A stretch of 63,983 bases of DNA, filler included, from Porpidia crustulata (lineage: Eukaryota), in NCBI GenBank assembly GCA_964255105.1. It is 3 parts of 3 records of this genome, joined end to end, with 100 filler letters (N's around TTAATTAATTAA, not from the genome) between each part and the next. Parts side by side here need not be neighbours in the genome. Positions count along the whole stretch, not along the records: positions 1 to 23,178 come from CAXUWE010000077.1; 2 more parts are not named here. One strand, written 5' to 3'. Of this stretch, positions 1-63,983 are shown piece after piece (positions within the stretch are counted from its first letter, which is position 1; every line of letters begins with the position of its first letter). The notes under the pieces are model-generated. The model had not been told where the DNA came from. It saw nothing but the letters and a program-made list of their open reading frames with translations, and searched no databases. Both the position numbers and the translations under genes were made by a program.

Positions 1-288
1 GTATTGGGGCGGGTAGCGTTTGAGGATTTCGGCGATGAGTTTTTCGTTGATGGCATTGAAGGCGAAGGGGATCGAGGGATTATTCTGCGGGCTGTCACGG
101 TGCTGTTTGGAGGGGTATCAGTGAAGCTGATAGGTGGGTTATTTTTTGGATTGGGGGTGACGGACGACTTGGAGGGCTTCGGATGAGAGGCGGGCGGTTG
201 TTGCTAGGTGGCGGCATTGGGAGAGGAGATAGGTTCGAGGAGGGTGGGCGACGCATCGTGAAAGACGGGGGAGGAGTTTGGAGGCCAT
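1..288 (-). CDS. nuo-24: NADH:ubiquinone oxidoreductase 24 kDa subunit (NDUFV2/NUO-24), 5' part; continues beyond the window
   Basis: Exon 1 (288-166) is [41 protein letters not shown], resembling a mitochondrial presequence. After a GT-AG intron (165-103), exon 2 reads [34 protein letters not shown], the characteristic N-terminus of the fungal 24 kDa subunit. Confidence 0.9.
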
Positions 289-424
289 TGTGTGGCTGTT
301 GCTGGAATTGGAAAATAATGGCGAACGTTCTGAGATCAGAAGCAGCTGTTCGTGCCCGCCTATCCTTTGAGCTGATGCTGGAGCACACCTGCTGTTCCGT
401 TGAGGGGTGAGAACGAGTACTCAT

Positions 425-524
425 ACACGCCCCTAGTTCGGTCAAGCCCCTAGTTCGGTCATTCTAACCTGGAATCGATCACGTGACCCTAACCCTCGGT
501 ACGGTGACCGAACTAGGGGTGTGT
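425..524. repeat. Small inverted-repeat element (MITE-like)
   Basis: acacgcccctagttcggtca (425-444, core repeated at 446-461) is inverted relative to tgaccgaactaggggtgtgt (505-524). Confidence 0.6.
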
Positions 525-1285
525 TTAAGTATGGAGTTTGGAAATCTCCGCCACACGTGACTTAAGCGCTAGCAGAGTTTCCAGACCTCCTCCTTCTAAC
601 CCCGTAGACAGCCTTCTAGCAACAACATCAATGCCATCGATTCCATATTTGGTATGCCAACAGGAAGATTTTGGAGAGGTGGACACATCAAGGGAGGGAA
701 AAGGGGTTGGCTCAGTAATCACCGATATGCCTCATGGTGCGGCGTCTTGATCCCATGTAAAACAGCATGATGGTCAGGTTAATAGATACTCATTTCGTAA
801 TGATTGAGCCTGGGGATGGAAGGAGGAGCCGTTTCGCCCCCATGCTTCAACTACAACACATATATGCCACTTCTACGAAGCACTTTTCCGTTAAATCCTT
901 CCAATTGGGCTCTGCAATGTCTTACTGTTTCTTCATCCCACCGCTCCAAGACCATACCGTTACAGTAGCCCAGACGCTAACAAAGAGGTACAATTCCAGT
1001 TATTTACTCGTTGGTATTGGTGAAGCCGGTTTTGGCGTTGCGGCCTGATGGAAGAATTAATCAGAGAGCTGGACTAGCTGCATTGAAGCATCGCCCTTCG
1101 AGTCTTCGAAAAAACAAACAAAACTCCCCCCCCCGTCCCTCTTTTCTCTATTTAGAATATAAGTCTGAATTGATTACCAAGCTCTATTGTGCCTTTCCGG
1201 CTTGTGAAAGCCCCAACTATCTGGTGAACATGAACAATCTTAACAGACTTTCTAGTCTGATCACATGGCCGTTTCAAGTTACCTA

Positions 1286-2788
1286 CTACTTCGCTCCCTT
1301 CTGCCTCAGCATCTGCTTCATCCCCTCCGTCTTCGCCATATTCAACACCGTCATCTTCGAATCCGACACCGCATTGACATCAGCACGATAGGAAAGCAGT
1401 AACTGCACAATATTCGTATGCCCGTTACCAACCGCCCAATGCAGAGCCGTCCATTGATACCGTGTCCGCATTGACGCATTCGCTCCTTGCTCCAGCATCC
1501 GCTTCACCTCATCATACCGTCCTCCAGCCGCGGCCCCGTAGAGCGGGAACTCTCCTTTTGCATCGAGGAGGTTGAGGTTTTTATATACAGGAGCGGCATG
1601 GTGAATAGGGTTCGCTGCTTTAGTTGATGAAGTTGTACTCCTGTAGATTTCCTCAAGTCGTCGGGAGAGGCCCGAGCGCTCCGTTTCGGATTCACGGAGG
1701 CGGTCGTTCAGAAATCGCTTCTCGGTATCGAGGCGGCGCTGGAGATCATCTAGTTGGGTTTTGGAAGTGGATTTAGTTTGTTGGAGGTCGATTTTGAGTT
1801 GTCTGATCTGCTGTTCGGCTTGCTCGAGTTTTCGGCTTAGGTCTTGCTTCTCCTGTGCTTTTAGGACTGTTTCTCGATCTTGTTTAGCAACAGCAACTTT
1901 CGTTGTTTGAAGTTCGGTTTTGAGGCTGGCTAACTCTTGGCTTTGTTTAGCAAAAGAATGTTTTGTTGTCTGAAGCTCGGTTCTCAAGTTTGTCAGCTCT
2001 TGATTTTGTTTAGGGAAGGTATCCTTTATTGTCTGAAGCTCGATCTTCACGTTTGCCAGCTCGTTGTCTTTATCTTTGATGATGCTGTGCAGCCGGTCTG
2101 TGGCCATTTTTGGACGGGTTATTGCCTGGTTTTCATCAAAACCGGTCAAATTTCCAATCTTTCCAACGAGTTCTTTAGTAATATTGAGATAGATGCTTTC
2201 ATCACTGTCTGAATCTTGAATCCGGCGAACATTGACTGTCGGCAACAAGGCGGCGAAGGCGGCCTTCAGTTCGGCTTCCCTGCGGATTCCTTCATCAAGC
2301 GTCCGAAGTCGGTCCCACAGAGTGGTCACAACAACAACGTTGCCGCGAGATTCCGATGCTAGCAGCGTCTGAAAGGTGGCCGATCTCTGTGCTGCATCTT
2401 TCTTTTCATTTGTCTCCCGAATGTCCTGGAGATATATCAAACCATGAACAGTACGTTTCGGCTGTCCCGGTTCACGTGCTATGGCATTGTTGACGGCATC
2501 TACCAGTTCAGTGTCTGAGCTCAGAGATGCCGGGATATCTACCAGCCACACTGCTCTGTCGTTGATGACGGTCTCAAATACGTTGGCTGTAGACTGGACG
2601 CATCGGTCGCTGCACTCTGCTTCAGGGGTAACGCCGGTAACTTCTTCGATAAAGAGATTACGTTCTGGTCCAAAGAGACCCAGCAGAGCGATAATTATAG
2701 GGTTCTTCATTACAAACGGAGTGTCCGGAGACCTGGATTAATCCATCAGCGCCCATCAAGAAAATTGCATTGTATCAGGGGCTTACAT
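1286..2788 (-). CDS. Degenerate P-loop G-domain, coiled-coil and ankyrin-repeat protein
   Basis: 474-aa ORF. The N-terminal region follows the fungal G-domain pattern (IIALLG..., VWLVDIP, GLIYLQDI, NVVVVTTLWD). It is followed by 21-aa coiled-coil repeats and ankyrin repeats (GEFPLYGAAAGG, WTALHWAVGNGHTNIVQLLL). The likely start codon is split AT|G by intron 2786-2733. Confidence 0.75.
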
Positions 2789-4383
2789 TTTTGCTACTTA
2801 GCAGAAAGTGCGATATAAAGTCGTAGCAGCAAGAATGTGTAGATTCGTTCAGAGGGCAAGATTATACTAAGGCTGAGATACGTTTATTGAGCTCGATGGC
2901 AGGAAAATCCAGCTGAGAAATTACAAAACGTCGTTCATGCGAGGTGCCAAGTAACAGTGAGTGGTATCGAGTCTCCCTCACGTGCGTCTCCTGACTCGGA
3001 CTTTGCAACTGCTTGGAAAGTGCGAAGGGTGGTGGGGTTCGGTGTTTGTTCAACTCACAGAAATAGGAAATACTAAACGACATACAACCATCTATCACAC
3101 GTCAGCGCCCCGCAGACGGAGTGTTATCAACTCTGTCAATACGCAAATGCGCGACAGGGGGGATTCGAACCCTGAACCTCTCCCCACAGACGACTTGAAC
3201 TGAACATGGGTATTGACGCTCTTAGAAATAGGAAAACCAACAACACCGTTGTACTAGCGTCATTAGGAAGCGAACCTATTGTGAGTAAATACTAAACGAT
3301 ACACTCATTGCCCAACCTGAGCTAATGTAAGAGCTGACTCAAAGTCTAGATCTATTCTGTCGGACGATATTCTGTTGAACCCCTCATCTTTTCGCGGAAC
3401 AGACGGCCGAAATAATCCACTCTGAGGTATCATTCGCTGAATCGTGATGATCTCTCGAGGAGAAAGTCCTGTAAAAGCGCTAAAACCGCTATGTAGGGGT
3501 CGATAAAGATGGTATTCAGTGGGTATTGAAAGTTATTGCGAAGTACTTCTGCTATCTCAATCACCCTGAAGGGTCAGAGGTAACCGTAAACCAAGCGTTT
3601 CGGGTTTGGTAGAAATATCACGGGAAGGAACTGGCCTATTTGCGGTGCTCTTGGTGATACTGTTTAGAGATGATACCTTGAGGAGGCATCCATACTAAGT
3701 AAGCCGCTTTTACGCCTTCAGAACGGGGGGTTCCGGTAGCTGGTGAGGAAAAGAATCCTATTGCTCCGTCAAACCTCTTGTTGAGGCGTCGTTGATTTGT
3801 TTAGTTGAGTGGCTTCTTTCTCGATGTAGCTTCAGGTCTTGATCAGTTGCAGCACGCTAGCACATTCAAATTTTGCAGCCAATGTTAGAACTGTCCACAT
3901 TATCGGTAACATGGCTCAAGAAATTAGTTCAAACTAGAGTAGGAAAGTTCTCCGGTAAAACCTCGGCCTACGTGAGAAAGGCATAGTAGTTTCGATGTAG
4001 GTATCCTACTTGCCTTCGGTACGTGATCAAGTATACACATTCTCTTTTCCATATTCAGATGGCCTTTTTTTCTGTGGTGTCTCTGCATGTACGTGGCATG
4101 TACTAGTAGATAATACATCTTTGCTTGTTTGTTTAGTGGAGCAGCTCAGCACAGGCTTAGCATATGCTCAAACTCATACTCCACAGACACTCAGCAAATG
4201 CTGAAGGTCAGGCTACATTGAAAACAGTTTTCCACATAGGCTCGGTGCTGACCGTGCAGGTTGAACTAAAGCCTATGTAGGCTGAGCCCGAACCCGGTGA
4301 ACGGGGAGACGCCCGTGGCAGTAGAGACGCCAGGGAGATAGCGCCCGTCTAACAGGTGGTAGCAAGAAAAGGAGGGTGGTGAG

Positions 4384-4696
4384 GTAGTCTGACATGCAGC
4401 AGTGACCATGCACTACCAATCAGACCAATATGACCCACTCAAACGGAGATCCTAATTGAAGTTGTCCATGGCTTCATAATCTATGCAATGGTAAACGCTG
4501 CACGCTAAGACCTCCTGAGACTGAGCACAGTAGAGCAGAAATCAGGCAGTGGATGATGAGATAGTCTGACATGCAGTGACCGTGCACTACAAACCAAACC
4601 AATAATCCACCCATGGCTCCATAAAGTAGTCTATGTAATGATAACGGCATGCCCGTCTACAAAAACACTGCACGCCAAGACCTCGTGACACTCAGC
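4384..4696. repeat. Degenerate direct duplication (about 177-bp period)
   Basis: tagtctgacatgcag...gtgacc(a/g)tgcactac...ccatggct(t/c)cataa...ctgcacgc(t/c)aagacctc occurs at about 4385-4528 and again at about 4562-4696. Confidence 0.7.
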
Positions 4697-5155
4697 CTTT
4701 CCCGGCACTAGCACCTGTGATGCGCAAATTTTCAGCTAGCCTCGTTTAGCCGCCATTTATTTTCCGCTCGGAATAACAGCCGTTACACCATGAACCTTGA
4801 AAGTTCCTGACGAGGCTGCAAACAATTCGTGGAGGTGTACACCTTTGAATGCGCCCTCGCTACAGGAAACGTTATCCTTGGTTTGTGAGCTACAACGTGG
4901 TCGGTTCACCAATCCTCAACTCGCTGAAGACGTTGCAGGAAAGAGTGCTGTCTTAGCTTATCGGGTTGCAAGGAAAATCAAGCCATCGTGAAGTTCAGTA
5001 CGGGGGAGTGAGGTGTGTGTCACCAAAGTGTGTGTTTTGACCCTGGGCACTTTGACTACCTCCTTTCTCTGCAGGTCTAATTCGCCTTCAACCCCTCCCT
5101 GCCAACATTGCAACAGACTATTCAAGCGAGACAGCTTGGACCACGGATTCCACAC

Positions 5156-5821
5156 CTAGACGTACGTCACTGTGAATTTCCCCGCCGTCTCTGATACAAT
5201 CGCCGTCTTCCGCGCATCCTTGAATTCCACTTTGGCGAATTGACTGGATTCCTTGGGCGGCTCCAAAACCTCCCCACGCTCGATTTGGGTGGTGGTGACA
5301 AAGATAGTTCGCTTGGGTTTGAAAACATAGTCGACGGCGGCCTTGAGATCAACGACAGCAATCGGGGTAAGCTGGCCACCGACCTGCTCGCGTGCCACAC
5401 CGACGACGTAGTCATTTGGCTCTCCAAATCCAGAATCGGTGCCGAGCGAAAACGTGCCTGTGCCTGCACTGGTACCGTCCTCATTGATTCCGAAGTTCGT
5501 ATCCAGCAAGAACTGAGACCCTCTCGCTTGCTTCAGACCGATAGTGGCCGGTAAGCTATTGACGACGGAAATTGCATCACCAGGTTTGACTTCTGAACTA
5601 AATTGAGAGGAGCGGCCCACGAAAGCGTGGAATGTGGGAGTACATCTGAACGTGTCTCTGCCACCGCGAGGGATTGCGAGGCTCTTGTACCAGACGACAG
5701 GATACGTTGTCTGCAGGCCACTCGTGCCGGAGATTTCTGGCTGTTCCGCGTAGACGTTGTAGAATTTTGCGGGGCCACCTGCCGTATTTTTATTTTCAAT
5801 AATGATGGTGTTGTTGGACAT
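5156..5821 (-). CDS. Small intronless beta-rich hypothetical protein (221 aa), possibly RhiA-like
   Basis: Uninterrupted ORF MSNNTIIIENKN...GKFTVTYV with a beta-strand pattern. It is visibly homologous to the N-terminal domain of the divergent neighbouring gene. Confidence 0.7.
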   Translation of the reverse strand: MSNNTIIIENKNTAGGPAKFYNVYAEQPEISGTSGLQTTYPVVWYKSLAIPRGGRDTFRCTPTFHAFVGRSSQFSSEVKPGDAISVVNSLPATIGLKQARGSQFLLDTNFGINEDGTSAGTGTFSLGTDSGFGEPNDYVVGVAREQVGGQLTPIAVVDLKAAVDYVFKPKRTIFVTTTQIERGEVLEPPKESSQFAKVEFKDARKTAIVSETAGKFTVTYV

Positions 5822-6274
5822 CTTGAGAATACTACTGGATGGAGTATGTATCAAAAGTAGGCGAGGTAATGAGAAAGATCCAACTAAGAAGATTTTTGGC
5901 TTACAGGAGTGGCGGCGTGACTTGTCGAAAGATTCAGGCGAGAGACTGGGGGGTGCACCATTTTATATGCCGGCTGAGGATGTGGCATCGAGGGCCAAAT
6001 TCATACGATGTGATGGGATCGAGCCTTGTCCATGCTGATTCGCGTCTTCTCAAAGAGTAAGAAAGCTCATCAAGGCCGAAAGAGCGACGACAGATCTGGA
6101 AGGTGGGGCTAGGATTCTCTTCGTTGCTGACTGTCAAAATCGTGATTGAATTTCTGATCAAATGCTCATCAGCATTGTGATCTTGCCTCTGAAAGAAAGC
6201 CATCTATTCAAAAGACCGTCCTTTCCTTGCAACACGTACCATCTGTGCAAAGAATTTAGATTTCACTCTCCAGC

Positions 6275-8512
6275 ATGGTGAGTTCACAAGGGCAACTGCG
6301 TACTTGCACCGTTACTGTGCAAAATTTCTATCCAAGCATTGATCCTCGAGGCTATTGTGTTTGCGCCAGCACACCTACAATCCGTGGGGGGCCCAAAATT
6401 TACGTACCGGTGTGTTATAAGACCAGTAAACTGAACGTCGACGGTAGAAGGACATTCAGATACGACGATGAATACTACGCCTTCATCGGCGTCCGCCATT
6501 CAAATCCCAAAGTGCACATTGAATTGATCCAGAAGACTAAAACACCAGTCAAATTAGGCTCCGGCAAAAATGACGGTCAGATCGTTACTGCCCACTTCCA
6601 GGATTCCGCACCAAAATTTTCATCCGACCAGAGCGTCGACTCCCCCAAAAACACATTCACAATTACGTGTGACGTTGAATGTCCTGAACTGCCGGCGGGT
6701 CAGCACTATGTGGTTGGTGTCGCTCAGAAGTTCGATCTTGATGTCGTCGCCATCGCAGCGGTCGATTATAAAGACGGAGAAGAATTCCAGATAGCCCCTG
6801 CTGAGTACAAAAACATTCGAGTTTCTACGGGTGAGGAGGTCGGCGATATCCCGCAGACCAGGAACGCACCGTTTGATATACACATCCCCAAAAACAAAAC
6901 CAGCATCTCGATTTACGAGATTTTTCTGGGCAGATTTCAGGACCACGACCCTCGGGTGAACGATGGCGAGTCAGCATCCCAGCAAGCTCGGGCTCGGGTA
7001 CGGCCTGAGGTACGGCCTGATGAACGCCAGCCCACGCAGCAGGGTATGCCGCGCAATGCCAGTGAACGTGAGGAGAAGGTCCGTCAGCAGACACAGTCCG
7101 AAGCTCTTCCCTACAAGGCGAAAGAGTTAGGCTTCACTTCGAAGAACCAGGTAGGTCCAACCTCTACAATGGCACTTGCGTCCCATGAAAGCCAAGAATA
7201 GACACTGACATACGCTTCCCTACAGTACACGGCATATAGAGGATTTGTGAAATTCAACAATGACCATCTATCAAAATTCTACACGGATCGAGTGCTGCAA
7301 GAGATGGCCAAACAAGTTGACACGTGGATTGACGCTTTAAGCGATGTTGAAGAAGCAGGAAGTGATACCGTCGACATGCTCTGTCTTCTGAGTTTGTATG
7401 ACTGTGTGCTATTGCTTGGTAAGCAATTTCCGCCCTTTCATTTAGGCCAAAAGCTATTCTGGCACAACAGCGTGTGAGTGCTGAATTGAGGGCTCTTGCT
7501 TAGACAATAGCAATTCCATGCGCATCTTCGAAAACGGAAACCGTGTTAAGCAGATGTCTTCCATCTGCCGTACGATCGTCCAGGTAGAATCAGTCCTGAG
7601 TAACACCAAGAATGTGAAGTTGGAATTTCTCGGTGAGAAGGTCAAGGGTGTAGAGATCAAGAGTCTTGAGCAGGTTGAAAGCCAGCTGGCAAATATGGAG
7701 ACTGTTGTATCCACGCTTTTGGGGACTGCACTGAGGAACAAAATCCTTGATGATCTTGTCTACAAAGTCGCTTCCGCAGAAAAGCCTCGACCACTTTTAG
7801 TTAGCATCATCACAGATGGGCGGGTGAGTGAATAATCTTAGGCATTCCTTCCTCTTTGCAGCATAGATCAAAGGCGGCTCGCTAATAATCAATGCATATG
7901 TCAGCCAGAAGGTGAAAGAAGGGTGGAACTCGAAAAGCAAATGATAGCTTGCAAAAAGGAGCTCACCCGCCGCAGGGGACTCGGCGATAAACGTAAGCAC
8001 TGCTCTAAGGCCACGAGACACGACGGTAGTACCTAATATCTCCGAGTCCACTAGACGTAGTGTTTCAGATATCACAAGTAGGCAATAGCGAGTTAGCTAA
8101 GAAATATCTAAACGATCTCGCCGATAAAGAGGAGCTCAAAGACATCCTTCACTGCACGACATGTGAGTGAAATGGATACATTTGAACTACAAGAAACCAA
8201 GATTGACTAATTTTCCACCAATTGAACCAGATCTGGATGTGAATACTGCCTGCGATGACCTGGAAGATAATCTGGGCGAATACGTCGCGGTACGTTTGTT
8301 CCTTCATCGTTCCGAGACAACGCTAGGTCTTTCACCATGGCCGACGCTAATATTAAATATGTGCAGCCTATCAATAAGCTCGCTGGAGCAATTTTTGCAA
8401 AAGTGAGTTGTGCTTTGCGTCACGAGAGACCGCTTAAGGATTTTCTGCTGACGGCGAATGACAGTTCAATCGGAAGACGGATTGGGAAATGGCTGATTCA
8501 GGGAGCAGCTAG
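6275..8512 (+). CDS. Beta-rich domain fused to a C-terminal von Willebrand factor A (VWA) domain; multi-exon
   Basis: Exon 1 spans 6275-7150. Spliced downstream exons give YDCVLLL-D-NSNSM (MIDAS DxSxS), LGTALRNKIL, RPLLVSIITDG-R-PEGE and VFQISQVGN, typical of fungal VWA proteins. The 3' end is uncertain. Confidence 0.7.
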
Positions 8513-9749
8513 CTAATCCCTCCACCTGCATACAGATGATAGACAGTGCAATCGCCGCCTCGCTGTTCTTTACGTTCTTTCGGGCCTGCGTCAAGAAAGA
8601 TGCTATCTTCTTCTTCCTGCCCCAAGTCGTTTGGGACGGCATTTGAGGCTTAGAATTGAGTCTTTAGGTGCTTGAGCTTTGCTAAGACCAGAACTTATCG
8701 AACAGAAATGGGCTCGTCCTTCTTGCGTGGCTTCTTGCGTGGCTTCTGGATCTTTTTCCGTTTTCTTCACGGCTTTTTCGTGCCGTGTAAGTGATGGGAA
8801 GGGTATACAACGAGAAAAAGCAAACTTGACATTTCTTAGCAAGTCACGTGCAAATTGAATAGCCGGATATGACGGTCAAAACTAATGCATTTTTGGCTGC
8901 AACCTCTCCGTCAAACCGTTGCTGGTATTGGGGCGGCAGTATTCCGCTTTGCGCATGGAAGGGAAGGTTGGCTGGCACAGCCAGCTGCAGTCACAATGCA
9001 CAAGCCTCAGCTTTCTTTGCGAAAGATCTTTTCTCTGGATTTCTAGGCCTCTGAATCACTTCAAGCACGCTTTTTTCCAAGCATCTGTATCAAGATTGAA
9101 GAGACTTTCAATAATCTGTCGGTATAAAAGTATGAGATATAGTAGGAAGCGTTACAGATTTTTCAAGTAAGAATGTATGCATTTACACCTTGTGCACTCG
9201 TAAAGACTTCAATACAAGACGCTTTCCACAACCTTCATCGAGATCCAGTTTTTTACCCCATTTCGCTCGGCCCACCATGTTTTAAAACCCCGTAAACCCC
9301 GTGTAAATCAAAATTCCCGCTTTTAGATATCTTTTACGAAAATACGTCGTAAGCAGCAAGCAAAAACTCTCTCCTCTTTTTTTCAAATCTCGGCGTGAGA
9401 GAAAAGAGAGTTTGCTCGGAGCCGATTTGAAAATTTTCCCCTGAAAACCGGGAAACCACCGTGCATCACGTCGCCCATTCATTCTAGAAAAGGCGTGGAA
9501 CCAACTTTGGGGGGTTATCACGAAGACGACCGCCGCTGATGAGAGAACTTGACTTGGGTGCTCTCGCTCGTGTATGTGTGGATTCGTGGGGAATTTTTTT
9601 TTCCGGCCTCGGGGATGGGGGGCTGAGACGGTAAGAGTAGAACATGTCACGTGATGTAAAATCACGTGATATAAATCAGTCACTCAACGTATAGAGAGAA
9701 CTCAAGACCTCAATCACAGCAATTAACTAGGTTCCATACCTACATTTCA

Positions 9750-10409
9750 ACACAATCCAACTATCAACGCCTCATCGATGCCTTTAATGTGGCTGCTGAG
9801 GAATGCTCACGCTTACCGAACATACCGGGAATCAACGATAGTCGAACCCTTGTTGATCTGATCGGTCAGATGCGTGACGAAATGCGTGTATCGATTACCC
9901 AGATACGTAACGAAATAGGTGTATCAATTACCCAGATGCGTGACGAAATGCGTACATTAAGTACACAGACGACGGAGCGATTCGATCTTCTTCAGACTGA
10001 AATGACTATTCTTCGGTCTGATGTCACTGCGATTCATACTCGATTAGATGCTAGGTAAAGATGTCTGTATTTCTGTACTTTCTTTCGCTTTATGAACTCA
10101 TCTTCCATATAGCGAAATCAATGGGACTGCTAGGCTTTGAAATTCTACGGTTCACAATGCACAAACGCCTTTCCAGCCTCTTCAAGATCGTCATAATATG
10201 CCTGTGCCGAGTTTTCCACTTAATGGGCAGGCACTATCAAATCTCAATCGTGAGGAATATGACTCTCTATTTCAGGTCTAGTTTAATATGATGTATGTGC
10301 CGGACTTATGGCCGTTCTCCGAACATATCATCTCTCCATTGATGGCAGCGTTGATGACAAAAGAGAGCGGTTGGCGCAGTATATTGGTGTTGTGGTGCAG
10401 GTTTTCTGA
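9750..10409 (+). pseudogene. Mug135-like protein with 11-aa coiled-coil repeats, disrupted
   Basis: 33-bp repeats at about 9868-9955 encode QMRDEMRVSIT. The spliced continuation reads EINGTARL*NS with TGA at 10138-10140, and the C-terminus is TYHLSIDGSVDDKRERLAQYIGV. No clear ATG. Confidence 0.5.
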
Positions 10410-10824
10410 GGGCAAGAATGAAGTTGTGAGATTGGGGAGTCTGGATTATGCTGTTAAAATACCAGAAAATGGATTCTTGGTATGGGAAAACGCCTCTGCC
10501 GGCGATTGAATAACCCATTATGGCTGGCTTGTTGGAAACAGCCGTTTCTTGTAGATATGAGTCTTCTTATTTTCTCGAGGTTCAGGGCCAATACCTTCCC
10601 CAACACCCATCTTATAACATCATAGCCCACATACACGCTTCTGTTCGTATTCTGGAGCTCCTTCTGAGATTTTAAAGCTGTGTAGCATTGGTTTTCATCG
10701 CATTAATTCCATCGGCGCAGTCTATGATATACATCATCCTCAAAGAGACCCTCGAATCCAGTGGGGAGCTCGGGGGAATACCATGTCAAATGCCTCTTGA
10801 ATTAAGCAATACATACGTCGCATC

Positions 10825-12911
10825 TCATGGCCCGAAAGGCTCCCTATCAGGAACTTGCCACTCAAAATCTATAATCTCATGTGTCTGCACCCATCCACCA
10901 TCTTCGTCACGGACAATGATCGGTAGTCTTTCCACAATGAGCTGCCTGCCCTTTATCCATGGAATCACGTAGCGGAAGATGCAGAAATATAGAACCCCTA
11001 AGAACAAACTGCCCAGGCCCACTGTAGGTACAATGTACCACTGAATATTTGTTGACACGTACGAGAATCTTGAATCGCCAGAAGGTGGGAGAAATGCTGC
11101 GATGAGAAGAAACGCGCAAGTAAGACTAATGATTTATTCAGCAATCTGCGCAACATGTTTCGCGAAATCACGACACTTACACATAGATAATTGGAGCAAT
11201 CGGGCCTCCCCAAGGCTTGAACCCAAGTAGGTCCGTCCACTCGTGACGTTTGTGCTGCCTGAGATAGAGTAGCCCAGATGCCACAAAAAAGCCGATGATG
11301 ACGATAGTGATGTACGAGTAGAGCGAGTACAGAATGGTATATGCTACAACTGGCGCTTCCCCGGACGTAGCACCAATCTCAAGCACTGCGAATATCCAAT
11401 GTAGCAGTAACGCTGCTGCTGGACTCTGCTCACGTGGATCTTCCTTAGGCTCAAGTCCATTGCGAGTTCGTAACCATGTCCGAAGTCTGGCGACTGGTGT
11501 AGTTGTGCTCCTGGCAAAGAAGCGTGAGAATGGCAAGACCCCCTCTTTGGCAATCTCCTGCTTTACTGTGGGAAAATGTCAACTTCGGTTTCATGGTACG
11601 ATACCACACAACCCATTTAGTCCTTACCTCGACAAGCTGTGAAGGTCGAGACGATGATATTCCCGAATACCGACACTGCAAGGATTCCTGACATTACGCG
11701 AGTTGCAACCTCGTTTCCGAAAATGTTTTCGAAGAACAGAGTGGCCATATCAATTTGTGAATTCGATTGCTGCTCTTTTGGGACAACAGCCATCTAAAGT
11801 CGTATTAGAAAGTTCCTGACGAAATCTCAACGTACTGGACGCTATACATATGCAATATTTACTAACATATATAGGATAGACATCGAGATCATGGCAATTA
11901 TAGTCGTCCGAGCAAATGTTTTATGAGGGTGACGGACTTCACTGAGCACCTACATCGGTCCAAGTTAGTTCCTTTCCGTCGAGAATAATACTAAATGTAG
12001 AATGCTCACATAGAAAGGTTGCTTAAATCCATTGTAGGCGCCCATAACATAGAGAAAAGAATCCGCATAGGACGCGGGAGCACCCCGGAGATTTGAGAAA
12101 GACGTGTGAACCTCCAGATTAGATGTGCGAACAGGGCCGTGTCCGAAGGACGCACCTCCCAAGGCCGCGAACCCAATGCCAACGATTAATAACAATATTG
12201 CGACCTTGATGATGGCGAGCGCATTGTTCAGGACGATGCCACCTTTTCGCCAAGATGAATGAACCAGACAAGCCACGGTCAAGGCCGCGACAGCCAGGCC
12301 TCGGATTGCCGGAGCATTGTCTGGAACTCCTGCGGCCTGCATAACATAGGTTCCGAAACCGATGGCATTTCCTGATCCATTTCCAAAGATAATGAACAGT
12401 ACTGCAAAGACGCAGGTTGTGAAGAATTGAGGAAAGCTGTAAATATACTCGAGCTGATCGGAGTTAGGGCCAGCCCGAATCTCACAGGGCAATTGTGGAT
12501 GTTTACATAATTCTTTTCTGCCCCATTTCGCGGCACGTTCACTTGTACCGCAACTCCATCTCTCGATGTCGCAAACTTTGGGATGGAAAGGCCGAGCTCA
12601 AGCCATACAAGCAGGCCTGCGATAGTCACGATAGCGCCAAGAGCCCAGAGGATCAGCGAGATCCCAACACTGTTGGTGTTTTCTAAGATTATTGCCGGAG
12701 CAACAAAGATACCCGTTCCTTTGCAGCTATTAGTATCAAGAGCAAGTTTTCTTTTCTGATTCAATCACTCACCAATTGTGCGATTCAGAATGAGGCATAT
12801 CACAGTTGTGGCGCCTACTTTTTGGTGCGCTGACGGAGCTCTGACGACAACCCTGCTAGGGTCATTCTTGGCCTCTTCCAAACGATCCCGATCCTCCTGG
12901 TCAAGGTCCAT
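10825..12911 (-). CDS. High-affinity methionine permease-like amino acid transporter (APC superfamily)
   Basis: Multi-exon. TVICLILNRTI-GTGIFVAPAIIL, WLELGLSIP, VPRNGAEKNY-LEYIY, GNAIGFG, GFKQPFYV, QEIAKEGVLPFSRFFA and ALLLHWIF are MUP1-like motifs. Confidence 0.88.
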
Positions 12912-13407
12912 ACCGTTAATAAAGCAGTGATTTTTACGCTCTTGTCAGATATGATGGATAGTTTGAACATCGTGAACTGTGGGCCCGGAACGATTTATGT
13001 CCTCAGAGCCAAGCCGAAGAGGCTTGAGGCTGGCTTACCCCAAATGGCGAGCAGCCTCGAAGCATGGCAGGCGGAGCTGCTGAGGTATCATAAATGAGGC
13101 TGAGGCTGCTTCTAGATTCCACCTATCTGACTATTTCTGCATTCGTGTTTTTGAAGTCCCGATGAGGTTCGGATAGGAAGGCGCCACTTGTGTGACAGCC
13201 TTGCATCCTGACGAATAATGGGAGGAGAATCATGAAAACGGCAAGAGCCATATCACAGACGAGGCTGTGATTATTGTGTTGGAGACGAGGCTGTGACTGT
13301 TGTGTAACTAGACATGCCAAGGAGGTCTAGATTGATAATAGAGTATTGGTCTTTCACAAGTAGTAATACGTTTCCCCTCAATGTAAGCGAAAGCTGTAGG
13401 CACCGTC

Positions 13408-16164
13408 ATGGTTTCGTTTGGGTTCTCGTTGTCAGATATTTTCACCACAATTGAAAAAGCTAATCAGATATATGAGAAATGTTTCACGAGAGCTTCAGGT
13501 GCAGGTAAGTGCTGCAAGCAGCGCAAACAAAATGTCATGTCAAGCTGACTCTGAGATCGCGACCTGAAATAAGACGTACAGTATCTCGAGTTTGGCAGGC
13601 AGATCAAATCACTCAGCGAGAATCTTACCCAGCTCAAAAATGTCTTCGAGCGCCGAACTCAAGTGCCGCGTTGGCATCGTCCAGACAATGATCGCAACCG
13701 TGACCTTGGATCGACGTTACCACAGCTCACTGGGAACTTTATGCTAACGTTGGACGATTGCGACAAGTTGTTGAAAGAAAATTCGAGGTTCCGGCGTAAC
13801 AGAGCTGGATTCGTAGACAATGTGCACTGGTGGTTGGGAGGAACAGAAGCTAAAGTCAAAACTCTTACAGAGCGAGTTCATTTCCATGCGGTCAAGGTTA
13901 GTTGAAGAAAGTCTGTTTGAACCCCAAGAAACTAATTTAAACAGATATTGTTTATCGCCAAGCCTGTTGAGCTGTGAGAAGGCCTGATTTCTCCTTTATG
14001 ACCGCAGCGCAAGCTCACACTTTCTTGCTCAACAATAGCGAACTTCAGCTCGACAATAACGAGCTTTTACACGAAATCCAAGGAACAGTGGATGGCTTCG
14101 AGGCTCTATTAGCTGCTCAGTATGAGCCGGGCCCAAGACCCTTACCGTACGCCTTACCCCCGGTGCCACCGCACTTGGAGAGCCGCTTCGTAGCTGCACT
14201 TAGTATCAATAAACCTCCCTCATTCCAGAGACTTTCAGATTTCCCGCTGAAAGATGGTTGGGATGCCCTTATCGTCCACTTCTTTGAAGAGGTACAGTCC
14301 CCCCTGACGCCATCAAATAAGGATTATGATGATTGATGAGTTGACTGATCATGTTGCAGAGCACAGTTAATTTCATATCTGGCGAATATGAAAATCAGAA
14401 AATTCCACACGAGACGCAGTACTTGAACCTGGTCAAAAGTAGATGGATTTTGCAGAAGATTAAAGAAAGTTCGCATTTCAAGGAAGCAGGCCGAACTTCG
14501 TTATGGGCACGATGCATTAAGAAATCTGAAATGGTTGATTGTTCTGTGCTCTGTACAATGAAAGAGAATTTAGCTGACTCTAGTCTACACAGTCCATCAC
14601 CAACGAATACAAGCGAATACAACATGGGCGACTCGTCGCACCCGAAGATGACGCAATCTCTCGACTTCCGGAGACCTGTTTTGCCATATGGGCAGTCGAT
14701 CAAGTCCCTGCTCGGCTTCCTGTACTGGCTGATGAAAGACCTTCAGAAGAAAAGGTATTGGAAATGTTAGTTTGTCATCGGCTCCACAGAAGTCCTTGAA
14801 TTGAAACTTCAACAGTGTTTTGCCTAAGCCTTTGGGAACTCGCAAGTTAGCACTGACTGTCTTTCGGAAAGGAGACAATGAATTGCGTATCGTATGTACT
14901 ACAACTGATGAACAGAATGAGGCATTCCGTGAATCTGAAGGTTTTCCATGACTATTCGAGCACATCTTAACATTGTTCTAATTCTTTGACATGAACAGGC
15001 TTCAACATTAACACGCACTTTACCCGATTTATCCCTGTTTATGCAGTTCCGAAGTCGGATAACTCAGTGGTCACCAATAATGTAATCTTCTGCAACAATC
15101 AAGGTAAAGCCGAAATGGAATACTCGCTTGAATGTCTAGATGGTGAGTCAATATGGTTCTAAGTTACCTCGATATCGAGCCTTATAGTTTCCCTTTATAG
15201 ATGTAATACAGCTCCAGCGAGCAATTCTGGGATTCAAAGTCAATTTCGACGAGTTAGGCTTCCAAAATCGACTTTTGACCCTCAGATCTAACCTTTCGGC
15301 AGGATCGAAGCCTACTGGTCTACTTACAGATTTAAGATTGGAGGAGAGAAAGAGGTGGGAAAAGGTAGAGTTCAGATCTGGCAAGCAAAGCCTTTTCCGC
15401 AGATGTCGTCTGCCATAGAGAAACCGACATCTCCAACCTCAAGCACCTATGTACGGAGCCAAACATCAAACGTGGCAAGCACTAAATCGACAATGGTATC
15501 CGGTGGTCATGCGTCTGAAATAAATGGCTCTGGCGTCACAGCATTAGCGTTCTCGGAGCCCGAATTTCCAGTGCTAGTGATATATACATTGTACAAAGAA
15601 AAGTACACTTTCTTGCATCTACGACGTGAGTTTTGAATGTACTAAAATCACCATACAACCTTCTATCCGCTGATTTTTGATATAGTAGACAGAAGTGTCT
15701 TCATCAACAGCAAGGCTTGCGACTGTCGACACCCCAGCAAAGGTTGCCGTAAAGTGGTCATCGAGAGTACAGCCAAGACGATTGACTTCCGAAGACTCTG
15801 TGCGTTGGACGATAGAAATGAAGGGTTGAACACGTGGGATCTTGCCCGTCTTGGGCTGCCACGGCATCCAGACTTTAAGGATTTGGAGCCACTGACCAAG
15901 ACCAAATACATTTGTCTCGAGTTCATGGGAACAGAACGTCAGTCTCGCCCGTTTTCTTCTTCTTCTTCATTCTTGGAAGTCACGCTATGTAGGACGAATT
16001 TGCTGATGGACTAATTAGAGAAAGAAGCTTTTCGAGCGAGATTCGACGAGGTCATGATTTTGAGGGACCTAGATTTCGAGAAGTACTACCAGGCACTGAA
16101 GAGCGTGGAGCGTAGCGTAAATCAACGCGATCGGCGGACGAGCAACGGAAGTTTTTCATTCTGA
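13408..16164 (+). CDS. Multi-exon hypothetical protein with an N-terminal helical (HeLo/SesA-like) domain
   Basis: Starts MVSFGFSLSDIFTTIEKANQIYEKCF. A chain of ORF fragments (13663, 13974, 14351, 15355, 15754) is separated by GT-AG introns and ends in TGA at 16162-16164. Confidence 0.65.
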
Positions 16165-17568
16165 AGGCGCACAAAGTATTGGCGATTCGTTTCAGATCCA
16201 ATGACCCCCGTCAACATCTATATCTACGATACTTCGTGTGTGTACTACGTCGGCAGCAACTGATCCACTTCAGCGCAACACCAACGACTTCTCTATTGAC
16301 ATTCACTTCCCTTTACTGAAGTCAAACGTATCAAGTAGCGGGAAATCCTAAATACATGGATAACACCGCCACCTCCCATGAGTATCTAGACTATCTCGGA
16401 TACCTGCTCCACCGCTATGTTTCCACATCTTTGTCTTCAGTGCATGACGGAGACGATAGGCTCGCTGTACACATCGAATCTCCGTTCGCTTATTGGGCAG
16501 CATAAACCTCGATCTTTGGTTTGAAAGGAATCAGATGAGTCTCCTGGAAGAGTGAGCTGCGCATGCTGTCAGAAGTATTGGCGCCATAAGTTCCGTCGCG
16601 GATGTTCAACGTGGTCAAGCATGCCGTCTTGAGGCTTCTGAGCAGATCGTCGATTTCTGCTTTCGCCTTGAGGGAGATGACGACTCCCATGTTCGTTAGG
16701 AGGTTAGTGGTTGGATTACAACATCTGGACAGGAAGCTCACACACATATTGTAATTCAAAGCGACGAGAAACCGCGATGAGCATGTAGTCTGCGGTTCCT
16801 TTCTATTACTCAACGGAACTGTTCCTTCAATGAAATAAGATCTTTCTGATTCTGTAGTATACAAACATACCATCATATAATCTTGCTGGATCATCTTTTC
16901 TTGATCGACGGGTTTCAACTATTAAATACAGAGCTTGAAAGCTCATAAGTTTTATACATCAAGCAATCTATCAATACTACCTTTTTTATGCCTCGATTTC
17001 CAGTTTCAGAATCACATATTCAGGTTGCAATCAACAATAGCAAGCCATAAATCGTTCAATATCCCACAAGTACCACATTACACCTCTGATAAATCTTGTG
17101 CAAAACATTATCGATAGCGACGGGAGTCGCTAGTGGCGGCTTTTAGATTGAGATAAGTGTAGCCGCTAGCAACATTTATGTTGTGGGGTGCTATTGAAGA
17201 GAAAGTATGGTGGTTTAGATTCTTCAGAGCTATTGCACCACAAAGCTTGCTCACCTCATCAATTCGCTGTTCTCTACTGAGATCTTGGCAAACCATGGGT
17301 GACAGGTTGACTGGGGCTGTGCCTCACGTTAGAGCTTAGCGTAAATGCTGCATGAGACTGAGCTTTCGTTATCCTTCTCCGCGCCGCCGGCATCCTTTCA
17401 TCTGTTCACTTCTCTTCCTTTTCTAACAATCAACGGTGAAATTATAATCTAATCTCATCTCGTCTTACTTTATTGGCGCATCCTTGGAAATTTGTGACCC
17501 AAAGATGATATAGTCATGAAACTTTACCTGCATGCCTTCAAGCGGACCGCCCAATTCTCTCAAACCAA

Positions 17569-19935
17569 ATGGCCGAGCTAGGCGTCATCGCCTCTGTACT
17601 CCAGATCGCAGATATGGGGCTACGTCTCAGTATCAAGCTTTATACCTTTGGGGAGGTCGTCGCTAGCACCGACAAATCTGTTATCTCCATTTCAAAAGAT
17701 GTCTCCCTCACTTCATCTGTACTTAAAGAGCTCGGAGCGATACTGCACAAAGACGGGGATTCCACATTCCTCACCACTACTGCGATCAAGACCACGGACG
17801 ATGTTGTCAAGGAGTGTCTAGAAGTATTCCAGGAGATGGAAAATATAATTGTCAAAAAACTACCAAACCTCCGTGCGCCCGGCCTAGAGAAAGCTTCTAA
17901 AGCTACTATCCTATTGGAGAGACTTAGATGGCCTTATCTGCAGCCAAAGTTACAATTTCTTCAGAGCAATCTGGATAAATTGAAGTCTACAGTTTTGTTG
18001 ATGCTTAATGTCATCACTTATGCACGGCAGGTTTCTATGAAGTCAGTCGTTTCCAGATAGCACGTTTTAGCGAAGAGGATATACTTCTAATATAATACCA
18101 GGACCGAACCGGATTACATTATAGCAGATCAAAGGTCTCTTATCGAAGACCTTGCTCAGTCTAATCAGGACTATATCAAAAGATTCGAAAATCTCAGGTT
18201 AGGTATTAAAGCGCAGTCAATCCAATCAGAGACTAGCGAAAACAACTTGCGTGCCCAATCTACAGCAAACTTCCAGTCGAATGTTCATCTATCCGCACAG
18301 GAAACGAATAATTTGAATGAGCCAGGGGTGTCTGTGAAACCTCAGAACTTATTCGAAGCGTATACTGAGTCTGCAAAAGACCCACGGTTCACCCAGCTCC
18401 AGCACTACCCAAGTATGCTAACGGCTATATCAAAAGAAATTGACCAAGTCAAGTACTGTATCGGGCCTTCTAGCCGATCCAGGGTTAGAGTCGCTGTTCA
18501 CAATACCTTCGACCAAGAAATGCATTTTCTGGCTCACCCTTTCGGAGATGATTGGCTTAAGCTTGTTAGAGACCACTTTGCTCCGCTTGTGGCAGCTTCT
18601 AGAGACAATCTGGATCCGTACACCAGGCCTCAGCAGACAGTCCATTCAAACTTGCCGTTCGAGGCCGTCGGCGAGACCCCACACGTCTCACTATTGGAAC
18701 CAACTTCATTAAATTACAGGCCTTCCTTATCTTTGGAGAAAGAAGCAAATCTCGATAATGCAGTAAATATGAGCTACCAATCGTATTCTGGAGCACCGCT
18801 CAGGCTCAGTCCTTGTATGCCAAGTCTCTCCCGGTCACAGGATACTCATTTCGCTCGGACAAATTATTTCAAACCGCCACGTCCCGCTTCTTACTATGGA
18901 AGTTCCACTACAGTTTCTCCCTATGAGACTTCTGATGCAGCTGGCTATGGTGGAGGCGGCCGATCTTCGCTTTACGCCCCTCCTTCCAAAGAAGCCATTA
19001 GAGTTGTGGAAAGGCCAGACAGGCCTCGTTGTTGGGACCACGGCTGCAACGGTCGTCAATTCAGCACATTCAGCGCCCTACTCAAGCACCAGCGAGAAAA
19101 GTCGCGCCACCTCACATTCAGTCCTCTGTGTGGAGCGAGGTTTACAAGGGAAACAGCTCGCGATGGACATCTGGCGCACAACAAATGCAAGAACAGGCCT
19201 ATGGCAGTCTCTGAAAAAGTCAAGAACCCTCACCATGATGACCTCGAGCAGCCCGCGCAAGCTCAAGTAGCACCGATCCCAGCAATAAAGCAACTCAAAG
19301 TCACTTCAAAGACGGACGAGGAGCAGAAAGAAAGCCCGACAGCAAAGCAGCTGGAGACTTTGCCAAAGAGTACACAGCCACAGGCGCGAGATCCTCAATC
19401 TGATCTTGTAGAATCAACCATATCCGAGAATTTTAGTCGCCAACAATCACACCGCCTCAATGATGTGGCAATAGCTCAGCAGCTACACCGACTACTACAA
19501 CAACAACAACCAAAACAACAACATCATCATCAACAACAACAGATGAGTCGACAGCGAACTCCTCCCGACTCCGATATTTGGAGACCTAGCCATTATTCAA
19601 TCCACCAAGAGCATGCTGTTCGTCAAACCGCGACCAAAGGGACAATTGCACGGCATCAGACCCAACCAAAATTCTCCAGAAGTGATTCTTTCTTGCTACC
19701 CACAGATTTCGAGCCAACGCGAGAGAGAATGGAGCAACCTCCTCTGAAGAGGAAGAAGACTCGTCATGCTGCCGCTGCCAATTTGGGCCCACCACTACAA
19801 CCATACTTCTCGAGGATGGAATCTAGCTTGGCCAAAAGGCCTGGTCCAGAGAAATCGCCGGTAGAGCATGGCAGAGAAGCTAGTGGTAGTATTGTGGACG
19901 ATCTTGTGGCACTATGGACGTTATCGAGCACTTGA
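17569..19935 (+). CDS. HeLo-like (fungal STAND N-terminal) domain protein with a C2H2-type zinc finger and poly-Q
   Basis: Begins MAELGVIASVLQIADMGLRLSIKLYTF...RLRWP, with an intron at about 18041-18101. Later it contains CWDHGCNGRQFSTFSALLKHQREKS...CGARFTRETARDGHLAHNKCK and a CAA-rich tract at about 19490-19542. Confidence 0.75.
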
Positions 19936-21809
19936 GAAGACAATCGCTAACTCACTCCTCAAACTCAATCTACAATGGTCATCGACAGTAAGAATGTTTA
20001 GGTCTTGACTACGATCAATAACTTTACTAAATGGATGGAGAATTGATCCATCCAGCTAGAAAATTTGGTGAGGACCGGAGAGCAAGAAGCAGTAAACGAG
20101 AAGAACGAGGTCCCGAACAACAAATATATTTAAGCCATCATAGAAGTCAAGACTGAGGATGCACTCGCCCCGATATACTATTTGTTTATGAGGCTATACA
20201 TTCGTTTTGTGCGGCCAAGGCTTAGCTATCTGATGTCCAAGGTAGCAAACGGCAGCATCGCCGAGATTACCGATAATCCATTCCGTGGCTGATTCGTATC
20301 TGCTGGTGTCGAAAGAACAGATGAATGGGGTGATCTTGCGTCGTTGAGAGGGTGCGTAGCTAGGTCGGGAATTGGGACTGCCCCCCAGATATCCTGCACG
20401 TCGATTAGGGGGGGGTGGGGTTGGCAGGAGAAAGAGTGTAGAACTGCAGGAATTCACATCGACTTCAAGAGCGTGCGGCGGCGATTGCTGATATTCGATC
20501 TCAAATTTTTCAAATCTATAATATCACAGTAGCAAGCGGTTTCTTGTTTATGAGACCCACTGTCAAAGTCTACTTTTACTATCAAGGTGACACAAGCGGC
20601 GCGTTGAAACGTCACTGTGTAAAAATGCTGCAGTGACTTTTTGACACAACATGGTGCAGCGTTGCTATCATCGACATTACGGAGTCACTCTGCATTTACA
20701 ATTAATGCAGATACCTTGAGGACACGATGTTATAATAATGTAATGCATATAATCTACCTATGATCTACTCGTTCCCACCTCAACGGATCATGGCATATAG
20801 GGTTAGGGTTATATTGACTTGTCTCAGATTGGCGTGGTCCGTTGAGGGGTGGGAACAAGTATGTGATTTTAAAAGATTTCGAAGCCGTTTTTGTTGCAAA
20901 AAGACAATGTTGGCGTTCCAAGGACGGACTTCCAGGTCAATGGACCGCTCAGGAGCTGACTTGTGATTACCTATAAATTGCGTTGACGACATACCTGTAT
21001 AGGCTAAGATGCTTCTAGAATGAACAGTGTTTAGCTGTGCAGGCTGAACCTCTCTGCGTCAAATACTACAAGTCATGACATTCTCATTCTACCATCCCGT
21101 CTTCTCAAAGATCCGTCTCGATACATCTCACTTCACTTAGCTTCAGATGCTCTGGAGATTACTCCATGCAATATAGGGAGCTTTAGGTTCTTTTCGAGAT
21201 CCTCTCATTGAGCTGGCTGGGACAAATTGATTCCGAGCTGCTATCGGCGGCGATACACTCCTTCATGTATTTCTACGACTGATCCTCGTATTGCCATAAT
21301 TCATATCGTTGCCTACGTACATACCCTGCCATGGTGAAAGCAGTCGCTACGTATACTCCAAGGCGACCGAACTTTTCTTCAGTTCTTCAATGCTATTTCG
21401 TACATGTTACCACATGCCAGACTCGATCTGTTCATTTTGTGCAATCTTTTGTTTCATCGAACTTGAGTCCTTTTCTATGTCGCCCAATCAAAAAAATGGG
21501 AAAGGCTGTAATATGCAGGACTGCAGCTATGCTGCATGTCTGCAAAAGTATAAAGCATGTACAGCCTCAATCCGTGTAACCTACTCAAAGAATTCCCTTA
21601 ACAACGCTTTGCCCCTAATATTTTCTCGATACAACTGATTCTGTCCGACTTCTCGCACACCAATTTTAATAGCCATCTATCATGCGTGCTATTTTCACGA
21701 CATCTTTGGCCTTTTGTTTCCTTATCGGATTTCACTCCTCTATACAATCTGGTGCGTCTCGTCTTTGACCCTATATATCTTTTGAAAACGGATTTCTAAC
21801 AGTTTAGAC

Positions 21810-22679
21810 TATATACTTTCCTCCATACCCACTTGCACTGATTGCTACATTGTAGCAGCCTTCACCTACAGTACTCTCCAAAGTAATGCTGGTCAATTCA
21901 CCTTCAGCCCTACGGGTTCCAGCTCTGGAACGACTACATCCGTTCCTACCGAAACCCCATCGCCCGGAACCTATATTGTCTTCTCAGCATATTCCATCAG
22001 TTCCCTCTACTATTCGAATGGCCAATGTATCACAAATTCGGGAAGTTCAATTCATCTGTCTACGCCAGTCTCTCTCACAAAGCCGGCGATTACCGACAGC
22101 ACGTCATTTCAGGCGGCGGCCCTATCACGATTTATAAACTTCTTGGGGGTTTCCTCATGTTCAGGTACAGCAGTTTCTTTACGGCTAACAGGTCTAAGCT
22201 CCGCAACGCCAAACACAGCAAGTCTTCAGGTTTCTGCCATCAGTACTGGGGCCATCTCGAGCACCACCACAAACTCGACCATTCAGCTGCTCCAATAGCC
22301 TACAAATACTATTGCCGCATCGGCCTCTTCGTCGAGCCCTGCATCTTCACCCAACCCCAGGAATAGAACTCTAATAATTGAGGAGGCAGTGCCAATTTGT
22401 GCCAGTGCATTTGTAGTCTTTGCAATTGTTCTATGGCGCACTCGTCAAAAGCGGCGCCGCAAGAATTCAGCTAACCAAGACTCACAAGACGACTCTCCAG
22501 CATTCCTTCAACGGAAAGCCGAACTTGAAGCGGCGGAAAGAGGGAGATACGAGGTGCACGGGGAGGATGTTAGGTATGAATTGGAAACTCAAGAGACAAG
22601 ATCCGAGCTACACGGCGGAGTTAGGCGCCAGGAGTTGAGAGGTGAAGAGCATTCGCTGGAGCTAGAGGCTTACACTTGA
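21810..22679 (+). pseudogene. Ser/Thr-rich single-pass membrane protein (Mid2-like architecture), probably disrupted; 5' end undefined
   Basis: A Ser/Thr-rich frame leads to the TM segment VPICASAFVVFAIVLW, then RRRK and a KAELEA...YELE...ELRG tail. There is an in-frame TAG at about 22296. Confidence 0.45.
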
Positions 22680-22844
22680 CGATGATGGCCGTTGAATACT
22701 GCAAATCCCAACTCACGCACATTGATCTTTGGCCCCTCGGGCCCAACAGAGTTTTCCGTCACCAGGAGCTCTAAGAGATTGAATACTTTTCATACTGGCA
22801 TTACAGTCACAAGGTCTATAACCAGCTATCCATAACTGATGCAT

Positions 22845-23178
22845 CAGATATCCCTTCTCGATTCAAGGATCCCAAATTTCCCCTCCATCAGAACCGTCCA
22901 CAATGTTTACCACCATTCCTCTCGATCCGCCGATTCCAGTCTCGACAAGCCCGACACATCAGAAGAGATCTCGACACCAAGGTTCATATCCTCATTGACC
23001 AACCAACACACTTGGATCTCAAGCAGCATCCGCAACCTTCTGTGCTGAATCTAATCCTCAGCTCTTGACACCAGTATTTTTGGAGATGAGAAAGCTTTGC
23101 TTGGGTAGGTTTTGTGGAGAAAGAGACACGTAGCGCGTTATTTCGACAGCTGTGTCTGGGTGCGGGGAATTTTGAGGG
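22845..23178 (-). repeat. Dispersed repeat of unknown class at the contig end
   Basis: The minus-strand translation (NNALRVSFSTKPTQAKLSHLQ; IQHRRLRMLLEIQVCWLVNEDMNLGVEIS...ADREEWW) resembles, from memory, a multicopy Pezizomycotina sequence often annotated as hypothetical protein. It contains stops and abuts the gap. Confidence 0.45.
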
Positions 23179-23278
23179 NNNNNNNNNNNNNNNNNNNNNN
23201 NNNNNNNNNNNNNNNNNNNNNNTTAATTAATTAANNNNNNNNNNNNNNNNNNNNNNNNNNNNNNNNNNNNNNNNNNNN
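23179..23278. other. Assembly gap with artificial TTAATTAATTAA linker
   Basis: 100-nt block of Ns with a central six-frame stop linker. Confidence 0.97.
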
Positions 23279-23579
23279 GCAGACCGCAGTCTTATAGTGA
23301 AGTCTATTACTCTCTCTGTTTATATCTTGTGTTATTAAAGGGACAACCGTTACAGCTCGTTATGTTCTTGATCTTCGCTATGCTCGCTGATCGAGCAAGG
23401 CGAGCGAAGCGGGCAGGGTGAGCATCCTGAGCTGTACGCTTCTAGCGCGTACCTCCGGGATCGTGGTCAATTGGTCATTGATGACCAATCGGCGCTTGGC
23501 GGTCAATTGGCCCTGACGGTCAATTGACCGCTAACATCTAGTTATCCTCAACCCTACTATCTCCTCCCCACCCGAAGGT

Positions 23580-23828
23580 AAGGGGGGGAAGTGTTACGAC
23601 CAAACCTCCCCTGCCTCCTTATAGGGTTCAGCGCACCAAGGGGTGAAGCTCGGACCATGGCGCTTGGCCGGACCTAATTTCCGACCTTCCTAAATAGACC
23701 ACCCACCGCCCTTTGTTTTCTTTCTTCTTTAGCTTTTAGATCTTTGTTTATTAACCCCTAACTGACCAATCAAATCCACTTGATTAGGTCTACCGTTAGA
23801 AAGGGACCTTCGAAGCACGTTCCTAACA
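23580..23828 (+). mobile_element. Retrotransposon 3' end: polypurine tract plus 237-bp LTR (Gypsy-like)
   Basis: aagggggggaag is immediately followed by TGTTACG (23592) and the segment ends ...CCTAACA (23828), giving TGTTA/TAACA termini. Another probable LTR end (ccgttaca) lies at about 23353. Confidence 0.7.
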
Positions 23829-24176
23829 GGAAGAGCAGTTGTTTGTCAGAATACTCGCCAAATTCCTGAAAAAGGCCATTGCGCACTCCTTCATCCCTTG
23901 GAATTGAACTCAGAACCTCCTGACGCACGCGACTTAGTATGATGCTACGACCACTCCCTAGGACACATGTTTACTGGAGTGAGGAAGCTGGGAGGAAGGC
24001 GAAATACTAAATCGTTAGACCTAGCCAATGTGCTACTAGATATATCGCTGGTTTGGGCCCTAACAAAATGTTGAAGAAGGATCTGATAGGACCATCCACC
24101 GTGCCACCCAAGCATTTAAATCAATGGGTGCCGAGGTCACAATCCGATAGAAAATTCCTGCCGAAGAGTTAAACCA

Positions 24177-24551
24177 TTCACCCCCCATGTAATCGCGATC
24201 GAATTTTCAAGATATATTGAATTTAATTGAAGTCCTGATTCGGGCCTGAATTACAAGCTATTCAGGTAAAAGTTATGACGGTGACACGTCGCGGTTACAT
24301 TAGTTGAATAATTGAAGTTTTTTAATGTTCGGGTGTTTTGGTGAGGAGCGGAAGCTAGTTAATTAAGGTTTCGAACCTTCGGGTCCCTCATTAAAACACT
24401 CGAACATTAAAATGCTTCAATTATTCAACTGCAGTGACCGTAATACGCCACCACCATAATCTTTGGTTAAATACCTCGGTACTTAGGCCTGGATCAGAAC
24501 TGTGTGAGCCGAACATTTTTGAAATCCTATCGCTATTGCATGGGGGGCGAA
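24177..24551. mobile_element. About 375-bp imperfect palindrome (foldback/MITE-like element)
   Basis: The arms pair along their length. ttcaccccccatgtaatcgcgat pairs with atcgctattgcatggggggcgaa, and agttgaataattgaagttttttaatgttcgggtgtttt pairs with aaaacactcgaacattaaaatgcttcaattattcaact. Confidence 0.85.
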
Positions 24552-25085
24552 GCCAAGACCAAGATCCAATGGGGGTGCGGGGGTGGGTTGGCAAGTTAGG
24601 TCTCAAAATTCGCTTTCAACGGTCACACTAGAAACAGTATCGCACTTCCAGATGAATCGATAATCCCCTTATTAAATCAAATTTAATAGGATGTAAAAGA
24701 AGCAAGTTAAAATATGATAATCCATTGAGACATGAGAAACATTATACCAAACAAACAAATCACAACACCATCAGCACAGCTGGATCAAAGGCTGACATCG
24801 TCTTTATTGTCCCGACCATTCAGTATTCTACAATATGGCTTTCTTTCTATCTTAGAACCCGCTTAATCTTTAGACCGGAGACATGAGGTCCTAGGTCGAA
24901 ACAGAGGTTATTCTCATCGTTCGCTGCGGAAATGACTAGGGTACCCGGGCGATCTTTGATCAACGTCTTAGGTCTCAATCGTGTGTGAAATCGTCTCTCA
25001 TGGTGTTTCACTGCTTGGAATCTGCCTTGATACGATTAATATTCAAGAAAATTCCTCATATTCTGAGTATTATCGCGACACCAGT

Positions 25086-26580
25086 ATGTCTTTTGGGATC
25101 AGCATTAGCGAATGCATAGCTTTGACGGAACTCATCACTGCCGCGTATCATTGTTGGAGCAGAATTCCTAAGGAAATTGCGGCTTTTCTCTCCCTTGTTC
25201 AGGACCTCAAAACCCAAGCGAAGGGTTTAGAAGCCAACCGCCTGTTTGAGACTCAAATACTTTTGCCTTCTGAGCGAGAGTCCCTGGGTGACTGGATTTC
25301 GACTACGTGGAACATTTTGAAGAGTTTCCAACAGATAGAACAGCACGCTCGGGCCGATGGTCAACTCGTTCAGAGGTTGCGGTGGTTGTTCAATCGGAAG
25401 CTGAAGTCTCTCGCCGAACAGATTTCTAGACAGACCGATGCACTAAAGGACTTCAAACAGGATCTTGTGGTCCGAGCCGTCACGTAAGTTGGCTTTGCTC
25501 CCAATGCATATAAGGATTAACGATAGAAAAGCGTGCATGCATTCGAGAACCAAGCCAGATTCGCAATGCATGAGATTGCTTGCAGCGCCGATCAGCTAAG
25601 GCAACTAGAGGAGAGCAAAGAGGTGCCCGGAAGACGACTTTGATTTGCGTGGAAATGTTGGTATAAGGTCAAGCAAGATGTTGGAGGTTCTGGGAGTTTT
25701 CTGGTCGAACGTGGGGTTCTAGATTTATGGGGTTTAGATATTTTCGGGAGTACTGCTTGGATCATTTGTGAGTTGTTGGTATTTCGCACTCGGAGTTTGT
25801 ATCTGTCCTCAGTGACATATCTAATGATAAAGTATTTCTCGGGTTTTAATATTTCGCACTCGAAGTTTGTATCTGTTCTCAGTGACATATTCAATGATAA
25901 AGTATTTCTCGAATTTTAATATTTCGTATTCGAAGTTTGTATCTGTTCTCAGTGACATTTAATGATAAATTATCTCTCGAATTTTGATATTTCGCACTCG
26001 AAGTTTGTATCTGTCCTCAGTGACATATCTAATGATAAAGTATCCCTCGGATTTCATCCCGTGTTCAGTCTTGACTACTTGAATATCTAGTTGCACCTCA
26101 AAGGTCAAACTAAACGCATATCTATCACTGCTTCAATTACAGACTTCTGCAGCGGCGGCACCAGGTATAATACGAGTCCTCTCCTCCGTCTTTCTCCTTT
26201 CCATAGCCAAGATTTGGGACCAGCAGGTGTTGGGGGAGTTTGCAATCTCCGCCACATGGGATTTTTTCAGATCTTGCTCCTTATACCCACTTCATAGCCT
26301 TCGAACATCAACATCAGTGCCCCCAATCCATACCTTCATATTCTAACAGAAGGTAAATGTGAAGACTGTATTACTTCATAAACCCTCCAAACTGGACGGG
26401 TTTCTGAGGTTTGTGGCCAGCTGCGACCAAAGGAATGAAACTCCTGTAGCCCCGGATTCGACAGCCTCGAATCCCTACTTTCTTTACGTATCCCCTGCCA
26501 TGACGATACCTAGGGCGAAACAGCTCTTTCGAGCTGTCCAAAGTCATATTGAAGAGAACAAGCGACTGACGAAGAACTAG
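25086..26580 (+). pseudogene. Gene with a HeLo-like N-terminal domain, truncated or interrupted by a minisatellite
   Basis: MSFGISISECIALTELITAAYHCW...QRLRWLF, then an intron at about 25484-25531 and a stop at about 25641. Further coding-like fragments occur at 26200-26580. Confidence 0.5.
25781..26053. repeat. Minisatellite, about 4 x 70 bp
   Basis: Unit atttcgcactcgaagtttgtatctgtcctcagtgacatatctaatgataaagtatttctcg... starts at 25781, 25851, 25921 and 25989. Confidence 0.92.
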
Positions 26581-27920
26581 AAGCGGATCTATAGGGTCAA
26601 GCTATACCACGCTCCAACTTTTGTGCTAGATCAATCCCCCCAGACCAGTAGAAAATCTGGGTTTACTTTTTTTTAGACCATGCTCTAAGCTTCTTCACTT
26701 CACCTTTGATACTCAGATGAGATCGCTGCCTTGAAGCGCAAGGAGAGCTGGAACATTAAGTTTTGGTAAGCGCGCCGGATCCTTTGCGTTGACCGCAGCA
26801 TATCCTTATTGGCATATTAGGTACGGAATTGGCATTGATGTTGTTGTTGCTAGGAGGCGATCTAAGGAGTAAAAAGGAAAGTAGTAGGACAAAATCTGCT
26901 GGCGCCCTCAGTCCCATGTCACGGAAATTTCCACTTCCCTAATTCAAACAAACACGACTTCTCGAACAATCCCTGGCCCGTCTATGACTCATCAAAACCG
27001 TAGAGCTTCGTATATGATCATTACAGTGACGACATCACCTTTCAAAAGACTTGTCGACACTCTTCCTACCTACGTACGAGGACGATATCGATCGGGATCC
27101 AAGGTACTATAGGTACGGCCGTTTACCGTACCCATTGTTGCAGCTAAAAGCGGATTAGAATTCTGTAGCACCTTCGTGGATGGGCCAGGGTCACATGTTG
27201 CAATCCTCGGGGGCTCTCATGAACCGGACTGGGCTGTGCTAGATTGTCCGTCATCGGGACCTGTATCCCCCGGATCAGTACAATGGCTGGGGAAAATGGG
27301 AGACTATTACAGAGAGGAGAGTCCCGACAAAAAGCTGGTCAATGAAAACACATCAAGGATGAGAATTTCGCGTAGGAGGCGCAAACAAGGCGGAAGTACA
27401 AGCGGATAATAGTAAGGCGTTTGAGATATTATAGAAAATTCCGGAAGTGGATGTTGGCAGGTCAGGTGGCAGCAATCAAGCAGTTGGAGGAGATCTTAGA
27501 TATCTATTGATCACCGGAGGATCACTCAGGAACATCACGTCCTTCTCGACCTTTTTACTACCGAAGCAAGACGACAAGGAAACAAAGTTCTAAGTAATAA
27601 TATTCGAGACTTTTCAACAGGTGGATTAGAGAAGCAACAGGAGAATTTTGTCCCCGGCGCTCCCAATCTGAATGGTGGAGACAGATGCTTTCATGTTTGA
27701 CCGTTATTGCAATCTTATTTCATAGACCTTCAAGATCTATTTTTGCAATACGCTTGTGTTGTTTAACGAAGAAGATATTTACTGTGTATATCATAAGTGT
27801 ACCGTTCTATGCATCAGATCTACCGAGTGAAAGACGCTGTGTAGTGCATCCTCAAAGTCTCTCAGCACCGTAATCATTGAAGTACAGTCTTCGGTGGCTG
27901 CAGGGTAACTTCTCCGCGTT

Positions 27921-30271
27921 CTACGAATCCTTTTTTCCATCCTCTTCTCGATCCCTACACATCTTCTGCAACATTTCTTCGATCCGTCTCGTTGAAGCCT
28001 CCAGTTGCTCTAGTCGTTCCTGCACCTCGCCTCCACCATGGTCATGCAAGATCTCTGTCAGTTGTTCAGTCAATCCAGCAAATGGTCCAATGGACTCTCG
28101 TCGGCTTGGAATTTTCTGATGTGTGCTGCCACTAGAAGTATCGGGACGCCTTTTTACTCTTCGAGGATTGCCGGCTTCCAGACTGACAGCCCTCATGTTA
28201 TTCTCTGCCGCTGCCTCCTCCAAGATTTCTTGAGGTACGTCTGAGTCAAAGACCGCTTGGATATCCCCGTGGACCGAAAATCGGGAGATATCCCACGCGG
28301 ATATGAGATTGCGAAGACGCGACGGTCGGTACGGTTTGCGTTTGGTGCTAGCCCACAGAGACTTGCGTTCATAGACGCTGATAGCAAGAAGTAGTGGAGC
28401 ATTGAGAACCCTGATGCCTGTGACATTAATCTTATGGAACCATCGCGGTGAAAGGACACACTTTAATGGTAGTAGAATACATAGGGCTAGCACATTAAAT
28501 GGAGGCTGGTATGCGAATATAGCATCACTCTTAACGCCCTCGAATGTCAGGACTGCACGACGAAATTGTATCTCTGCGCTTGCATTGGAGACTATACTGG
28601 AAAAGGTATTGCTAAGCATGGAAACGAGTATGGTCAGAAACAGAGTGTTTCCAAGGAATGCGAAGGTAACCATTAGAATCGGTCCGAGTAGCCAGTGGAA
28701 GTCCACTGATCTCTGGATACCAGTTCCATCAAGGCCAAACCATACCTGGAGAGAGCGAATTAGGCTATTGAGATTGTTTGAGGAAAGTAGAAGGGTAGAT
28801 TAAAGAGAATTCATACCCAGAGCATCCACTTGGAAATTGTAATTGCGTGATGATAGCCATCACTAAGCCAGATCATGGACAGCAAAAAACCTCCAAAACA
28901 CCAGACGGCCAGAACTGATAGCACTGCAAAGTTCGCCATCATTGCTCTCAGCGACACAAAAAGCATGTTTTCGGGTAACAGATTGAATGCCAGCCGAGGA
29001 ATGAGCACGGGCGCCGCGGAGGAAAGTAGGTGTAAAGCTGTTTGGCTCGATTTCTCATTTCCACTGATTGAACCTTGTATTCGAAGAACAAGATAGAATG
29101 CATAGAGGACTGCGAAAGCAAAGTCGAGAAATGACCATAGATTTTGGGTATATATTTGCCATCCATGCTCAAGAATCGATCCAAGCTCCTCCAGCACCCA
29201 TCCGAAGGCGTAGATGGTGAACAAAAGCTCATAGGTTGTGAACTTGGTATTTTCTTGATGTTCCATTACCCCAACATACAGAGCTAGTAGCACGAAGAAC
29301 TGAAAGACGTCTAACATGTTGCGCGTTCGTGGTACAGTCAGTCGATATTGATTTAACAAGGGGGCTTCCCTAGGATCGTAGAGGCTTATGGGCTTGTGTT
29401 TGTAGTGATCTGGTAGAATGTCCATGAAAGAAGAAGGTGTATATACTATTCTCCCGTGGTAGATAGCGTCCACAACTTTCTGGCAAGCTGGGGAGCTCAG
29501 GAATGTTTTGGATTCGGATATAATTCCAATCTCAAGTGCCGTGGACTTTCTTTCGTAACCACCTCGTTTTTGCACTGCCCAGTGGAAAGCTTTGTTTTCC
29601 TGCAAAATATGATCTGGGGCATTTTGGAAGGGTTCAAAGCCAGCGACCAGAATATTAGCTAGCAATAGCAGTCCGTGGCGTCCGGGATTATCCTCGTCAT
29701 ATCGTCTTAACACCCGATTGGCAACAAGTTCACAGAGAAGGCCACGGGTCATGTTAACGCTTTGATGATGAGCTTGATAAGTTTGCTCGCGTAGAAATTG
29801 GACTCGGTTCACAAGGAGACAATAAACTACAATTTGATGAAGATATTAGATAAAGTAACGTTACGTTGACTTGGGTCAGATCGCACCCATTGAGATGTCT
29901 TTTAGATCATATAGTCGATCCACAAGTGGGCGGACTGTCGAAAGATTCATCCTTGGAGATCTTAATTGCTCTAGGCTATAAGGATCATCGATGCAGGTTG
30001 TAATCTCTCGTCGAACGCTAGAACAAGAATGGGGGTCAGCAGTTTCTCTTTTTGACAACCTTGTACGCTATGAGATATTACAGGCATACAGCGCTTACCG
30101 ATGGATGGTATTGTAGACAGGCAAATGGGAGTGTGGGTTAGGTGGACAAGGCAGGCTACTCGTCCAGGACAAATCTCCGTCATCGTCAGGTAACAGCGAT
30201 TCTTGTTCCGCGTCGATGTCATTTTCCTGCAAAGCACCATTCAACCCTTGACCAAATCTGTAGTTCTCCAT
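27921..30271 (-). CDS. TRP-family non-selective cation channel (YVC1-like)
   Basis: Four exons. Contains IDDPYSLEQLRSPRMN, SALEIGIISE-like KSTALEIGIISESKTFLSSPACQKVVDAIY, multiple TM helices, and GNTLFLTILVSMLSNTFS...EIQFRRAVLTFEGVKSDAIFAYQPPFN. Confidence 0.9.
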
Positions 30272-30439
30272 GGTCGTCGTTACGCTCCTATAGACATGGA
30301 GAGGGTTCCAACGCAAGCATCGGTGAATGACATCACCGCACTGGATAAACGCGGACAATCCTAGACGCCGTGAGAGTACCCTGATCCCTGATTATCACGT
30401 GATCAAATCTACAGTAAATTCTACCTACCTTACCCGTCA

Positions 30440-30479
30440 TACATGGGACGAAACCCTCCGTACATGGGACGAAACCCTC
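30440..30479. repeat. 21-bp-period tandem duplication upstream of the TRP channel
   Basis: tacatgggacgaaaccctc occurs twice. Confidence 0.8.
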
Positions 30480-30999
30480 GACTTACAACCTTTAATTATC
30501 AGCCTCTTACCCTGAGAGACCTCAATCTACGCAGTTTCATAATTATCTCGTGCAATGCGCTGTGGATCATTCTCATTCGACGGCTGTGACGATCATGCCG
30601 GCAAGATCTTGTGGCTACCTATGAGAACCAAATGCAGCGCGAGCCTACTAGACGACCGCGAATTGGATGACGGATGCTTCAATCACCCTATCCTAGTTTT
30701 GACCTGCGACAAGCAAGCTACAGCTCGCAGTCGTACTTCTTGTCAATTAAATAAGATTCAACCAGGTTAGTCCCGTCCAGATCGCTGACTTCCAAAGCTT
30801 ACTTCCATGGCCAGAGTGTCGCAGAGAAATTCCCTGATAATGTCGCTTTACGCAATCAGCACCTGCCCATCTACCCCTCTTCGCTCCATCCCGACAACGG
30901 GACCCAGCTTCATCTCGCTCACGGCTTAGAGCTGCGGAAAGAGAGTTACGTCAAAATGACCTGTTGCTACACACTGAGCACCAAGCTCTTAGAAGATTA

Positions 31000-33900
31000 T
31001 GACCACAATGGGACTAGATATAAGCTAGGCACCGAGTCCATGAAGGACCTTATGGCCCACATACACGCTACATTGCCTCGGCGGCTACGCGAGGTTTTAG
31101 ATTACCAACCTTCCAATCCCTCCGAGCTGTGAATACTCGTGTGGGAATATACGTACACGGCTGGTTCCTATGGAGGCATAGAAGATCCTTTTCTGCTCGT
31201 AAGGAGGGGTGGACCCCCGTAGGCGCACAAAAATTGGAGGCGATCTTGGATAGTGGCCCAATGAGATCAGTACTGCATGGTACTATTCTATAGCGACAAG
31301 TGCATGGATACCCTCTGTGTTTATGTGTCTGCTTTAAATATTGGAAGAGACTTTCCCTGTTATGTGTGTCTTGGATCACGGTTTCTACGTTGCTTAGAAG
31401 CATCTCATGTCTATCTGTCCATTCCAACCATCATCTACGGGCATGGTCATAAGACTACGACAGACGTATTATAGAATACCCAGAGCCTCAAAGAGGAGAA
31501 CGCTTGTGTTAGTGGACAAGGAACTCTGGCGCGTTTTGTGTTGAAACCATGACTACATAATCAAGTGGTGGCGATAGGGAATCAGCAGGATCCGGTTCCG
31601 TAATCTGGAATCTAGCTTTGACAGTAGCATCACACAAATAGACTCGCAACGTGGCTGAAGACGTCTGAGGTGGGTGCACGAGATTTGCATGATTCGCCTT
31701 CCTATTCAACTACTTGCCATCCTTCCACAGTCTCTTGCGACTTATCTCAATACAATAGAAATACCTGTAAAGTTACGCTTCCCCCAGAACGCTCTTAATC
31801 AATATAATCCCAACCTTGGGGCATTTTCATTTTCCAGTATTGCCAATAGCAAGTCCTGTTAATGTGCGAGGTAATCTCAACAGCTAGAGATGTAGCACTC
31901 TTGGCTTGGCAGACTAGACAATTCTCACAGGCTACATGCATTGTTTTGAATTTATCTGAAATAGGCTCTGGTCATCTATCTGGCTCTGCTCCTTCCGATA
32001 TTCGGTTCGAATTGACTACCTTGAATTGTATCTTATCTCTCGGATTCGATTACGGGTATGCTTCGACTCCGGCTCATGCCTAGGTCTGTACCCCGGTGCT
32101 GGTACTCCTTCGGCTTTGCGTCATCATCAATAGACAAGCATAGTTCCCTATCCTTGCAGCAGGTTACCAAGGCATCAACCTCCTTTTGAACAACTGCCGT
32201 ATGCTCACCACTAACAAGATAGATATCTTCTCTGATAGCATCAATAAAATACGCAATGGCAACTCTACCTACGAAAGGTACTGCTTGTAAGCCAGGAGAC
32301 TTTGAGAATCGGCGACATATTGGCCGCCGCAAGCTGCAGCAAGACATCCGTCCCAGGCATCTTCAGGCGCTACCACGCCACAGCAATGAGCCTGGACGCC
32401 TTTTCAAGTCCAAGGAGTAAAGTTATGCTGTCTGGTGGGTTTGCGCTGACGCTAGGAGCACAGCAATTGATTAATTCTTTGTTTTTTGTACTCTATGGAT
32501 TCGGACTCACCAACAGCACGGAGTTCACTCAAGCGCGTTTTGCAATTGGCCGTAGCCTGCCACTGGATAGCAAACGAAGTACGAGTACTAAGGAATCCAC
32601 CCAAGCATTGCTTGCACGTGCAACTATATCCAAGTTGCATTAACTCGCTTACGATAAGATTCTTGATTCTCTTCAGTATCCGAAGACACCGTGTATCATT
32701 GTCCCAAAGGCCGTGGAAACGATCCGACCCATTTGACGTGCGGCATCTGGCAACCATGCAGATGCGTTTTATCCCTTTCTCGAGCTTCGGAAATTCTCGA
32801 TATCTCTGAATTCTAAACAACTCAAGCTGATCTTACAGAAATTCCAAGGGAGTCTCGCCTTCAAGATTTTAAGCTGAACGTAATAGATTATAGAAAGGCA
32901 TATCCACGAAGAGCCCAAGCGATTTCGCCAGCATACTTTCGGCTAAGTTGTGCAATATGTTGCTACCGTGTCGATCTGCGCGAGTCCGCATAGGATCCGT
33001 TGTTGGATGATATTCGACAGGAGATGCCATGGGCTGATCATCATCTTCCTCAACGCTTCCGAATCGACTTACTATCTTTTCTGGATAGGCAATCTATTTG
33101 TGTCGAGTCCGAGTAAAGATTACGAGCCTCGGCTCTCAAAGCTTCAGGCCGCATGTTATCATCACTCGGAGACAGGAGATGGGAACGATGTGCCAGATCT
33201 CTTGTCAAACCAATGTACAAGCTAGCACCTATGCTTCAGATTCCAATAATTCTACAGGAGTCTCGACGGCTCCTTGTTTTTTGCGATCAAATGCGAGTGA
33301 TCATGGAGCACGCCGACCAAGGACCTTCTTTCCCTCCACGTATTCGATGTCTAAATTTTCCGGCCAAACAATCGCGAGACCGCAGCTCAAAACATTGTTT
33401 CGCTCCAGTCCAGGACTCTTATCAACTTCACGTACAACTCCATCTCCAATCTTTCTAAGCCGCTCCATGTCCATCCTGATATCATTAGACACTTTGGCAG
33501 ATTCTTGCGCCCGTATAGCCTTTCCATACCCATGATTTAGCCTTCAAATAACCTTCTAGATCTCATCAAAAAGCAACGTACCAAGTTCCTTTCGGTGCCA
33601 CTCCTTTCGATTTCCTTGTGTCGATAGTGATGAAGCGCCCACTGATAAGCTCCTGTCCCCAGAATCCTGTTCCCTTGACGAAACTATTTTGGGACTCGGA
33701 ATTGAGATCCTCCTAGCGGTCGAGGAGGCTCAGCTTATAAGTCCATCTTAGTATCAATGAAGATTCCATTTCGAAAATTGTCTCGAATATCATCGTGAAC
33801 ATCCTAGACATGACAGTGACCAACCTTGCCATATTCATATCGTCTGGGGAGCCATGATGTAGGCCAAACTTCTACCCCATCTTCCACCCTCCCTGAAATC

Positions 33901-34050
33901 CCTGTTATAAAATCAATCAATCGATAATTTTCACTCCTCGTAACCTCCGACACCCACCATACTGAATCCATTTTCCTACCTTCCAAAATATCTTGCACGA
34001 TACTCAAAGGACTCTCTTACCTTGCACCAAGCTAGACCACCTGCGATACG
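31000..34050 (-). pseudogene. Heavily decayed protein-coding remnant(s), family not identified
   Basis: A series of protein-like minus-strand fragments (32033, 32452, 33301, 33804) is broken by stops and frameshifts. Confidence 0.3.
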
Positions 34051-35052
34051 CCGATCAAGAATTCGGGTGACACCATGGGACAGAACAGTCTTTGGCGAGG
34101 GATAGGGAAAGTGGGTATGCTCTTGGGATGGTTCGGGCATTATGTGACCGGCGATTACTTTTGTCTTTCTAAGTTCATGGATCTTTCATACATTCGTCCA
34201 TAAAAGAGAGGATACTGAAGGTTTACATGCTTATATGTCTCTGAACGGAGGGATGGATTTTCCCAAATGTAACGCCTGGAACTCAAGTCCACTATACACA
34301 TTTAGATGATAGCGATCTTCTTTGCGCATGTAGACTACACAAAAACTTGCATTGCCCCTTCATCGGTAACGATCGATACTCCGTCTCACAAATTCGGTGA
34401 TCTCCTGAAATTCCGATCTATTCTCATTATGACATGACAGGAACCATACTTCTGTATCTCAAGGCATTCCCACTCAAACGCGGCCTCTCAAAGACGATCG
34501 AATTTTGTTTCTATAAAGTTCAATGCTTCAGATGCCTGCTCTTTGCTTTTACATTCTCTCATAGGCCTTGTAATAGTAATATCTAAAGCCAATCGCGAGA
34601 ATATCTGAGAGGCATGTCTACTCCGTCTTTCAGTCTCGTCTATTCCAGCGGATTCACCACCCCATAGCCGTATGCATATCCCTTTCCCCTTTCCTCATTC
34701 CTTTCAACCTGACCACCACCCCGTAGCCGCGTATGAGTACCCCTTTTCCCTTTTCCTTCCTTCTTTCCCTCCAGCCATAGCCACCACCATCTCATCTCCC
34801 TCTCAATGACCTAGTATCCCATTTCTTCCCAGCCCCTTCCACAGGCTCCGGCTCCCACGTCACAAGGATCGGACATGAAGTATAACATTGACAGAGAGCT
34901 TCTGAGCTTGGTGTACGACATCGCGGAGGTTAGGGACTCGAAGACGGCTGGTACTGGATAGTTGGTCTTAGTGTTTGGCGTTGTGGAAGTTACATGTGTG
35001 GTTGAGAGGGTTAAGGGGGGAATGTATTGCTCATTGTGAGCTAAGTTCGGTA

Positions 35053-38000
35053 TCAGTCCACTGTTTCTTCGTCCCATCGCGCTCCACGGCTACGCAGTAG
35101 GTAATGAACATCATCCTTATTGCATGCACTTGCCACCTTTAATGCGCTCCTACCATAAATATCAAGATCAACGCCCCTCTCAAGCAGTAACCAAATAACG
35201 CCTTTATGACCCCTCTGTGATGCCGCCACTAATGCGTCCCCACCATACACATTAAGGTCAACGCCCCTATCAAGCAACAGCTCAATAACTTCAACGCGAC
35301 GCCATTCTGATGCTGCCTCCAAAGCAAGCTCATCACGTACAGTATGTTCCATCCCATCAGGCAGCCACTTCATTATTCTTGCGATAGAGAGATTGTGCTG
35401 CCTCGTTCAACGCTCTTTCACCACATACTTCAATATCGACGCCCTTATCAAGCAGAAGCTTAACAACTTGAACGTGACCTTCTCTTGCTGCCGCCATCAA
35501 TGCGTTCTCACCATTCATATCAATATCGACGCCTCTGTCAAGCAGCAGCTGAAAAGCTTCAGCATGGCCCCTTTCTGCTGCCGCCATCAATGCACGTTCG
35601 CCATACAGATCAAGATCAACGACTCTATTAAGCAGCAGCTTAAAAATTTCAACATATCCCCATTTCGATGCCGTCACCAATGCGCTCCCACCGTGCATAT
35701 CAAGATCAACGCCTCTATCAATCAGTAGCTCAACAACTTCAATATAACCCTCTCCTGATGCCGCCACCAAATTCTTCCAGCATGCATGTTAATATTAACG
35801 CTTCTCTCAAGCAGCAACTCAACGACTTCCATGCGTTCCCATGATAAGAGTCCCATCAATATCTCTTCACCATTCATACCAACATCAACGCCTCTATCAA
35901 GTAGCAGCTCAGCAACTTCAACATGGCCATATTGTGATGCCGCCTTCAATGCTTCCTCACCGAATGTGCTAACATCAGCGCCTCCTTCAAGCAACATTTT
36001 GACAACCTCCTCATCTTTTTGAGATGATGCTGCCTGCAGCGCAGAATTATCAGGTCCACCTTGATAGTTTATATCAGCGCCTCCTTCAAGCAGTTTTTGA
36101 AAATATTTTTGTGTCCTTTATTCGATGCCTTCAGCAGTGCAGTTTCATGAGTGCTGCCTGGAGCATTTATATCAGCGCCTCCTTCAAGCAGTATTTGGAC
36201 AATCTCCTCGTATCCTTGATACGATGCAGCCTGCAGTGCAGTTTCATAATTTCCACCTCCAACCTCGATATCAGCACCTTCTTTGAGTAGTAATTTAACA
36301 ATCTCTTCATGTCCTGAACACGATGCAGCCTGCAGTGCAGTAGCATACATTCCATCTTTAGCATTTATATCGACATCTTTTTCGAGCACCATTTTCACAA
36401 TTTTCCCGTGTCCATTCAACGATGCAGTCTGCAGTGCAGTACCATATTCTTCACACCAAGCGCGTACATCAGCCCCTTCTTCAAGCAGCAGGTTGACAAT
36501 TTCCTCATATCCTTTAGACGATGCTACATGCAGAGCAGTACTAGAATAATTACCATGCGCATTAACGTTTGCTCCGAGTTTAATTAGTCTTTCGCATACA
36601 TTTAGAGAGCCTGCATTTGCGGCGATATAAACCAACGGCTTCTCGTTATTGTTTCTTTGATTTGGATCAAAGATGCATGAACTCCACCACGTTGATAACG
36701 TACGGTAGAACCCGAAATGACAAATTCCAAACAGTGTCGTTGAGGATGGAAGTAGTTCTTCTGCATAATCTAATTGAGTGTACAGATCCCCAGGGTCTCT
36801 GAAATCCATTCTAAGCAAAAGTATGATCCTATGCCAATCCGTATATGGAGCCCCACTGTTGTTCATAGATCCGAGAACATTTTCCAATAGTGTACTTATT
36901 TGGCTTACATCATCGGCTTCCTCGCATATTACAACATGCTTTGGCCAGGGCACCATCACATATCTCAGAAGCTCTTCCAGTCCCGTAGTAAGATCTCCAC
37001 GTGGCACGCCGTCAACGACGCCGTCAGCGACAGCATTGTAGCTGTAAATAAGGGGTGCGTTAAGGAGCAATCGAAGACAAACTCGGGCAAGATGATCGTC
37101 TACTTGCACGATGTTCAGGCGGCTCGTCTCAAGATATTCCTGGACCGATAAATGCGAGAATCGACAAGTGTTTGATTCTGAATCATCACCAGCAAATTTT
37201 TGCAGAATTTGAGTACATGGCTTATCTCGATATCTATCTGATCCGTTGCATCTGCTTGAGGATCTCGACATACTGCAGCAACTAGTAGTTCCGCTGAAAG
37301 AGGCTCAAGTGAGCGCATGACCCACTGAAAAGCTCGCTCGGCGATCATGGATGCACTTCCTTCAAAGTTCCGTATTCTTTCATATATTTCATCATATGCG
37401 TTCAACAGTCCAGAGGGAAGTTTGCCGAGGCGAAGTCGGATAGCGCTGTCACGATCCATTTCCAAAAGCTGTTCGATCTGAAGGGATGCCCATTGGAACC
37501 TATGACCGTGCTTTAATGACCGAGTCTTACTATATAAGAACCGGCTTCGCTACTTACATACCTTTACTCTCTTCCAGGATGACTGCAACAATTTTCTTCT
37601 TAAGCTCACTCGACAGCTTGATCCGGCGGCTCTCGTGATCTCTTGTAATCATTACGTTCACAAATGTTGCTATGTCTTTTTGGTTATCCGTTGCCTGAAT
37701 GCACACATTCGGCCCTTTTTCGAGTCGCTCCGTAATATTTACGTCCGGTCGACTTGATATGAAGATCTTGATTGGTCTTCGGGAATTGTAGACAACTTCA
37801 CAAAGTGTTTCGATGGTTTCCTTATTATCATCACATTCGTCGAGCGCATCGAGAATTAAAGTGTTTGCGGATAATTATTAACGAGTTCGAGCAATAGACC
37901 TGCACACTCTTTCATGTCAAGATAGCCAGATGCAAAGCCCCTTTGCTTCTTCTTACGGTAGAGTTGAGTAATGGAGGTCTGGATTGAACTGCCATCTTGC

Positions 38001-39362
38001 GCCATCGAGAGCTGCCTCACAAAGCTGCGCAGTATCGACACTGAATCTCGGCGATTGATTTGATTACGGTCGCAATAGAAGTAAGCCAGCGCCTCATCGT
38101 TCGGTTGACTTCTAAGCACTTGGACCATATCATCGACTACCGTTGAGACGAGCCTAGTCTTACCAGCCCCAGCTGCTTACGTTAGATTGGCACTTGGTAA
38201 GGATAAGCACAATTTCAAACAAGGGTGACTCACGAATACCATGCAGCCAGAGCATCGAGGACGCACTTGATCTTCGCCACTGACAATATACCTCATGCAT
38301 CAATAGCCATTGGCAAGTATTTGCAACTCGTCCTCCCCTCGCCGTCCTATGGTTTTCCTCATAAGGAATAGGGGAGATCCAGCAGAGAATATTAAACTGT
38401 TCAGCTTCTTCTATCGTGTCCCAAAGCATTTTAACCCTATCGTCAATGCGAACAATTGGATCCTGTAGCTCTTTCAACAAATGTTTTAGTCCCTGGACCA
38501 CCTGCTCTCTGGAAGATTCGTGGAACACATGAGCATGCATACTCTCGCATGTTGCAGCCTCTTTGAATACCCGATCTTCCAGCTCTCTACAGTTTTGGAT
38601 GTAGTCGAGAACTTCATCCGGCTTCACAATTGCATGAACAAATCTCTTAGCGGTGTTTTGATTGTAATGTAGGTTGGCGCTTGTAAGAAATGTTAATATT
38701 GCAGCATAAAGCGCAACCAGCGCTACCCGCAGGTTGTCCAAGGCTTGGCCCCCTTTGCTGATTATCTGCAACGACTGACTATTCTTTTATTAGTCGCACA
38801 ACTTTATGATTGGTGTCAGAAATATGCCTACTTGCAGCAGAAATCTTATGCCAGCCCAAGGTAATGCTAAGTGAACGGGATCGTAATTGACTATAACGTC
38901 TCCGATTTCCTTGAACTTGTGGAGCCATGCGAAAAATTTTTCCGCCACATCTCTTAAAATCACCTGATGTCCATCGATCTCGACCTTCCAACGTTGTTCT
39001 TCGCACTCTGTCCTCTTTTGCTGCGAGAGGGCACACAGATGATCGATTATATCCCGCGAAGGCTGTTGTGGCACTTGATGTGCCGCTCTATGCTTAGCTG
39101 ACAGACTTTCCAAGGCCCTCGCCCATAGATCTGTGGATGTGGAGCCCCAATCTGTGTTGTTTGATGGGACAGATGCTTCCGCAGTCTGTGTAAACACCGG
39201 AGCCGTATCGCTTGAAGATGATGGATGTGTCAAGGTTGATCGAGGAGACGAATCCACCTGAGTATGGTGGATAGCCGGGGCTTGCGGTCCTCCTGCATCA
39301 GGGCCCTGTTTGGTGATGCGTGCCTTGAAGTGCTGCTTGATTGCCTGACGGATGGGTATCAT
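35053..39362 (-). pseudogene. Fungal NLR-like NACHT-ankyrin gene with multiple frameshifts
   Basis: Has the N-terminal ALPWAGIRFLLQ helical domain, TCQWLL, Walker A (WLHGI-PGAGKT), YFYCD, Walker B (LILDALDEC), IFISSRP, MFQWASLQI, LPSGLLNAYDEIY, FSHLSVQEYL and many ankyrin repeats. Frameshifts occur at about 37860, 37185, 36100, 35775 and 35370. Confidence 0.85.
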
Positions 39363-42300
39363 TAGGTCAAGCAATTTCTATTATCATCAGCGCTGTCTCA
39401 ACAGGTAGGATACAGTCTACCAGTGATCACGACAATGGCATGACAATGGAACCTTCTTGGAGTGCGCTGGAAGGCCATGCCTTCCCTGGTGAGGCTGACA
39501 GAGCTGCGGCAGACACGGGTACCCCTCCCCACCCCTTTATGTTATGTGTCTTTGTTATCTACAACACTGCACAGCAAGATCGGAAAACATTTTAACTTGC
39601 AATATCTAAACGCGAGACAGATGAAGACATCTCAGAGTCACGATACTTCCGTCATGAATCAGTCACGAGGAACATTGCGATAATTGAGGGTCTAATGTCG
39701 TCGACGGTCAATCCATAGCGCGCGTCGTGGAACATTGCAATATATAATCGATCCACTCATCGTGCGTCGTGAGGACAATGATCTGATATAAATATCAAAG
39801 CATCTCTGTCGTAATGTGTCTGCAGATTTCGAGCACTATTACTATTTCCTAATGTTTAACTACTAGCGATGCTGAAATCATGCTGATGTCTCAAGATCTT
39901 CTTGATATAACATTATTTCTTGTCGCAAGTACGCAGTCATTTTGTATAAGCTCATTTGTCTCGGTTGAAGCTCGACGTTTGATCTCGTCACATTCTACAG
40001 GCGGATGCAATGATTACTTCTACGATGCAGCCCATACTGGCCTGCACAGAATCCGCAACGGACAGGCGTGGGAGAAATCGAATGGACCTAGATAGTAGCC
40101 GCTCTTCGTCTATCTCAGCGCCCGGATTCGCATGTGTTTACTGGATTGATCTCGCCTCATGTCTACTCTTCCAATTGCACAATGTCGGAGGAATGATACT
40201 CAACGAGAATGGACGCCCGATGAGTGGCGCATCACTAACCGGGGTTTTAAATCTCATTCAGCCACATAGTCTACCCAATGGCGTGCAGGGGTATTGTGCT
40301 TGATTGAAAATCTGCGTCAGTCACACCACTTCGCCATCAACGAGGAGACTACGATCGAATAAGACGAAGTCAAATTCCGAGGTTCGCCGATGATAAAATA
40401 TATAGCAAAGATGAGAGTTCTCCCCATGAATGAGGGAAATTTGGGGTGTAACGAGTGATTTACAGAGGTGAAAATCTTCGGCTGGCGATTGGACGACTGG
40501 GTTAAGCTGTACAAAAAGATTAGGCAGTCGAGGATGCACAAAACCCATCCACAAAGGACCTTCATAGTTCAAAAACCATGAACGTCGAGCGTGGTCGAAA
40601 AAAATGGGTCGACGAGTTGATTGAGAGGCTTTTATCCCAAGCAATAACCCTAACGCTTGCATGAGATCGCATCATTGATATGCTGCTTTCCGGAAAGCAG
40701 TCTGCATATTAACTTCAACAGCTGTCCACAGTAGGTATAGCATCAATAAGCTTGTCATGAGGGGATAAACGGCCCCTCAACCATGAACGAAGCTTGCGTC
40801 GCTCTCTTTCGCCTTTCTCAATCTTTCTCAGTATATAATCAGGTGGATCTCAAAACTCAGCGTCTATTACAAAGACATCATGCTCTAATATGTCTACGTT
40901 CTCAGTGGTGTAATCTGAAAGTATAATATTTCGATGATCAAGTCCTGCATACGACTCAAAGATGGATCTCCACGATTGACAAGGAAAAATGAGAAGATAA
41001 AATCCCCAATACGATGACGCTAGTGGAGAATCTCCTATATTTCCTGTTCCACCCCCCTAGATAACTTCCCAACAACAACATCAATGCCAATGCCATCAAT
41101 TCCATACCTGATCCGCCAACAGAATGTACATAGACTCTACTGTCATCATACAAAGCGAGGTGATGAAAGTCAGACAGTATTAAACCGACTTGTACTAACT
41201 ATCGATGCCATTTTTAATCTTGGGATCAATTCCAGCCCTCCTGTCTGCCAAATTACAGTCATCGTTTCTGAGCTGTCTCTGAACTTGCTCGCTTCTCATC
41301 ATCATTCCTCTACGACTCACTACAGCAGGCACAATAGGCCTACTGAAGGGTTCTTTTCCAAGTCTTCAAAATCCTGGTCTTTGGTAGCATCTTTCGGGTA
41401 GAAAACATGGACGAAGGCTGAGGATTCCCTAGTGCAATGGCGGCATCAATGCAGACGGATACGAGTGACTCGAAGATTAAGGTGTACCTAAAAAGCGAAG
41501 CGAAGATGATCTAGGACAGGGAGGAGTGTAAAAGCTTTTAGCTTCAAGACATTAAGATCCCGGATAACGCAATTGTAGGAGACACAGCCGAAAATGTCTT
41601 CAATGGAAATTGGTCTCAGGTGGATGTGGCCTTAGAAGGAACAACCTCGAGAGTAAAAGTGAAGATGCTGTTCAAAGGCCTGAAAGTCAATTCAGGCGAC
41701 GAGTAAATCGCGACAGTGCCTGTCAGGCTGTGACAGGTCCTTGCGGCCAGCCAGATGTGTCCTAAGGTTACGAATCAAGTTCTCATTGAGTACAACGAGT
41801 TCCATCTTCACGATATCAAGCCATTCTAAGTGAGGATTAAACGGATCGGTAATTGTATAAGTACCTACCTACAAAATGCTTGTTACTCAACTCGCTATGC
41901 ACTTCTACTCCTTGACCACCAAGTCAGACTCGCAGCACTTGTATGGTTCCCTACGCCATGCGCGTAATCGATTCAACCGGTATTCAGACCGGTCAATCCC
42001 ATTTCACACAAGAATACCTAAGCCCAGGGAAGGTAGAGTATGAAGTTCCGTCGAAACGCGCAAACTATTTGGATATTCTCATCTACTTTGTTGACCATTC
42101 AGATTGATCGAAGAAGTATCAGACGAGCACTATCTTTTAGAAAGCAATAGCGCAACGAGAAGGCCGAAAAATGAATGCAAGTAACCCGGTAGATGGGATG
42201 CTGTTACTGCTCAATGCTAAATTATACTCTCCCATGGCGCCCTTGTATATCCATATATAAGGGCTTGGCGTCGGTGTGAGTAGCTTCTATCCTACTTCGA

Positions 42301-43995
42301 TCTTGAGACTGCTTACTATGTATGGCAGCCTATTATCTCAGAAGCGCAAGACGACACTGCCTAAGGTGTTTGATCAGTATGATACCTCATAGGCTCTTTT
42401 ATCAAAATTGTAAGCCTTCGATCCAGCACTAGATATCTCAGTCAAGACTGTGCGTTCCCCAAGTCCACTGAAAGTGCAAGTCCGGGCTTTCGATGGTGTT
42501 GGTCTGAATAGACAGCTTCATGGTAGCAAAAGTTAAAGAACCCGCAGGATGGGATAAAGAAACCTTCACGCTCATGGCTTTTCAGTGCGATTTGTTAAAG
42601 ACTCGACATCCGTCACCTTGGAATGTCCTTGGGCTTGTTGTTAACATCAGGTCGAGGCTCTGATCATCGACTTTTCTTGCTAGACATCTGGAAGATTTGA
42701 TCCAAATCTAGGCGGTAAGTTCCTGTGGCTGTAAAACTTTTCGGAGCATTGGCTTCGAGTGGTATGTGATGGACGACTGCAAGACAGAATGTCACGTTAT
42801 GAGGCTCCAAGTTATCGCCCTCAGTTGGTTGGGAAACTACCGAGGCTCGGTTAATTATGATCTGACGTCATCACTCGAATCGACTCCAGAAGGCTGTAAG
42901 TTCCGCTAGATGCAACAACGAATTCGATCAGATGCATAGTGTCTTTGCTGCTCGATACACTTACGCTCGAATCAAATGCTCTTCCTACCATGTGTCTCAC
43001 TTCGATGTAGACTAGTGCGACAAGCATAAGAGACTCTTCAGCCCTCGTGTGACTCACAATCAACATACCCTTATGATGGGGATGAGAGGGACGACGAGCC
43101 TACAAAAGCTTGGTCAAGGCCTCAATTTTTCGTATTGTTTTTCGCCTCTTAGCAAATTAAATTGAACAATTGGATACTAACCACAGCGCGAGAGAACGAA
43201 CTTCTATGTGCAATGAAGCACTCAGCTATACTTAGGGATCCTACCGACGACTTTTATGCTCCTTCCTTCTAGGGTAAGGTGGCTAAGAGTTTGGGATCAC
43301 TTTCGATACATACATACGGTACTGTCGCACACAGTTGCTGCTGGTTGATATGGTTTTGCGACGACGTCTGATGCATGATCAATCTGCCAAATCGTTGGGC
43401 CGAGGAAGCGCTCATTGTCGTTCACCTTATCTATCACCATGCTTTCCATATCCTCTGGATCGCATACTGTCTTCTTCCTTGCATCTGCGTTCACGATATG
43501 TCTCCTGCCTTTTACGATACTCCAGTACCATTCAGTTCGCATATTTCTCGTGTCTCTTTATTGAATCACAATACTGTCTTGTGGTTCCTTTTCCTTCCGC
43601 ATACAGCCTGCATTCCAATCTTCATGTGCATGTATCTCAGACACGCAGATCCAATGGCAAAATCTATCACCATACCGAAGGGTCTTATCTATGGGCGAGC
43701 GCTATTGGCTAAGCGCAAGCTCCTCTCCTAGCGGTAGATGCGCCGACTTATCTATGCTGCCGTTACATTGAATGCGACAACTGGGCACAATCTACAGTCG
43801 CTGCACCTGGCATGGATTCCGCGCCTATGACGTTGCGTATAGAGTCGTACAGAATATCAAATATGGATTCCTACATATCAACACGTGACTTGAGCGTCAT
43901 GAGGTGTTTCCCCGCTCATGGACTTTCTCCTTTGATAACCCTCGTGAGCCCCACAAGCTTTTCCTGATTTCCAAGGCATCTTCTTAGGCATCAAG

Positions 43996-46422
43996 ATGGT
44001 CTCCCAGCCTCCACCCTACGAAGATGCTCCCGATATACCGGTAGCAGCTTCTGAGAGTAAATCCGAGAGCCCTGGATCGCAAGAAAAGAATCCGAAAGAC
44101 TTTATGAATGAGAAGGATGTTTTTGCAACTGAAATTGACACTACTCCCCCAATCTACAATGCTGAGGGCGACGACCATTTTGGCGAGACTGCGGTCCTCA
44201 CGACAGCGAAAGATCTCGTGACGCATATCATCCACGTTCAAGATGATCCTTCGCTGAACCCTTGGACATTCCGCATGTTTTTTATCGGTATGGGAAAATA
44301 CCCTGCCTCTTTAAATAAAGCTGATAATCTCTACTTACAGGCATCGGCTTGGCAATCTTTGCTTCTGTCCTTCAAGAGATATACTACTTCAAGCCGCAAG
44401 TAATCTACGTCTCCGTCGTTTTCCTAGCAGTCACTAGCTATATTCTTGGAGAGGCGATGGCCTTTTGCATTCCTAGGCGGGGACCCATAGGTCGCTTCTT
44501 GAACCCCTCCCCTTTCAATTCCAAGGAGCACGCTGCGATGGTCATCATGGCTTCTGCCGCGGCTGCAAACGCTGTTGCCACCGAGATATTAGCAGCGCAG
44601 AAACTATACTACAACATGGATCCCAACCCTGGCGCAGCCATCTTCCTGGTGATAGCCGCTCAGCTTCTCGGATACGGAATCGCAGGTCTACTTCGGGGAA
44701 CGCTAGTACATCCGACCAAGATGCTATGGCCGATAAACTTACCTGTCAACACCATGCTGGAGACGCTTCACAGGGACAAACACGAGACCAAGAACCGCCT
44801 CAAGGTCTTTTACATTATCTTTGCCGTCATCTTCGTATGGGAGACACTCCCAGAGTATATGATGCCTGTCCTGACGGGGGTTTCTATCATGTGTCTTGCC
44901 CAAAAGAATAGTATGGTCTTTACAAATTTGTTTGGGGGCTCCCAGGGCAATGAAGGCCTTGGCTTTCTATCCCTTTGTCTTGATTGGCAATACATTGCCG
45001 GACTAGGGTCACCGCTATGGGTCCCATTGCAAACCTTGACAAACAGTTTCATTGGCTACCTGGGAGGTATAATATTCTTCATGGGGTTGTATTATTCGAA
45101 TTCGTGGCGATCTCAAGACTTTCCTTTTCTTTCTCAACTGCTATATGACACCAGCTCAAATTCAACCAATTTCGCTCCGTATAATGTATCACTTATCCTT
45201 ACACCAAACAACGATATCGATCCCGCCGCGCTGAATGCCAACGGGATTCCCTGGCTTACTGGAACATACATTGGATATCTGATTACAACAAATATGGGCA
45301 TGGCAGCAACATTTGTTCACATGTTTCTGTGGAACTACGATGATGTCAAGGCAGGCTGGTCCTTTTTCACGCTTGCAAATCTTAAGAGTCTCTCGAAACC
45401 ATCGACTTGGATGTTTTGGAAAGGGGGTAAAACCAAAGAGGAGCGGAAACTAGAAACTCTGAACGACGAAGCAATCGATCCTCATTACAAACTAATGGTG
45501 GATTATGACGAGGTACCTCAGTGGTGGTTTGCCATGGTCTTGCTTCTTAGCTTCTCTGTTGGTTTAATTACCTTGTACTTTGTGAATTCAACAATTCCGT
45601 GGTGGGGATACATTGTTGCCAACCTACTCTCGGCAATCATGATTCTATTCTTTGGAGCGCAGATGGGGATGACTGGATTCCAGTTTAATCAGCAACCATT
45701 GATTCAGATGCTTGCTGGATATATCCACCCGGGTAAACCGCTCGGTAAGCAGCAATCCCTCACCTTCCTAACTTTAATACTTGCACGAACTTACCTCGTT
45801 CAAAGCAAACATGTACTTCACCGTCTTCGGCTTCAACTCCATTCAACAAGGTCAGCTCCTGCTGCGCGATCTCAAACTCGCCCAGCTCGCCCACCTCTCC
45901 CCCAAAGCCACCTTCACGGCGCAAATGACCGGCTGCATCATCGGAGCCATCTTCAACTACGTAATGATGACGAGCATTGTCACCAACCAGCGCGCCATTT
46001 TAACCTCCATTGCCGGCTCTAACATCTGGTCCGGGCAAAATGTCCAGCAGTACAACACTCTCGCCGTTGCTTGGAGCATCGCCGGCGATCTCTTTTCCGT
46101 TGGCGCACGCTACCAATGGGTGACCCTAGCCTTCCTCATCGGCATCGCCGTTCCCATCCCCTTCTGGCTCCTGCATCGCTACACCCGCCACCCCTTCTTC
46201 GCCTACATCAATCTCTCCATCATCCTCTGGTACATGGGTTTCCTCTTCGTCGGCATCAACAGCGCCGGCGTCAGCTACTACGCGCTCGGCTTCGCCGGCC
46301 AGTTCTGGCTGCGCCGCTACCACCCGCGCCTATTCGTCAAGTATAATTATCTGGTGTCGGCGGCGCTCGACGGCGGCACGCAAGTGTTGGTGTTTATCTT
46401 CAGTTTCGCGGTGGATGGGGGG
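43996..46422 (+). CDS. OPT-family oligopeptide transporter, 3' end lost in the gap
   Basis: DDPSLNPWTFRMFFIG, NPSPFNSKEH, QLLGYGIAGLLR, NEGLGFLSLCLDWQYI, YDEVPQWWF, PGKPL-ANMYF, DLKLAQ and KYNYLVSAALDGGTQ. Introns at about 44288-44340 and 45744-45805. Confidence 0.93.
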
Positions 46423-46522
46423 NNNNNNNNNNNNNNNNNNNNNNNNNNNNNNNNNNNNNNNNNNNNTTAATTAATTAANNNNNNNNNNNNNNNNNNNNNN
46501 NNNNNNNNNNNNNNNNNNNNNN
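46423..46522. other. Assembly gap with artificial TTAATTAATTAA linker
   Basis: 100-nt block of Ns with a central stop linker. Confidence 0.97.
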
Positions 46523-48236
46523 TCATTATATAGACATAGGAGAATCGTGCCAAGAGCCTATGCTCCTGTTGCTCTGTAGACAGATCCTACAGAGCGTGCC
46601 TGTAGTTACACACTACCCGCGTAGCTATAAGAACAGGGTTCGGGCGGGTCTAACATCAAACCCCAACCCCAACCCAAAAACTCTATCAAAACCTAAACAT
46701 AATCCAAAACCCACTTTCAACCATCACCCTCTAATAACATTATTTCAAAAAATCATTTTCACAACAAAATGACATCCAAAATCCACGAATATTCCTTCGT
46801 TAGCCAACGTATTGACGTGTTAAAGAGTTGATCAAGAAATGTTAATGATTTCAGGACTGTCAAGGTGTGTTGAGAAAAGTTTTCCTTTTTTTTTCTAGTT
46901 AGGGTTTAACATCAGATTCACGAAATTCAAGAACCGAAAAAAATTTAATTAAAATCGTCAATCGGGCAAGGCACGTTCTGCATGATTTAGAGTAATCCAT
47001 ACACGCGTGCCCTGCCTTTTCACCCCTTTCACCGCTAACCGCCCCCAGCTCAAAACATTCATCCAAAGGCGCTTCTCTTGTTCTTGAGATTAATCACAAC
47101 ATCACACATACTCATCCGCTCCGGTTTCCGAAAAACATCTCCTCCCCGTCCCGCGATCTTGGCCGTTTTCGCTTCCGGTCATGCTCGGAAGATGGACTTC
47201 AAACCCCGGTCCGATGATACGCGCAGCGAAAGTAAATCGCGTTTGGTTCCTTGGCGGAGAGGTGCCTCGCTATGCGTGTGTGTGCGGCTTTGTGGACTTC
47301 GAATCAAAGCCGAAATGGGTACCCGTGCATTCCGGGTGTGGTGGCAGCGAAAAAGTGTTGTGATATGACGCATCGGGTGAAAGGGTAGATGATGAGGATT
47401 GAAAGGAGATGTGCAAGGGAAAGAACGGCTGGATTGAAGATTCAAGGCTGGGAATGAAACGAGAAAAATTAATTTTTAAAGCAAGGATAAGAAGGAACGA
47501 AGCAAGGGATAATATATATGCTCTTGGCTCTCGTGAAGTCATGGATTCGTGGAGACGACTTGAAAATACTCAAAATCCAACCACTTTCTCGAAACGCGGC
47601 TGACGGCTATGCGATATGGAGCGGGGTCCGCGTTTTGACACATGGTCATTCAGAGTGCATACAATATCGAGCAGTGGGGAACGAATTAGAAAACGCTACT
47701 GTAAGCGGAATGTGATTCGAGATCTCCGGTCCTTCAGTAGAAGTCCATGAAACAATTCAAAATCCAAGGGCAGAAGAATTAAATTAGAAGAAGCGACGAA
47801 GAAAAAATGAAGCAGAAGAGAAGTTCAAGAGAGACAAACTTGGAATGAGATTCAAAGCAAGCGCAAATGAGATGCATATGATTGGATCAAGCGATAATGT
47901 AGCAGCTCACTTATTGACAGCCTGTCAATGGAAGAAGCAAGGGTAATTGACGCCGTCGACCACTAGGCCTACAGAATCGGTGGACTCGTAATGTGCCGAT
48001 TAATAGGAGATTCAGCGACAGCCATGCCAGCAGGTAGGAAGAGAAATTGTGCTGAGGCGGAGATACCCCTGGCAAGCTAGTAATGTTGTCATTGATTCTG
48101 ATTCGCGGTGAAGGGATCGTATCTGTAACGTGACGGCGAGCCAGTAACGCAGTTGAAACTGGGACTTGTTCTAAGAGCTACCGTAAGTCAATGCGACGAT
48201 ATTGCCTTGCCGTGTTTAATCAAGGTATACGTACTT

Positions 48237-49648
48237 TCAGAGCCTTGATGCTTTTGGCCGCGCCGCGTTCACTGGCATCTTGACAGCGTCGATCCAAGCC
48301 TTGCTCATCCGTAGCATACCATCATCCGACTTCTTACTTCCATGCTCACGAATGAACGTCTCTTCATCAAGCCATCTTCCAACCATCTCTGTATCCAATC
48401 AGCAGTAGCATCCGCACACTCATCTGGCTGCTCAAAGACCAAAAGATGGCCGGACTTTGGCAGTACTTTCTTTTCTACCTTACCCTCTGTCACACCTCCA
48501 TTACCACCAACACCAACGCCAGTCGCTTTGACCTTCTTATCCTGGAAATGAGGTGGTGATAATGGGCTTTTGCCGCCAAAGACCCACAGCACGCTTGGGC
48601 GGAGCTGAGGGAGATTTCGCATGGTGATGAGGGATTCGGGACGGGATGAGTGGTTTCGCAACTCAATCACAGGGTCCCAATCGGGGAGTAGCAGCCGATC
48701 AAGTGTGACGTTCTGCGGATCAAAGCTGATTTGTGCGTAGCCCCATGCTTCTTGGTGTTTGCTAGTGGTCAATGTGACAGAATCTGGAGGGACCATTTTG
48801 TTCTTGCTAGGGTCGTAGAGAGCCGTCGGTACGGCTTGCAGGCCATGTCGTAGATACTTGGCAAGGGCGCGCTGGTCCCATGCTGAAAAAGCCTTCCGCA
48901 GTTGCATCTCGGCTTTGACTCGCGAATCCCAGACGTCACGTCGCATGGTAGATCCAAGTGCAGGGTTTGGTCCGCCATGATTCTCATCCAATATCACAGG
49001 TTCAATGAGTACTAGTGTCGACAGGAGACGAGGATGCATGATGGAAAGATGCACTCTGTAAAATTTGAATTGACATCGTCTGGATTTGGTTGACGAACGT
49101 ACAGTTGCGCGCAGCCCATACTATGAGCTATACCAATCAGAGGACGAGGCATGTCAAGTCGAAAGTGATTTATCATGTGAAGCAAATCACGAGAATGATC
49201 GAACCAAGATGCTATTCAAAAGCGTTAGCATCTCATTCAACGCAAGTGATGTGTTCGACATGCTGCTGTCTCCTTGCACATCCTCGTTCAAAGTACCACT
49301 AGCACCCTGATTCGAGCTGTCTGCCACCCAAACACTTCGTATATGTACACCACAGGATCTTAAACGAGAATAAAGCTCATCCCAAAAGGGCTCATAGGTC
49401 TCCTAAAGCTGCGTTTAGTACTAGCATCTTTGTTTGTAGACGTTACAATTAACTTTCGGAAACCCATTACCGTGCACGCCTATAATGGTCACAGCATTTT
49501 TAGGAACTGGTTTCGACACATCCAAGGGGATATATTGCTTGATAGAGAGTTGCAAGGCGTCTTCTTGGCAGTACCTTGTTGCATTTGGATATTCTCTGAT
49601 GTGCTGCCCATGGATGACATGCTCGACTGTGGTGAACGCTGTAGCCAT
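48237..49648 (-). pseudogene. Alpha/beta hydrolase (AflJ/'toxin biosynthesis protein' type) with a late frameshift
   Basis: EHVIHGQHIREYPNAT, HGNGFPK-ETYEPFWDEL, the nucleophile elbow IAHSMG and GHLLVFE. A 1-nt loss at about 48381 diverts the C-terminus; the restored frame ends ...RPKASRL*. Confidence 0.8.
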
Positions 49649-50002
49649 CAGACAACGTAATGAACATTCCAATGGTGTTGATGATATCGCGGGAAGCTCT
49701 TTGCGAAGCTACATATACGTTTAGAATGCCGGTTCCAGTTGTTACATGGCTGAATCACATGATTGGAATAACCGATAATCCATATACTCTAGCCTTGCGC
49801 GGTTATGGTTTGCTACATCGCGACTTTCTTCGAACCTCAAACATGGGAACAACGGACGTTACAGCATACAGCAATAAGATATCCATGCAATTCTTGAGGA
49901 CAAAAGTACCAAGCGCGCCTCGCTAATTTCATCCGCTTCGAGGCACCCACTTCATGAGATTGAGATTGAGATTGCTTCGCAGACCACATTCTTATGCTAA
50001 TT

Positions 50003-51859
50003 TTATGTATACACAATCTCTATATCATTCTCGTAGAGCTGCAGCGATTGTACGCGCGACACACTACCCTTCGCTGTACGTTCGAAGGGCTTGTTCGTCT
50101 TTGCAAATATAATCAACTCCTCGGACAGCTGCACGGATGGATGACATTGCGCGTTGACCTTGTCTAAATATGGTCGAAGGCTCTCCCGCAAGGTCCTGCG
50201 TCCCGCCTCGGATTTTGCCTTCGTCTGAGCATCTGGGATGAGCTCAACGAGAAGCACAGGCTTAGGTCGACCATGACCACCAATCAGCGCTGCCTTGACA
50301 AGCCGGTTGCGCTCGATTTCGGGTTCGAGGGTTGACGCATGTAAGCCTTCGCCGTGAGCCAGGTAAACATAGTCATCTGTGCGTCCTACAATTTTCCATA
50401 GGCCTTTGCGTTCAGAGTGCTCAACCCAAAGGTCGCTAGTCTCATATCGAGATTTCTCTGTATGTACCATGAATACTTGCTGCATAGCGGCGTATTCTGG
50501 ATGGCGTACAAAAATCAACTCATTCAGATTATCAAGTCGTCGCTCAAATCGTACTCCCACAAAGGGTTGAAAGGAAATGTATTCCCAGTCTTTAGTACTC
50601 TCGCGAAGCTTAACGAAGTATCCACCTGCTTCGGTACTACCGATAGAAGGAGACACTCGAACATATGGAATAAGCTGTGCACCAGTGCTTGTGCCTAAAG
50701 GTGCGCCACAGTAGTGTATGTAGTCGAGACTCCGTAAAGCCGAAAGGCCAGAGGGATCTAAGCAGAGCTGGTCAATGAGAGCCGGAGGAAGTAAGGCTCC
50801 GTTCGGATGGCCATACTTGATGATATCCCGAACAACGTCCGGTGTTGGTGGTAATGCTGACGGTCCTAGGACGACTACGGTACGTATGAAAGCACTCATG
50901 GATGTAATCATAAGCATACCTACGAACTTTTACGGGATCGATTAGTAAGTCATAGTATTCGAATGACGGATCACATACATGAAGTGATGGAAGAGGCGTA
51001 TACCATCTCTTGAATGCATACTGGTGAATGTGGGTCTCCTGAATGTCTCTCAATCCGGCGGCCGTACCTGGGATTGCCATCATCCTGAAAGTATAGGTAA
51101 TGGGCTTAGGGTAACCTAGCGTTTAATGAGTCCAAGGAAGATACTCCATCTATTTGACCAGGACTGACCTGTCGTGCCTGAGGTGTGAAAGACAAGCCAA
51201 GAGTCATCCCTACCATCGTCCCACGACTTCTCGTAAAGCACAGGCTCCGCTGGTGTATCGCAAAGTAGCTTGTGAAGCTCGGGAGCGTCAATTGGCCTTA
51301 CGCTTGGCCCACGCCTTATAATCTCGTCTACAACAGTCGACATGCTCGGAGATCTTACGTAGACTTTGCAATCCTTCAAAGACAAAATACGAAGCTGAGC
51401 CTCAGGAGTGACGAGAGAGGAAGGCAGAACCATCTGAGTTCGATCGAGGAATGACAAATAAGCCCAACACGTTATATTGACAATTTCCATATCTGTCATT
51501 ACAGAACGTGGTGTACCTTATGGAAACAAAGGAAGAACAACGCTACTCCCTACCTTGCCCAACTTTCCAGCCGCAATGGCCAGGATGGGGTATCGGAGAT
51601 CTTTGGGGCCAGCGTAGGCGAACGATTGGAATGACTCGGAAGATGGAGGCAAGCTTTCACGCAACCACTGAACTGCACGATTGACAGCGTTCCAAAGTTG
51701 GCCACACGTGACTTCTTTGTAGCCTTTTGAGAGATCGCCTTCGTCAACTGGTATCGAAACCCAGGTGCTGTTGGGTTCCTGCTGTGCTAATTCGTCGATG
51801 ACGGACAGAATGATGCGCCGACCATGTCTGACGTTTGGAATAGGAAGTGCATCAGTCAT
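50003..51859 (-). CDS. Stand-alone adenylate-forming enzyme (NRPS-like A domain without T or R domains)
   Basis: Four exons splice in frame. Motifs are VFHTSGTTGYPKPI (A3), IGSTEAG (A5), YETSDLW (A7), GRTDD (A8) and TAKGSV (A10), with the stop immediately after the A domain. Confidence 0.85.
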
Positions 51860-52190
51860 GGTTTCACTGGACCGTGGTCTCAAGTATGTGATCTATTGTT
51901 GATGGCCGAAGGTTACATAGCACTCATGGATCAGGAGATTATGCGAGCGACGAGGGAACGAAGGAACTAGCGGGGCAGGACGTAGGTAAGTTTCGCTGAA
52001 TGTTGATCGACTTACCAGTTATTGTTGCGGCCAAGTACTAAAGAGCAACAGCAGGTTTGTCCTGATTATACACGGTCACTTAAGCAGATGCATGGACGAA
52101 AACTTCGTTCCCGTCAATCTCCAGTATCTTTATGCCTACTTGCCTACCCACTAAGAGTGCATCTTTCAATTCCACCCTTGGCCCTTTATT

Positions 52191-53463
52191 CTAAAAGGAA
52201 TGATTGACGGTATCACCCATCTTGCTTCTCTCCATAGAAGTCACCTGTATCTCTGATTGCATACGAATATCCACCATACTTATCGGACTGATTCCGCCAC
52301 ATTCTACACCTTGTTCTATGCTCGCTCTATTGCCCACGTATTCCTTCAGATTATGAGACTTGAAATCAGAATCATCTTTCGAAGATATTCTAGATAACGT
52401 TCGTCGCCAAGGACCTCGGGACTCGACTGTCGCGACTCGCTTTTTTGAGCCATTGAGAAGTGGCTGAAAGAAGGGGACGGAGGCCAATCAGACAAGCTGC
52501 AGAAAGGTACATGCCGCTCTCTACCAACGTCCAGCTGGACAACGAAACATCGGTCCCTTAAACTTATTAGTAAAATCTAGAAATTGACTGAAGGTTGACT
52601 TGCAGGTTGGGTCTTTTCTCGAAGATTGAGCATCGCTGAAGAAAGAGTGTGTGCGTATGCATGATGCGACAAGGCCCCTGAGTAGGTGAGCATTTATCAA
52701 CGCAATGGACTGAACTAGTCACTGACAGACTGCCTGAGAGGAAGGCCAGTGCAATGCCTGCTTTCCGTGCCCTTGAGGCCTGAAGCTTCCATATAGTATA
52801 CATAGGAATAACCATAATGGCCACATCCCCGAGAATGTTCAGGATTCCGAGCTCCTAAAGAAGGCAAACAGATCGATGCATTTGGCACCCGAGATCCTAG
52901 TGTTCCAAAGGGACACAATGGGCCTGCACTCAAGAAGGCCAGTAATGATTTGAGATACGACGAAGCCAACAAGATAATACAGAAGTATCCAACTACACAA
53001 TCTTGTCACTCCACTGGGAAAAATCCTGAGATATAAGGCGACTATTGATATCCGCGACAATGCATTGGAAATTGCAGTGAACCAGCTAAGAGCATAGACC
53101 AGCTTGCCTCTCGTCACCAAGGTGTGTGGACTTCTTGTGACTACGGCTTCCACGTGATGACCAGCTCCTCCCTCTGAGACAAGAACTGTAAAAGGCGTTA
53201 GGATGAGCGACCAAAGCATCGCAGATAGGGTAGCACTTACCGTAGCAAACTATACTGGCGCCCACAACCAGGATCCAGGCTACCGGCAGAAGAAATTCAT
53301 CCCAACCTCGTGTAGCTGGGGTCAAGACACGAACGTATAACCTCAAGGCCACCAAGAGCGTTGCAATGATCAATATGAAGGTGATAGCAGCCAGAAGCTG
53401 GCCAGAGCAATTTTCTTCTAGATAGGTAAGAGTAAGTCCTTGAGATTCTGAAATAGTAGCCAT
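52191..53463 (-). pseudogene. PTH11-like integral membrane protein (fungal rhodopsin domain), frameshifted
   Basis: ALRLYVR...GWDE, SRISIVALYLRIF, ECRPIVSLWN, NILGDVAIMVIPM..IWKLQ and WTLVESGMYLSAACL. Frameshifts at about 52849 and in the A-run at about 52441-52446. Confidence 0.8.
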
Positions 53464-54265
53464 GATAGTTGTTGTGAATAAATCCCTCCGCCATGATCGA
53501 ATAAGACCCTTGATTGAATCGAGATGTCAGGCCATCCCATGGAAAATGATGACTGGAATACATCAAGTATCTCACCAGGATGTAAGGATTTCGATGGCAC
53601 GACGGCATAACGGCTCTGCTCACCGAGGGTGCGACATAGAGCTCGAGCGAAGGATTCAAACTAGGGACGGTACGGCAATTCCGCCGGCGCACGTCGACAC
53701 GCCACCATACCCTGCGTTCATCCTATCGGAATGTTGGAGCTGGAGGCATAGCCAGTCGGAGTCATCATCGTGCCTCATCCACCAATCCAGGGCTAGCTGC
53801 AGCGGAGGCTTTCCGTCGTTCATTACACACAGGGGAAATGATCTTCCACACAACCAAATACTGCAGCGATTGAATGAGGAAGAAAGACTGGAAGATCGTA
53901 CAAAGCTCTTGTTTGCCTTCCTGTATCAATCTCAGCTTGTGAAACCGGGCCCGTCGAATCCTCCGTGCGGCGTAATCGCATGCACCGATGCACGTATATC
54001 ACACCAATACAATCTCTTCGGCGGAGCTTGCGTGGAACAATAATGGATGAGTAGATGGGTGTAAGTGGAGCACGTTTGTAGGTGCGCATAGAAATCGTTG
54101 AGTCAATCTGTCACTATATCATCCGATGGACTGTTTACTAGGAGTCATGTAAAGATTTCAGGAAACTCCCATGGCCACTGTTCCACTCAGGTCGCGATCA
54201 GAATAAGATCGTCATCCGATCTGCAGATAAATCCTGTGCTGCGATCCTGGCATCTGGAGTAGATA

Positions 54266-56579
54266 CTACTCCAATGATGGAACATCTTCTAGAACACGTA
54301 TGAGAACCGGTATGATTGTACCATCCCGTAAGGCGCGATATAATACCCCGGTGTAAGTTCCTATAATAGGGGCTCGCTCGGCAGAGTTTTCCCCATTCGA
54401 TTCATCGTTCGCGTTGTACGCCCCAAGACGAGGGGTGGTGATTCTTGGAGTACTGAGAAATGGGATCTTCAAGGTATGACGTACGAATCCGTGGAGCAAC
54501 TTCGACGCTCGCCCCAGAACTGCAGTCGCATCACCGTGTGCGAGATACAAGTCTCTATGCAAGCGCCATTCATTCTGCAGAGAGGACTGAATGGGTTCCG
54601 TGAAGTCTTACACGACCTGGAGTGGGTCCGTAAAAGTTTTGAAGCTATGGTGATCCATGAAAGCAGATCGCAAGCCTTTGGATATTGACTTGAAGCGGCA
54701 ATCCGCGTCCATGTGTGTGGTGTTATCAAAGGCCTTTAGAAGATATTGCCACAACATCTGTTCCAAATCATTCTCTGTCGTAGAGGCTTGGGAGATTGTT
54801 GGGGAAAGCTGAAGCGCTTTTGCCACCAGTGACGAAAATTGAGGCCGGTAGCTATCAAAAAACCGAATGTTCATCGCACGGAGATCCATCGCCTGACAAA
54901 CAGTAAGCAGATGAGCTGCAACCAACTCAAAAAGTATATTGATGCTTGTCTCGGTATAGCGTGCTGAGATGAGAGCAAGGGAGTTCAGAGCTTGATTTCC
55001 CATCTCTGCCGATTGCACGTGATTAACAGGGCCAGAGAGGTAGCCGAGTTCAGCTTGGAGAGCTGCAATATATATATCTATGGGTTTGAAGATTCCAGAC
55101 GTACTCGGATCCTCGCCAACGAGGTTCGGTGGTAGTCCTCGATTTGTTGCGGGGTTGATGATCTCAACGCATTGAGTGAAGAACATACGACCAATCGTCT
55201 GCATGGCTTGTCTCGTCTTTTCCATCGCGGATGCCACGGCTTTGGCCTGGAAGTTGCCTCCATGCAGAGCATTTCCATCGGGATCTATGAGCGGATTATC
55301 AGTTGCGGAATTGCACTCGATAGTAATTTGCTGATACGCCAAGAGAAGATCTTCTAACGCAGGACCAAGCCATTGAGAAGCCGTGCGAATAGAATATCTA
55401 TCCTGGCGCAAGGATCCATCAGTTCCGTCGTTGACTTGTGCAAGCTTGGAGTCTTTAAGAAACGCCAAGATGTTCCTCGCGCTTTCAAACCTTTCAACAT
55501 TAGCCGCAAACATGATGCATTGCTTATACAGCATACCTGACCCGGATGCGGACGACTTTCAGCAAAAAATGGATGGAAGCTTTCCATGGTACCATTTAGA
55601 GCCTCAACGCTCATCGCAGTTAATACCTGCGCAAGGACTGCAAGATTGTGGACGTCAAAAATCGCGAGCGCCCCTACACTTGTCGAGATAGCCGTCCCAT
55701 TCACAATGGCAAGGCCTTCTTTTGGTCCCAAAGCTACAGGAGTCAGGCCTCGTTGTTTGAGAGCATCATCAGCATAGAGATCTTCTCCAGTGCTTGAAAG
55801 TACCCGAATGGTAGACTTTCCCTGGATGACTCCACTTATGTATGCCAAGGGATTCAAATCTCCCGAGGCTGATATGCTGCCACGTAGAGGAATCATAGGA
55901 ATGAGGTCATGAAGCAACAGGTCTTGAAGCCTATCAACAATGGTGGGGGAAACAGCAGAATAGCCTTTGATTAATGAGTTGATAGGAATGAGAATAGCTC
56001 CACGTGCCCACGTCTTTGGTAGATACTGAGATTCCGGTGTATTCTCACGGGAGAAGCCATGGCGATATGCAGCAAGCTGGTCTGGTAGCAGTCCTACATA
56101 GTGGTCACGAGCACCTGGCGGAAGGATACCGTAACTCAATTCTCGCGTCAGGGTACGCTGGAGGCGCTCTGTGGCCGTGGAACGGGTGTCTGCGGATGCT
56201 CCAAATCCAGTATTAACACCTGTGCTGTACTTCAGCGACACTTGTGGTTGGAGGCGCATGCTCATGTCTGAATGCAAGCATGATTACCGTATATGACGTC
56301 TCCTTTCTCAAGTCTTCGATGAAGTGCATTTCTGCTGGCTTCCAAAGACTCAGATGCAGATTGGTCGACATGCGATTGGAAGCCGTAGCTGCAAAATGCG
56401 AATCAGTGTCGGCTATCATCAGGCCATGTGCTAACGAACCGCGAGACACAGACGATTTGAGCGATGTCCAGATGAAGACCGTCAAGGTCCACTTCTCGGC
56501 GGTTGCTGCTGAGCAGACGGCCTTAGGTCTGCCATTGTTGCAGAATCGTGTCGCTGTGGAGTTTGTAACCCGAAGCCAT
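54266..56579 (-). pseudogene. MIO-dependent aromatic amino acid ammonia-lyase (PAL/TAL family), disrupted
   Basis: IY-GVNTGFG, GSISASGDLNPL (MIO ASG), KEGLAIVNGT, RPHPGQ, QDRYSIRT, TDNPLID, HGGNFQA and AEMGNQALNSLALISARYT. In-frame TAA at 56523-56525 and 54608-54610, plus an extra T at about 55488. Confidence 0.9.
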
Positions 56580-56923
56580 TATCAATTTAGTGTTGACAAG
56601 GGCCTTCTATCGTAAGTAAAGATAGGCTGATTGGCTTGTTAGTAGTTGCTGAGTCTTTTTTTGATGCACTGAAGGAAGCTTGGCAGCCCCATAAGCTACA
56701 TATCTGATATGCTTTAGCGAGAGAGAATTAATAAGATTAGGAAGAAAGAGGAAGAATATTCGCTAAGGCTGAAGTTGACGTTTTGCATCGAACATTTCAT
56801 CCTATAAGCCTTGTCACGTACGAACTTCTGTATTCCCCACCCAGAAGGACGTGTATGCTACAGGAAATAGCAATCTTCTCTATGCGATGTAATGATCTAC
56901 GAGTACGCTGCTAGTTGGGCTAA

Positions 56924-58616
56924 TCATGCTACATCATCCCTAGGTATCAATACCACTTTGGCTCCGTTTTTGGACCTACAAGCCATTGATAGCTGCTCGA
57001 TCCATGGACCGTCGTCTTTGCTTTCAATCGACTTGAACTCCTGTACCATTCGCACCAGAGTATAGGCCACCTCGCGCATTGCAAAGTCTTCTATCAGTTC
57101 GTAAGCACGACAGTGCTCTACTATAGTCATTGGAGCTCAGAACTCACGCCCAAGGCAATTCCTAGGTCTCTTGAGGAAGGGGACAAACTTCTGCAAAATA
57201 TAAGAGGATGCCGCCCTAATCCTTTGGGAATTAGTACATACCCAAAGCTGCTTTTCATCAAGCCATCTCTCTGGTCGGAATTCTTCTGCATCTTCGCCCC
57301 AAGGATCGCGGCGCCGATGGAGAGCGAATATGCTAAAATGAACCATAGTACCCTTGGCCATGAAGAGGGTCGAAGAGCCATCAGAGCCACCGTCAGTCGG
57401 TAGTGTGGTGTCCCTTAAGGCGGTTCTGGAATTGCTCGGAACGACCGGATGTAAACGGAGACCTATGCATGATTAATCACGATACCCTTGTTATGTAGTG
57501 CAGGGCGACCCCACTCTCGTAGATGCAATTTTGAACATATTTCAGGCCCCCCAATTGATGTGCATCTGGCGCCTCACTTCCCAAGTGCTGGACTCCATCA
57601 CGAAGATTTTGCCAAATATCCCGGCGTTTAGATAGCATGAAGAGCAGGTTGACTAGCAAAGCTGCAGTGGCATCTGTTCCAGCAAAGTATAAGGTGAGTA
57701 GCTCATCCTGTAGAACTTTCCTATCTTGGGTCACGGAACTGAGCTTTTGGAGGACGTTGTCCGGCAAGGAACAACTGACACTAGCAGCACCGAAAGAAGT
57801 CAAGGAATCTGTTCTGTTTTGAAGAGCATTGTCCACGTATTTCTGTATGTATTGGTGGACAAGCTTCACGCTCTGAAAGAATTTGCGTTGTGAGATGAAA
57901 TCAGACAGGCTGCCTAAAAGCCAACGAAATTCGCAACCTGCTTGCAAGTCGTGGATAGCTTTCAGCATGCCAGCATCGAGCAGCGCAGGCCGTTTGAGAG
58001 AACCGACAGACTCTCCAAATAGGAAGTCAGTAGCTATGTCGGCTGTTAGTCGATCGAATAATAGCGCCAGATCAATGATTGAACCATCATGTGGGATGGC
58101 CCTGAGGAAGTTTGACACATGAGGCTCGAATATGTGTACTTCAGCTGTCTGACCACGCTGAAAGCAAGTTCGCAAAAGGTCGCGAGATGATCTCCAAGGA
58201 ATGCCATCCACTTGAAAGATAGAACTTCCGAGTAAAGGTGCAAAAGCTTTTTGGCGCCGCGAGCCGATGCCATAATCCTCAAAATGAGTGAAGAGAACAG
58301 CCTTGATGTTTTCTGGTTCAATAGTATTGATAACCGTAGACCCAAAATGACGGGATGAGAAAGTAGAGCCGTGTAATTGATGCAGCCTCTTTTCACGAGC
58401 TAGATAAGTACCTGCTTTGCTCGCCCGAAGAACATCCAGGAACGGGCCAACGCTGGATGCTAGCCCACTGTAATCAAAAGTAAATGACTGATAGCAACGC
58501 GAACTCTCGGATTTTCGACAAATTGAAGCCTTGGATTGGTATATGAAAAACACTAGAATGACCAAGGGCAACGCTAAGCAGATCTTCCAATCTTGACTTA
58601 GTAGGCTTATCTCCAT
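56924..58616 (-). CDS. Cytochrome P450, CYP52-clan-like; heme motif altered
   Basis: TIEPENIKAVL, FAPLLGSSIFQVDG, DIATDFLFGES, FAGTDAT (I helix), ESLR after splicing, FRPERW and FLKRPRNCLG. Four exons. Confidence 0.88.
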
Positions 58617-59313
58617 TTTTGGTGGACGAGAGAGACACTTACAGAGTGCTTCCGGAGCAGGTTGATTCAAACGAGTCGATGCAAGGCGTGGTCCAGCAGC
58701 GTGCCCAAGAAAGTGAAACTAATGCTTCAGCCAACGAACAACTATATCTGCCGGTCGGCTCGAATGACCAGGGATATGATGACAGTCGGGTTGCATTGCT
58801 AGATGGGACTCAGGTATAACAACCAGATGGATGCACTCTCCGTACGGAACGACTTCCGTTGCCAAGTTTCATATTGAGCCGTACGCGATCGGCATACATG
58901 ATAGCAGCATCGCAGAATCCTTCGAAAGTCTCGAGTCTTGAGTGAACGTGATCGGCAGTAGGATTACGCTGCCGTCAGCTGCTCTGACATGAGCTTATCG
59001 GGTGCCATAACTTAGACCTCATCTCTATAGGACTGTGGCGGCCACTCAAGTGTACACGGACGGATGATGGATTGGTTATTGGAAAGGGCGGAGTGGAGTA
59101 GTACAGCTTATAGCAGGTGACTAAGCGCTCGATGAATACCTAGGTAAGCAATCTGATTGGTGGGTGGTATATTGCTTGATGTACCTCCCATCACCGTTCC
59201 TTAGACTACCTACCCATAGGCTTTGCCAATATCTTACGCCATTGCGCATGCATACAATCTTACGGCCCGACAGCTCTTGGATCAAGAGTGTCTCATGGTG
59301 TCCGAGAGGTCGG

Positions 59314-59345
59314 TCATTGCCTCATTGCCTCATTGCCTCATTGCC
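59314..59345. repeat. 8-bp tandem repeat (tcattgcc)x4
   Basis: Seen directly in the divergent P450-DMATS intergenic region. Confidence 0.9.
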
Positions 59346-59981
59346 TAGCTAAAACTCAGCCTTGATCCACACTCTAACAATTGCCACCAGGGTACCGGTT
59401 AGATACGAGATTATTTCAGCGTTTCAAGAACTGTATTTCATATACTCTATTGGGTATCGTATGAACGAGCCACTGCACCATGTCTCGTGGCTGAGCTCCT
59501 AGCAATACGTGCCGGATATCGTTCCGGAAAGGCTTTCATCCCAAGTCGGCGGCATTGCGCTATGTTGGGCATGTCCTGCCAGAAAGCGCTGCTCTGCCGT
59601 AGACGGTAGGATCATGGCTCAGCTAATAAGTCGGTTGGGATCTGAGAAGGTCCTCCTCCAGCTATACTTCTCGAAGGAACGACTAGATGTTTACGAATCT
59701 TCTCTCTAAGGACGTCTTTGCCTTGATCTGACACGGACGTTCTCAGTCTTGATTGGACTTCAGTGTGCGAGAGCTGACGTGCTCAGAAGCTCGTGTCGAT
59801 TACTTTTCACGAAAGTTCCAAGATCCTTGTCAGTCCCAAGCACAGTACATCGCAAAAGGATACATGAACTTAGACTTTCAATGAAATAGTTCGAACCTCG
59901 AAAACGGTGAACTCCACTTCCATGATAGGATTGAGCATCTACGACCCCTAATCGGGTACTCAATTCATTTTCAACGACCTG

Positions 59982-61181
59982 ATGAAGCGCCCGACGCCCA
60001 ACTTGTGGCTGGACACACTTGGTTCGGGGCTATCCATCCTCATGGACGAAGCGGGCTACGACGTAGAGACACAGGACGCTGGCCGAAAATTTTTTTCCCA
60101 ACACGTTGTGCCATATCTTGGCCCCTGCCCAGTCAAGGGTCGGCCCCGGCGCTGGAAAAGCTTCATGACCGACGACTTCTCCAACCTGGAATATAGCTGG
60201 AGCTGGTCAAGCTCGCCCAAAATTCGATACAGCTTTGAACCCGTAGGCGCCAATGCCGGAACAGCGTGTGATCCTTTCAACAGGTCAGAATCTTTAAAGT
60301 GTGCTAAAGAGCTACGCTCCACCATTCCTGGGTCCGACTGGCGTCTCTTTGACTCCTTTGCTGGTAGTCTCCACGACTCAACGAGAGATGCAGGCCTGGC
60401 GTCGAACAACAGAAGCCTTTCAAGTCCGTCTTCTATTTCTCTGGCCATAGAGGTTGGCCGAAGAGAGACAATGGCAAAGGCGTATCTGATCCCGGTCCGG
60501 GCTGAGCAGACCCGAAAGTCACGGCTCTCCGTCCTTTCTGAAAGCATAGAGAAAGCTCCAATCGAGTTACCGGCCTTCAGACCCCTCGACGAGTTCATCC
60601 GACAGCGGCAAAAGACATCCCCTTTGCACATTATAGGCATCGCCGTAGACTGTATCGACCCCTCAATCTCAAAATTAAAAATATACGTTCGCTCTCAAGA
60701 AACCGCTTACACCAGTGTCTGCTCTATCCTCTCTCTCAACGGAAGAATAAAGGCCTGGACCGACGAAACCACCCGCGAGCTATGGGAGCTCTGGACCCTC
60801 GTCCTCAGCCTCCCCTCTACCCATTCAGTCCACGATCCGCTGGTTCCTGGCACACCTCAACATGAAACTTCAGGCATCCTATACAATTTCGACATCCAAC
60901 CGACCAACCACATCCCATCAAGCAAACTATACATACCCGTGAAACACTACGGCAAGAACGACCGCGCTATCGCACAGGGCTTGCTGGATTTCCTGTAACA
61001 ACGCGGACGGACCGAACATGCCGGGAATTTCCTGAGAGCGATTGAAAGTCTTGGCGAGCACAGACGGTTGGAGGACGGATGCGGGCTGCAGACGTATATC
61101 TCGTGCGCGGTCAAGAATGGGAGGTTGGATCTTACGTCGTATATCTCGCCTGAGATTTACCATCCCGGCAGATGGCGATGA
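59982..61181 (+). pseudogene. DMATS-family aromatic prenyltransferase (resembles tyrosine O-prenyltransferases) with one premature stop
   Basis: WKSFMTDDFSNLEYSWSW, IRYSFEP, KAYLIP, AVDC...KLKIYVRS, GILYNFDI and KLYIPVKHY. After TAA at 60996-60998, the same frame continues QRGR...QTYISCAVKNGRLDLTSYISPEIY to TGA at 61179-61181. Confidence 0.88.
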
Positions 61182-62558
61182 CGGGGAAGGCATTTGCTTG
61201 AACGTTGATGCACCGCATTTGGAAGCCAAATACGATTTGATATATGATTACGTGGGTTGGCCAGGAAGTTTTTCCTTCTTCGTGTACGCATACAGAGCTC
61301 CACGGACCTGCCGAACATGTGACATTGTTCTTGGACAATGCCATTGATTCACCTCTCATACATATGATCCGTCCTCCATCCTAGCCCATTGCTCCGAGAG
61401 CGAGTTGCCCCGTCGCGACAAGCTCACGGCTCGGTATTTCGCGGCAGAAAGCCAAGTGATGCCTCGGCCGGACAGTAATTGTAGCAAACGAGTTAAGCCA
61501 TAGCTTTCGCGCCAGCTGGCGCTGGGGCGAGATTCGTGTTCCAGTTGAACTCAAGAGAACTAAGCGAAAGGAAGTTGATCTTTCCCGTAAAGACGAGCCC
61601 CATCCGTTATCAGATATTGATCTCAAAGGGCATCAGGATAACTCAGAATGACTAGAATTCCAAAATCGAAATGGAGCGGCGTTACGTCAAGGATATACGA
61701 AAAAATCCCTCCCAGAAACGTGCAATTTCACCCGTAAGTTTCACAATTTTTGCAGAAGTAAAAGCACTGCAATCATCGCGTACGAAGGTAGTCTTAGCAG
61801 AAAACCTTGACGAGAACCGTTTTATCCTGGCTAATCGTAAATGTGAGAGTTTTGCTTTTGTGCAGGTCTCGGCGCCGGCGAAAGGGGGATCGATATCTGA
61901 TAGGTTGGATGTGGGTTTTGGTTCGGAATCCGTGTGTACTTTTTTCGAGATCTTTAGATTGATCCATCACGCACCACGACGGTACAAGGCACTTTTCATC
62001 CTAGAAGCATTTTCCATCTCATCTCTGCTTCTCAACGGACAGCCTTCCGATCATCGACGCCATTGTCTCCGGTCTCTTCATCTTCCTCATTCCACTCGTC
62101 TTCCCGTGCTGAATCTGCCGTTACTCATCTCATATCATCAGCCGCTTCGGCATCGTTGGCTGTGATGCTCACAGCCTCGTTCTCATTTTTCTGCATAAGT
62201 GAGACTGAGGAAGATCATTAGAAATATTTCGCCTGTCGAGACGCAATGGGCAACCCCGAGTGCATAGCTCTGCTTCCTGATCTGGATAAATCCACACAAC
62301 CCTCGATGAAACCCCTACTAAGGTCAAAGTCCAGTGGGCTATGAGAATGATGGCTGTATTAGACGGCGAGGGCAAAATGATGGGTTGTTAGAATAATGAA
62401 TCTCCTGAAATTCAGTAGTAAATTTGGAGGGGGGAATTCGTGATCGGTTTTGATTTGGGTGGTCCGTTGAGCAAGTAGTGTACCCTAGCAGAACATTGGG
62501 CGCGTCCTCACGTGCACGCAAATTGTCCGCGTCTCATGGCCACCACCAACAACCCACA

Positions 62559-63723
62559 ATGTCCTCCAAAGCAGAATCGTCCTCAGCTGCGGCTGGTAAT
62601 AGCATCAAAGCCAATACCAATAGTGCCGCCGCAGCCTACGACTTGCCATGGTCCGTAAAACAATCCTGATTCCATTATAGGCAAATGATCTGACAATCAC
62701 AAAGGGTCGAGAAATACAGACCAGTGTACCTCGATGACATAGTCGGTAACAGCGAAACCATTGATCGGTTGAAGATCATCGCGAGAGATGGGAACATGCC
62801 GCATGTGATTATCTCGGGGATGCCGGGGATCGGCAAGACGACATCGATACTATGTCTAGCGAGACAGCTCCTCGGCGATGCGTACAAAGAAGCCGTCCTC
62901 GAGCTCAACGCCAGCGATGAGCGAGGTGAGCCCCACGACCCCCTACCCACCGTTCCACCGAAGCTAACCCTCTGAACCAGGCATCGACGTCGTCCGCAAC
63001 CGCATCAAAGGTTTCGCCCAGAAAAAGGTCACGCTCCCCCCGGGCCGCCAAAAACTCATCATCCTCGACGAAGCCGACAGCATGACTTCGGGCGCCCAGC
63101 AGGCCCTGCGCCGCACCATGGAAATCTACTCCACCACCACCCGCTTCGCCTTCGCCTGCAACATGTCCAACAAGATCATCGAACCCCTGCAATCCCGCTG
63201 CGCCATCCTGCGCTACGCCCGCCTCTCAGACGCCGACATCGTCCGCCGCGTCCTGCAGGTTGCGGAAGCCGAACACGTCGAATTCACTGACGACGGCGTC
63301 GCCGCCCTCGTCTTCAGCGCCGAGGGCGACATGCGCCAGGCCATCAACAACCTGCAGTCGACTGCGGCCGGCTTCGGCCTCGTCAGCGGCGAAAACGTCT
63401 TCCGCGTCGTCGACAGCCCGCACCCGGTCAAGGTGCAGGCCGTCATCAAAGCCTGCCACGAGGGCCGCGTCGACGAGGCCGTCGCGGGTGTCGGCGAGCT
63501 GTGGGAGCTTGGTTACAGCAGCCACGATATCGTGAGCACGATGTTCCGCGTCACGAAGAGCGTCGAGGGCCTGAGCGAGGGCGAGCGCCTCGAGTTTATC
63601 CGCGAGATTGGGTTTTGCCATATGCGGGTGCTCGAGGGCGTGCAGACGCTGGTGCAGCTGTGGGGGTGCGTGGCGAAGCTGTGCCGGTTGGCGATGAAGC
63701 CGGGCTTGTTCGTGGTCGATTGA
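62559..63723 (+). CDS. RFC4: Replication factor C small subunit (yeast Rfc4 orthologue)
   Basis: [46 protein letters not shown] and LQSRC. Two introns. Confidence 0.95.
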
Positions 63724-63983
63724 GTTGGTAGGGGTGATTTTCCCCGTGGGGGAGGACCTTTCCGTCTGGCAGTAGTTTTCATTTCGTAGAGGGAGTTGGG
63801 GTGTCAGGTTGCATGCAGTGGGGAAAAGGAAGAGGAGAGTTGGCCCTGTATGGCCTTGATCAAACAGGGAGAATCTCGGGGGGCAGGCGGCTGCGTAAAG
63901 CAAGATGCGCGGTATCTTCTTGCCGAACACTATGCAACCCATTGCGCCAGCAACGCCGTCGCTGGCGTCGAGGAGGAATATGG

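What the first reader, a model, noticed from the sequence alone, without database searches (positions are those of the whole stretch)
5156..8512. Head-to-head pair of paralogous beta-rich domains, one free and one fused to VWA: candidate two-component system
The two divergent genes are about 450 bp apart and share a domain. PVVWYKS...GGRDTFRCTPTFHAFVG matches PVCYKT...DGRRTFRYDDEYYAFIG, and YVVGVAREQ...PIAVVDLK matches YVVGVAQKF...AIAAVDYK. Neither has an obvious signal peptide. The domain pattern recalls bacterial RhiA-like proteins (from memory). The second protein adds a VWA domain with an intact DxSxS. A shared promoter plus a shared domain suggests hetero-oligomerising partners, as in divergent fungal defence or toxin pairs. 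I know no described function for this pair.
Basis: partly seen in the sequence, partly recalled or inferred. Interest (0 to 1): 0.7.

Follow-up and report, generated by a model that had tools for sequence, protein, structure and literature searches.

The report
Fungal RhiA-like gene pair, one VWA-fused
Two back-to-back fungal genes share a beta-sandwich domain first known from the bacterial rhizosphere protein RhiA, one of them fused to a protein-binding VWA domain, and this domain recurs in fungal proteins built like immune or cell-death components.

Summary
Gene A (5156-5821, minus strand, 221 aa, one exon) and gene B (6275-8512, plus strand, 8 exons, 575 aa) lie head to head, 453 bp apart. 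They share a full-length ~220-aa all-beta domain; a profile built without the window sequences scores gene B at 124 bits, against 4.5 for the best shuffle.

It also matches both the rhiA- and rhiB-position genes of bacterial rhiABC-like operons.

Gene B carries a divergent VWA domain with a complete MIDAS. Its first Asp codon exists only after intron 2 is spliced out.

RhiA-VWA is an old Ascomycota architecture, seen in 19 cluster representatives. Other fungal members fuse the domain to HET, PNP_UDP, a lipase, S8, ankyrin or GTPase-TPR. All scaffold-type fusions fall in one clade, which holds gene B. All enzyme or death-type fusions fall outside it, with gene A.

The pair seems kept in one other organism, judged only from equal contig lengths. 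Physical interaction, expression and function could not be tested.

My reading is that the domain is a ligand-binding or adaptor module of fungal conflict-type proteins. This is a new variant of known kinds, of moderate interest.

The parts
5156..5821 (-). Gene A: single-exon CDS of 221 aa plus stop. It is a solo RhiA_N-family double beta-sandwich protein with no signal peptide apparent.
   Evidence: ORF and sequence. Identical to P0001, which carries precomputed PF27136. AF2 model has pLDDT 96.2 and is all-beta. Nearest relative is a Mytilinidion resinicola hypothetical protein at 56% identity.
5822..6274 (.). 453-bp intergenic spacer between the two divergent start codons. It is a presumed bidirectional promoter region.
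   Evidence: Coordinates. Promoter function is inferred, not tested.
6275..7150 (+). Gene B exon 1 (aa 1-292). It holds the RhiA_N-like domain (aa ~9-222, nt 6275-6946) and a low-complexity Q/R/E/P-rich linker.
   Evidence: Independent profile gives 124 bits. Six-frame scan gives 160 bits. Donor GTAGGT at 7151.
7226..7418 (+). Gene B exon 2 (aa 293-356 plus the first base of the D357 codon). It is a helical pre-VWA segment and the first VWA strand, ending ..CVLLL.
   Evidence: phmmer of the spliced C-terminal part aligns without break to P0094 residues 288-553. Splice sites.
7504..7823 (+). Gene B exon 3 (aa 357-463). It is the VWA core with MIDAS D357, S359, S361, T427 and D461.
   Evidence: Family profile A4, which has no window sequence, hits this ORF at 73.8 bits, profile positions 340-456. 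MIDAS columns are invariant in 13 of 13 aligned sequences.
7905..7992 (+). Gene B exon 4 (aa 464-492), VWA.
   Evidence: Splice model. Contiguous alignment to relatives.
8055..8162 (+). Gene B exon 5 (aa 493-528), VWA strand with the Q(I/V)SQVG motif.
   Evidence: Family profile A4 hits this ORF at 34.4 bits, profile positions 483-519.
8231..8289 (+). Gene B exon 6 (aa 529-548).
   Evidence: Splice model.
8367..8402 (+). Gene B exon 7 (aa 549-560).
   Evidence: Splice model. The LAGA motif aligns with relatives.
8465..8512 (+). Gene B exon 8 (aa 561-575) and the TAG stop.
Evidence: Splice model.

Best explanation
This is a divergently arranged pair of intracellular genes of the RhiA family in an ascomycete.

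Shown:
- Both proteins carry the same ~220-aa two-lobed beta-sandwich domain (Pfam RhiA_N).
- Gene A is that domain alone.
- Gene B is the domain, a linker and a VWA domain with a complete metal-ion-dependent adhesion site (MIDAS).
- RhiA-VWA is an old, widespread Ascomycota architecture.
- The same domain is fused elsewhere to modules typical of fungal immune or incompatibility proteins.

Inferred mechanism: the RhiA-like domain is a recognition or adaptor module. It may bind a small hydrophobic ligand, as the bacterial homologue PSMB1a does. It may also pair with a second RhiA-like domain. The VWA MIDAS would then tether a protein partner.

The pair would work as a scaffold-side component (B) and a solo, effector-side-type component (A) that meet through the shared domain or a shared ligand. 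This would belong to a stress or non-self response rather than housekeeping metabolism.
For: Identity:
- PF27136 is precomputed on gene A's protein and named RhiA_N by the Atlas.
- Independent profiles link A and B.
- The same profile scores the rhiA-position gene (91 bits) and the rhiB-position gene (63.6 bits) next to an annotated rhiC on an Agrobacterium vitis plasmid. It does likewise for a Phaeobacter plasmid.

VWA:
- The family profile hits solved VWA domains (4cn8 at E 3.6e-5, integrin I domains).
- The MIDAS is intact.

Architecture:
- 19 representatives plus gene B have RhiA-VWA. Named sources include Aspergillus, Clonostachys, Pochonia, Ophiostoma, Candelina and Mollisiaceae.
- Other fusions are HET (2), PNP_UDP, PGAP1-like lipase, S8, ankyrin and AIG1-type GTPase with TPR.

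Partition:
- In a tree rooted on the bacterial genes, all 21 VWA, ANK and GTPase-TPR fusions fall in one 40-row clade that holds gene B (SH-aLRT 91).
- All 5 HET, S8, lipase and PNP fusions fall outside it, with gene A.

Adjacent paralogues recur in this family:
- Bacterial rhiA and rhiB are 29% identical, E 1.7e-27.
- Pectobacterium has a four-paralogue island (PMC13490719, passages read).
- The relatives of A and B share contig lengths in another organism.

Ligand binding by a homologue: PSMB1a binds solanidine with Kd 0.103 uM (PMC13490719 abstract).

Precedent: in Podospora het-B, a beta-sandwich recognition domain is fused to HET and acts with an adjacent gene (PMC10890737, passages read).
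Against: - No interaction, expression or phenotype data exist for this pair.
- A and B are deep paralogues (24% identity), so adjacency could be inherited synteny without functional coupling.
- The partition of fusion partners rests on few independent fusion events, about 4 effector-type and 3-4 scaffold-type, and on branches with support 83-92.
- The window's own pair has no HET, NACHT or other death domain.
- PADLOC and NCBIfam give nothing.
- The fold has no solved relative from which to read a mechanism.
- Ligand binding was shown only for a distant bacterial homologue.
Confidence: 0.5

Rival explanations
1. Independent small-molecule binding proteins. Both genes would simply bind or sequester hydrophobic metabolites (plant, bacterial or fungal), as proposed for bacterial RhiA and PSMB. 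The two paralogues would widen the ligand range. The VWA would only anchor B somewhere, copine-like. There would be no A-B contact.
For: PSMB1a binds solanidine and salicylic acid (PMC13490719). Paralogue arrays occur in bacteria without any fusion. Solo forms dominate the family: 87 of 143 tree rows.
Against: This does not explain why the fungal domain is repeatedly fused to HET, PNP_UDP, S8, lipase, ANK and GTPase-TPR. It also does not explain why the fusion classes sort by clade.
Confidence: 0.25
2. Chance or merely inherited adjacency. The two genes would be neighbours left from an ancient local duplication and would now work separately. The apparent conservation would be ordinary microsynteny between related Dothideomycetes.
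For: A and B are only 24-25% identical and lie in different deep clades. Co-location is seen in just one other, related organism, whose A-like protein is close to the Mytilinidion protein. No other contig-length matches were seen among the roughly 30 looked-up proteins.
Against: Both proteins evolve fast (56% and 41% identity to their nearest relatives), yet the neighbourhood is kept. Adjacent paralogues recur independently in bacteria. In Aspergillus terreus an A-type fusion (P0028) and a RhiA-VWA protein (P0163) list the same 474,151-nt contig.
Confidence: 0.2
3. Binary beta-sandwich toxin. This is the first reader's toxin-pair idea: the two proteins would co-assemble into a membrane-damaging complex.
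For: The fold is all-beta. Weak structural resemblance to membrane-binding beta-sandwiches appears among many others, for example pneumolysin domain 4 at Z 4.1.
Against: No signal peptide is apparent. No fold match reaches Z 5, and the best matches cover one lobe only. Foldseek finds nothing. The characterised homologue is a soluble ligand binder.
Confidence: 0.05

Closest known systems
RhiA and RhiB of the rhizobial rhiABC operon (Pfam PF27136, RhiA_N)
   Same: It is the same ~220-aa all-beta domain over its full length. The family profile scores the rhiA- and rhiB-position genes of A. vitis and Phaeobacter plasmids at 60-96 bits. The proteins have no signal peptide. Two adjacent paralogues occur in both cases.
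   Different: The bacterial genes are co-directional in an operon with rhiC. From recalled literature, they are under quorum-sensing control. They carry no VWA or other fusion. The bacterial A/B duplication is independent of the fungal A-type/B-type split. The function of RhiA itself is still unknown.
PSMB family of Pectobacterium (PMC13490719, 2026; abstract and passages read)
   Same: [quoted passage not shown] They occur as paralogue arrays.
   Different: They are bacterial virulence-associated proteins shown to bind plant metabolites. No ligand is known for the fungal proteins, and the bacterial ones have no fusions.
Podospora het-B (Bh: HET plus lectin-fold domain; Bp: adjacent partner) (PMC10890737; passages read)
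   Same: It is a two-gene fungal locus in which a variable beta-sandwich domain provides recognition. The same logic would fit the RhiA-HET fusions found in Cenococcum and Lachnellula.
   Different: The fold differs (FB-lectin/actinoporin-like). The two het-B genes share no domain. The window pair has no HET domain, and polymorphism is unknown.
Copines (two C2 beta-sandwich domains plus a C-terminal VWA; recalled, not from a call)
   Same: The layout is the same: N-terminal lipid- or ligand-binding beta-sandwich lobes followed by a MIDAS-type VWA used for protein binding.
   Different: There is no C2 domain and no Copine-type VWA match. Only VWA, VWA_2 and vWA-TerF-like match, in 5-6 of 19 relatives. 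This is an analogy of design, not membership.
Fungal NLR/effector gene pairs that share a signalling motif (amyloid signalling; PMC9815663, title and abstract seen; details recalled)
   Same: Adjacent genes share a sequence element through which a sensor-side protein is thought to talk to an effector-side protein. One relative here has an NLR-like layout: RhiA, then GTPase, then TPR (P0080).
   Different: The shared element here is a 220-aa globular domain, not a ~20-aa amyloid motif. Neither window gene has a NACHT or NB-ARC domain. VWA and RhiA are not mentioned in that paper.

Membership tests
RhiA_N (Pfam PF27136) | Match to the family model over the whole domain | tested here: met
   The local Pfam copy lacks the model. 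However, PF27136.1 is precomputed on gene A's protein and its two relatives. For gene B, an independent family profile gives 124 bits over residues 9-222. The same profile hits the rhiA-position gene next to an annotated rhiC at 91 bits.
RhiA_N (Pfam PF27136) | Two-lobed all-beta sandwich fold | tested here: met
   The AF2 model of gene A has pLDDT 96.2 and 16 strands with no long helix. This agrees with the published description of PSMB and RhiA models.
rhiABC system (bacterial) | Operon with rhiB and rhiC under a LuxR-type regulator | tested here: not met
   This is a eukaryotic locus with spliced genes. There is no rhiC-like or LuxR-like ORF beside the pair. The only parallel is the presence of a second paralogue.
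VWA / von Willebrand factor A | MIDAS residues DxSxS...T...D | tested here: met
   D357, S359, S361, T427 and D461 align to columns that are invariant in 13 of 13 sequences and in 19 of 19 for D, T and TDG.
VWA / von Willebrand factor A | Sequence-profile similarity to established VWA domains | tested here: met
   Gene B's own exons give no Pfam VWA hit. Its C-terminal part matches relatives at E 1e-40 to 5e-50. The profile of those relatives hits solved VWA domains (4cn8 at 3.6e-5, 5a8j at 0.006, integrin alpha-1 at 0.016). Pfam VWA or vWA-TerF-like matches 5-6 of the 19 relatives.
Copine | Two N-terminal C2 domains and a Copine-type VWA | tested here: not met
   No C2 or Copine family appears in gene B's exons, in the 50 long relatives or in the 19 RhiA-VWA proteins.
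Fungal NLR (STAND) proteins | Central NACHT or NB-ARC NTPase with C-terminal repeats | tested here: not met
   No P-loop NTPase or repeat family occurs in gene A or gene B. One relative has a GTPase plus TPR (P0080). A separate NLR-like gene lies 30 kb away.
Heterokaryon-incompatibility (het) locus | HET or other death domain in the locus; divergent haplotypes under balancing selection | not testable with these tools
   Neither gene has a HET domain. Population data are not available here. RhiA-HET fusions exist elsewhere.
Beta-sandwich pore-forming toxins | Fold match to aerolysin, actinoporin or CDC-type domains | tested here: inconclusive
   Foldseek gives no match at E <= 1e-3. VIA-align against 48,161 chains gives a best Z of 4.9, and CDC domain 4 scores Z 4.1 among generic sandwiches.

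The most novel reading that the evidence does not exclude
The RhiA-like domain is a so-far unrecognised trans-kingdom adaptor and sensor domain of fungal innate-immunity-like systems. B-type copies (on VWA, ANK or GTPase-TPR scaffolds) would pair heterotypically with A-type copies (solo, or on HET, PNP_UDP, lipase or S8 effectors), possibly on binding a xenobiotic or sterol-like ligand. The window's head-to-head pair would then be a minimal sensor/partner cassette of this system. The bacterial rhiA-rhiB pair would be its prokaryotic counterpart.
Probability: 0.15. Interest if true: 0.8.

Novelty: new variant of a known kind. Interest (0 to 1): 0.5.

Why it matters
RhiA has been a protein of unknown function since 1989. 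The only biochemical clue, metabolite binding by Pectobacterium homologues, dates from 2026.

Three results here give concrete hypotheses for both kingdoms:
- The same domain is widespread in Ascomycota.
- It is most often fused to a MIDAS-competent VWA domain.
- It is otherwise combined with HET, PNP_UDP, S8, lipase, ankyrin and GTPase-TPR modules.

The result also adds a candidate domain to the catalogue of trans-kingdom modules in fungal immune-type proteins. My text searches found no mention of RhiA or VWA in the two fungal NLR and immunity papers I searched. No listed paper combined RhiA with fungal HET proteins.

The finding that bacterial RhiA and RhiB are paralogues, and that paired paralogues recur, makes a hetero-pair model directly testable.

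Tried and rejected
- **Local Pfam:** no family for gene A or gene B exon 1, and only sub-threshold noise on the VWA exons. PF27136 is absent from the local library.
- **Whole genome:** none is held for this window.
- **'Longer' word-index search with gene B exon 1:** none of 1331 candidates scored.
- **First AF2 model with 4 sequences:** pLDDT 42, discarded.
- **Foldseek against PDB:** 0 matches at E <= 1e-3. The top rows are viral spikes at TM 0.1-0.18 and are meaningless.
- **VIA-align wide:** nothing at Z >= 5.
- **PDB sequence profile for the RhiA domain:** best E 0.18.
- **Second Atlas search, leaving out PF27136:** no usable hit.
- **NCBIfam and PADLOC:** no hits.
- **Metagenome scans for context:** the alignment was too loose. 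P0009 gave none. The A-orthologue alignment gave none.
- **Genome-contig scan with P0083:** none.
- **tblastn of plasmids:** none for gene A and none for P0083.
- **Earlier findings of this scan:** nothing.
- **Sequencing runs:** no RNA holder listed. One DNA holder was found, possibly the source.
- **Complex prediction for gene A with the N-domain of gene B:** queue full, then declared unavailable. Nothing was folded.
- **The NCBI label 'transcription factor RfeF' on the A. terreus RhiA-VWA protein P0163:** the papers that mention rfeF give only expression and strain-list mentions. I could not check whether the A. fumigatus RfeF belongs to this family, so I treat the label as unverified annotation transfer.
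- **P0146 (1232 aa, LapA repeats):** it matched only a 55-residue stretch. I left it out as unrelated.
Full report
**What is in the sequence**

The window is fungal nuclear DNA. Genes are split by short GT..AG introns. The neighbours include a DUF7708/NACHT-like/ankyrin gene, a TRP-type YVC1 channel, an OPT transporter, and DMAT, P450 and PAL genes.

At the finding's coordinates there are two divergent genes.
- Gene A runs on the minus strand from ATG 5821 to the stop at 5156-5158. It has one exon and 221 aa.
- Gene B starts at ATG 6275 on the plus strand.
- From the three-frame translation and the donor sites I built an 8-exon model: 6275-7150, 7226-7418, 7504-7823, 7905-7992, 8055-8162, 8231-8289, 8367-8402 and 8465-8512.
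- The model gives 1728 nt and 575 aa with no internal stop, and seven GT..AG introns of 62-85 nt.
- The start codons are 453 bp apart.

Three results support the model.
- The spliced C-terminal 283 aa align without break to residues 288-553 of a 566-aa relative (E 4.8e-50).
- A family profile that contains no window sequence hits the exon 3 and exon 5 ORFs at the expected profile positions, at 73.8 and 34.4 bits.
- The invariant MIDAS Asp is recreated by the exon 2/3 junction.

No RNA data could be found, so the model is not experimentally confirmed.

**The shared domain is real**

BLASTP of A against B exon 1 gives 25% identity over 159 aa, E 2e-6.

A profile of 84 relatives that excludes the window's gene B row scores gene B at 124.2 bits (E 3.7e-40) over residues 9-222. 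The best of 1000 shuffles scores 4.5 bits. The reverse test, a B-type profile without the window row against gene A, gives 104 bits.

So the similarity is a full-length homologous domain, not two motifs. The window holds no third copy.

**What the domain is**

The local Pfam copy finds nothing. The protein collection lists PF27136 on gene A's protein and its two closest relatives. The ESM Atlas names that family RhiA_N, in clusters that are mostly bacterial. The Atlas recognition value was low, so this is a lead.

I tested the link independently.
- A member of the profile-search output (P0067) hits plasmid genes of Agrobacterium vitis and Phaeobacter inhibens by tblastn.
- In A. vitis the hit gene is followed by a second hypothetical gene and then by an annotated 'protein rhiC'. 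That is a rhiABC-like operon.
- The profile without window sequences scores the rhiA-position gene at 91 bits and also the rhiB-position gene at 63.6 bits, both full length.
- Phaeobacter gives 95.9 and 59.6 bits. The rhiA- and rhiB-position proteins are 29% identical, E 1.7e-27.

In addition, RhiA and RhiB are themselves adjacent paralogues.

**Fold**

With 85 sequences, AlphaFold2 gives a confident all-beta model of gene A: pLDDT 96.2, pTM 0.91, 16 strands.
- Foldseek finds no PDB match at E <= 1e-3.
- VIA-align against 48,161 chains gives nothing at Z >= 5. The best rows (TssJ, PepT extracellular domain, SPH proteins; Z 4.7-4.9) align only 80-99 residues, which is one lobe of a generic sandwich.
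- A sequence profile finds no solved relative.

The model fits the 'butterfly-wing beta-sandwich' described for the Pectobacterium RhiA homologues. One of those, PSMB1a, binds solanidine at Kd 0.103 uM (PMC13490719, abstract and passages).

**The VWA part**

Gene B's exons give no Pfam VWA hit on their own.

Iterative search within 38 extension segments of the relatives groups gene B's C-terminal part with 20 others. These stand for 19 distinct representatives.

An alignment of 19 such proteins has invariant D, T and TDG columns. As a profile it hits solved VWA domains: 4cn8 at E 3.6e-5, 5a8j at 0.0058, and the integrin alpha-1 I domain at 0.016. Pfam VWA, VWA_2 or vWA-TerF-like match 5-6 of the 19.

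Gene B has D357, S359, S361, T427 and D461 in the MIDAS columns. The site should therefore bind a metal and an acidic ligand residue, as established for VWA domains.

**Distribution and architectures**

The exhaustive profile search found 211 proteins at E <= 1e-3, 96 at <= 1e-10 and 24 at <= 1e-30. The best 150 were listed and analysed.

I scanned the 50 longest with Pfam. The partners found were:
- HET in 2 (Cenococcum, Lachnellula)
- N-terminal PNP_UDP_1 in 1 (A. terreus)
- N-terminal PGAP1-like lipase in 1 (Uncinocarpus)
- ankyrin repeats in 1
- Peptidase_S8 in 1
- AIG1-type GTPase plus TPR in 1 (Trichoglossum)
- VWA types in 4

Every one of the 30 looked-up proteins that carries an organism name is from Ascomycota. 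One search adds Clonostachys spp. and Mollisiaceae.

Many ~300-aa forms are exon-1 ORF calls of longer genes.
- The window's own P0004 (308 aa) is one.
- The 294-aa P0047 shares a 90% cluster with the 560-aa Pochonia protein P0159.

RhiA-VWA is therefore the commonest fungal fusion, and its count here is a lower bound.

**Phylogeny**

I built a FastTree of 143 domain rows. I dropped rows with fewer than 150 profile positions, P0004 as a duplicate of gene B, and the LapA protein P0146. The tree separates a mostly solo half from a fungal half.

Adding the four plasmid genes puts them as one clade (100) inside the solo half (63 rows, 98). That half is therefore the bacterial type, and the rhiA/rhiB duplication is independent of the fungal split.

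An IQ-TREE quick tree used the 72 fungal rows (near-identical duplicates left out) plus the four bacterial genes as outgroup.
- The fungal rows form one group (100).
- Gene A sits with P0002 and P0005 in the basal, mostly solo grade.
- Gene B sits with P0024 (40% identity) in a 27-row clade (99) nested in a 40-row clade (91).
- That 40-row clade holds all 21 VWA, ANK and GTPase-TPR fusions and none of the 5 HET, S8, lipase or PNP fusions.

A and B are thus ancient paralogues of two functional flavours. The caveats are few independent fusion events, moderate branch support, and a short tree search.

**Is the pair conserved?**

I could not fetch any fungal contig. The metagenome and genome scans found nothing.

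The cluster look-up gives indirect evidence.
- The closest relative of gene B (P0024, with its member P0155) and a close relative of gene A (P0005, with its member P0157) both list a Logan contig of 6957 nt and an ENA contig of 8340 nt.
- The window's own two proteins both list 23,178 nt.
- Equal lengths in two independent sources make a shared contig very likely. The genes would then lie within about 8 kb of each other in a second organism.
- That organism's A-like protein is close to the Mytilinidion resinicola protein. Orientation there is unknown.

A second lead comes from A. terreus. The RhiA-VWA protein P0163 and the PNP_UDP-RhiA protein P0028 both list a 474,151-nt contig. Adjacency is untested.

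**How it most likely works**

Shown:
- two intracellular-looking RhiA-family proteins
- one with a competent MIDAS VWA
- an old and widespread architecture
- domain partners typical of fungal immune or incompatibility proteins (PNP_UDP and HET are named as such in PMC10197012 and PMC10890737)

Inferred: the RhiA-like domain is a recognition or adaptor module. The VWA tethers a protein partner. The solo A-type protein and the B-type scaffold act together, either through heterotypic contact of the shared domain or through a common ligand.

The recurrent adjacency of paralogues supports coupling. It is seen in bacterial rhiA/rhiB, in the Pectobacterium four-gene island and in this pair.

The rivals are independent metabolite binders, inherited synteny without coupling, and a binary toxin. 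They are weighed in their own sections. The one direct computational test of binding was not available.

**Novelty**

Both domains and the fused proteins are already in databases, where some are labelled 'VWFA domain-containing protein'. I found no paper that treats fungal RhiA-like proteins.
- A search for PF27136 returned 0 papers.
- A search for RhiA with fungal/HET terms returned no listed paper holding RhiA together with the others.
- RhiA and VWA are absent from the one fungal NLR paper I text-searched, and VWA is absent from the fungal-immunity review, which I did not search for RhiA.

Supplements of these papers were not read. I class the finding as a new variant of known kinds, of moderate interest.

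Noticed in passing
L001:4001-5448 (A. vitis plasmid CP146241.1) and L002:3501-4945 (Phaeobacter plasmid NZ_CP010737.1): The rhiA-position and rhiB-position genes of rhiABC-like operons are paralogues (29-30% identity, E 1e-24 to 1e-27). Both match the RhiA-family profile over their full length. Both are annotated only as hypothetical proteins.
   Followed up: yes
L002:5729-7609: An S8 family serine peptidase gene lies convergent to the Phaeobacter rhiAB-like genes. A fungal relative (P0079) fuses the RhiA-like domain to Peptidase_S8. This may be coincidence.
   Followed up: no
window 36069-39377 (minus): There is an NLR-like gene. The ORFs carry DUF7708 and an NPHP3_N/NACHT-type P-loop start, followed by multiple ankyrin repeats. 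It lies about 28 kb from the pair.
   Followed up: no
window 1286-2737 (minus): The upstream neighbour of gene A is a 483-aa open frame. It has a long repetitive coiled-coil (the motif 'ELQTTK' recurs) and C-terminal ankyrin repeats. Its N-terminus looks like a degenerate G-domain start by eye only.
   Followed up: partly
window 48305-60998: This looks like a secondary-metabolism neighbourhood: alpha/beta hydrolase, AMP-binding C-terminal domain, aromatic amino-acid lyase (two ORF pieces), cytochrome P450 and a tryptophan dimethylallyltransferase.
   Followed up: no
window 27921-29845 (minus); 44328-46022 (plus); 62968-63723 (plus): These are a YVC1/TRPY1-type calcium channel, an OPT oligopeptide transporter and a replication factor C subunit. 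They are ordinary fungal genes that confirm the eukaryotic context.
   Followed up: no
P0076 (Candelina mexicana KAI9698533.1), alignment A4 columns ~507-527: The annotated protein has a 21-aa insert beginning 'GK' exactly where the window gene has intron 2, between ..LLL and the MIDAS Asp. It is probably an unspliced in-frame intron in that annotation, which would mean the intron position is conserved.
   Followed up: partly
P0163 (Aspergillus terreus): A RhiA-VWA protein is labelled 'transcription factor RfeF' by NCBI and UniRef. Papers on A. fumigatus rfeF (Afu4g10200) report CrzA- and calcium-dependent expression. Whether that gene belongs to this family could not be checked.
   Followed up: partly

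Follow-up and report, generated by a model that had tools for sequence, protein, structure and literature searches.

A recently decayed six-gene cluster in Porpidia crustulata, probably a copy of an ascomycete prenyl-tyrosine pathway

The window analyzed here is a stretch of 63,983 nucleotides from Porpidia crustulata (GCA_964255105.1), in which six genes form an N-free block at 48237-61181 (48.2-61.2 kb). This region is probably the recently pseudogenised relic of a six-gene cluster without backbone synthase that is conserved in ascomycetes and would have encoded an ancestral prenyl-tyrosine pathway. Five of the six genes are damaged, four by premature stops or frameshifts and the fifth, encoding a cytochrome P450, in its heme loop.

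Results

The N runs of the window are located at 23179-23278 and 46423-46522, and the contiguous stretch 46523-63983 contains zero N. To the left of the block an OPT transporter is found across a gap, to the right RFC4 (62559-63723, plus strand), which serves as boundary and as intact control gene with three exons, canonical GT-AG introns and neither stop nor frameshift. A Pfam scan of the ORF pieces gave a family match in 10 of 18, namely Abhydrolase_6 (48305-49120), AMP-binding_C_3 (50003-50929, E 8.2e-21), Fung_rhodopsin (52567-53249), Lyase_aromatic twice (54608-56283, E 1.5e-65 and 8.6e-59) and p450 twice (57137-58718), all on the minus strand, and Trp_DMAT (59952-60998, E 9.6e-88) and the RFC domains Rep_fac_C and AAA (62968-63723) on the plus strand. 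None of 16 additional small ORFs within or beside the region had a Pfam match, including two that overlap the region between the P450 and DMATS genes (58562-58819 and 59760-60029), and the window yielded neither a PKS nor an NRPS domain. The six genes are thus present in the order hydrolase, adenylating enzyme, PTH11-like protein, ammonia-lyase, P450 and DMATS, with the P450 (minus) and DMATS (plus) genes diverging from an intergenic region at 58617-59921 (1305 bases from ATG to ATG in the gene models) and the remaining four genes all on the minus strand. In these points the first-pass annotation, which had described six genes on a gap-free contig bounded by RFC4, a divergent P450/DMATS pair beside co-oriented genes and the lack of a backbone synthase, agrees with the Pfam matches, the N-free stretch and the gene models. 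Its bounds are exact to the base, the hydrolase stop of the ancestral frame ending at 48237 and the DMATS stop at 61181. It had not stated plainly that some of the genes are broken.

The DMATS-type gene (59922-61181, plus strand), similar to tyrosine O-prenyltransferases, is a single-exon pseudogene, colinear in a single tblastn segment with the intact 420-aa protein P0001; further 420-aa orthologues are P0398 and P0399, and identity to the three close intact orthologues is 88-91%. Premature TAA codons are found at 59949-59951 (codon 10) and 60996-60998 (codon 359). In 68 aligned homologues S (11) and Q (6) are commonest at codon 10, with no residue in 30, and R (26), Q (11) and K (11) are commonest at codon 359. 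Residue 173, corresponding to the FgaPT2-K174 site, is Ser in the window and Phe in 64 of the 68 homologues; this site is Phe in all Tyr-O-prenyltransferases (PMC11443524, section 6). At the FgaPT2-Q343 site the window protein has Lys, as do 67 of 68 homologues; the equivalents of E89, R100, K187 and K259 are kept. The earlier idea of tyrosine O-prenylation is supported at the level of the family, which carries the Tyr-O-prenyltransferase signature. Of the solved structures, DMATS1 (8DAY) is the best match, and a homologue from Ramalina farinacea shows 55% identity. In relative-rate tests with the nearest outgroup the window sequence had 20-23 unique changes and its three sisters 6-9 each (chi-square 5.1-7.5), whereas with more distant outgroups the excess was not significant (13-16 vs 6-12 changes).

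The P450 gene (56924-58616, minus strand; exons 58616-57515, 57462-57242, 57190-57148 and 57090-56924), supported by the p450 match, the gene model and the alignment, has an open frame of 510 aa. Judged from the alignment, the heme loop is damaged despite the open frame: the Cys-ligand loop reads K448-R449 in the window and G-G in relatives, with G at residue 449 in 44 and at residue 448 in 39 of the 48 homologues that have a residue there (63 aligned). More distant relatives carry the source labels CYP52A12 or alkane hydroxylase.

The aromatic amino acid ammonia-lyase of the PAL family (54266-56579, minus strand; exons 56579-56440, 56388-56288, 56219-55537 and 55490-54266) is a pseudogene according to the two Lyase_aromatic matches and the homologue alignment. 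It contains TAA stops at codon 19 (56525-56523) and at 54610-54608 and a +1 frameshift caused by an extra G at 55490, directly past intron 3; alignments with homologues continue over the two stops and past the shift in frame, and the read-through model has X at the breaks. The MIO-forming ASG triad is present. The lyase falls into a group of 18 of 121 sequences (SH-like support 84) that holds all six lyases with known cluster context; lyases of Xylaria telfairii and Apiospora arundinis, the xte1 and aar species, fall in the sister group, although these tree rows were matched to xte1 and aar by species only and may not be the cluster lyases. The first-pass annotation had compared the PAL with those of the squalestatin and strobilurin clusters.

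The PTH11-like membrane protein gene (52191-53463, minus strand), assigned by Fung_rhodopsin, tblastn and relatives, is a pseudogene whose frame shifts by -1 at 52848/52849 and by +1 in the A-run 52446-52441, and the window frame ends at a stop at 52392-52390. The Fung_rhodopsin profile positions 21-141 and 143-194 match in two different frames that meet at 52848, and the Myotisia homologue gives a tblastn segment extending exactly from 52848 to 52441 in a frame of its own. The MpaH'-like alpha/beta hydrolase gene (48237-49648, minus strand; window-frame exons 49648-49454, 49402-49264, 49211-49103 and 49055-48305, coordinates partly counted by hand), assigned by Abhydrolase_6, a solved relative and the indel seen against relatives, is damaged by a 1-nt deletion at 48380/48381, which shifts the last ~47 codons. 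In the ancestral frame the stop lies at 48239-48237 and is preceded by a C-terminal -SRL, a peroxisomal signal that the frameshift strips off. A conserved block at intron 2 is retained only if the donor is GC. Among solved structures the acyl-CoA hydrolase MpaH' (7DBI, E 1.4e-26) matches best.

The stand-alone adenylate-forming enzyme (50003-51859, minus strand; 543 aa; exons 51859-51554, 51433-51169, 51115-50979 and 50926-50003), supported by the gene model and AMP-binding_C_3, is apparently the sole member of the six that looks intact. Its three introns of 120, 53 and 52 nt are GT-AG, and it shows 3 changes at columns otherwise invariant among 28 other sequences, which themselves range from 0 to 6. 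The family profile comes closest to aryl- and fatty-acyl-CoA ligases, with 4-chlorobenzoate:CoA ligase as best match (E 2.4e-14). A PTS1-like terminal tripeptide is absent from the enzyme and from all 30 homologues, so it may not be peroxisomal.

In other fungi the DMATS, P450, lyase, PTH11-like and adenylating-enzyme genes are co-localised. This supports the cluster proposed in the first-pass annotation. In section Nigri of Aspergillus, in Myotisia and in lichen fungi, the gene models for the DMATS, P450, lyase and adenylating-enzyme orthologues are consecutive or nearly so. Examples are A. homomorphus (RAL10367, 10372 and 10374), A. saccharolyticus (PYH40575, 577 and 579) and Myotisia, where KAK2734198 (DMATS), 199 (PTH11-like protein fused with the adenylating enzyme) and 200 (lyase) follow each other. 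By accession or locus tag DMATS adjoins the P450 in A. fijiensis, A. brunneoviolaceus, A. aculeatus, A. indologenus, Mycoblastus sanguinarius and Teloschistes peruensis. Fused gene models join lyase and P450 in three species and lyase and DMATS in Xylaria curta, the DMATS part of the latter being 32% identical to the window DMATS.

Discussion

The DMATS/P450/lyase triad has its counterpart in the ppn cluster of Penicillium polonicum, which forms penipratynolene (Liu et al., bioRxiv May 2026, PMC13232330); for this core, the earlier statement that the gene set is not a characterised cluster no longer applies since that preprint appeared. In ppn, tyrosine is converted to O-prenyl-tyrosine, edited by a P450, deaminated by a dedicated lyase to an O-alkyl-coumarate and then taken on to the 4-hydroxybenzoate, the last step being left to host enzymes (PMC13232330). 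Both sets lack a PKS or NRPS and group an ABBA/DMATS-type tyrosine O-prenyltransferase with a P450 and an ammonia-lyase. In ppn only, a further P450 as well as a methyltransferase, an oxidoreductase and a BBE-like enzyme are described, while the adenylating enzyme, hydrolase and PTH11-like gene occur in the window only ('adenylat' is found 0 times in PMC13232330), and the window copy is broken. PpnA is ~30% identical to SirD, whereas the window enzyme is DMATS1/SirD-like; from this branch and the 32% identity of the Xylaria fusion it is probably not a PpnA orthologue. In the nse and xte2 clusters for sinuxylamide B (Nemania serpens and Xylaria telfairii) the tyrosine O-prenyltransferase likewise adjoins a prenyl-editing P450, but the third gene is a deamination-blocking N-acyltransferase and a lyase is not described in the text drawn on (PMC13232330). 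Lichen DMATS enzymes from Ramalina intermedia and Acarospora strigata are 4-O-dimethylallyl-L-tyrosine synthases; with these, SirD, TyrPT and DMATS1 the window protein shares the DMATS fold and signature-site residues (PMC11443524), and the Acarospora gene also adjoins a P450. It differs from all of them by the Ser at the Phe site and by its two premature stops. For the hydrolase, MpaH' was described as peroxisomal acyl-CoA hydrolase with the PTS1 GKL that ends beta-oxidative shortening in mycophenolic acid biosynthesis (10.1101/524025, as far as drawn on here). The likeness, by sequence, covers the alpha/beta-hydrolase fold and a C-terminal PTS1; the MpaH' substrate, a farnesyl-derived chain on a polyketide, is different, and the mycophenolic acid cluster, as described in that source, has no dedicated adenylating enzyme.

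In the ancestral pathway L-tyrosine would be O-prenylated by the DMATS-type enzyme, and the neighbouring CYP52-like P450 would oxidise a terminal methyl of the prenyl group, maybe with demethylative allene or alkyne formation as for PpnB and NseB. The clade-specific ammonia-lyase would then convert the O-alkyl-tyrosine to an O-alkyl-p-coumarate, which the stand-alone adenylating enzyme is predicted to activate, most likely as CoA thioester. Two carbons would be lost through housekeeping peroxisomal beta-oxidation, and the PTS1-bearing MpaH'-like hydrolase would release an O-alkyl-4-hydroxybenzoate. No step in this scheme is assigned to the PTH11-like membrane protein. We thus infer, by analogy, that CoA activation and thioester release flank beta-oxidative shortening. 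The first steps as proposed earlier, tyrosine O-prenylation and deamination to an O-alkyl-cinnamate, were shown experimentally in the analogous ppn cluster (PMC13232330). The remainder of that route, in which the O-prenyl-cinnamate is activated, transferred by the hydrolase to an amine or alcohol and oxidised late by the P450 without chain shortening, is rather doubtful. The adenylating enzyme lacks a PTS1, and stand-alone adenylating enzymes without carrier domain can form amides directly, both of which speak for it, as does the occurrence of natural O-alkyl-tyrosine/cinnamoyl amides, the sinuxylamides being N-acyl O-butynyl-tyrosines (PMC13232330). However, acylation in nse is the task of a distinct N-acyltransferase family rather than of a hydrolase, and the ppn P450 precedes the lyase, taking the free amino acid O-prenyl-tyrosine as substrate, and did not convert the coumarate or the benzoate (PMC13232330). 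The likeness to the thioesterase MpaH' and the ancestral -SRL favour thioester hydrolysis after chain shortening over amide or ester transfer.

That DMATS-P450-lyase and PTH11-like protein-adenylating enzyme-hydrolase are two independent modules, neighbours by chance in some lineages, is unlikely. Species of the A. fumigatus group have the adenylating enzyme, with no DMATS or lyase among the matches listed, so the two halves may be separable; in Penicillium malachiteum the clade lyase and an adenylating-enzyme homologue lie on separate multi-Mb contigs, and run X5 covers the left half (48000-53728) at a depth of 92 and the right half at 4, on separate contigs. Against this, A. homomorphus and A. 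saccharolyticus each have both halves inside a run of 5-8 consecutive gene models, the halves are consecutive in Myotisia (Onygenales, distant from the lichen lineage), one contig of A. uvarum carries both DMATS and adenylating enzyme, and both halves decayed jointly in the window. That the cluster is functional, its stops and frameshifts having been introduced by errors in sequencing or assembling a low-coverage (~10x) genome, is very unlikely. Three of the four indel lesions lie at short homopolymers (TT at 48380, A6 at 52441-52446 and GG at 55490), and run X1, with a depth of only about 10, may be the assembly's own data and hence not independent support. Its Logan contigs, an independent assembly, show 0 differences and 0 gaps across 48000-61500 (13.5 kb), which rules out assembler artefacts but not read errors. 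Four separate TAA substitutions cannot arise from homopolymer error, key sites carry additional missense changes (F173S in DMATS, GG to KR in the P450), and the DMATS branch is accelerated relative to the nearest outgroup. The frames of RFC4 and of the adenylating enzyme (1.6 kb coding) are error-free, so the assembly is not error-ridden in general. Three relatives (X4, X5 and X6, ~90% identical) have the frame-restoring state at all three visible indels, with one base more at 52848, one less at 52441 and the hydrolase base at 48380, in a comparison listing 40 of 1400 substitutions and 12 of 113 indels, with the four TAA sites and 55490 outside it. The pseudogenised copy of a conserved prenyl-tyrosine cluster thus remains the preferred reading; prenylated phenylpropanoids, suggested earlier as products, would not be made in this genome, as the copy in the window is pseudogenised.

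Organization of the cluster locus

Within 48.2-61.2 kb, six genes were assigned by Pfam as an alpha/beta hydrolase, an adenylating enzyme (AMP-binding_C_3), a PTH11-like membrane protein (Fung_rhodopsin), an aromatic ammonia-lyase, a cytochrome P450 and, on the plus strand and divergent from the P450, a prenyltransferase of the DMATS type (Trp_DMAT). The first five genes are all on the minus strand, no N occurs from 46523 to the end of the window, and to the right of the cluster lies RFC4, an undamaged gene of three exons joined by canonical introns, all in agreement with the first-pass annotation, which had described six contiguous genes on gap-free DNA next to RFC4 with a divergent P450/DMATS pair. 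The bounds it gave to the cluster are exact: 48237 is the end of the hydrolase stop codon in the ancestral frame and 61181 the end of the DMATS stop codon. The window is fungal; in protein searches, its proteins had their closest relatives in lichen-forming Lecanoromycetes. The description as a cluster without a backbone synthase was borne out within the ORFs scanned in the window, as Pfam detected no PKS or NRPS domain in the 23 ORFs scanned out of 45 of at least 120 aa left of 47 kb and none in 16 small ORFs from the cluster region and its surroundings.

An OPT oligopeptide transporter gene (43948-46422, plus strand) runs into the gap on the left and may or may not belong to the cluster; its Pfam positions 7-433 and 433-623 are distributed over two ORFs with an intron-sized space between them. 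Further to the left, ORFs on the minus strand at 36072-39377 encode DUF7708, the start of an NPHP3_N NTPase and many ankyrin repeats, which suggests a fungal NLR-like gene, and a second ankyrin-repeat ORF is located at 1289-2737. The two filler stretches between the joined records (23179-23278 and 46423-46522) are alike, each with two runs of exactly 44 N and 12 real bases between them, a form that taken by itself would point to masking or templating and not to scaffold gaps of estimated size. The Logan contig from the public run matching the window (X1) begins some 100 bases beyond the right end of the second stretch.

Lesions in the core genes

The DMATS gene is of the tyrosine O-prenyltransferase type (Trp_DMAT, E 9.6e-88) and is colinear in a single segment with P0001, an intact orthologue of 420 aa; together with two further 420-aa orthologues, P0001 is 88-91% identical to the window copy. 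In the window copy, which has 419 codons, TAA stops interrupt the frame at codon 10 and at codon 359, the latter removing the last 60 residues, and no uninterrupted ABBA-barrel frame is left. P0001 has Gln at both stop positions, while the wider set of aligned homologues shows varied residues there. Tyrosine O-prenyltransferases were described to share a Phe at the position of FgaPT2-K174 in all cases and a Lys at that of Q343 (PMC11443524, section 6). The Lys is kept in the window as K335, whereas the K174 position, mapped via FgaPT2, is Ser173 compared to Phe in 64 of 68 homologues, including all 12 nearest homologues shown. Judged by these residues, the DMATS family fits the tyrosine O-prenyltransferase signature and the window copy does not. 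The best solved relative is DMATS1 (8DAY), and the DMATS part of a lyase-DMATS fusion from Xylaria is only 32% identical. Two DMATS enzymes from lichens were reported in the same article to form 4-O-dimethylallyl-tyrosine, one of them encoded adjacent to a P450 (PMC11443524).

The ammonia-lyase was recognized by two Lyase_aromatic matches (Pfam, E 1.5e-65 and 8.6e-59), and its ASG MIO triad aligns with that of Rhodotorula PAL. Its frame is interrupted by a TAA at codon 19, by an extra G at 55490 causing a +1 frameshift immediately after a 46-nt intron and by a TAA at 54610-54608; homologues align across both stops and the frameshift, and no intact lyase frame is present. Two further candidates were discarded: an in-frame stop near 56405 belongs to a good 51-nt intron and does not count as a lesion, and an in-frame intron of 42 nt spanning the stop at 54608 was rejected as homologues align through this segment without a gap. 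Among 121 lyases compared in a tree, that of the window falls into an 18-member group (SH-like support 84) that includes all six lyases with a known cluster context, while lyases of Xylaria telfairii and Apiospora arundinis, in which the xte1 and aar clusters occur, belong to a sister group. The 18-member group is marked by TREL[S/G]YG where IRELHYG is usual. At approximately 56140, the residues aligned to the His-Gln dyad of Rhodotorula PAL, by which PAL and TAL are distinguished, are Glu-Leu. Reading this Glu-Leu as a selectivity switch was rejected, since most lyases of both fungal groups share it; in a motif tally the groups are separated only at the following residue, which is Ser/Gly in the cluster-associated group and His in the other.

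The P450 frame is open over 510 aa, and the Cys and Arg of the Cys-ligand loop are kept. The loop deviates from FxxGxRxCxG, with Lys448-Arg449 where relatives have Gly-Gly: among the 48 of 63 aligned homologues with a residue there, Gly is found in 39 at position 448 and in 44 at position 449. A search of solved structures gave weak CYP97 matches only (E 2e-8). More distant relatives are labeled CYP52A12 or alkane hydroxylase by their sources, and an attack on a terminal methyl group would fit these names.

Hydrolase, adenylating enzyme and PTH11-like gene

In the hydrolase, a 1-nt deletion at 48380/48381 removes the last approximately 47 codons, and because of it the PTS1-like end is lost: the window frame ends without PTS1, while the ancestral frame, the one predicted for all three relatives, has -SRL at its end. 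The translation shows a nucleophile elbow with Ser and a late His. The sole solved relative is MpaH' (7DBI; E 1.4e-26 over residues 24-248), which was described as an acyl-CoA hydrolase of peroxisomes, bearing GKL as PTS1 and halting β-oxidative shortening in mycophenolic acid biosynthesis (10.1101/524025). Intron 2 of the hydrolase (49263-49212) keeps a conserved block only with a GC donor; it is either a rare GC-AG intron or carries a mutated GT donor, i.e., a further lesion.

The adenylating enzyme (543 aa, three GT-AG introns) is the only cluster gene that looks normal. It shows three changes at otherwise invariant columns, compared to zero to six in 28 relatives, and its Ser/Thr/Gly-rich phosphate loop is intact. 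A search with the last exon as query, covering proteins of at least 540 aa, returned homologues of 540-576 aa composed of PF00501 and PF23562 only, the architecture of a stand-alone ANL enzyme that lacks T, C and R domains. The family profile is nearest, weakly (E 2e-14), to 4-chlorobenzoate:CoA ligase and fatty-acyl-CoA ligases. The PTH11-like gene shifts frame at 52848 and again in the A-run at 52441-52446; a 1-nt difference from relatives at 53131 was not counted as a lesion, as the window frame matches the Pfam profile on both sides.

The decay is not an assembler artefact and looks recent

On the evidence of these reading frames, the cluster copy in the window is a non-functional relic. 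Of the words sampled from the region, 98% are present in run X1, and its Logan contigs show zero differences and zero gaps against 48000-61500; this rules out an assembler artefact, though not read errors, as X1 may be the source of the assembly. The four independent changes to TAA are by their nature, as substitutions and not indels, excluded as homopolymer errors. With regard to the indels, colinear contigs approximately 90% identical to the window were found in runs from three relatives (organisms B, C and D), and at 48380, 52441 and 52848 all three carry the frame-restoring state (lesions among the 12 of 113 indels listed). Neither RFC4 nor the adenylating enzyme shows frame errors. Relative to the nearest outgroup, the window DMATS has 20-23 unique substitutions, whereas three sisters have 6-9 each (chi-square 5.1-7.5); two more distant outgroups give an excess in the same direction that is not significant. 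As few invariant columns are violated (none in DMATS, one in the lyase and one in the P450), the decay looks recent.

The premature stops at 59949, 60996, 56523 and 54608 are all TAA and compatible with CAA to TAA transitions. Repeat-induced point mutation (RIP) was not adopted as the cause despite this uniformity, because transitions between window and relatives are almost symmetric: sites with T/A in the window and C/G in the relative, against the reverse, number 386 vs. 354, 398 vs. 377 and 336 vs. 313.

Conservation in other fungi

Synteny was inferred from accession order, locus tags, contigs and fused gene models found in protein searches. In Myotisia sp., DMATS (KAK2734198), a fused PTH11-like and adenylating-enzyme model (199) and the lyase (200) are consecutive entries, and by accession order the adenylating enzyme, DMATS and lyase are close in Aspergillus homomorphus (RAL10367, 10372 and 10374) and A. 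saccharolyticus (PYH40575, 577 and 579). The divergent neighborhood of DMATS and P450 is kept as adjacency in at least six species, judging from accessions or locus tags: A. fijiensis, A. brunneoviolaceus, A. aculeatus, A. indologenus, Mycoblastus sanguinarius and Teloschistes peruensis. Fused lyase-P450 models are present in A. japonicus, Talaromyces amestolkiae and A. pseudonomiae, with P450 parts 47-64% identical to that of the window. Co-localization of the hydrolase is documented in three close relatives only. That orthologues are co-localized elsewhere, on which the first-pass annotation had made its proposal depend, is supported by these accession orders and fused models, with counter-examples: in Penicillium malachiteum, a lyase of the window's clade and an adenylating-enzyme homologue are on separate contigs, and the A. 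fumigatus group has the adenylating enzyme with no DMATS or lyase from this group among the matches listed.

In the run from one of the relatives (X5), the contig with hydrolase, adenylating enzyme and PTH11-like gene (48000-53728) has a depth of 92 and that with lyase, P450 and DMATS (53899-61449) a depth of 4, which suggests either two related genomes in the sample or the presence of the left half alone in an abundant organism. A metagenome scan with a lyase exon returned 14 loci, all lyase relatives of 43-57% identity; none of the 14 matched the other cluster genes at E 1e-5 (12 query pieces), a result uninformative on synteny.

Comparison with the ppn cluster and a possible route

A May 2026 preprint describes the reconstitution of the penipratynolene (ppn) cluster of Penicillium polonicum and also covers the sinuxylamide B (nse) cluster of Nemania serpens (PMC13232330). 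According to the preprint, PpnA O-prenylates L-tyrosine, the P450 PpnB oxidatively strips a prenyl methyl group to yield O-homoallenyl-tyrosine whereas NseB yields the butynyl ether, and the dedicated lyase PpnC deaminates O-alkyl-tyrosine and not phenylalanine or tyrosine. The subsequent shortening of the coumarate to 4-hydroxybenzoate is there attributed to host enzymes (PMC13232330). Like ppn, the window has a triad of prenyltransferase, P450 and lyase. In contrast, its prenyltransferase is of the SirD/DMATS1 type and not of the PpnA type, its lyase belongs to a sister clade, and three further partners are absent from the preprint, in the text of which "adenylat" occurs zero times. In its core, the cluster represents a variant of the ppn/nse type, and its intact orthologues are worth expressing. 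The first-pass annotation, which did not recognize the gene set as a characterized cluster, holds in that a literature search found no published description of the six-gene variant; for the core triad it does not. Likewise, its reading of a prenylated-phenylpropanoid pathway stands as far as the triad resembles ppn, and falls short in that the window copy itself is broken.

For the steps after the triad, the adenylating enzyme would activate the O-alkyl-coumarate as CoA thioester, housekeeping β-oxidation would then shorten the chain by two carbons, and the hydrolase would release O-alkyl-4-hydroxybenzoate from the thioester. We infer this sequence of activation, shortening and release from the likeness to MpaH', the -SRL end and the CoA-ligase profile. 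The route that had been proposed earlier, in which an amide or ester is formed instead of a shortened chain, is a live rival: a PTS1-like end is absent from the adenylating enzyme and from all 30 homologues, which is in its favor, while the thioesterase MpaH' as the hydrolase's only solved relative speaks against it. Returning to chain shortening, we tentatively regard it as possible, rather than probable, that the intact orthologues of close lichen-fungus relatives and of Aspergillus section Nigri encode a complete route of their own by which L-tyrosine is turned into O-alkyl (prenyl, homoallenyl or butynyl) 4-hydroxybenzoate, with the adenylating enzyme and a PTS1-bearing MpaH'-type thioesterase bracketing peroxisomal β-oxidation and with the CYP52-like P450 as a separately evolved prenyl-editing lineage accompanying a SirD/DMATS1-type prenyltransferase.

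Implications

Genome-mining tools would flag a DMATS ("indole") cluster in P. crustulata, yet this cluster is a relic. Concrete intact sets for expression are RAL10367-RAL10374 of A. homomorphus and PYH40575-PYH40579 of A. saccharolyticus. Natural products with an allenyl or alkynyl phenyl ether are rare, and the logic of their biosynthesis was resolved only in 2026. The locus shows that the triad can also contain a prenyltransferase from another branch and be joined by three conserved partners, i.e., the adenylating enzyme, the MpaH'-like hydrolase and the PTH11-like protein, and with partners it spans Lecanoromycetes and Eurotiomycetes. This provides a testable hypothesis for chain shortening, a step with no assigned enzyme, and, if true, the conversion of coumarate to benzoate, left to host enzymes in the ppn study, would have a dedicated step in the six-gene variant.
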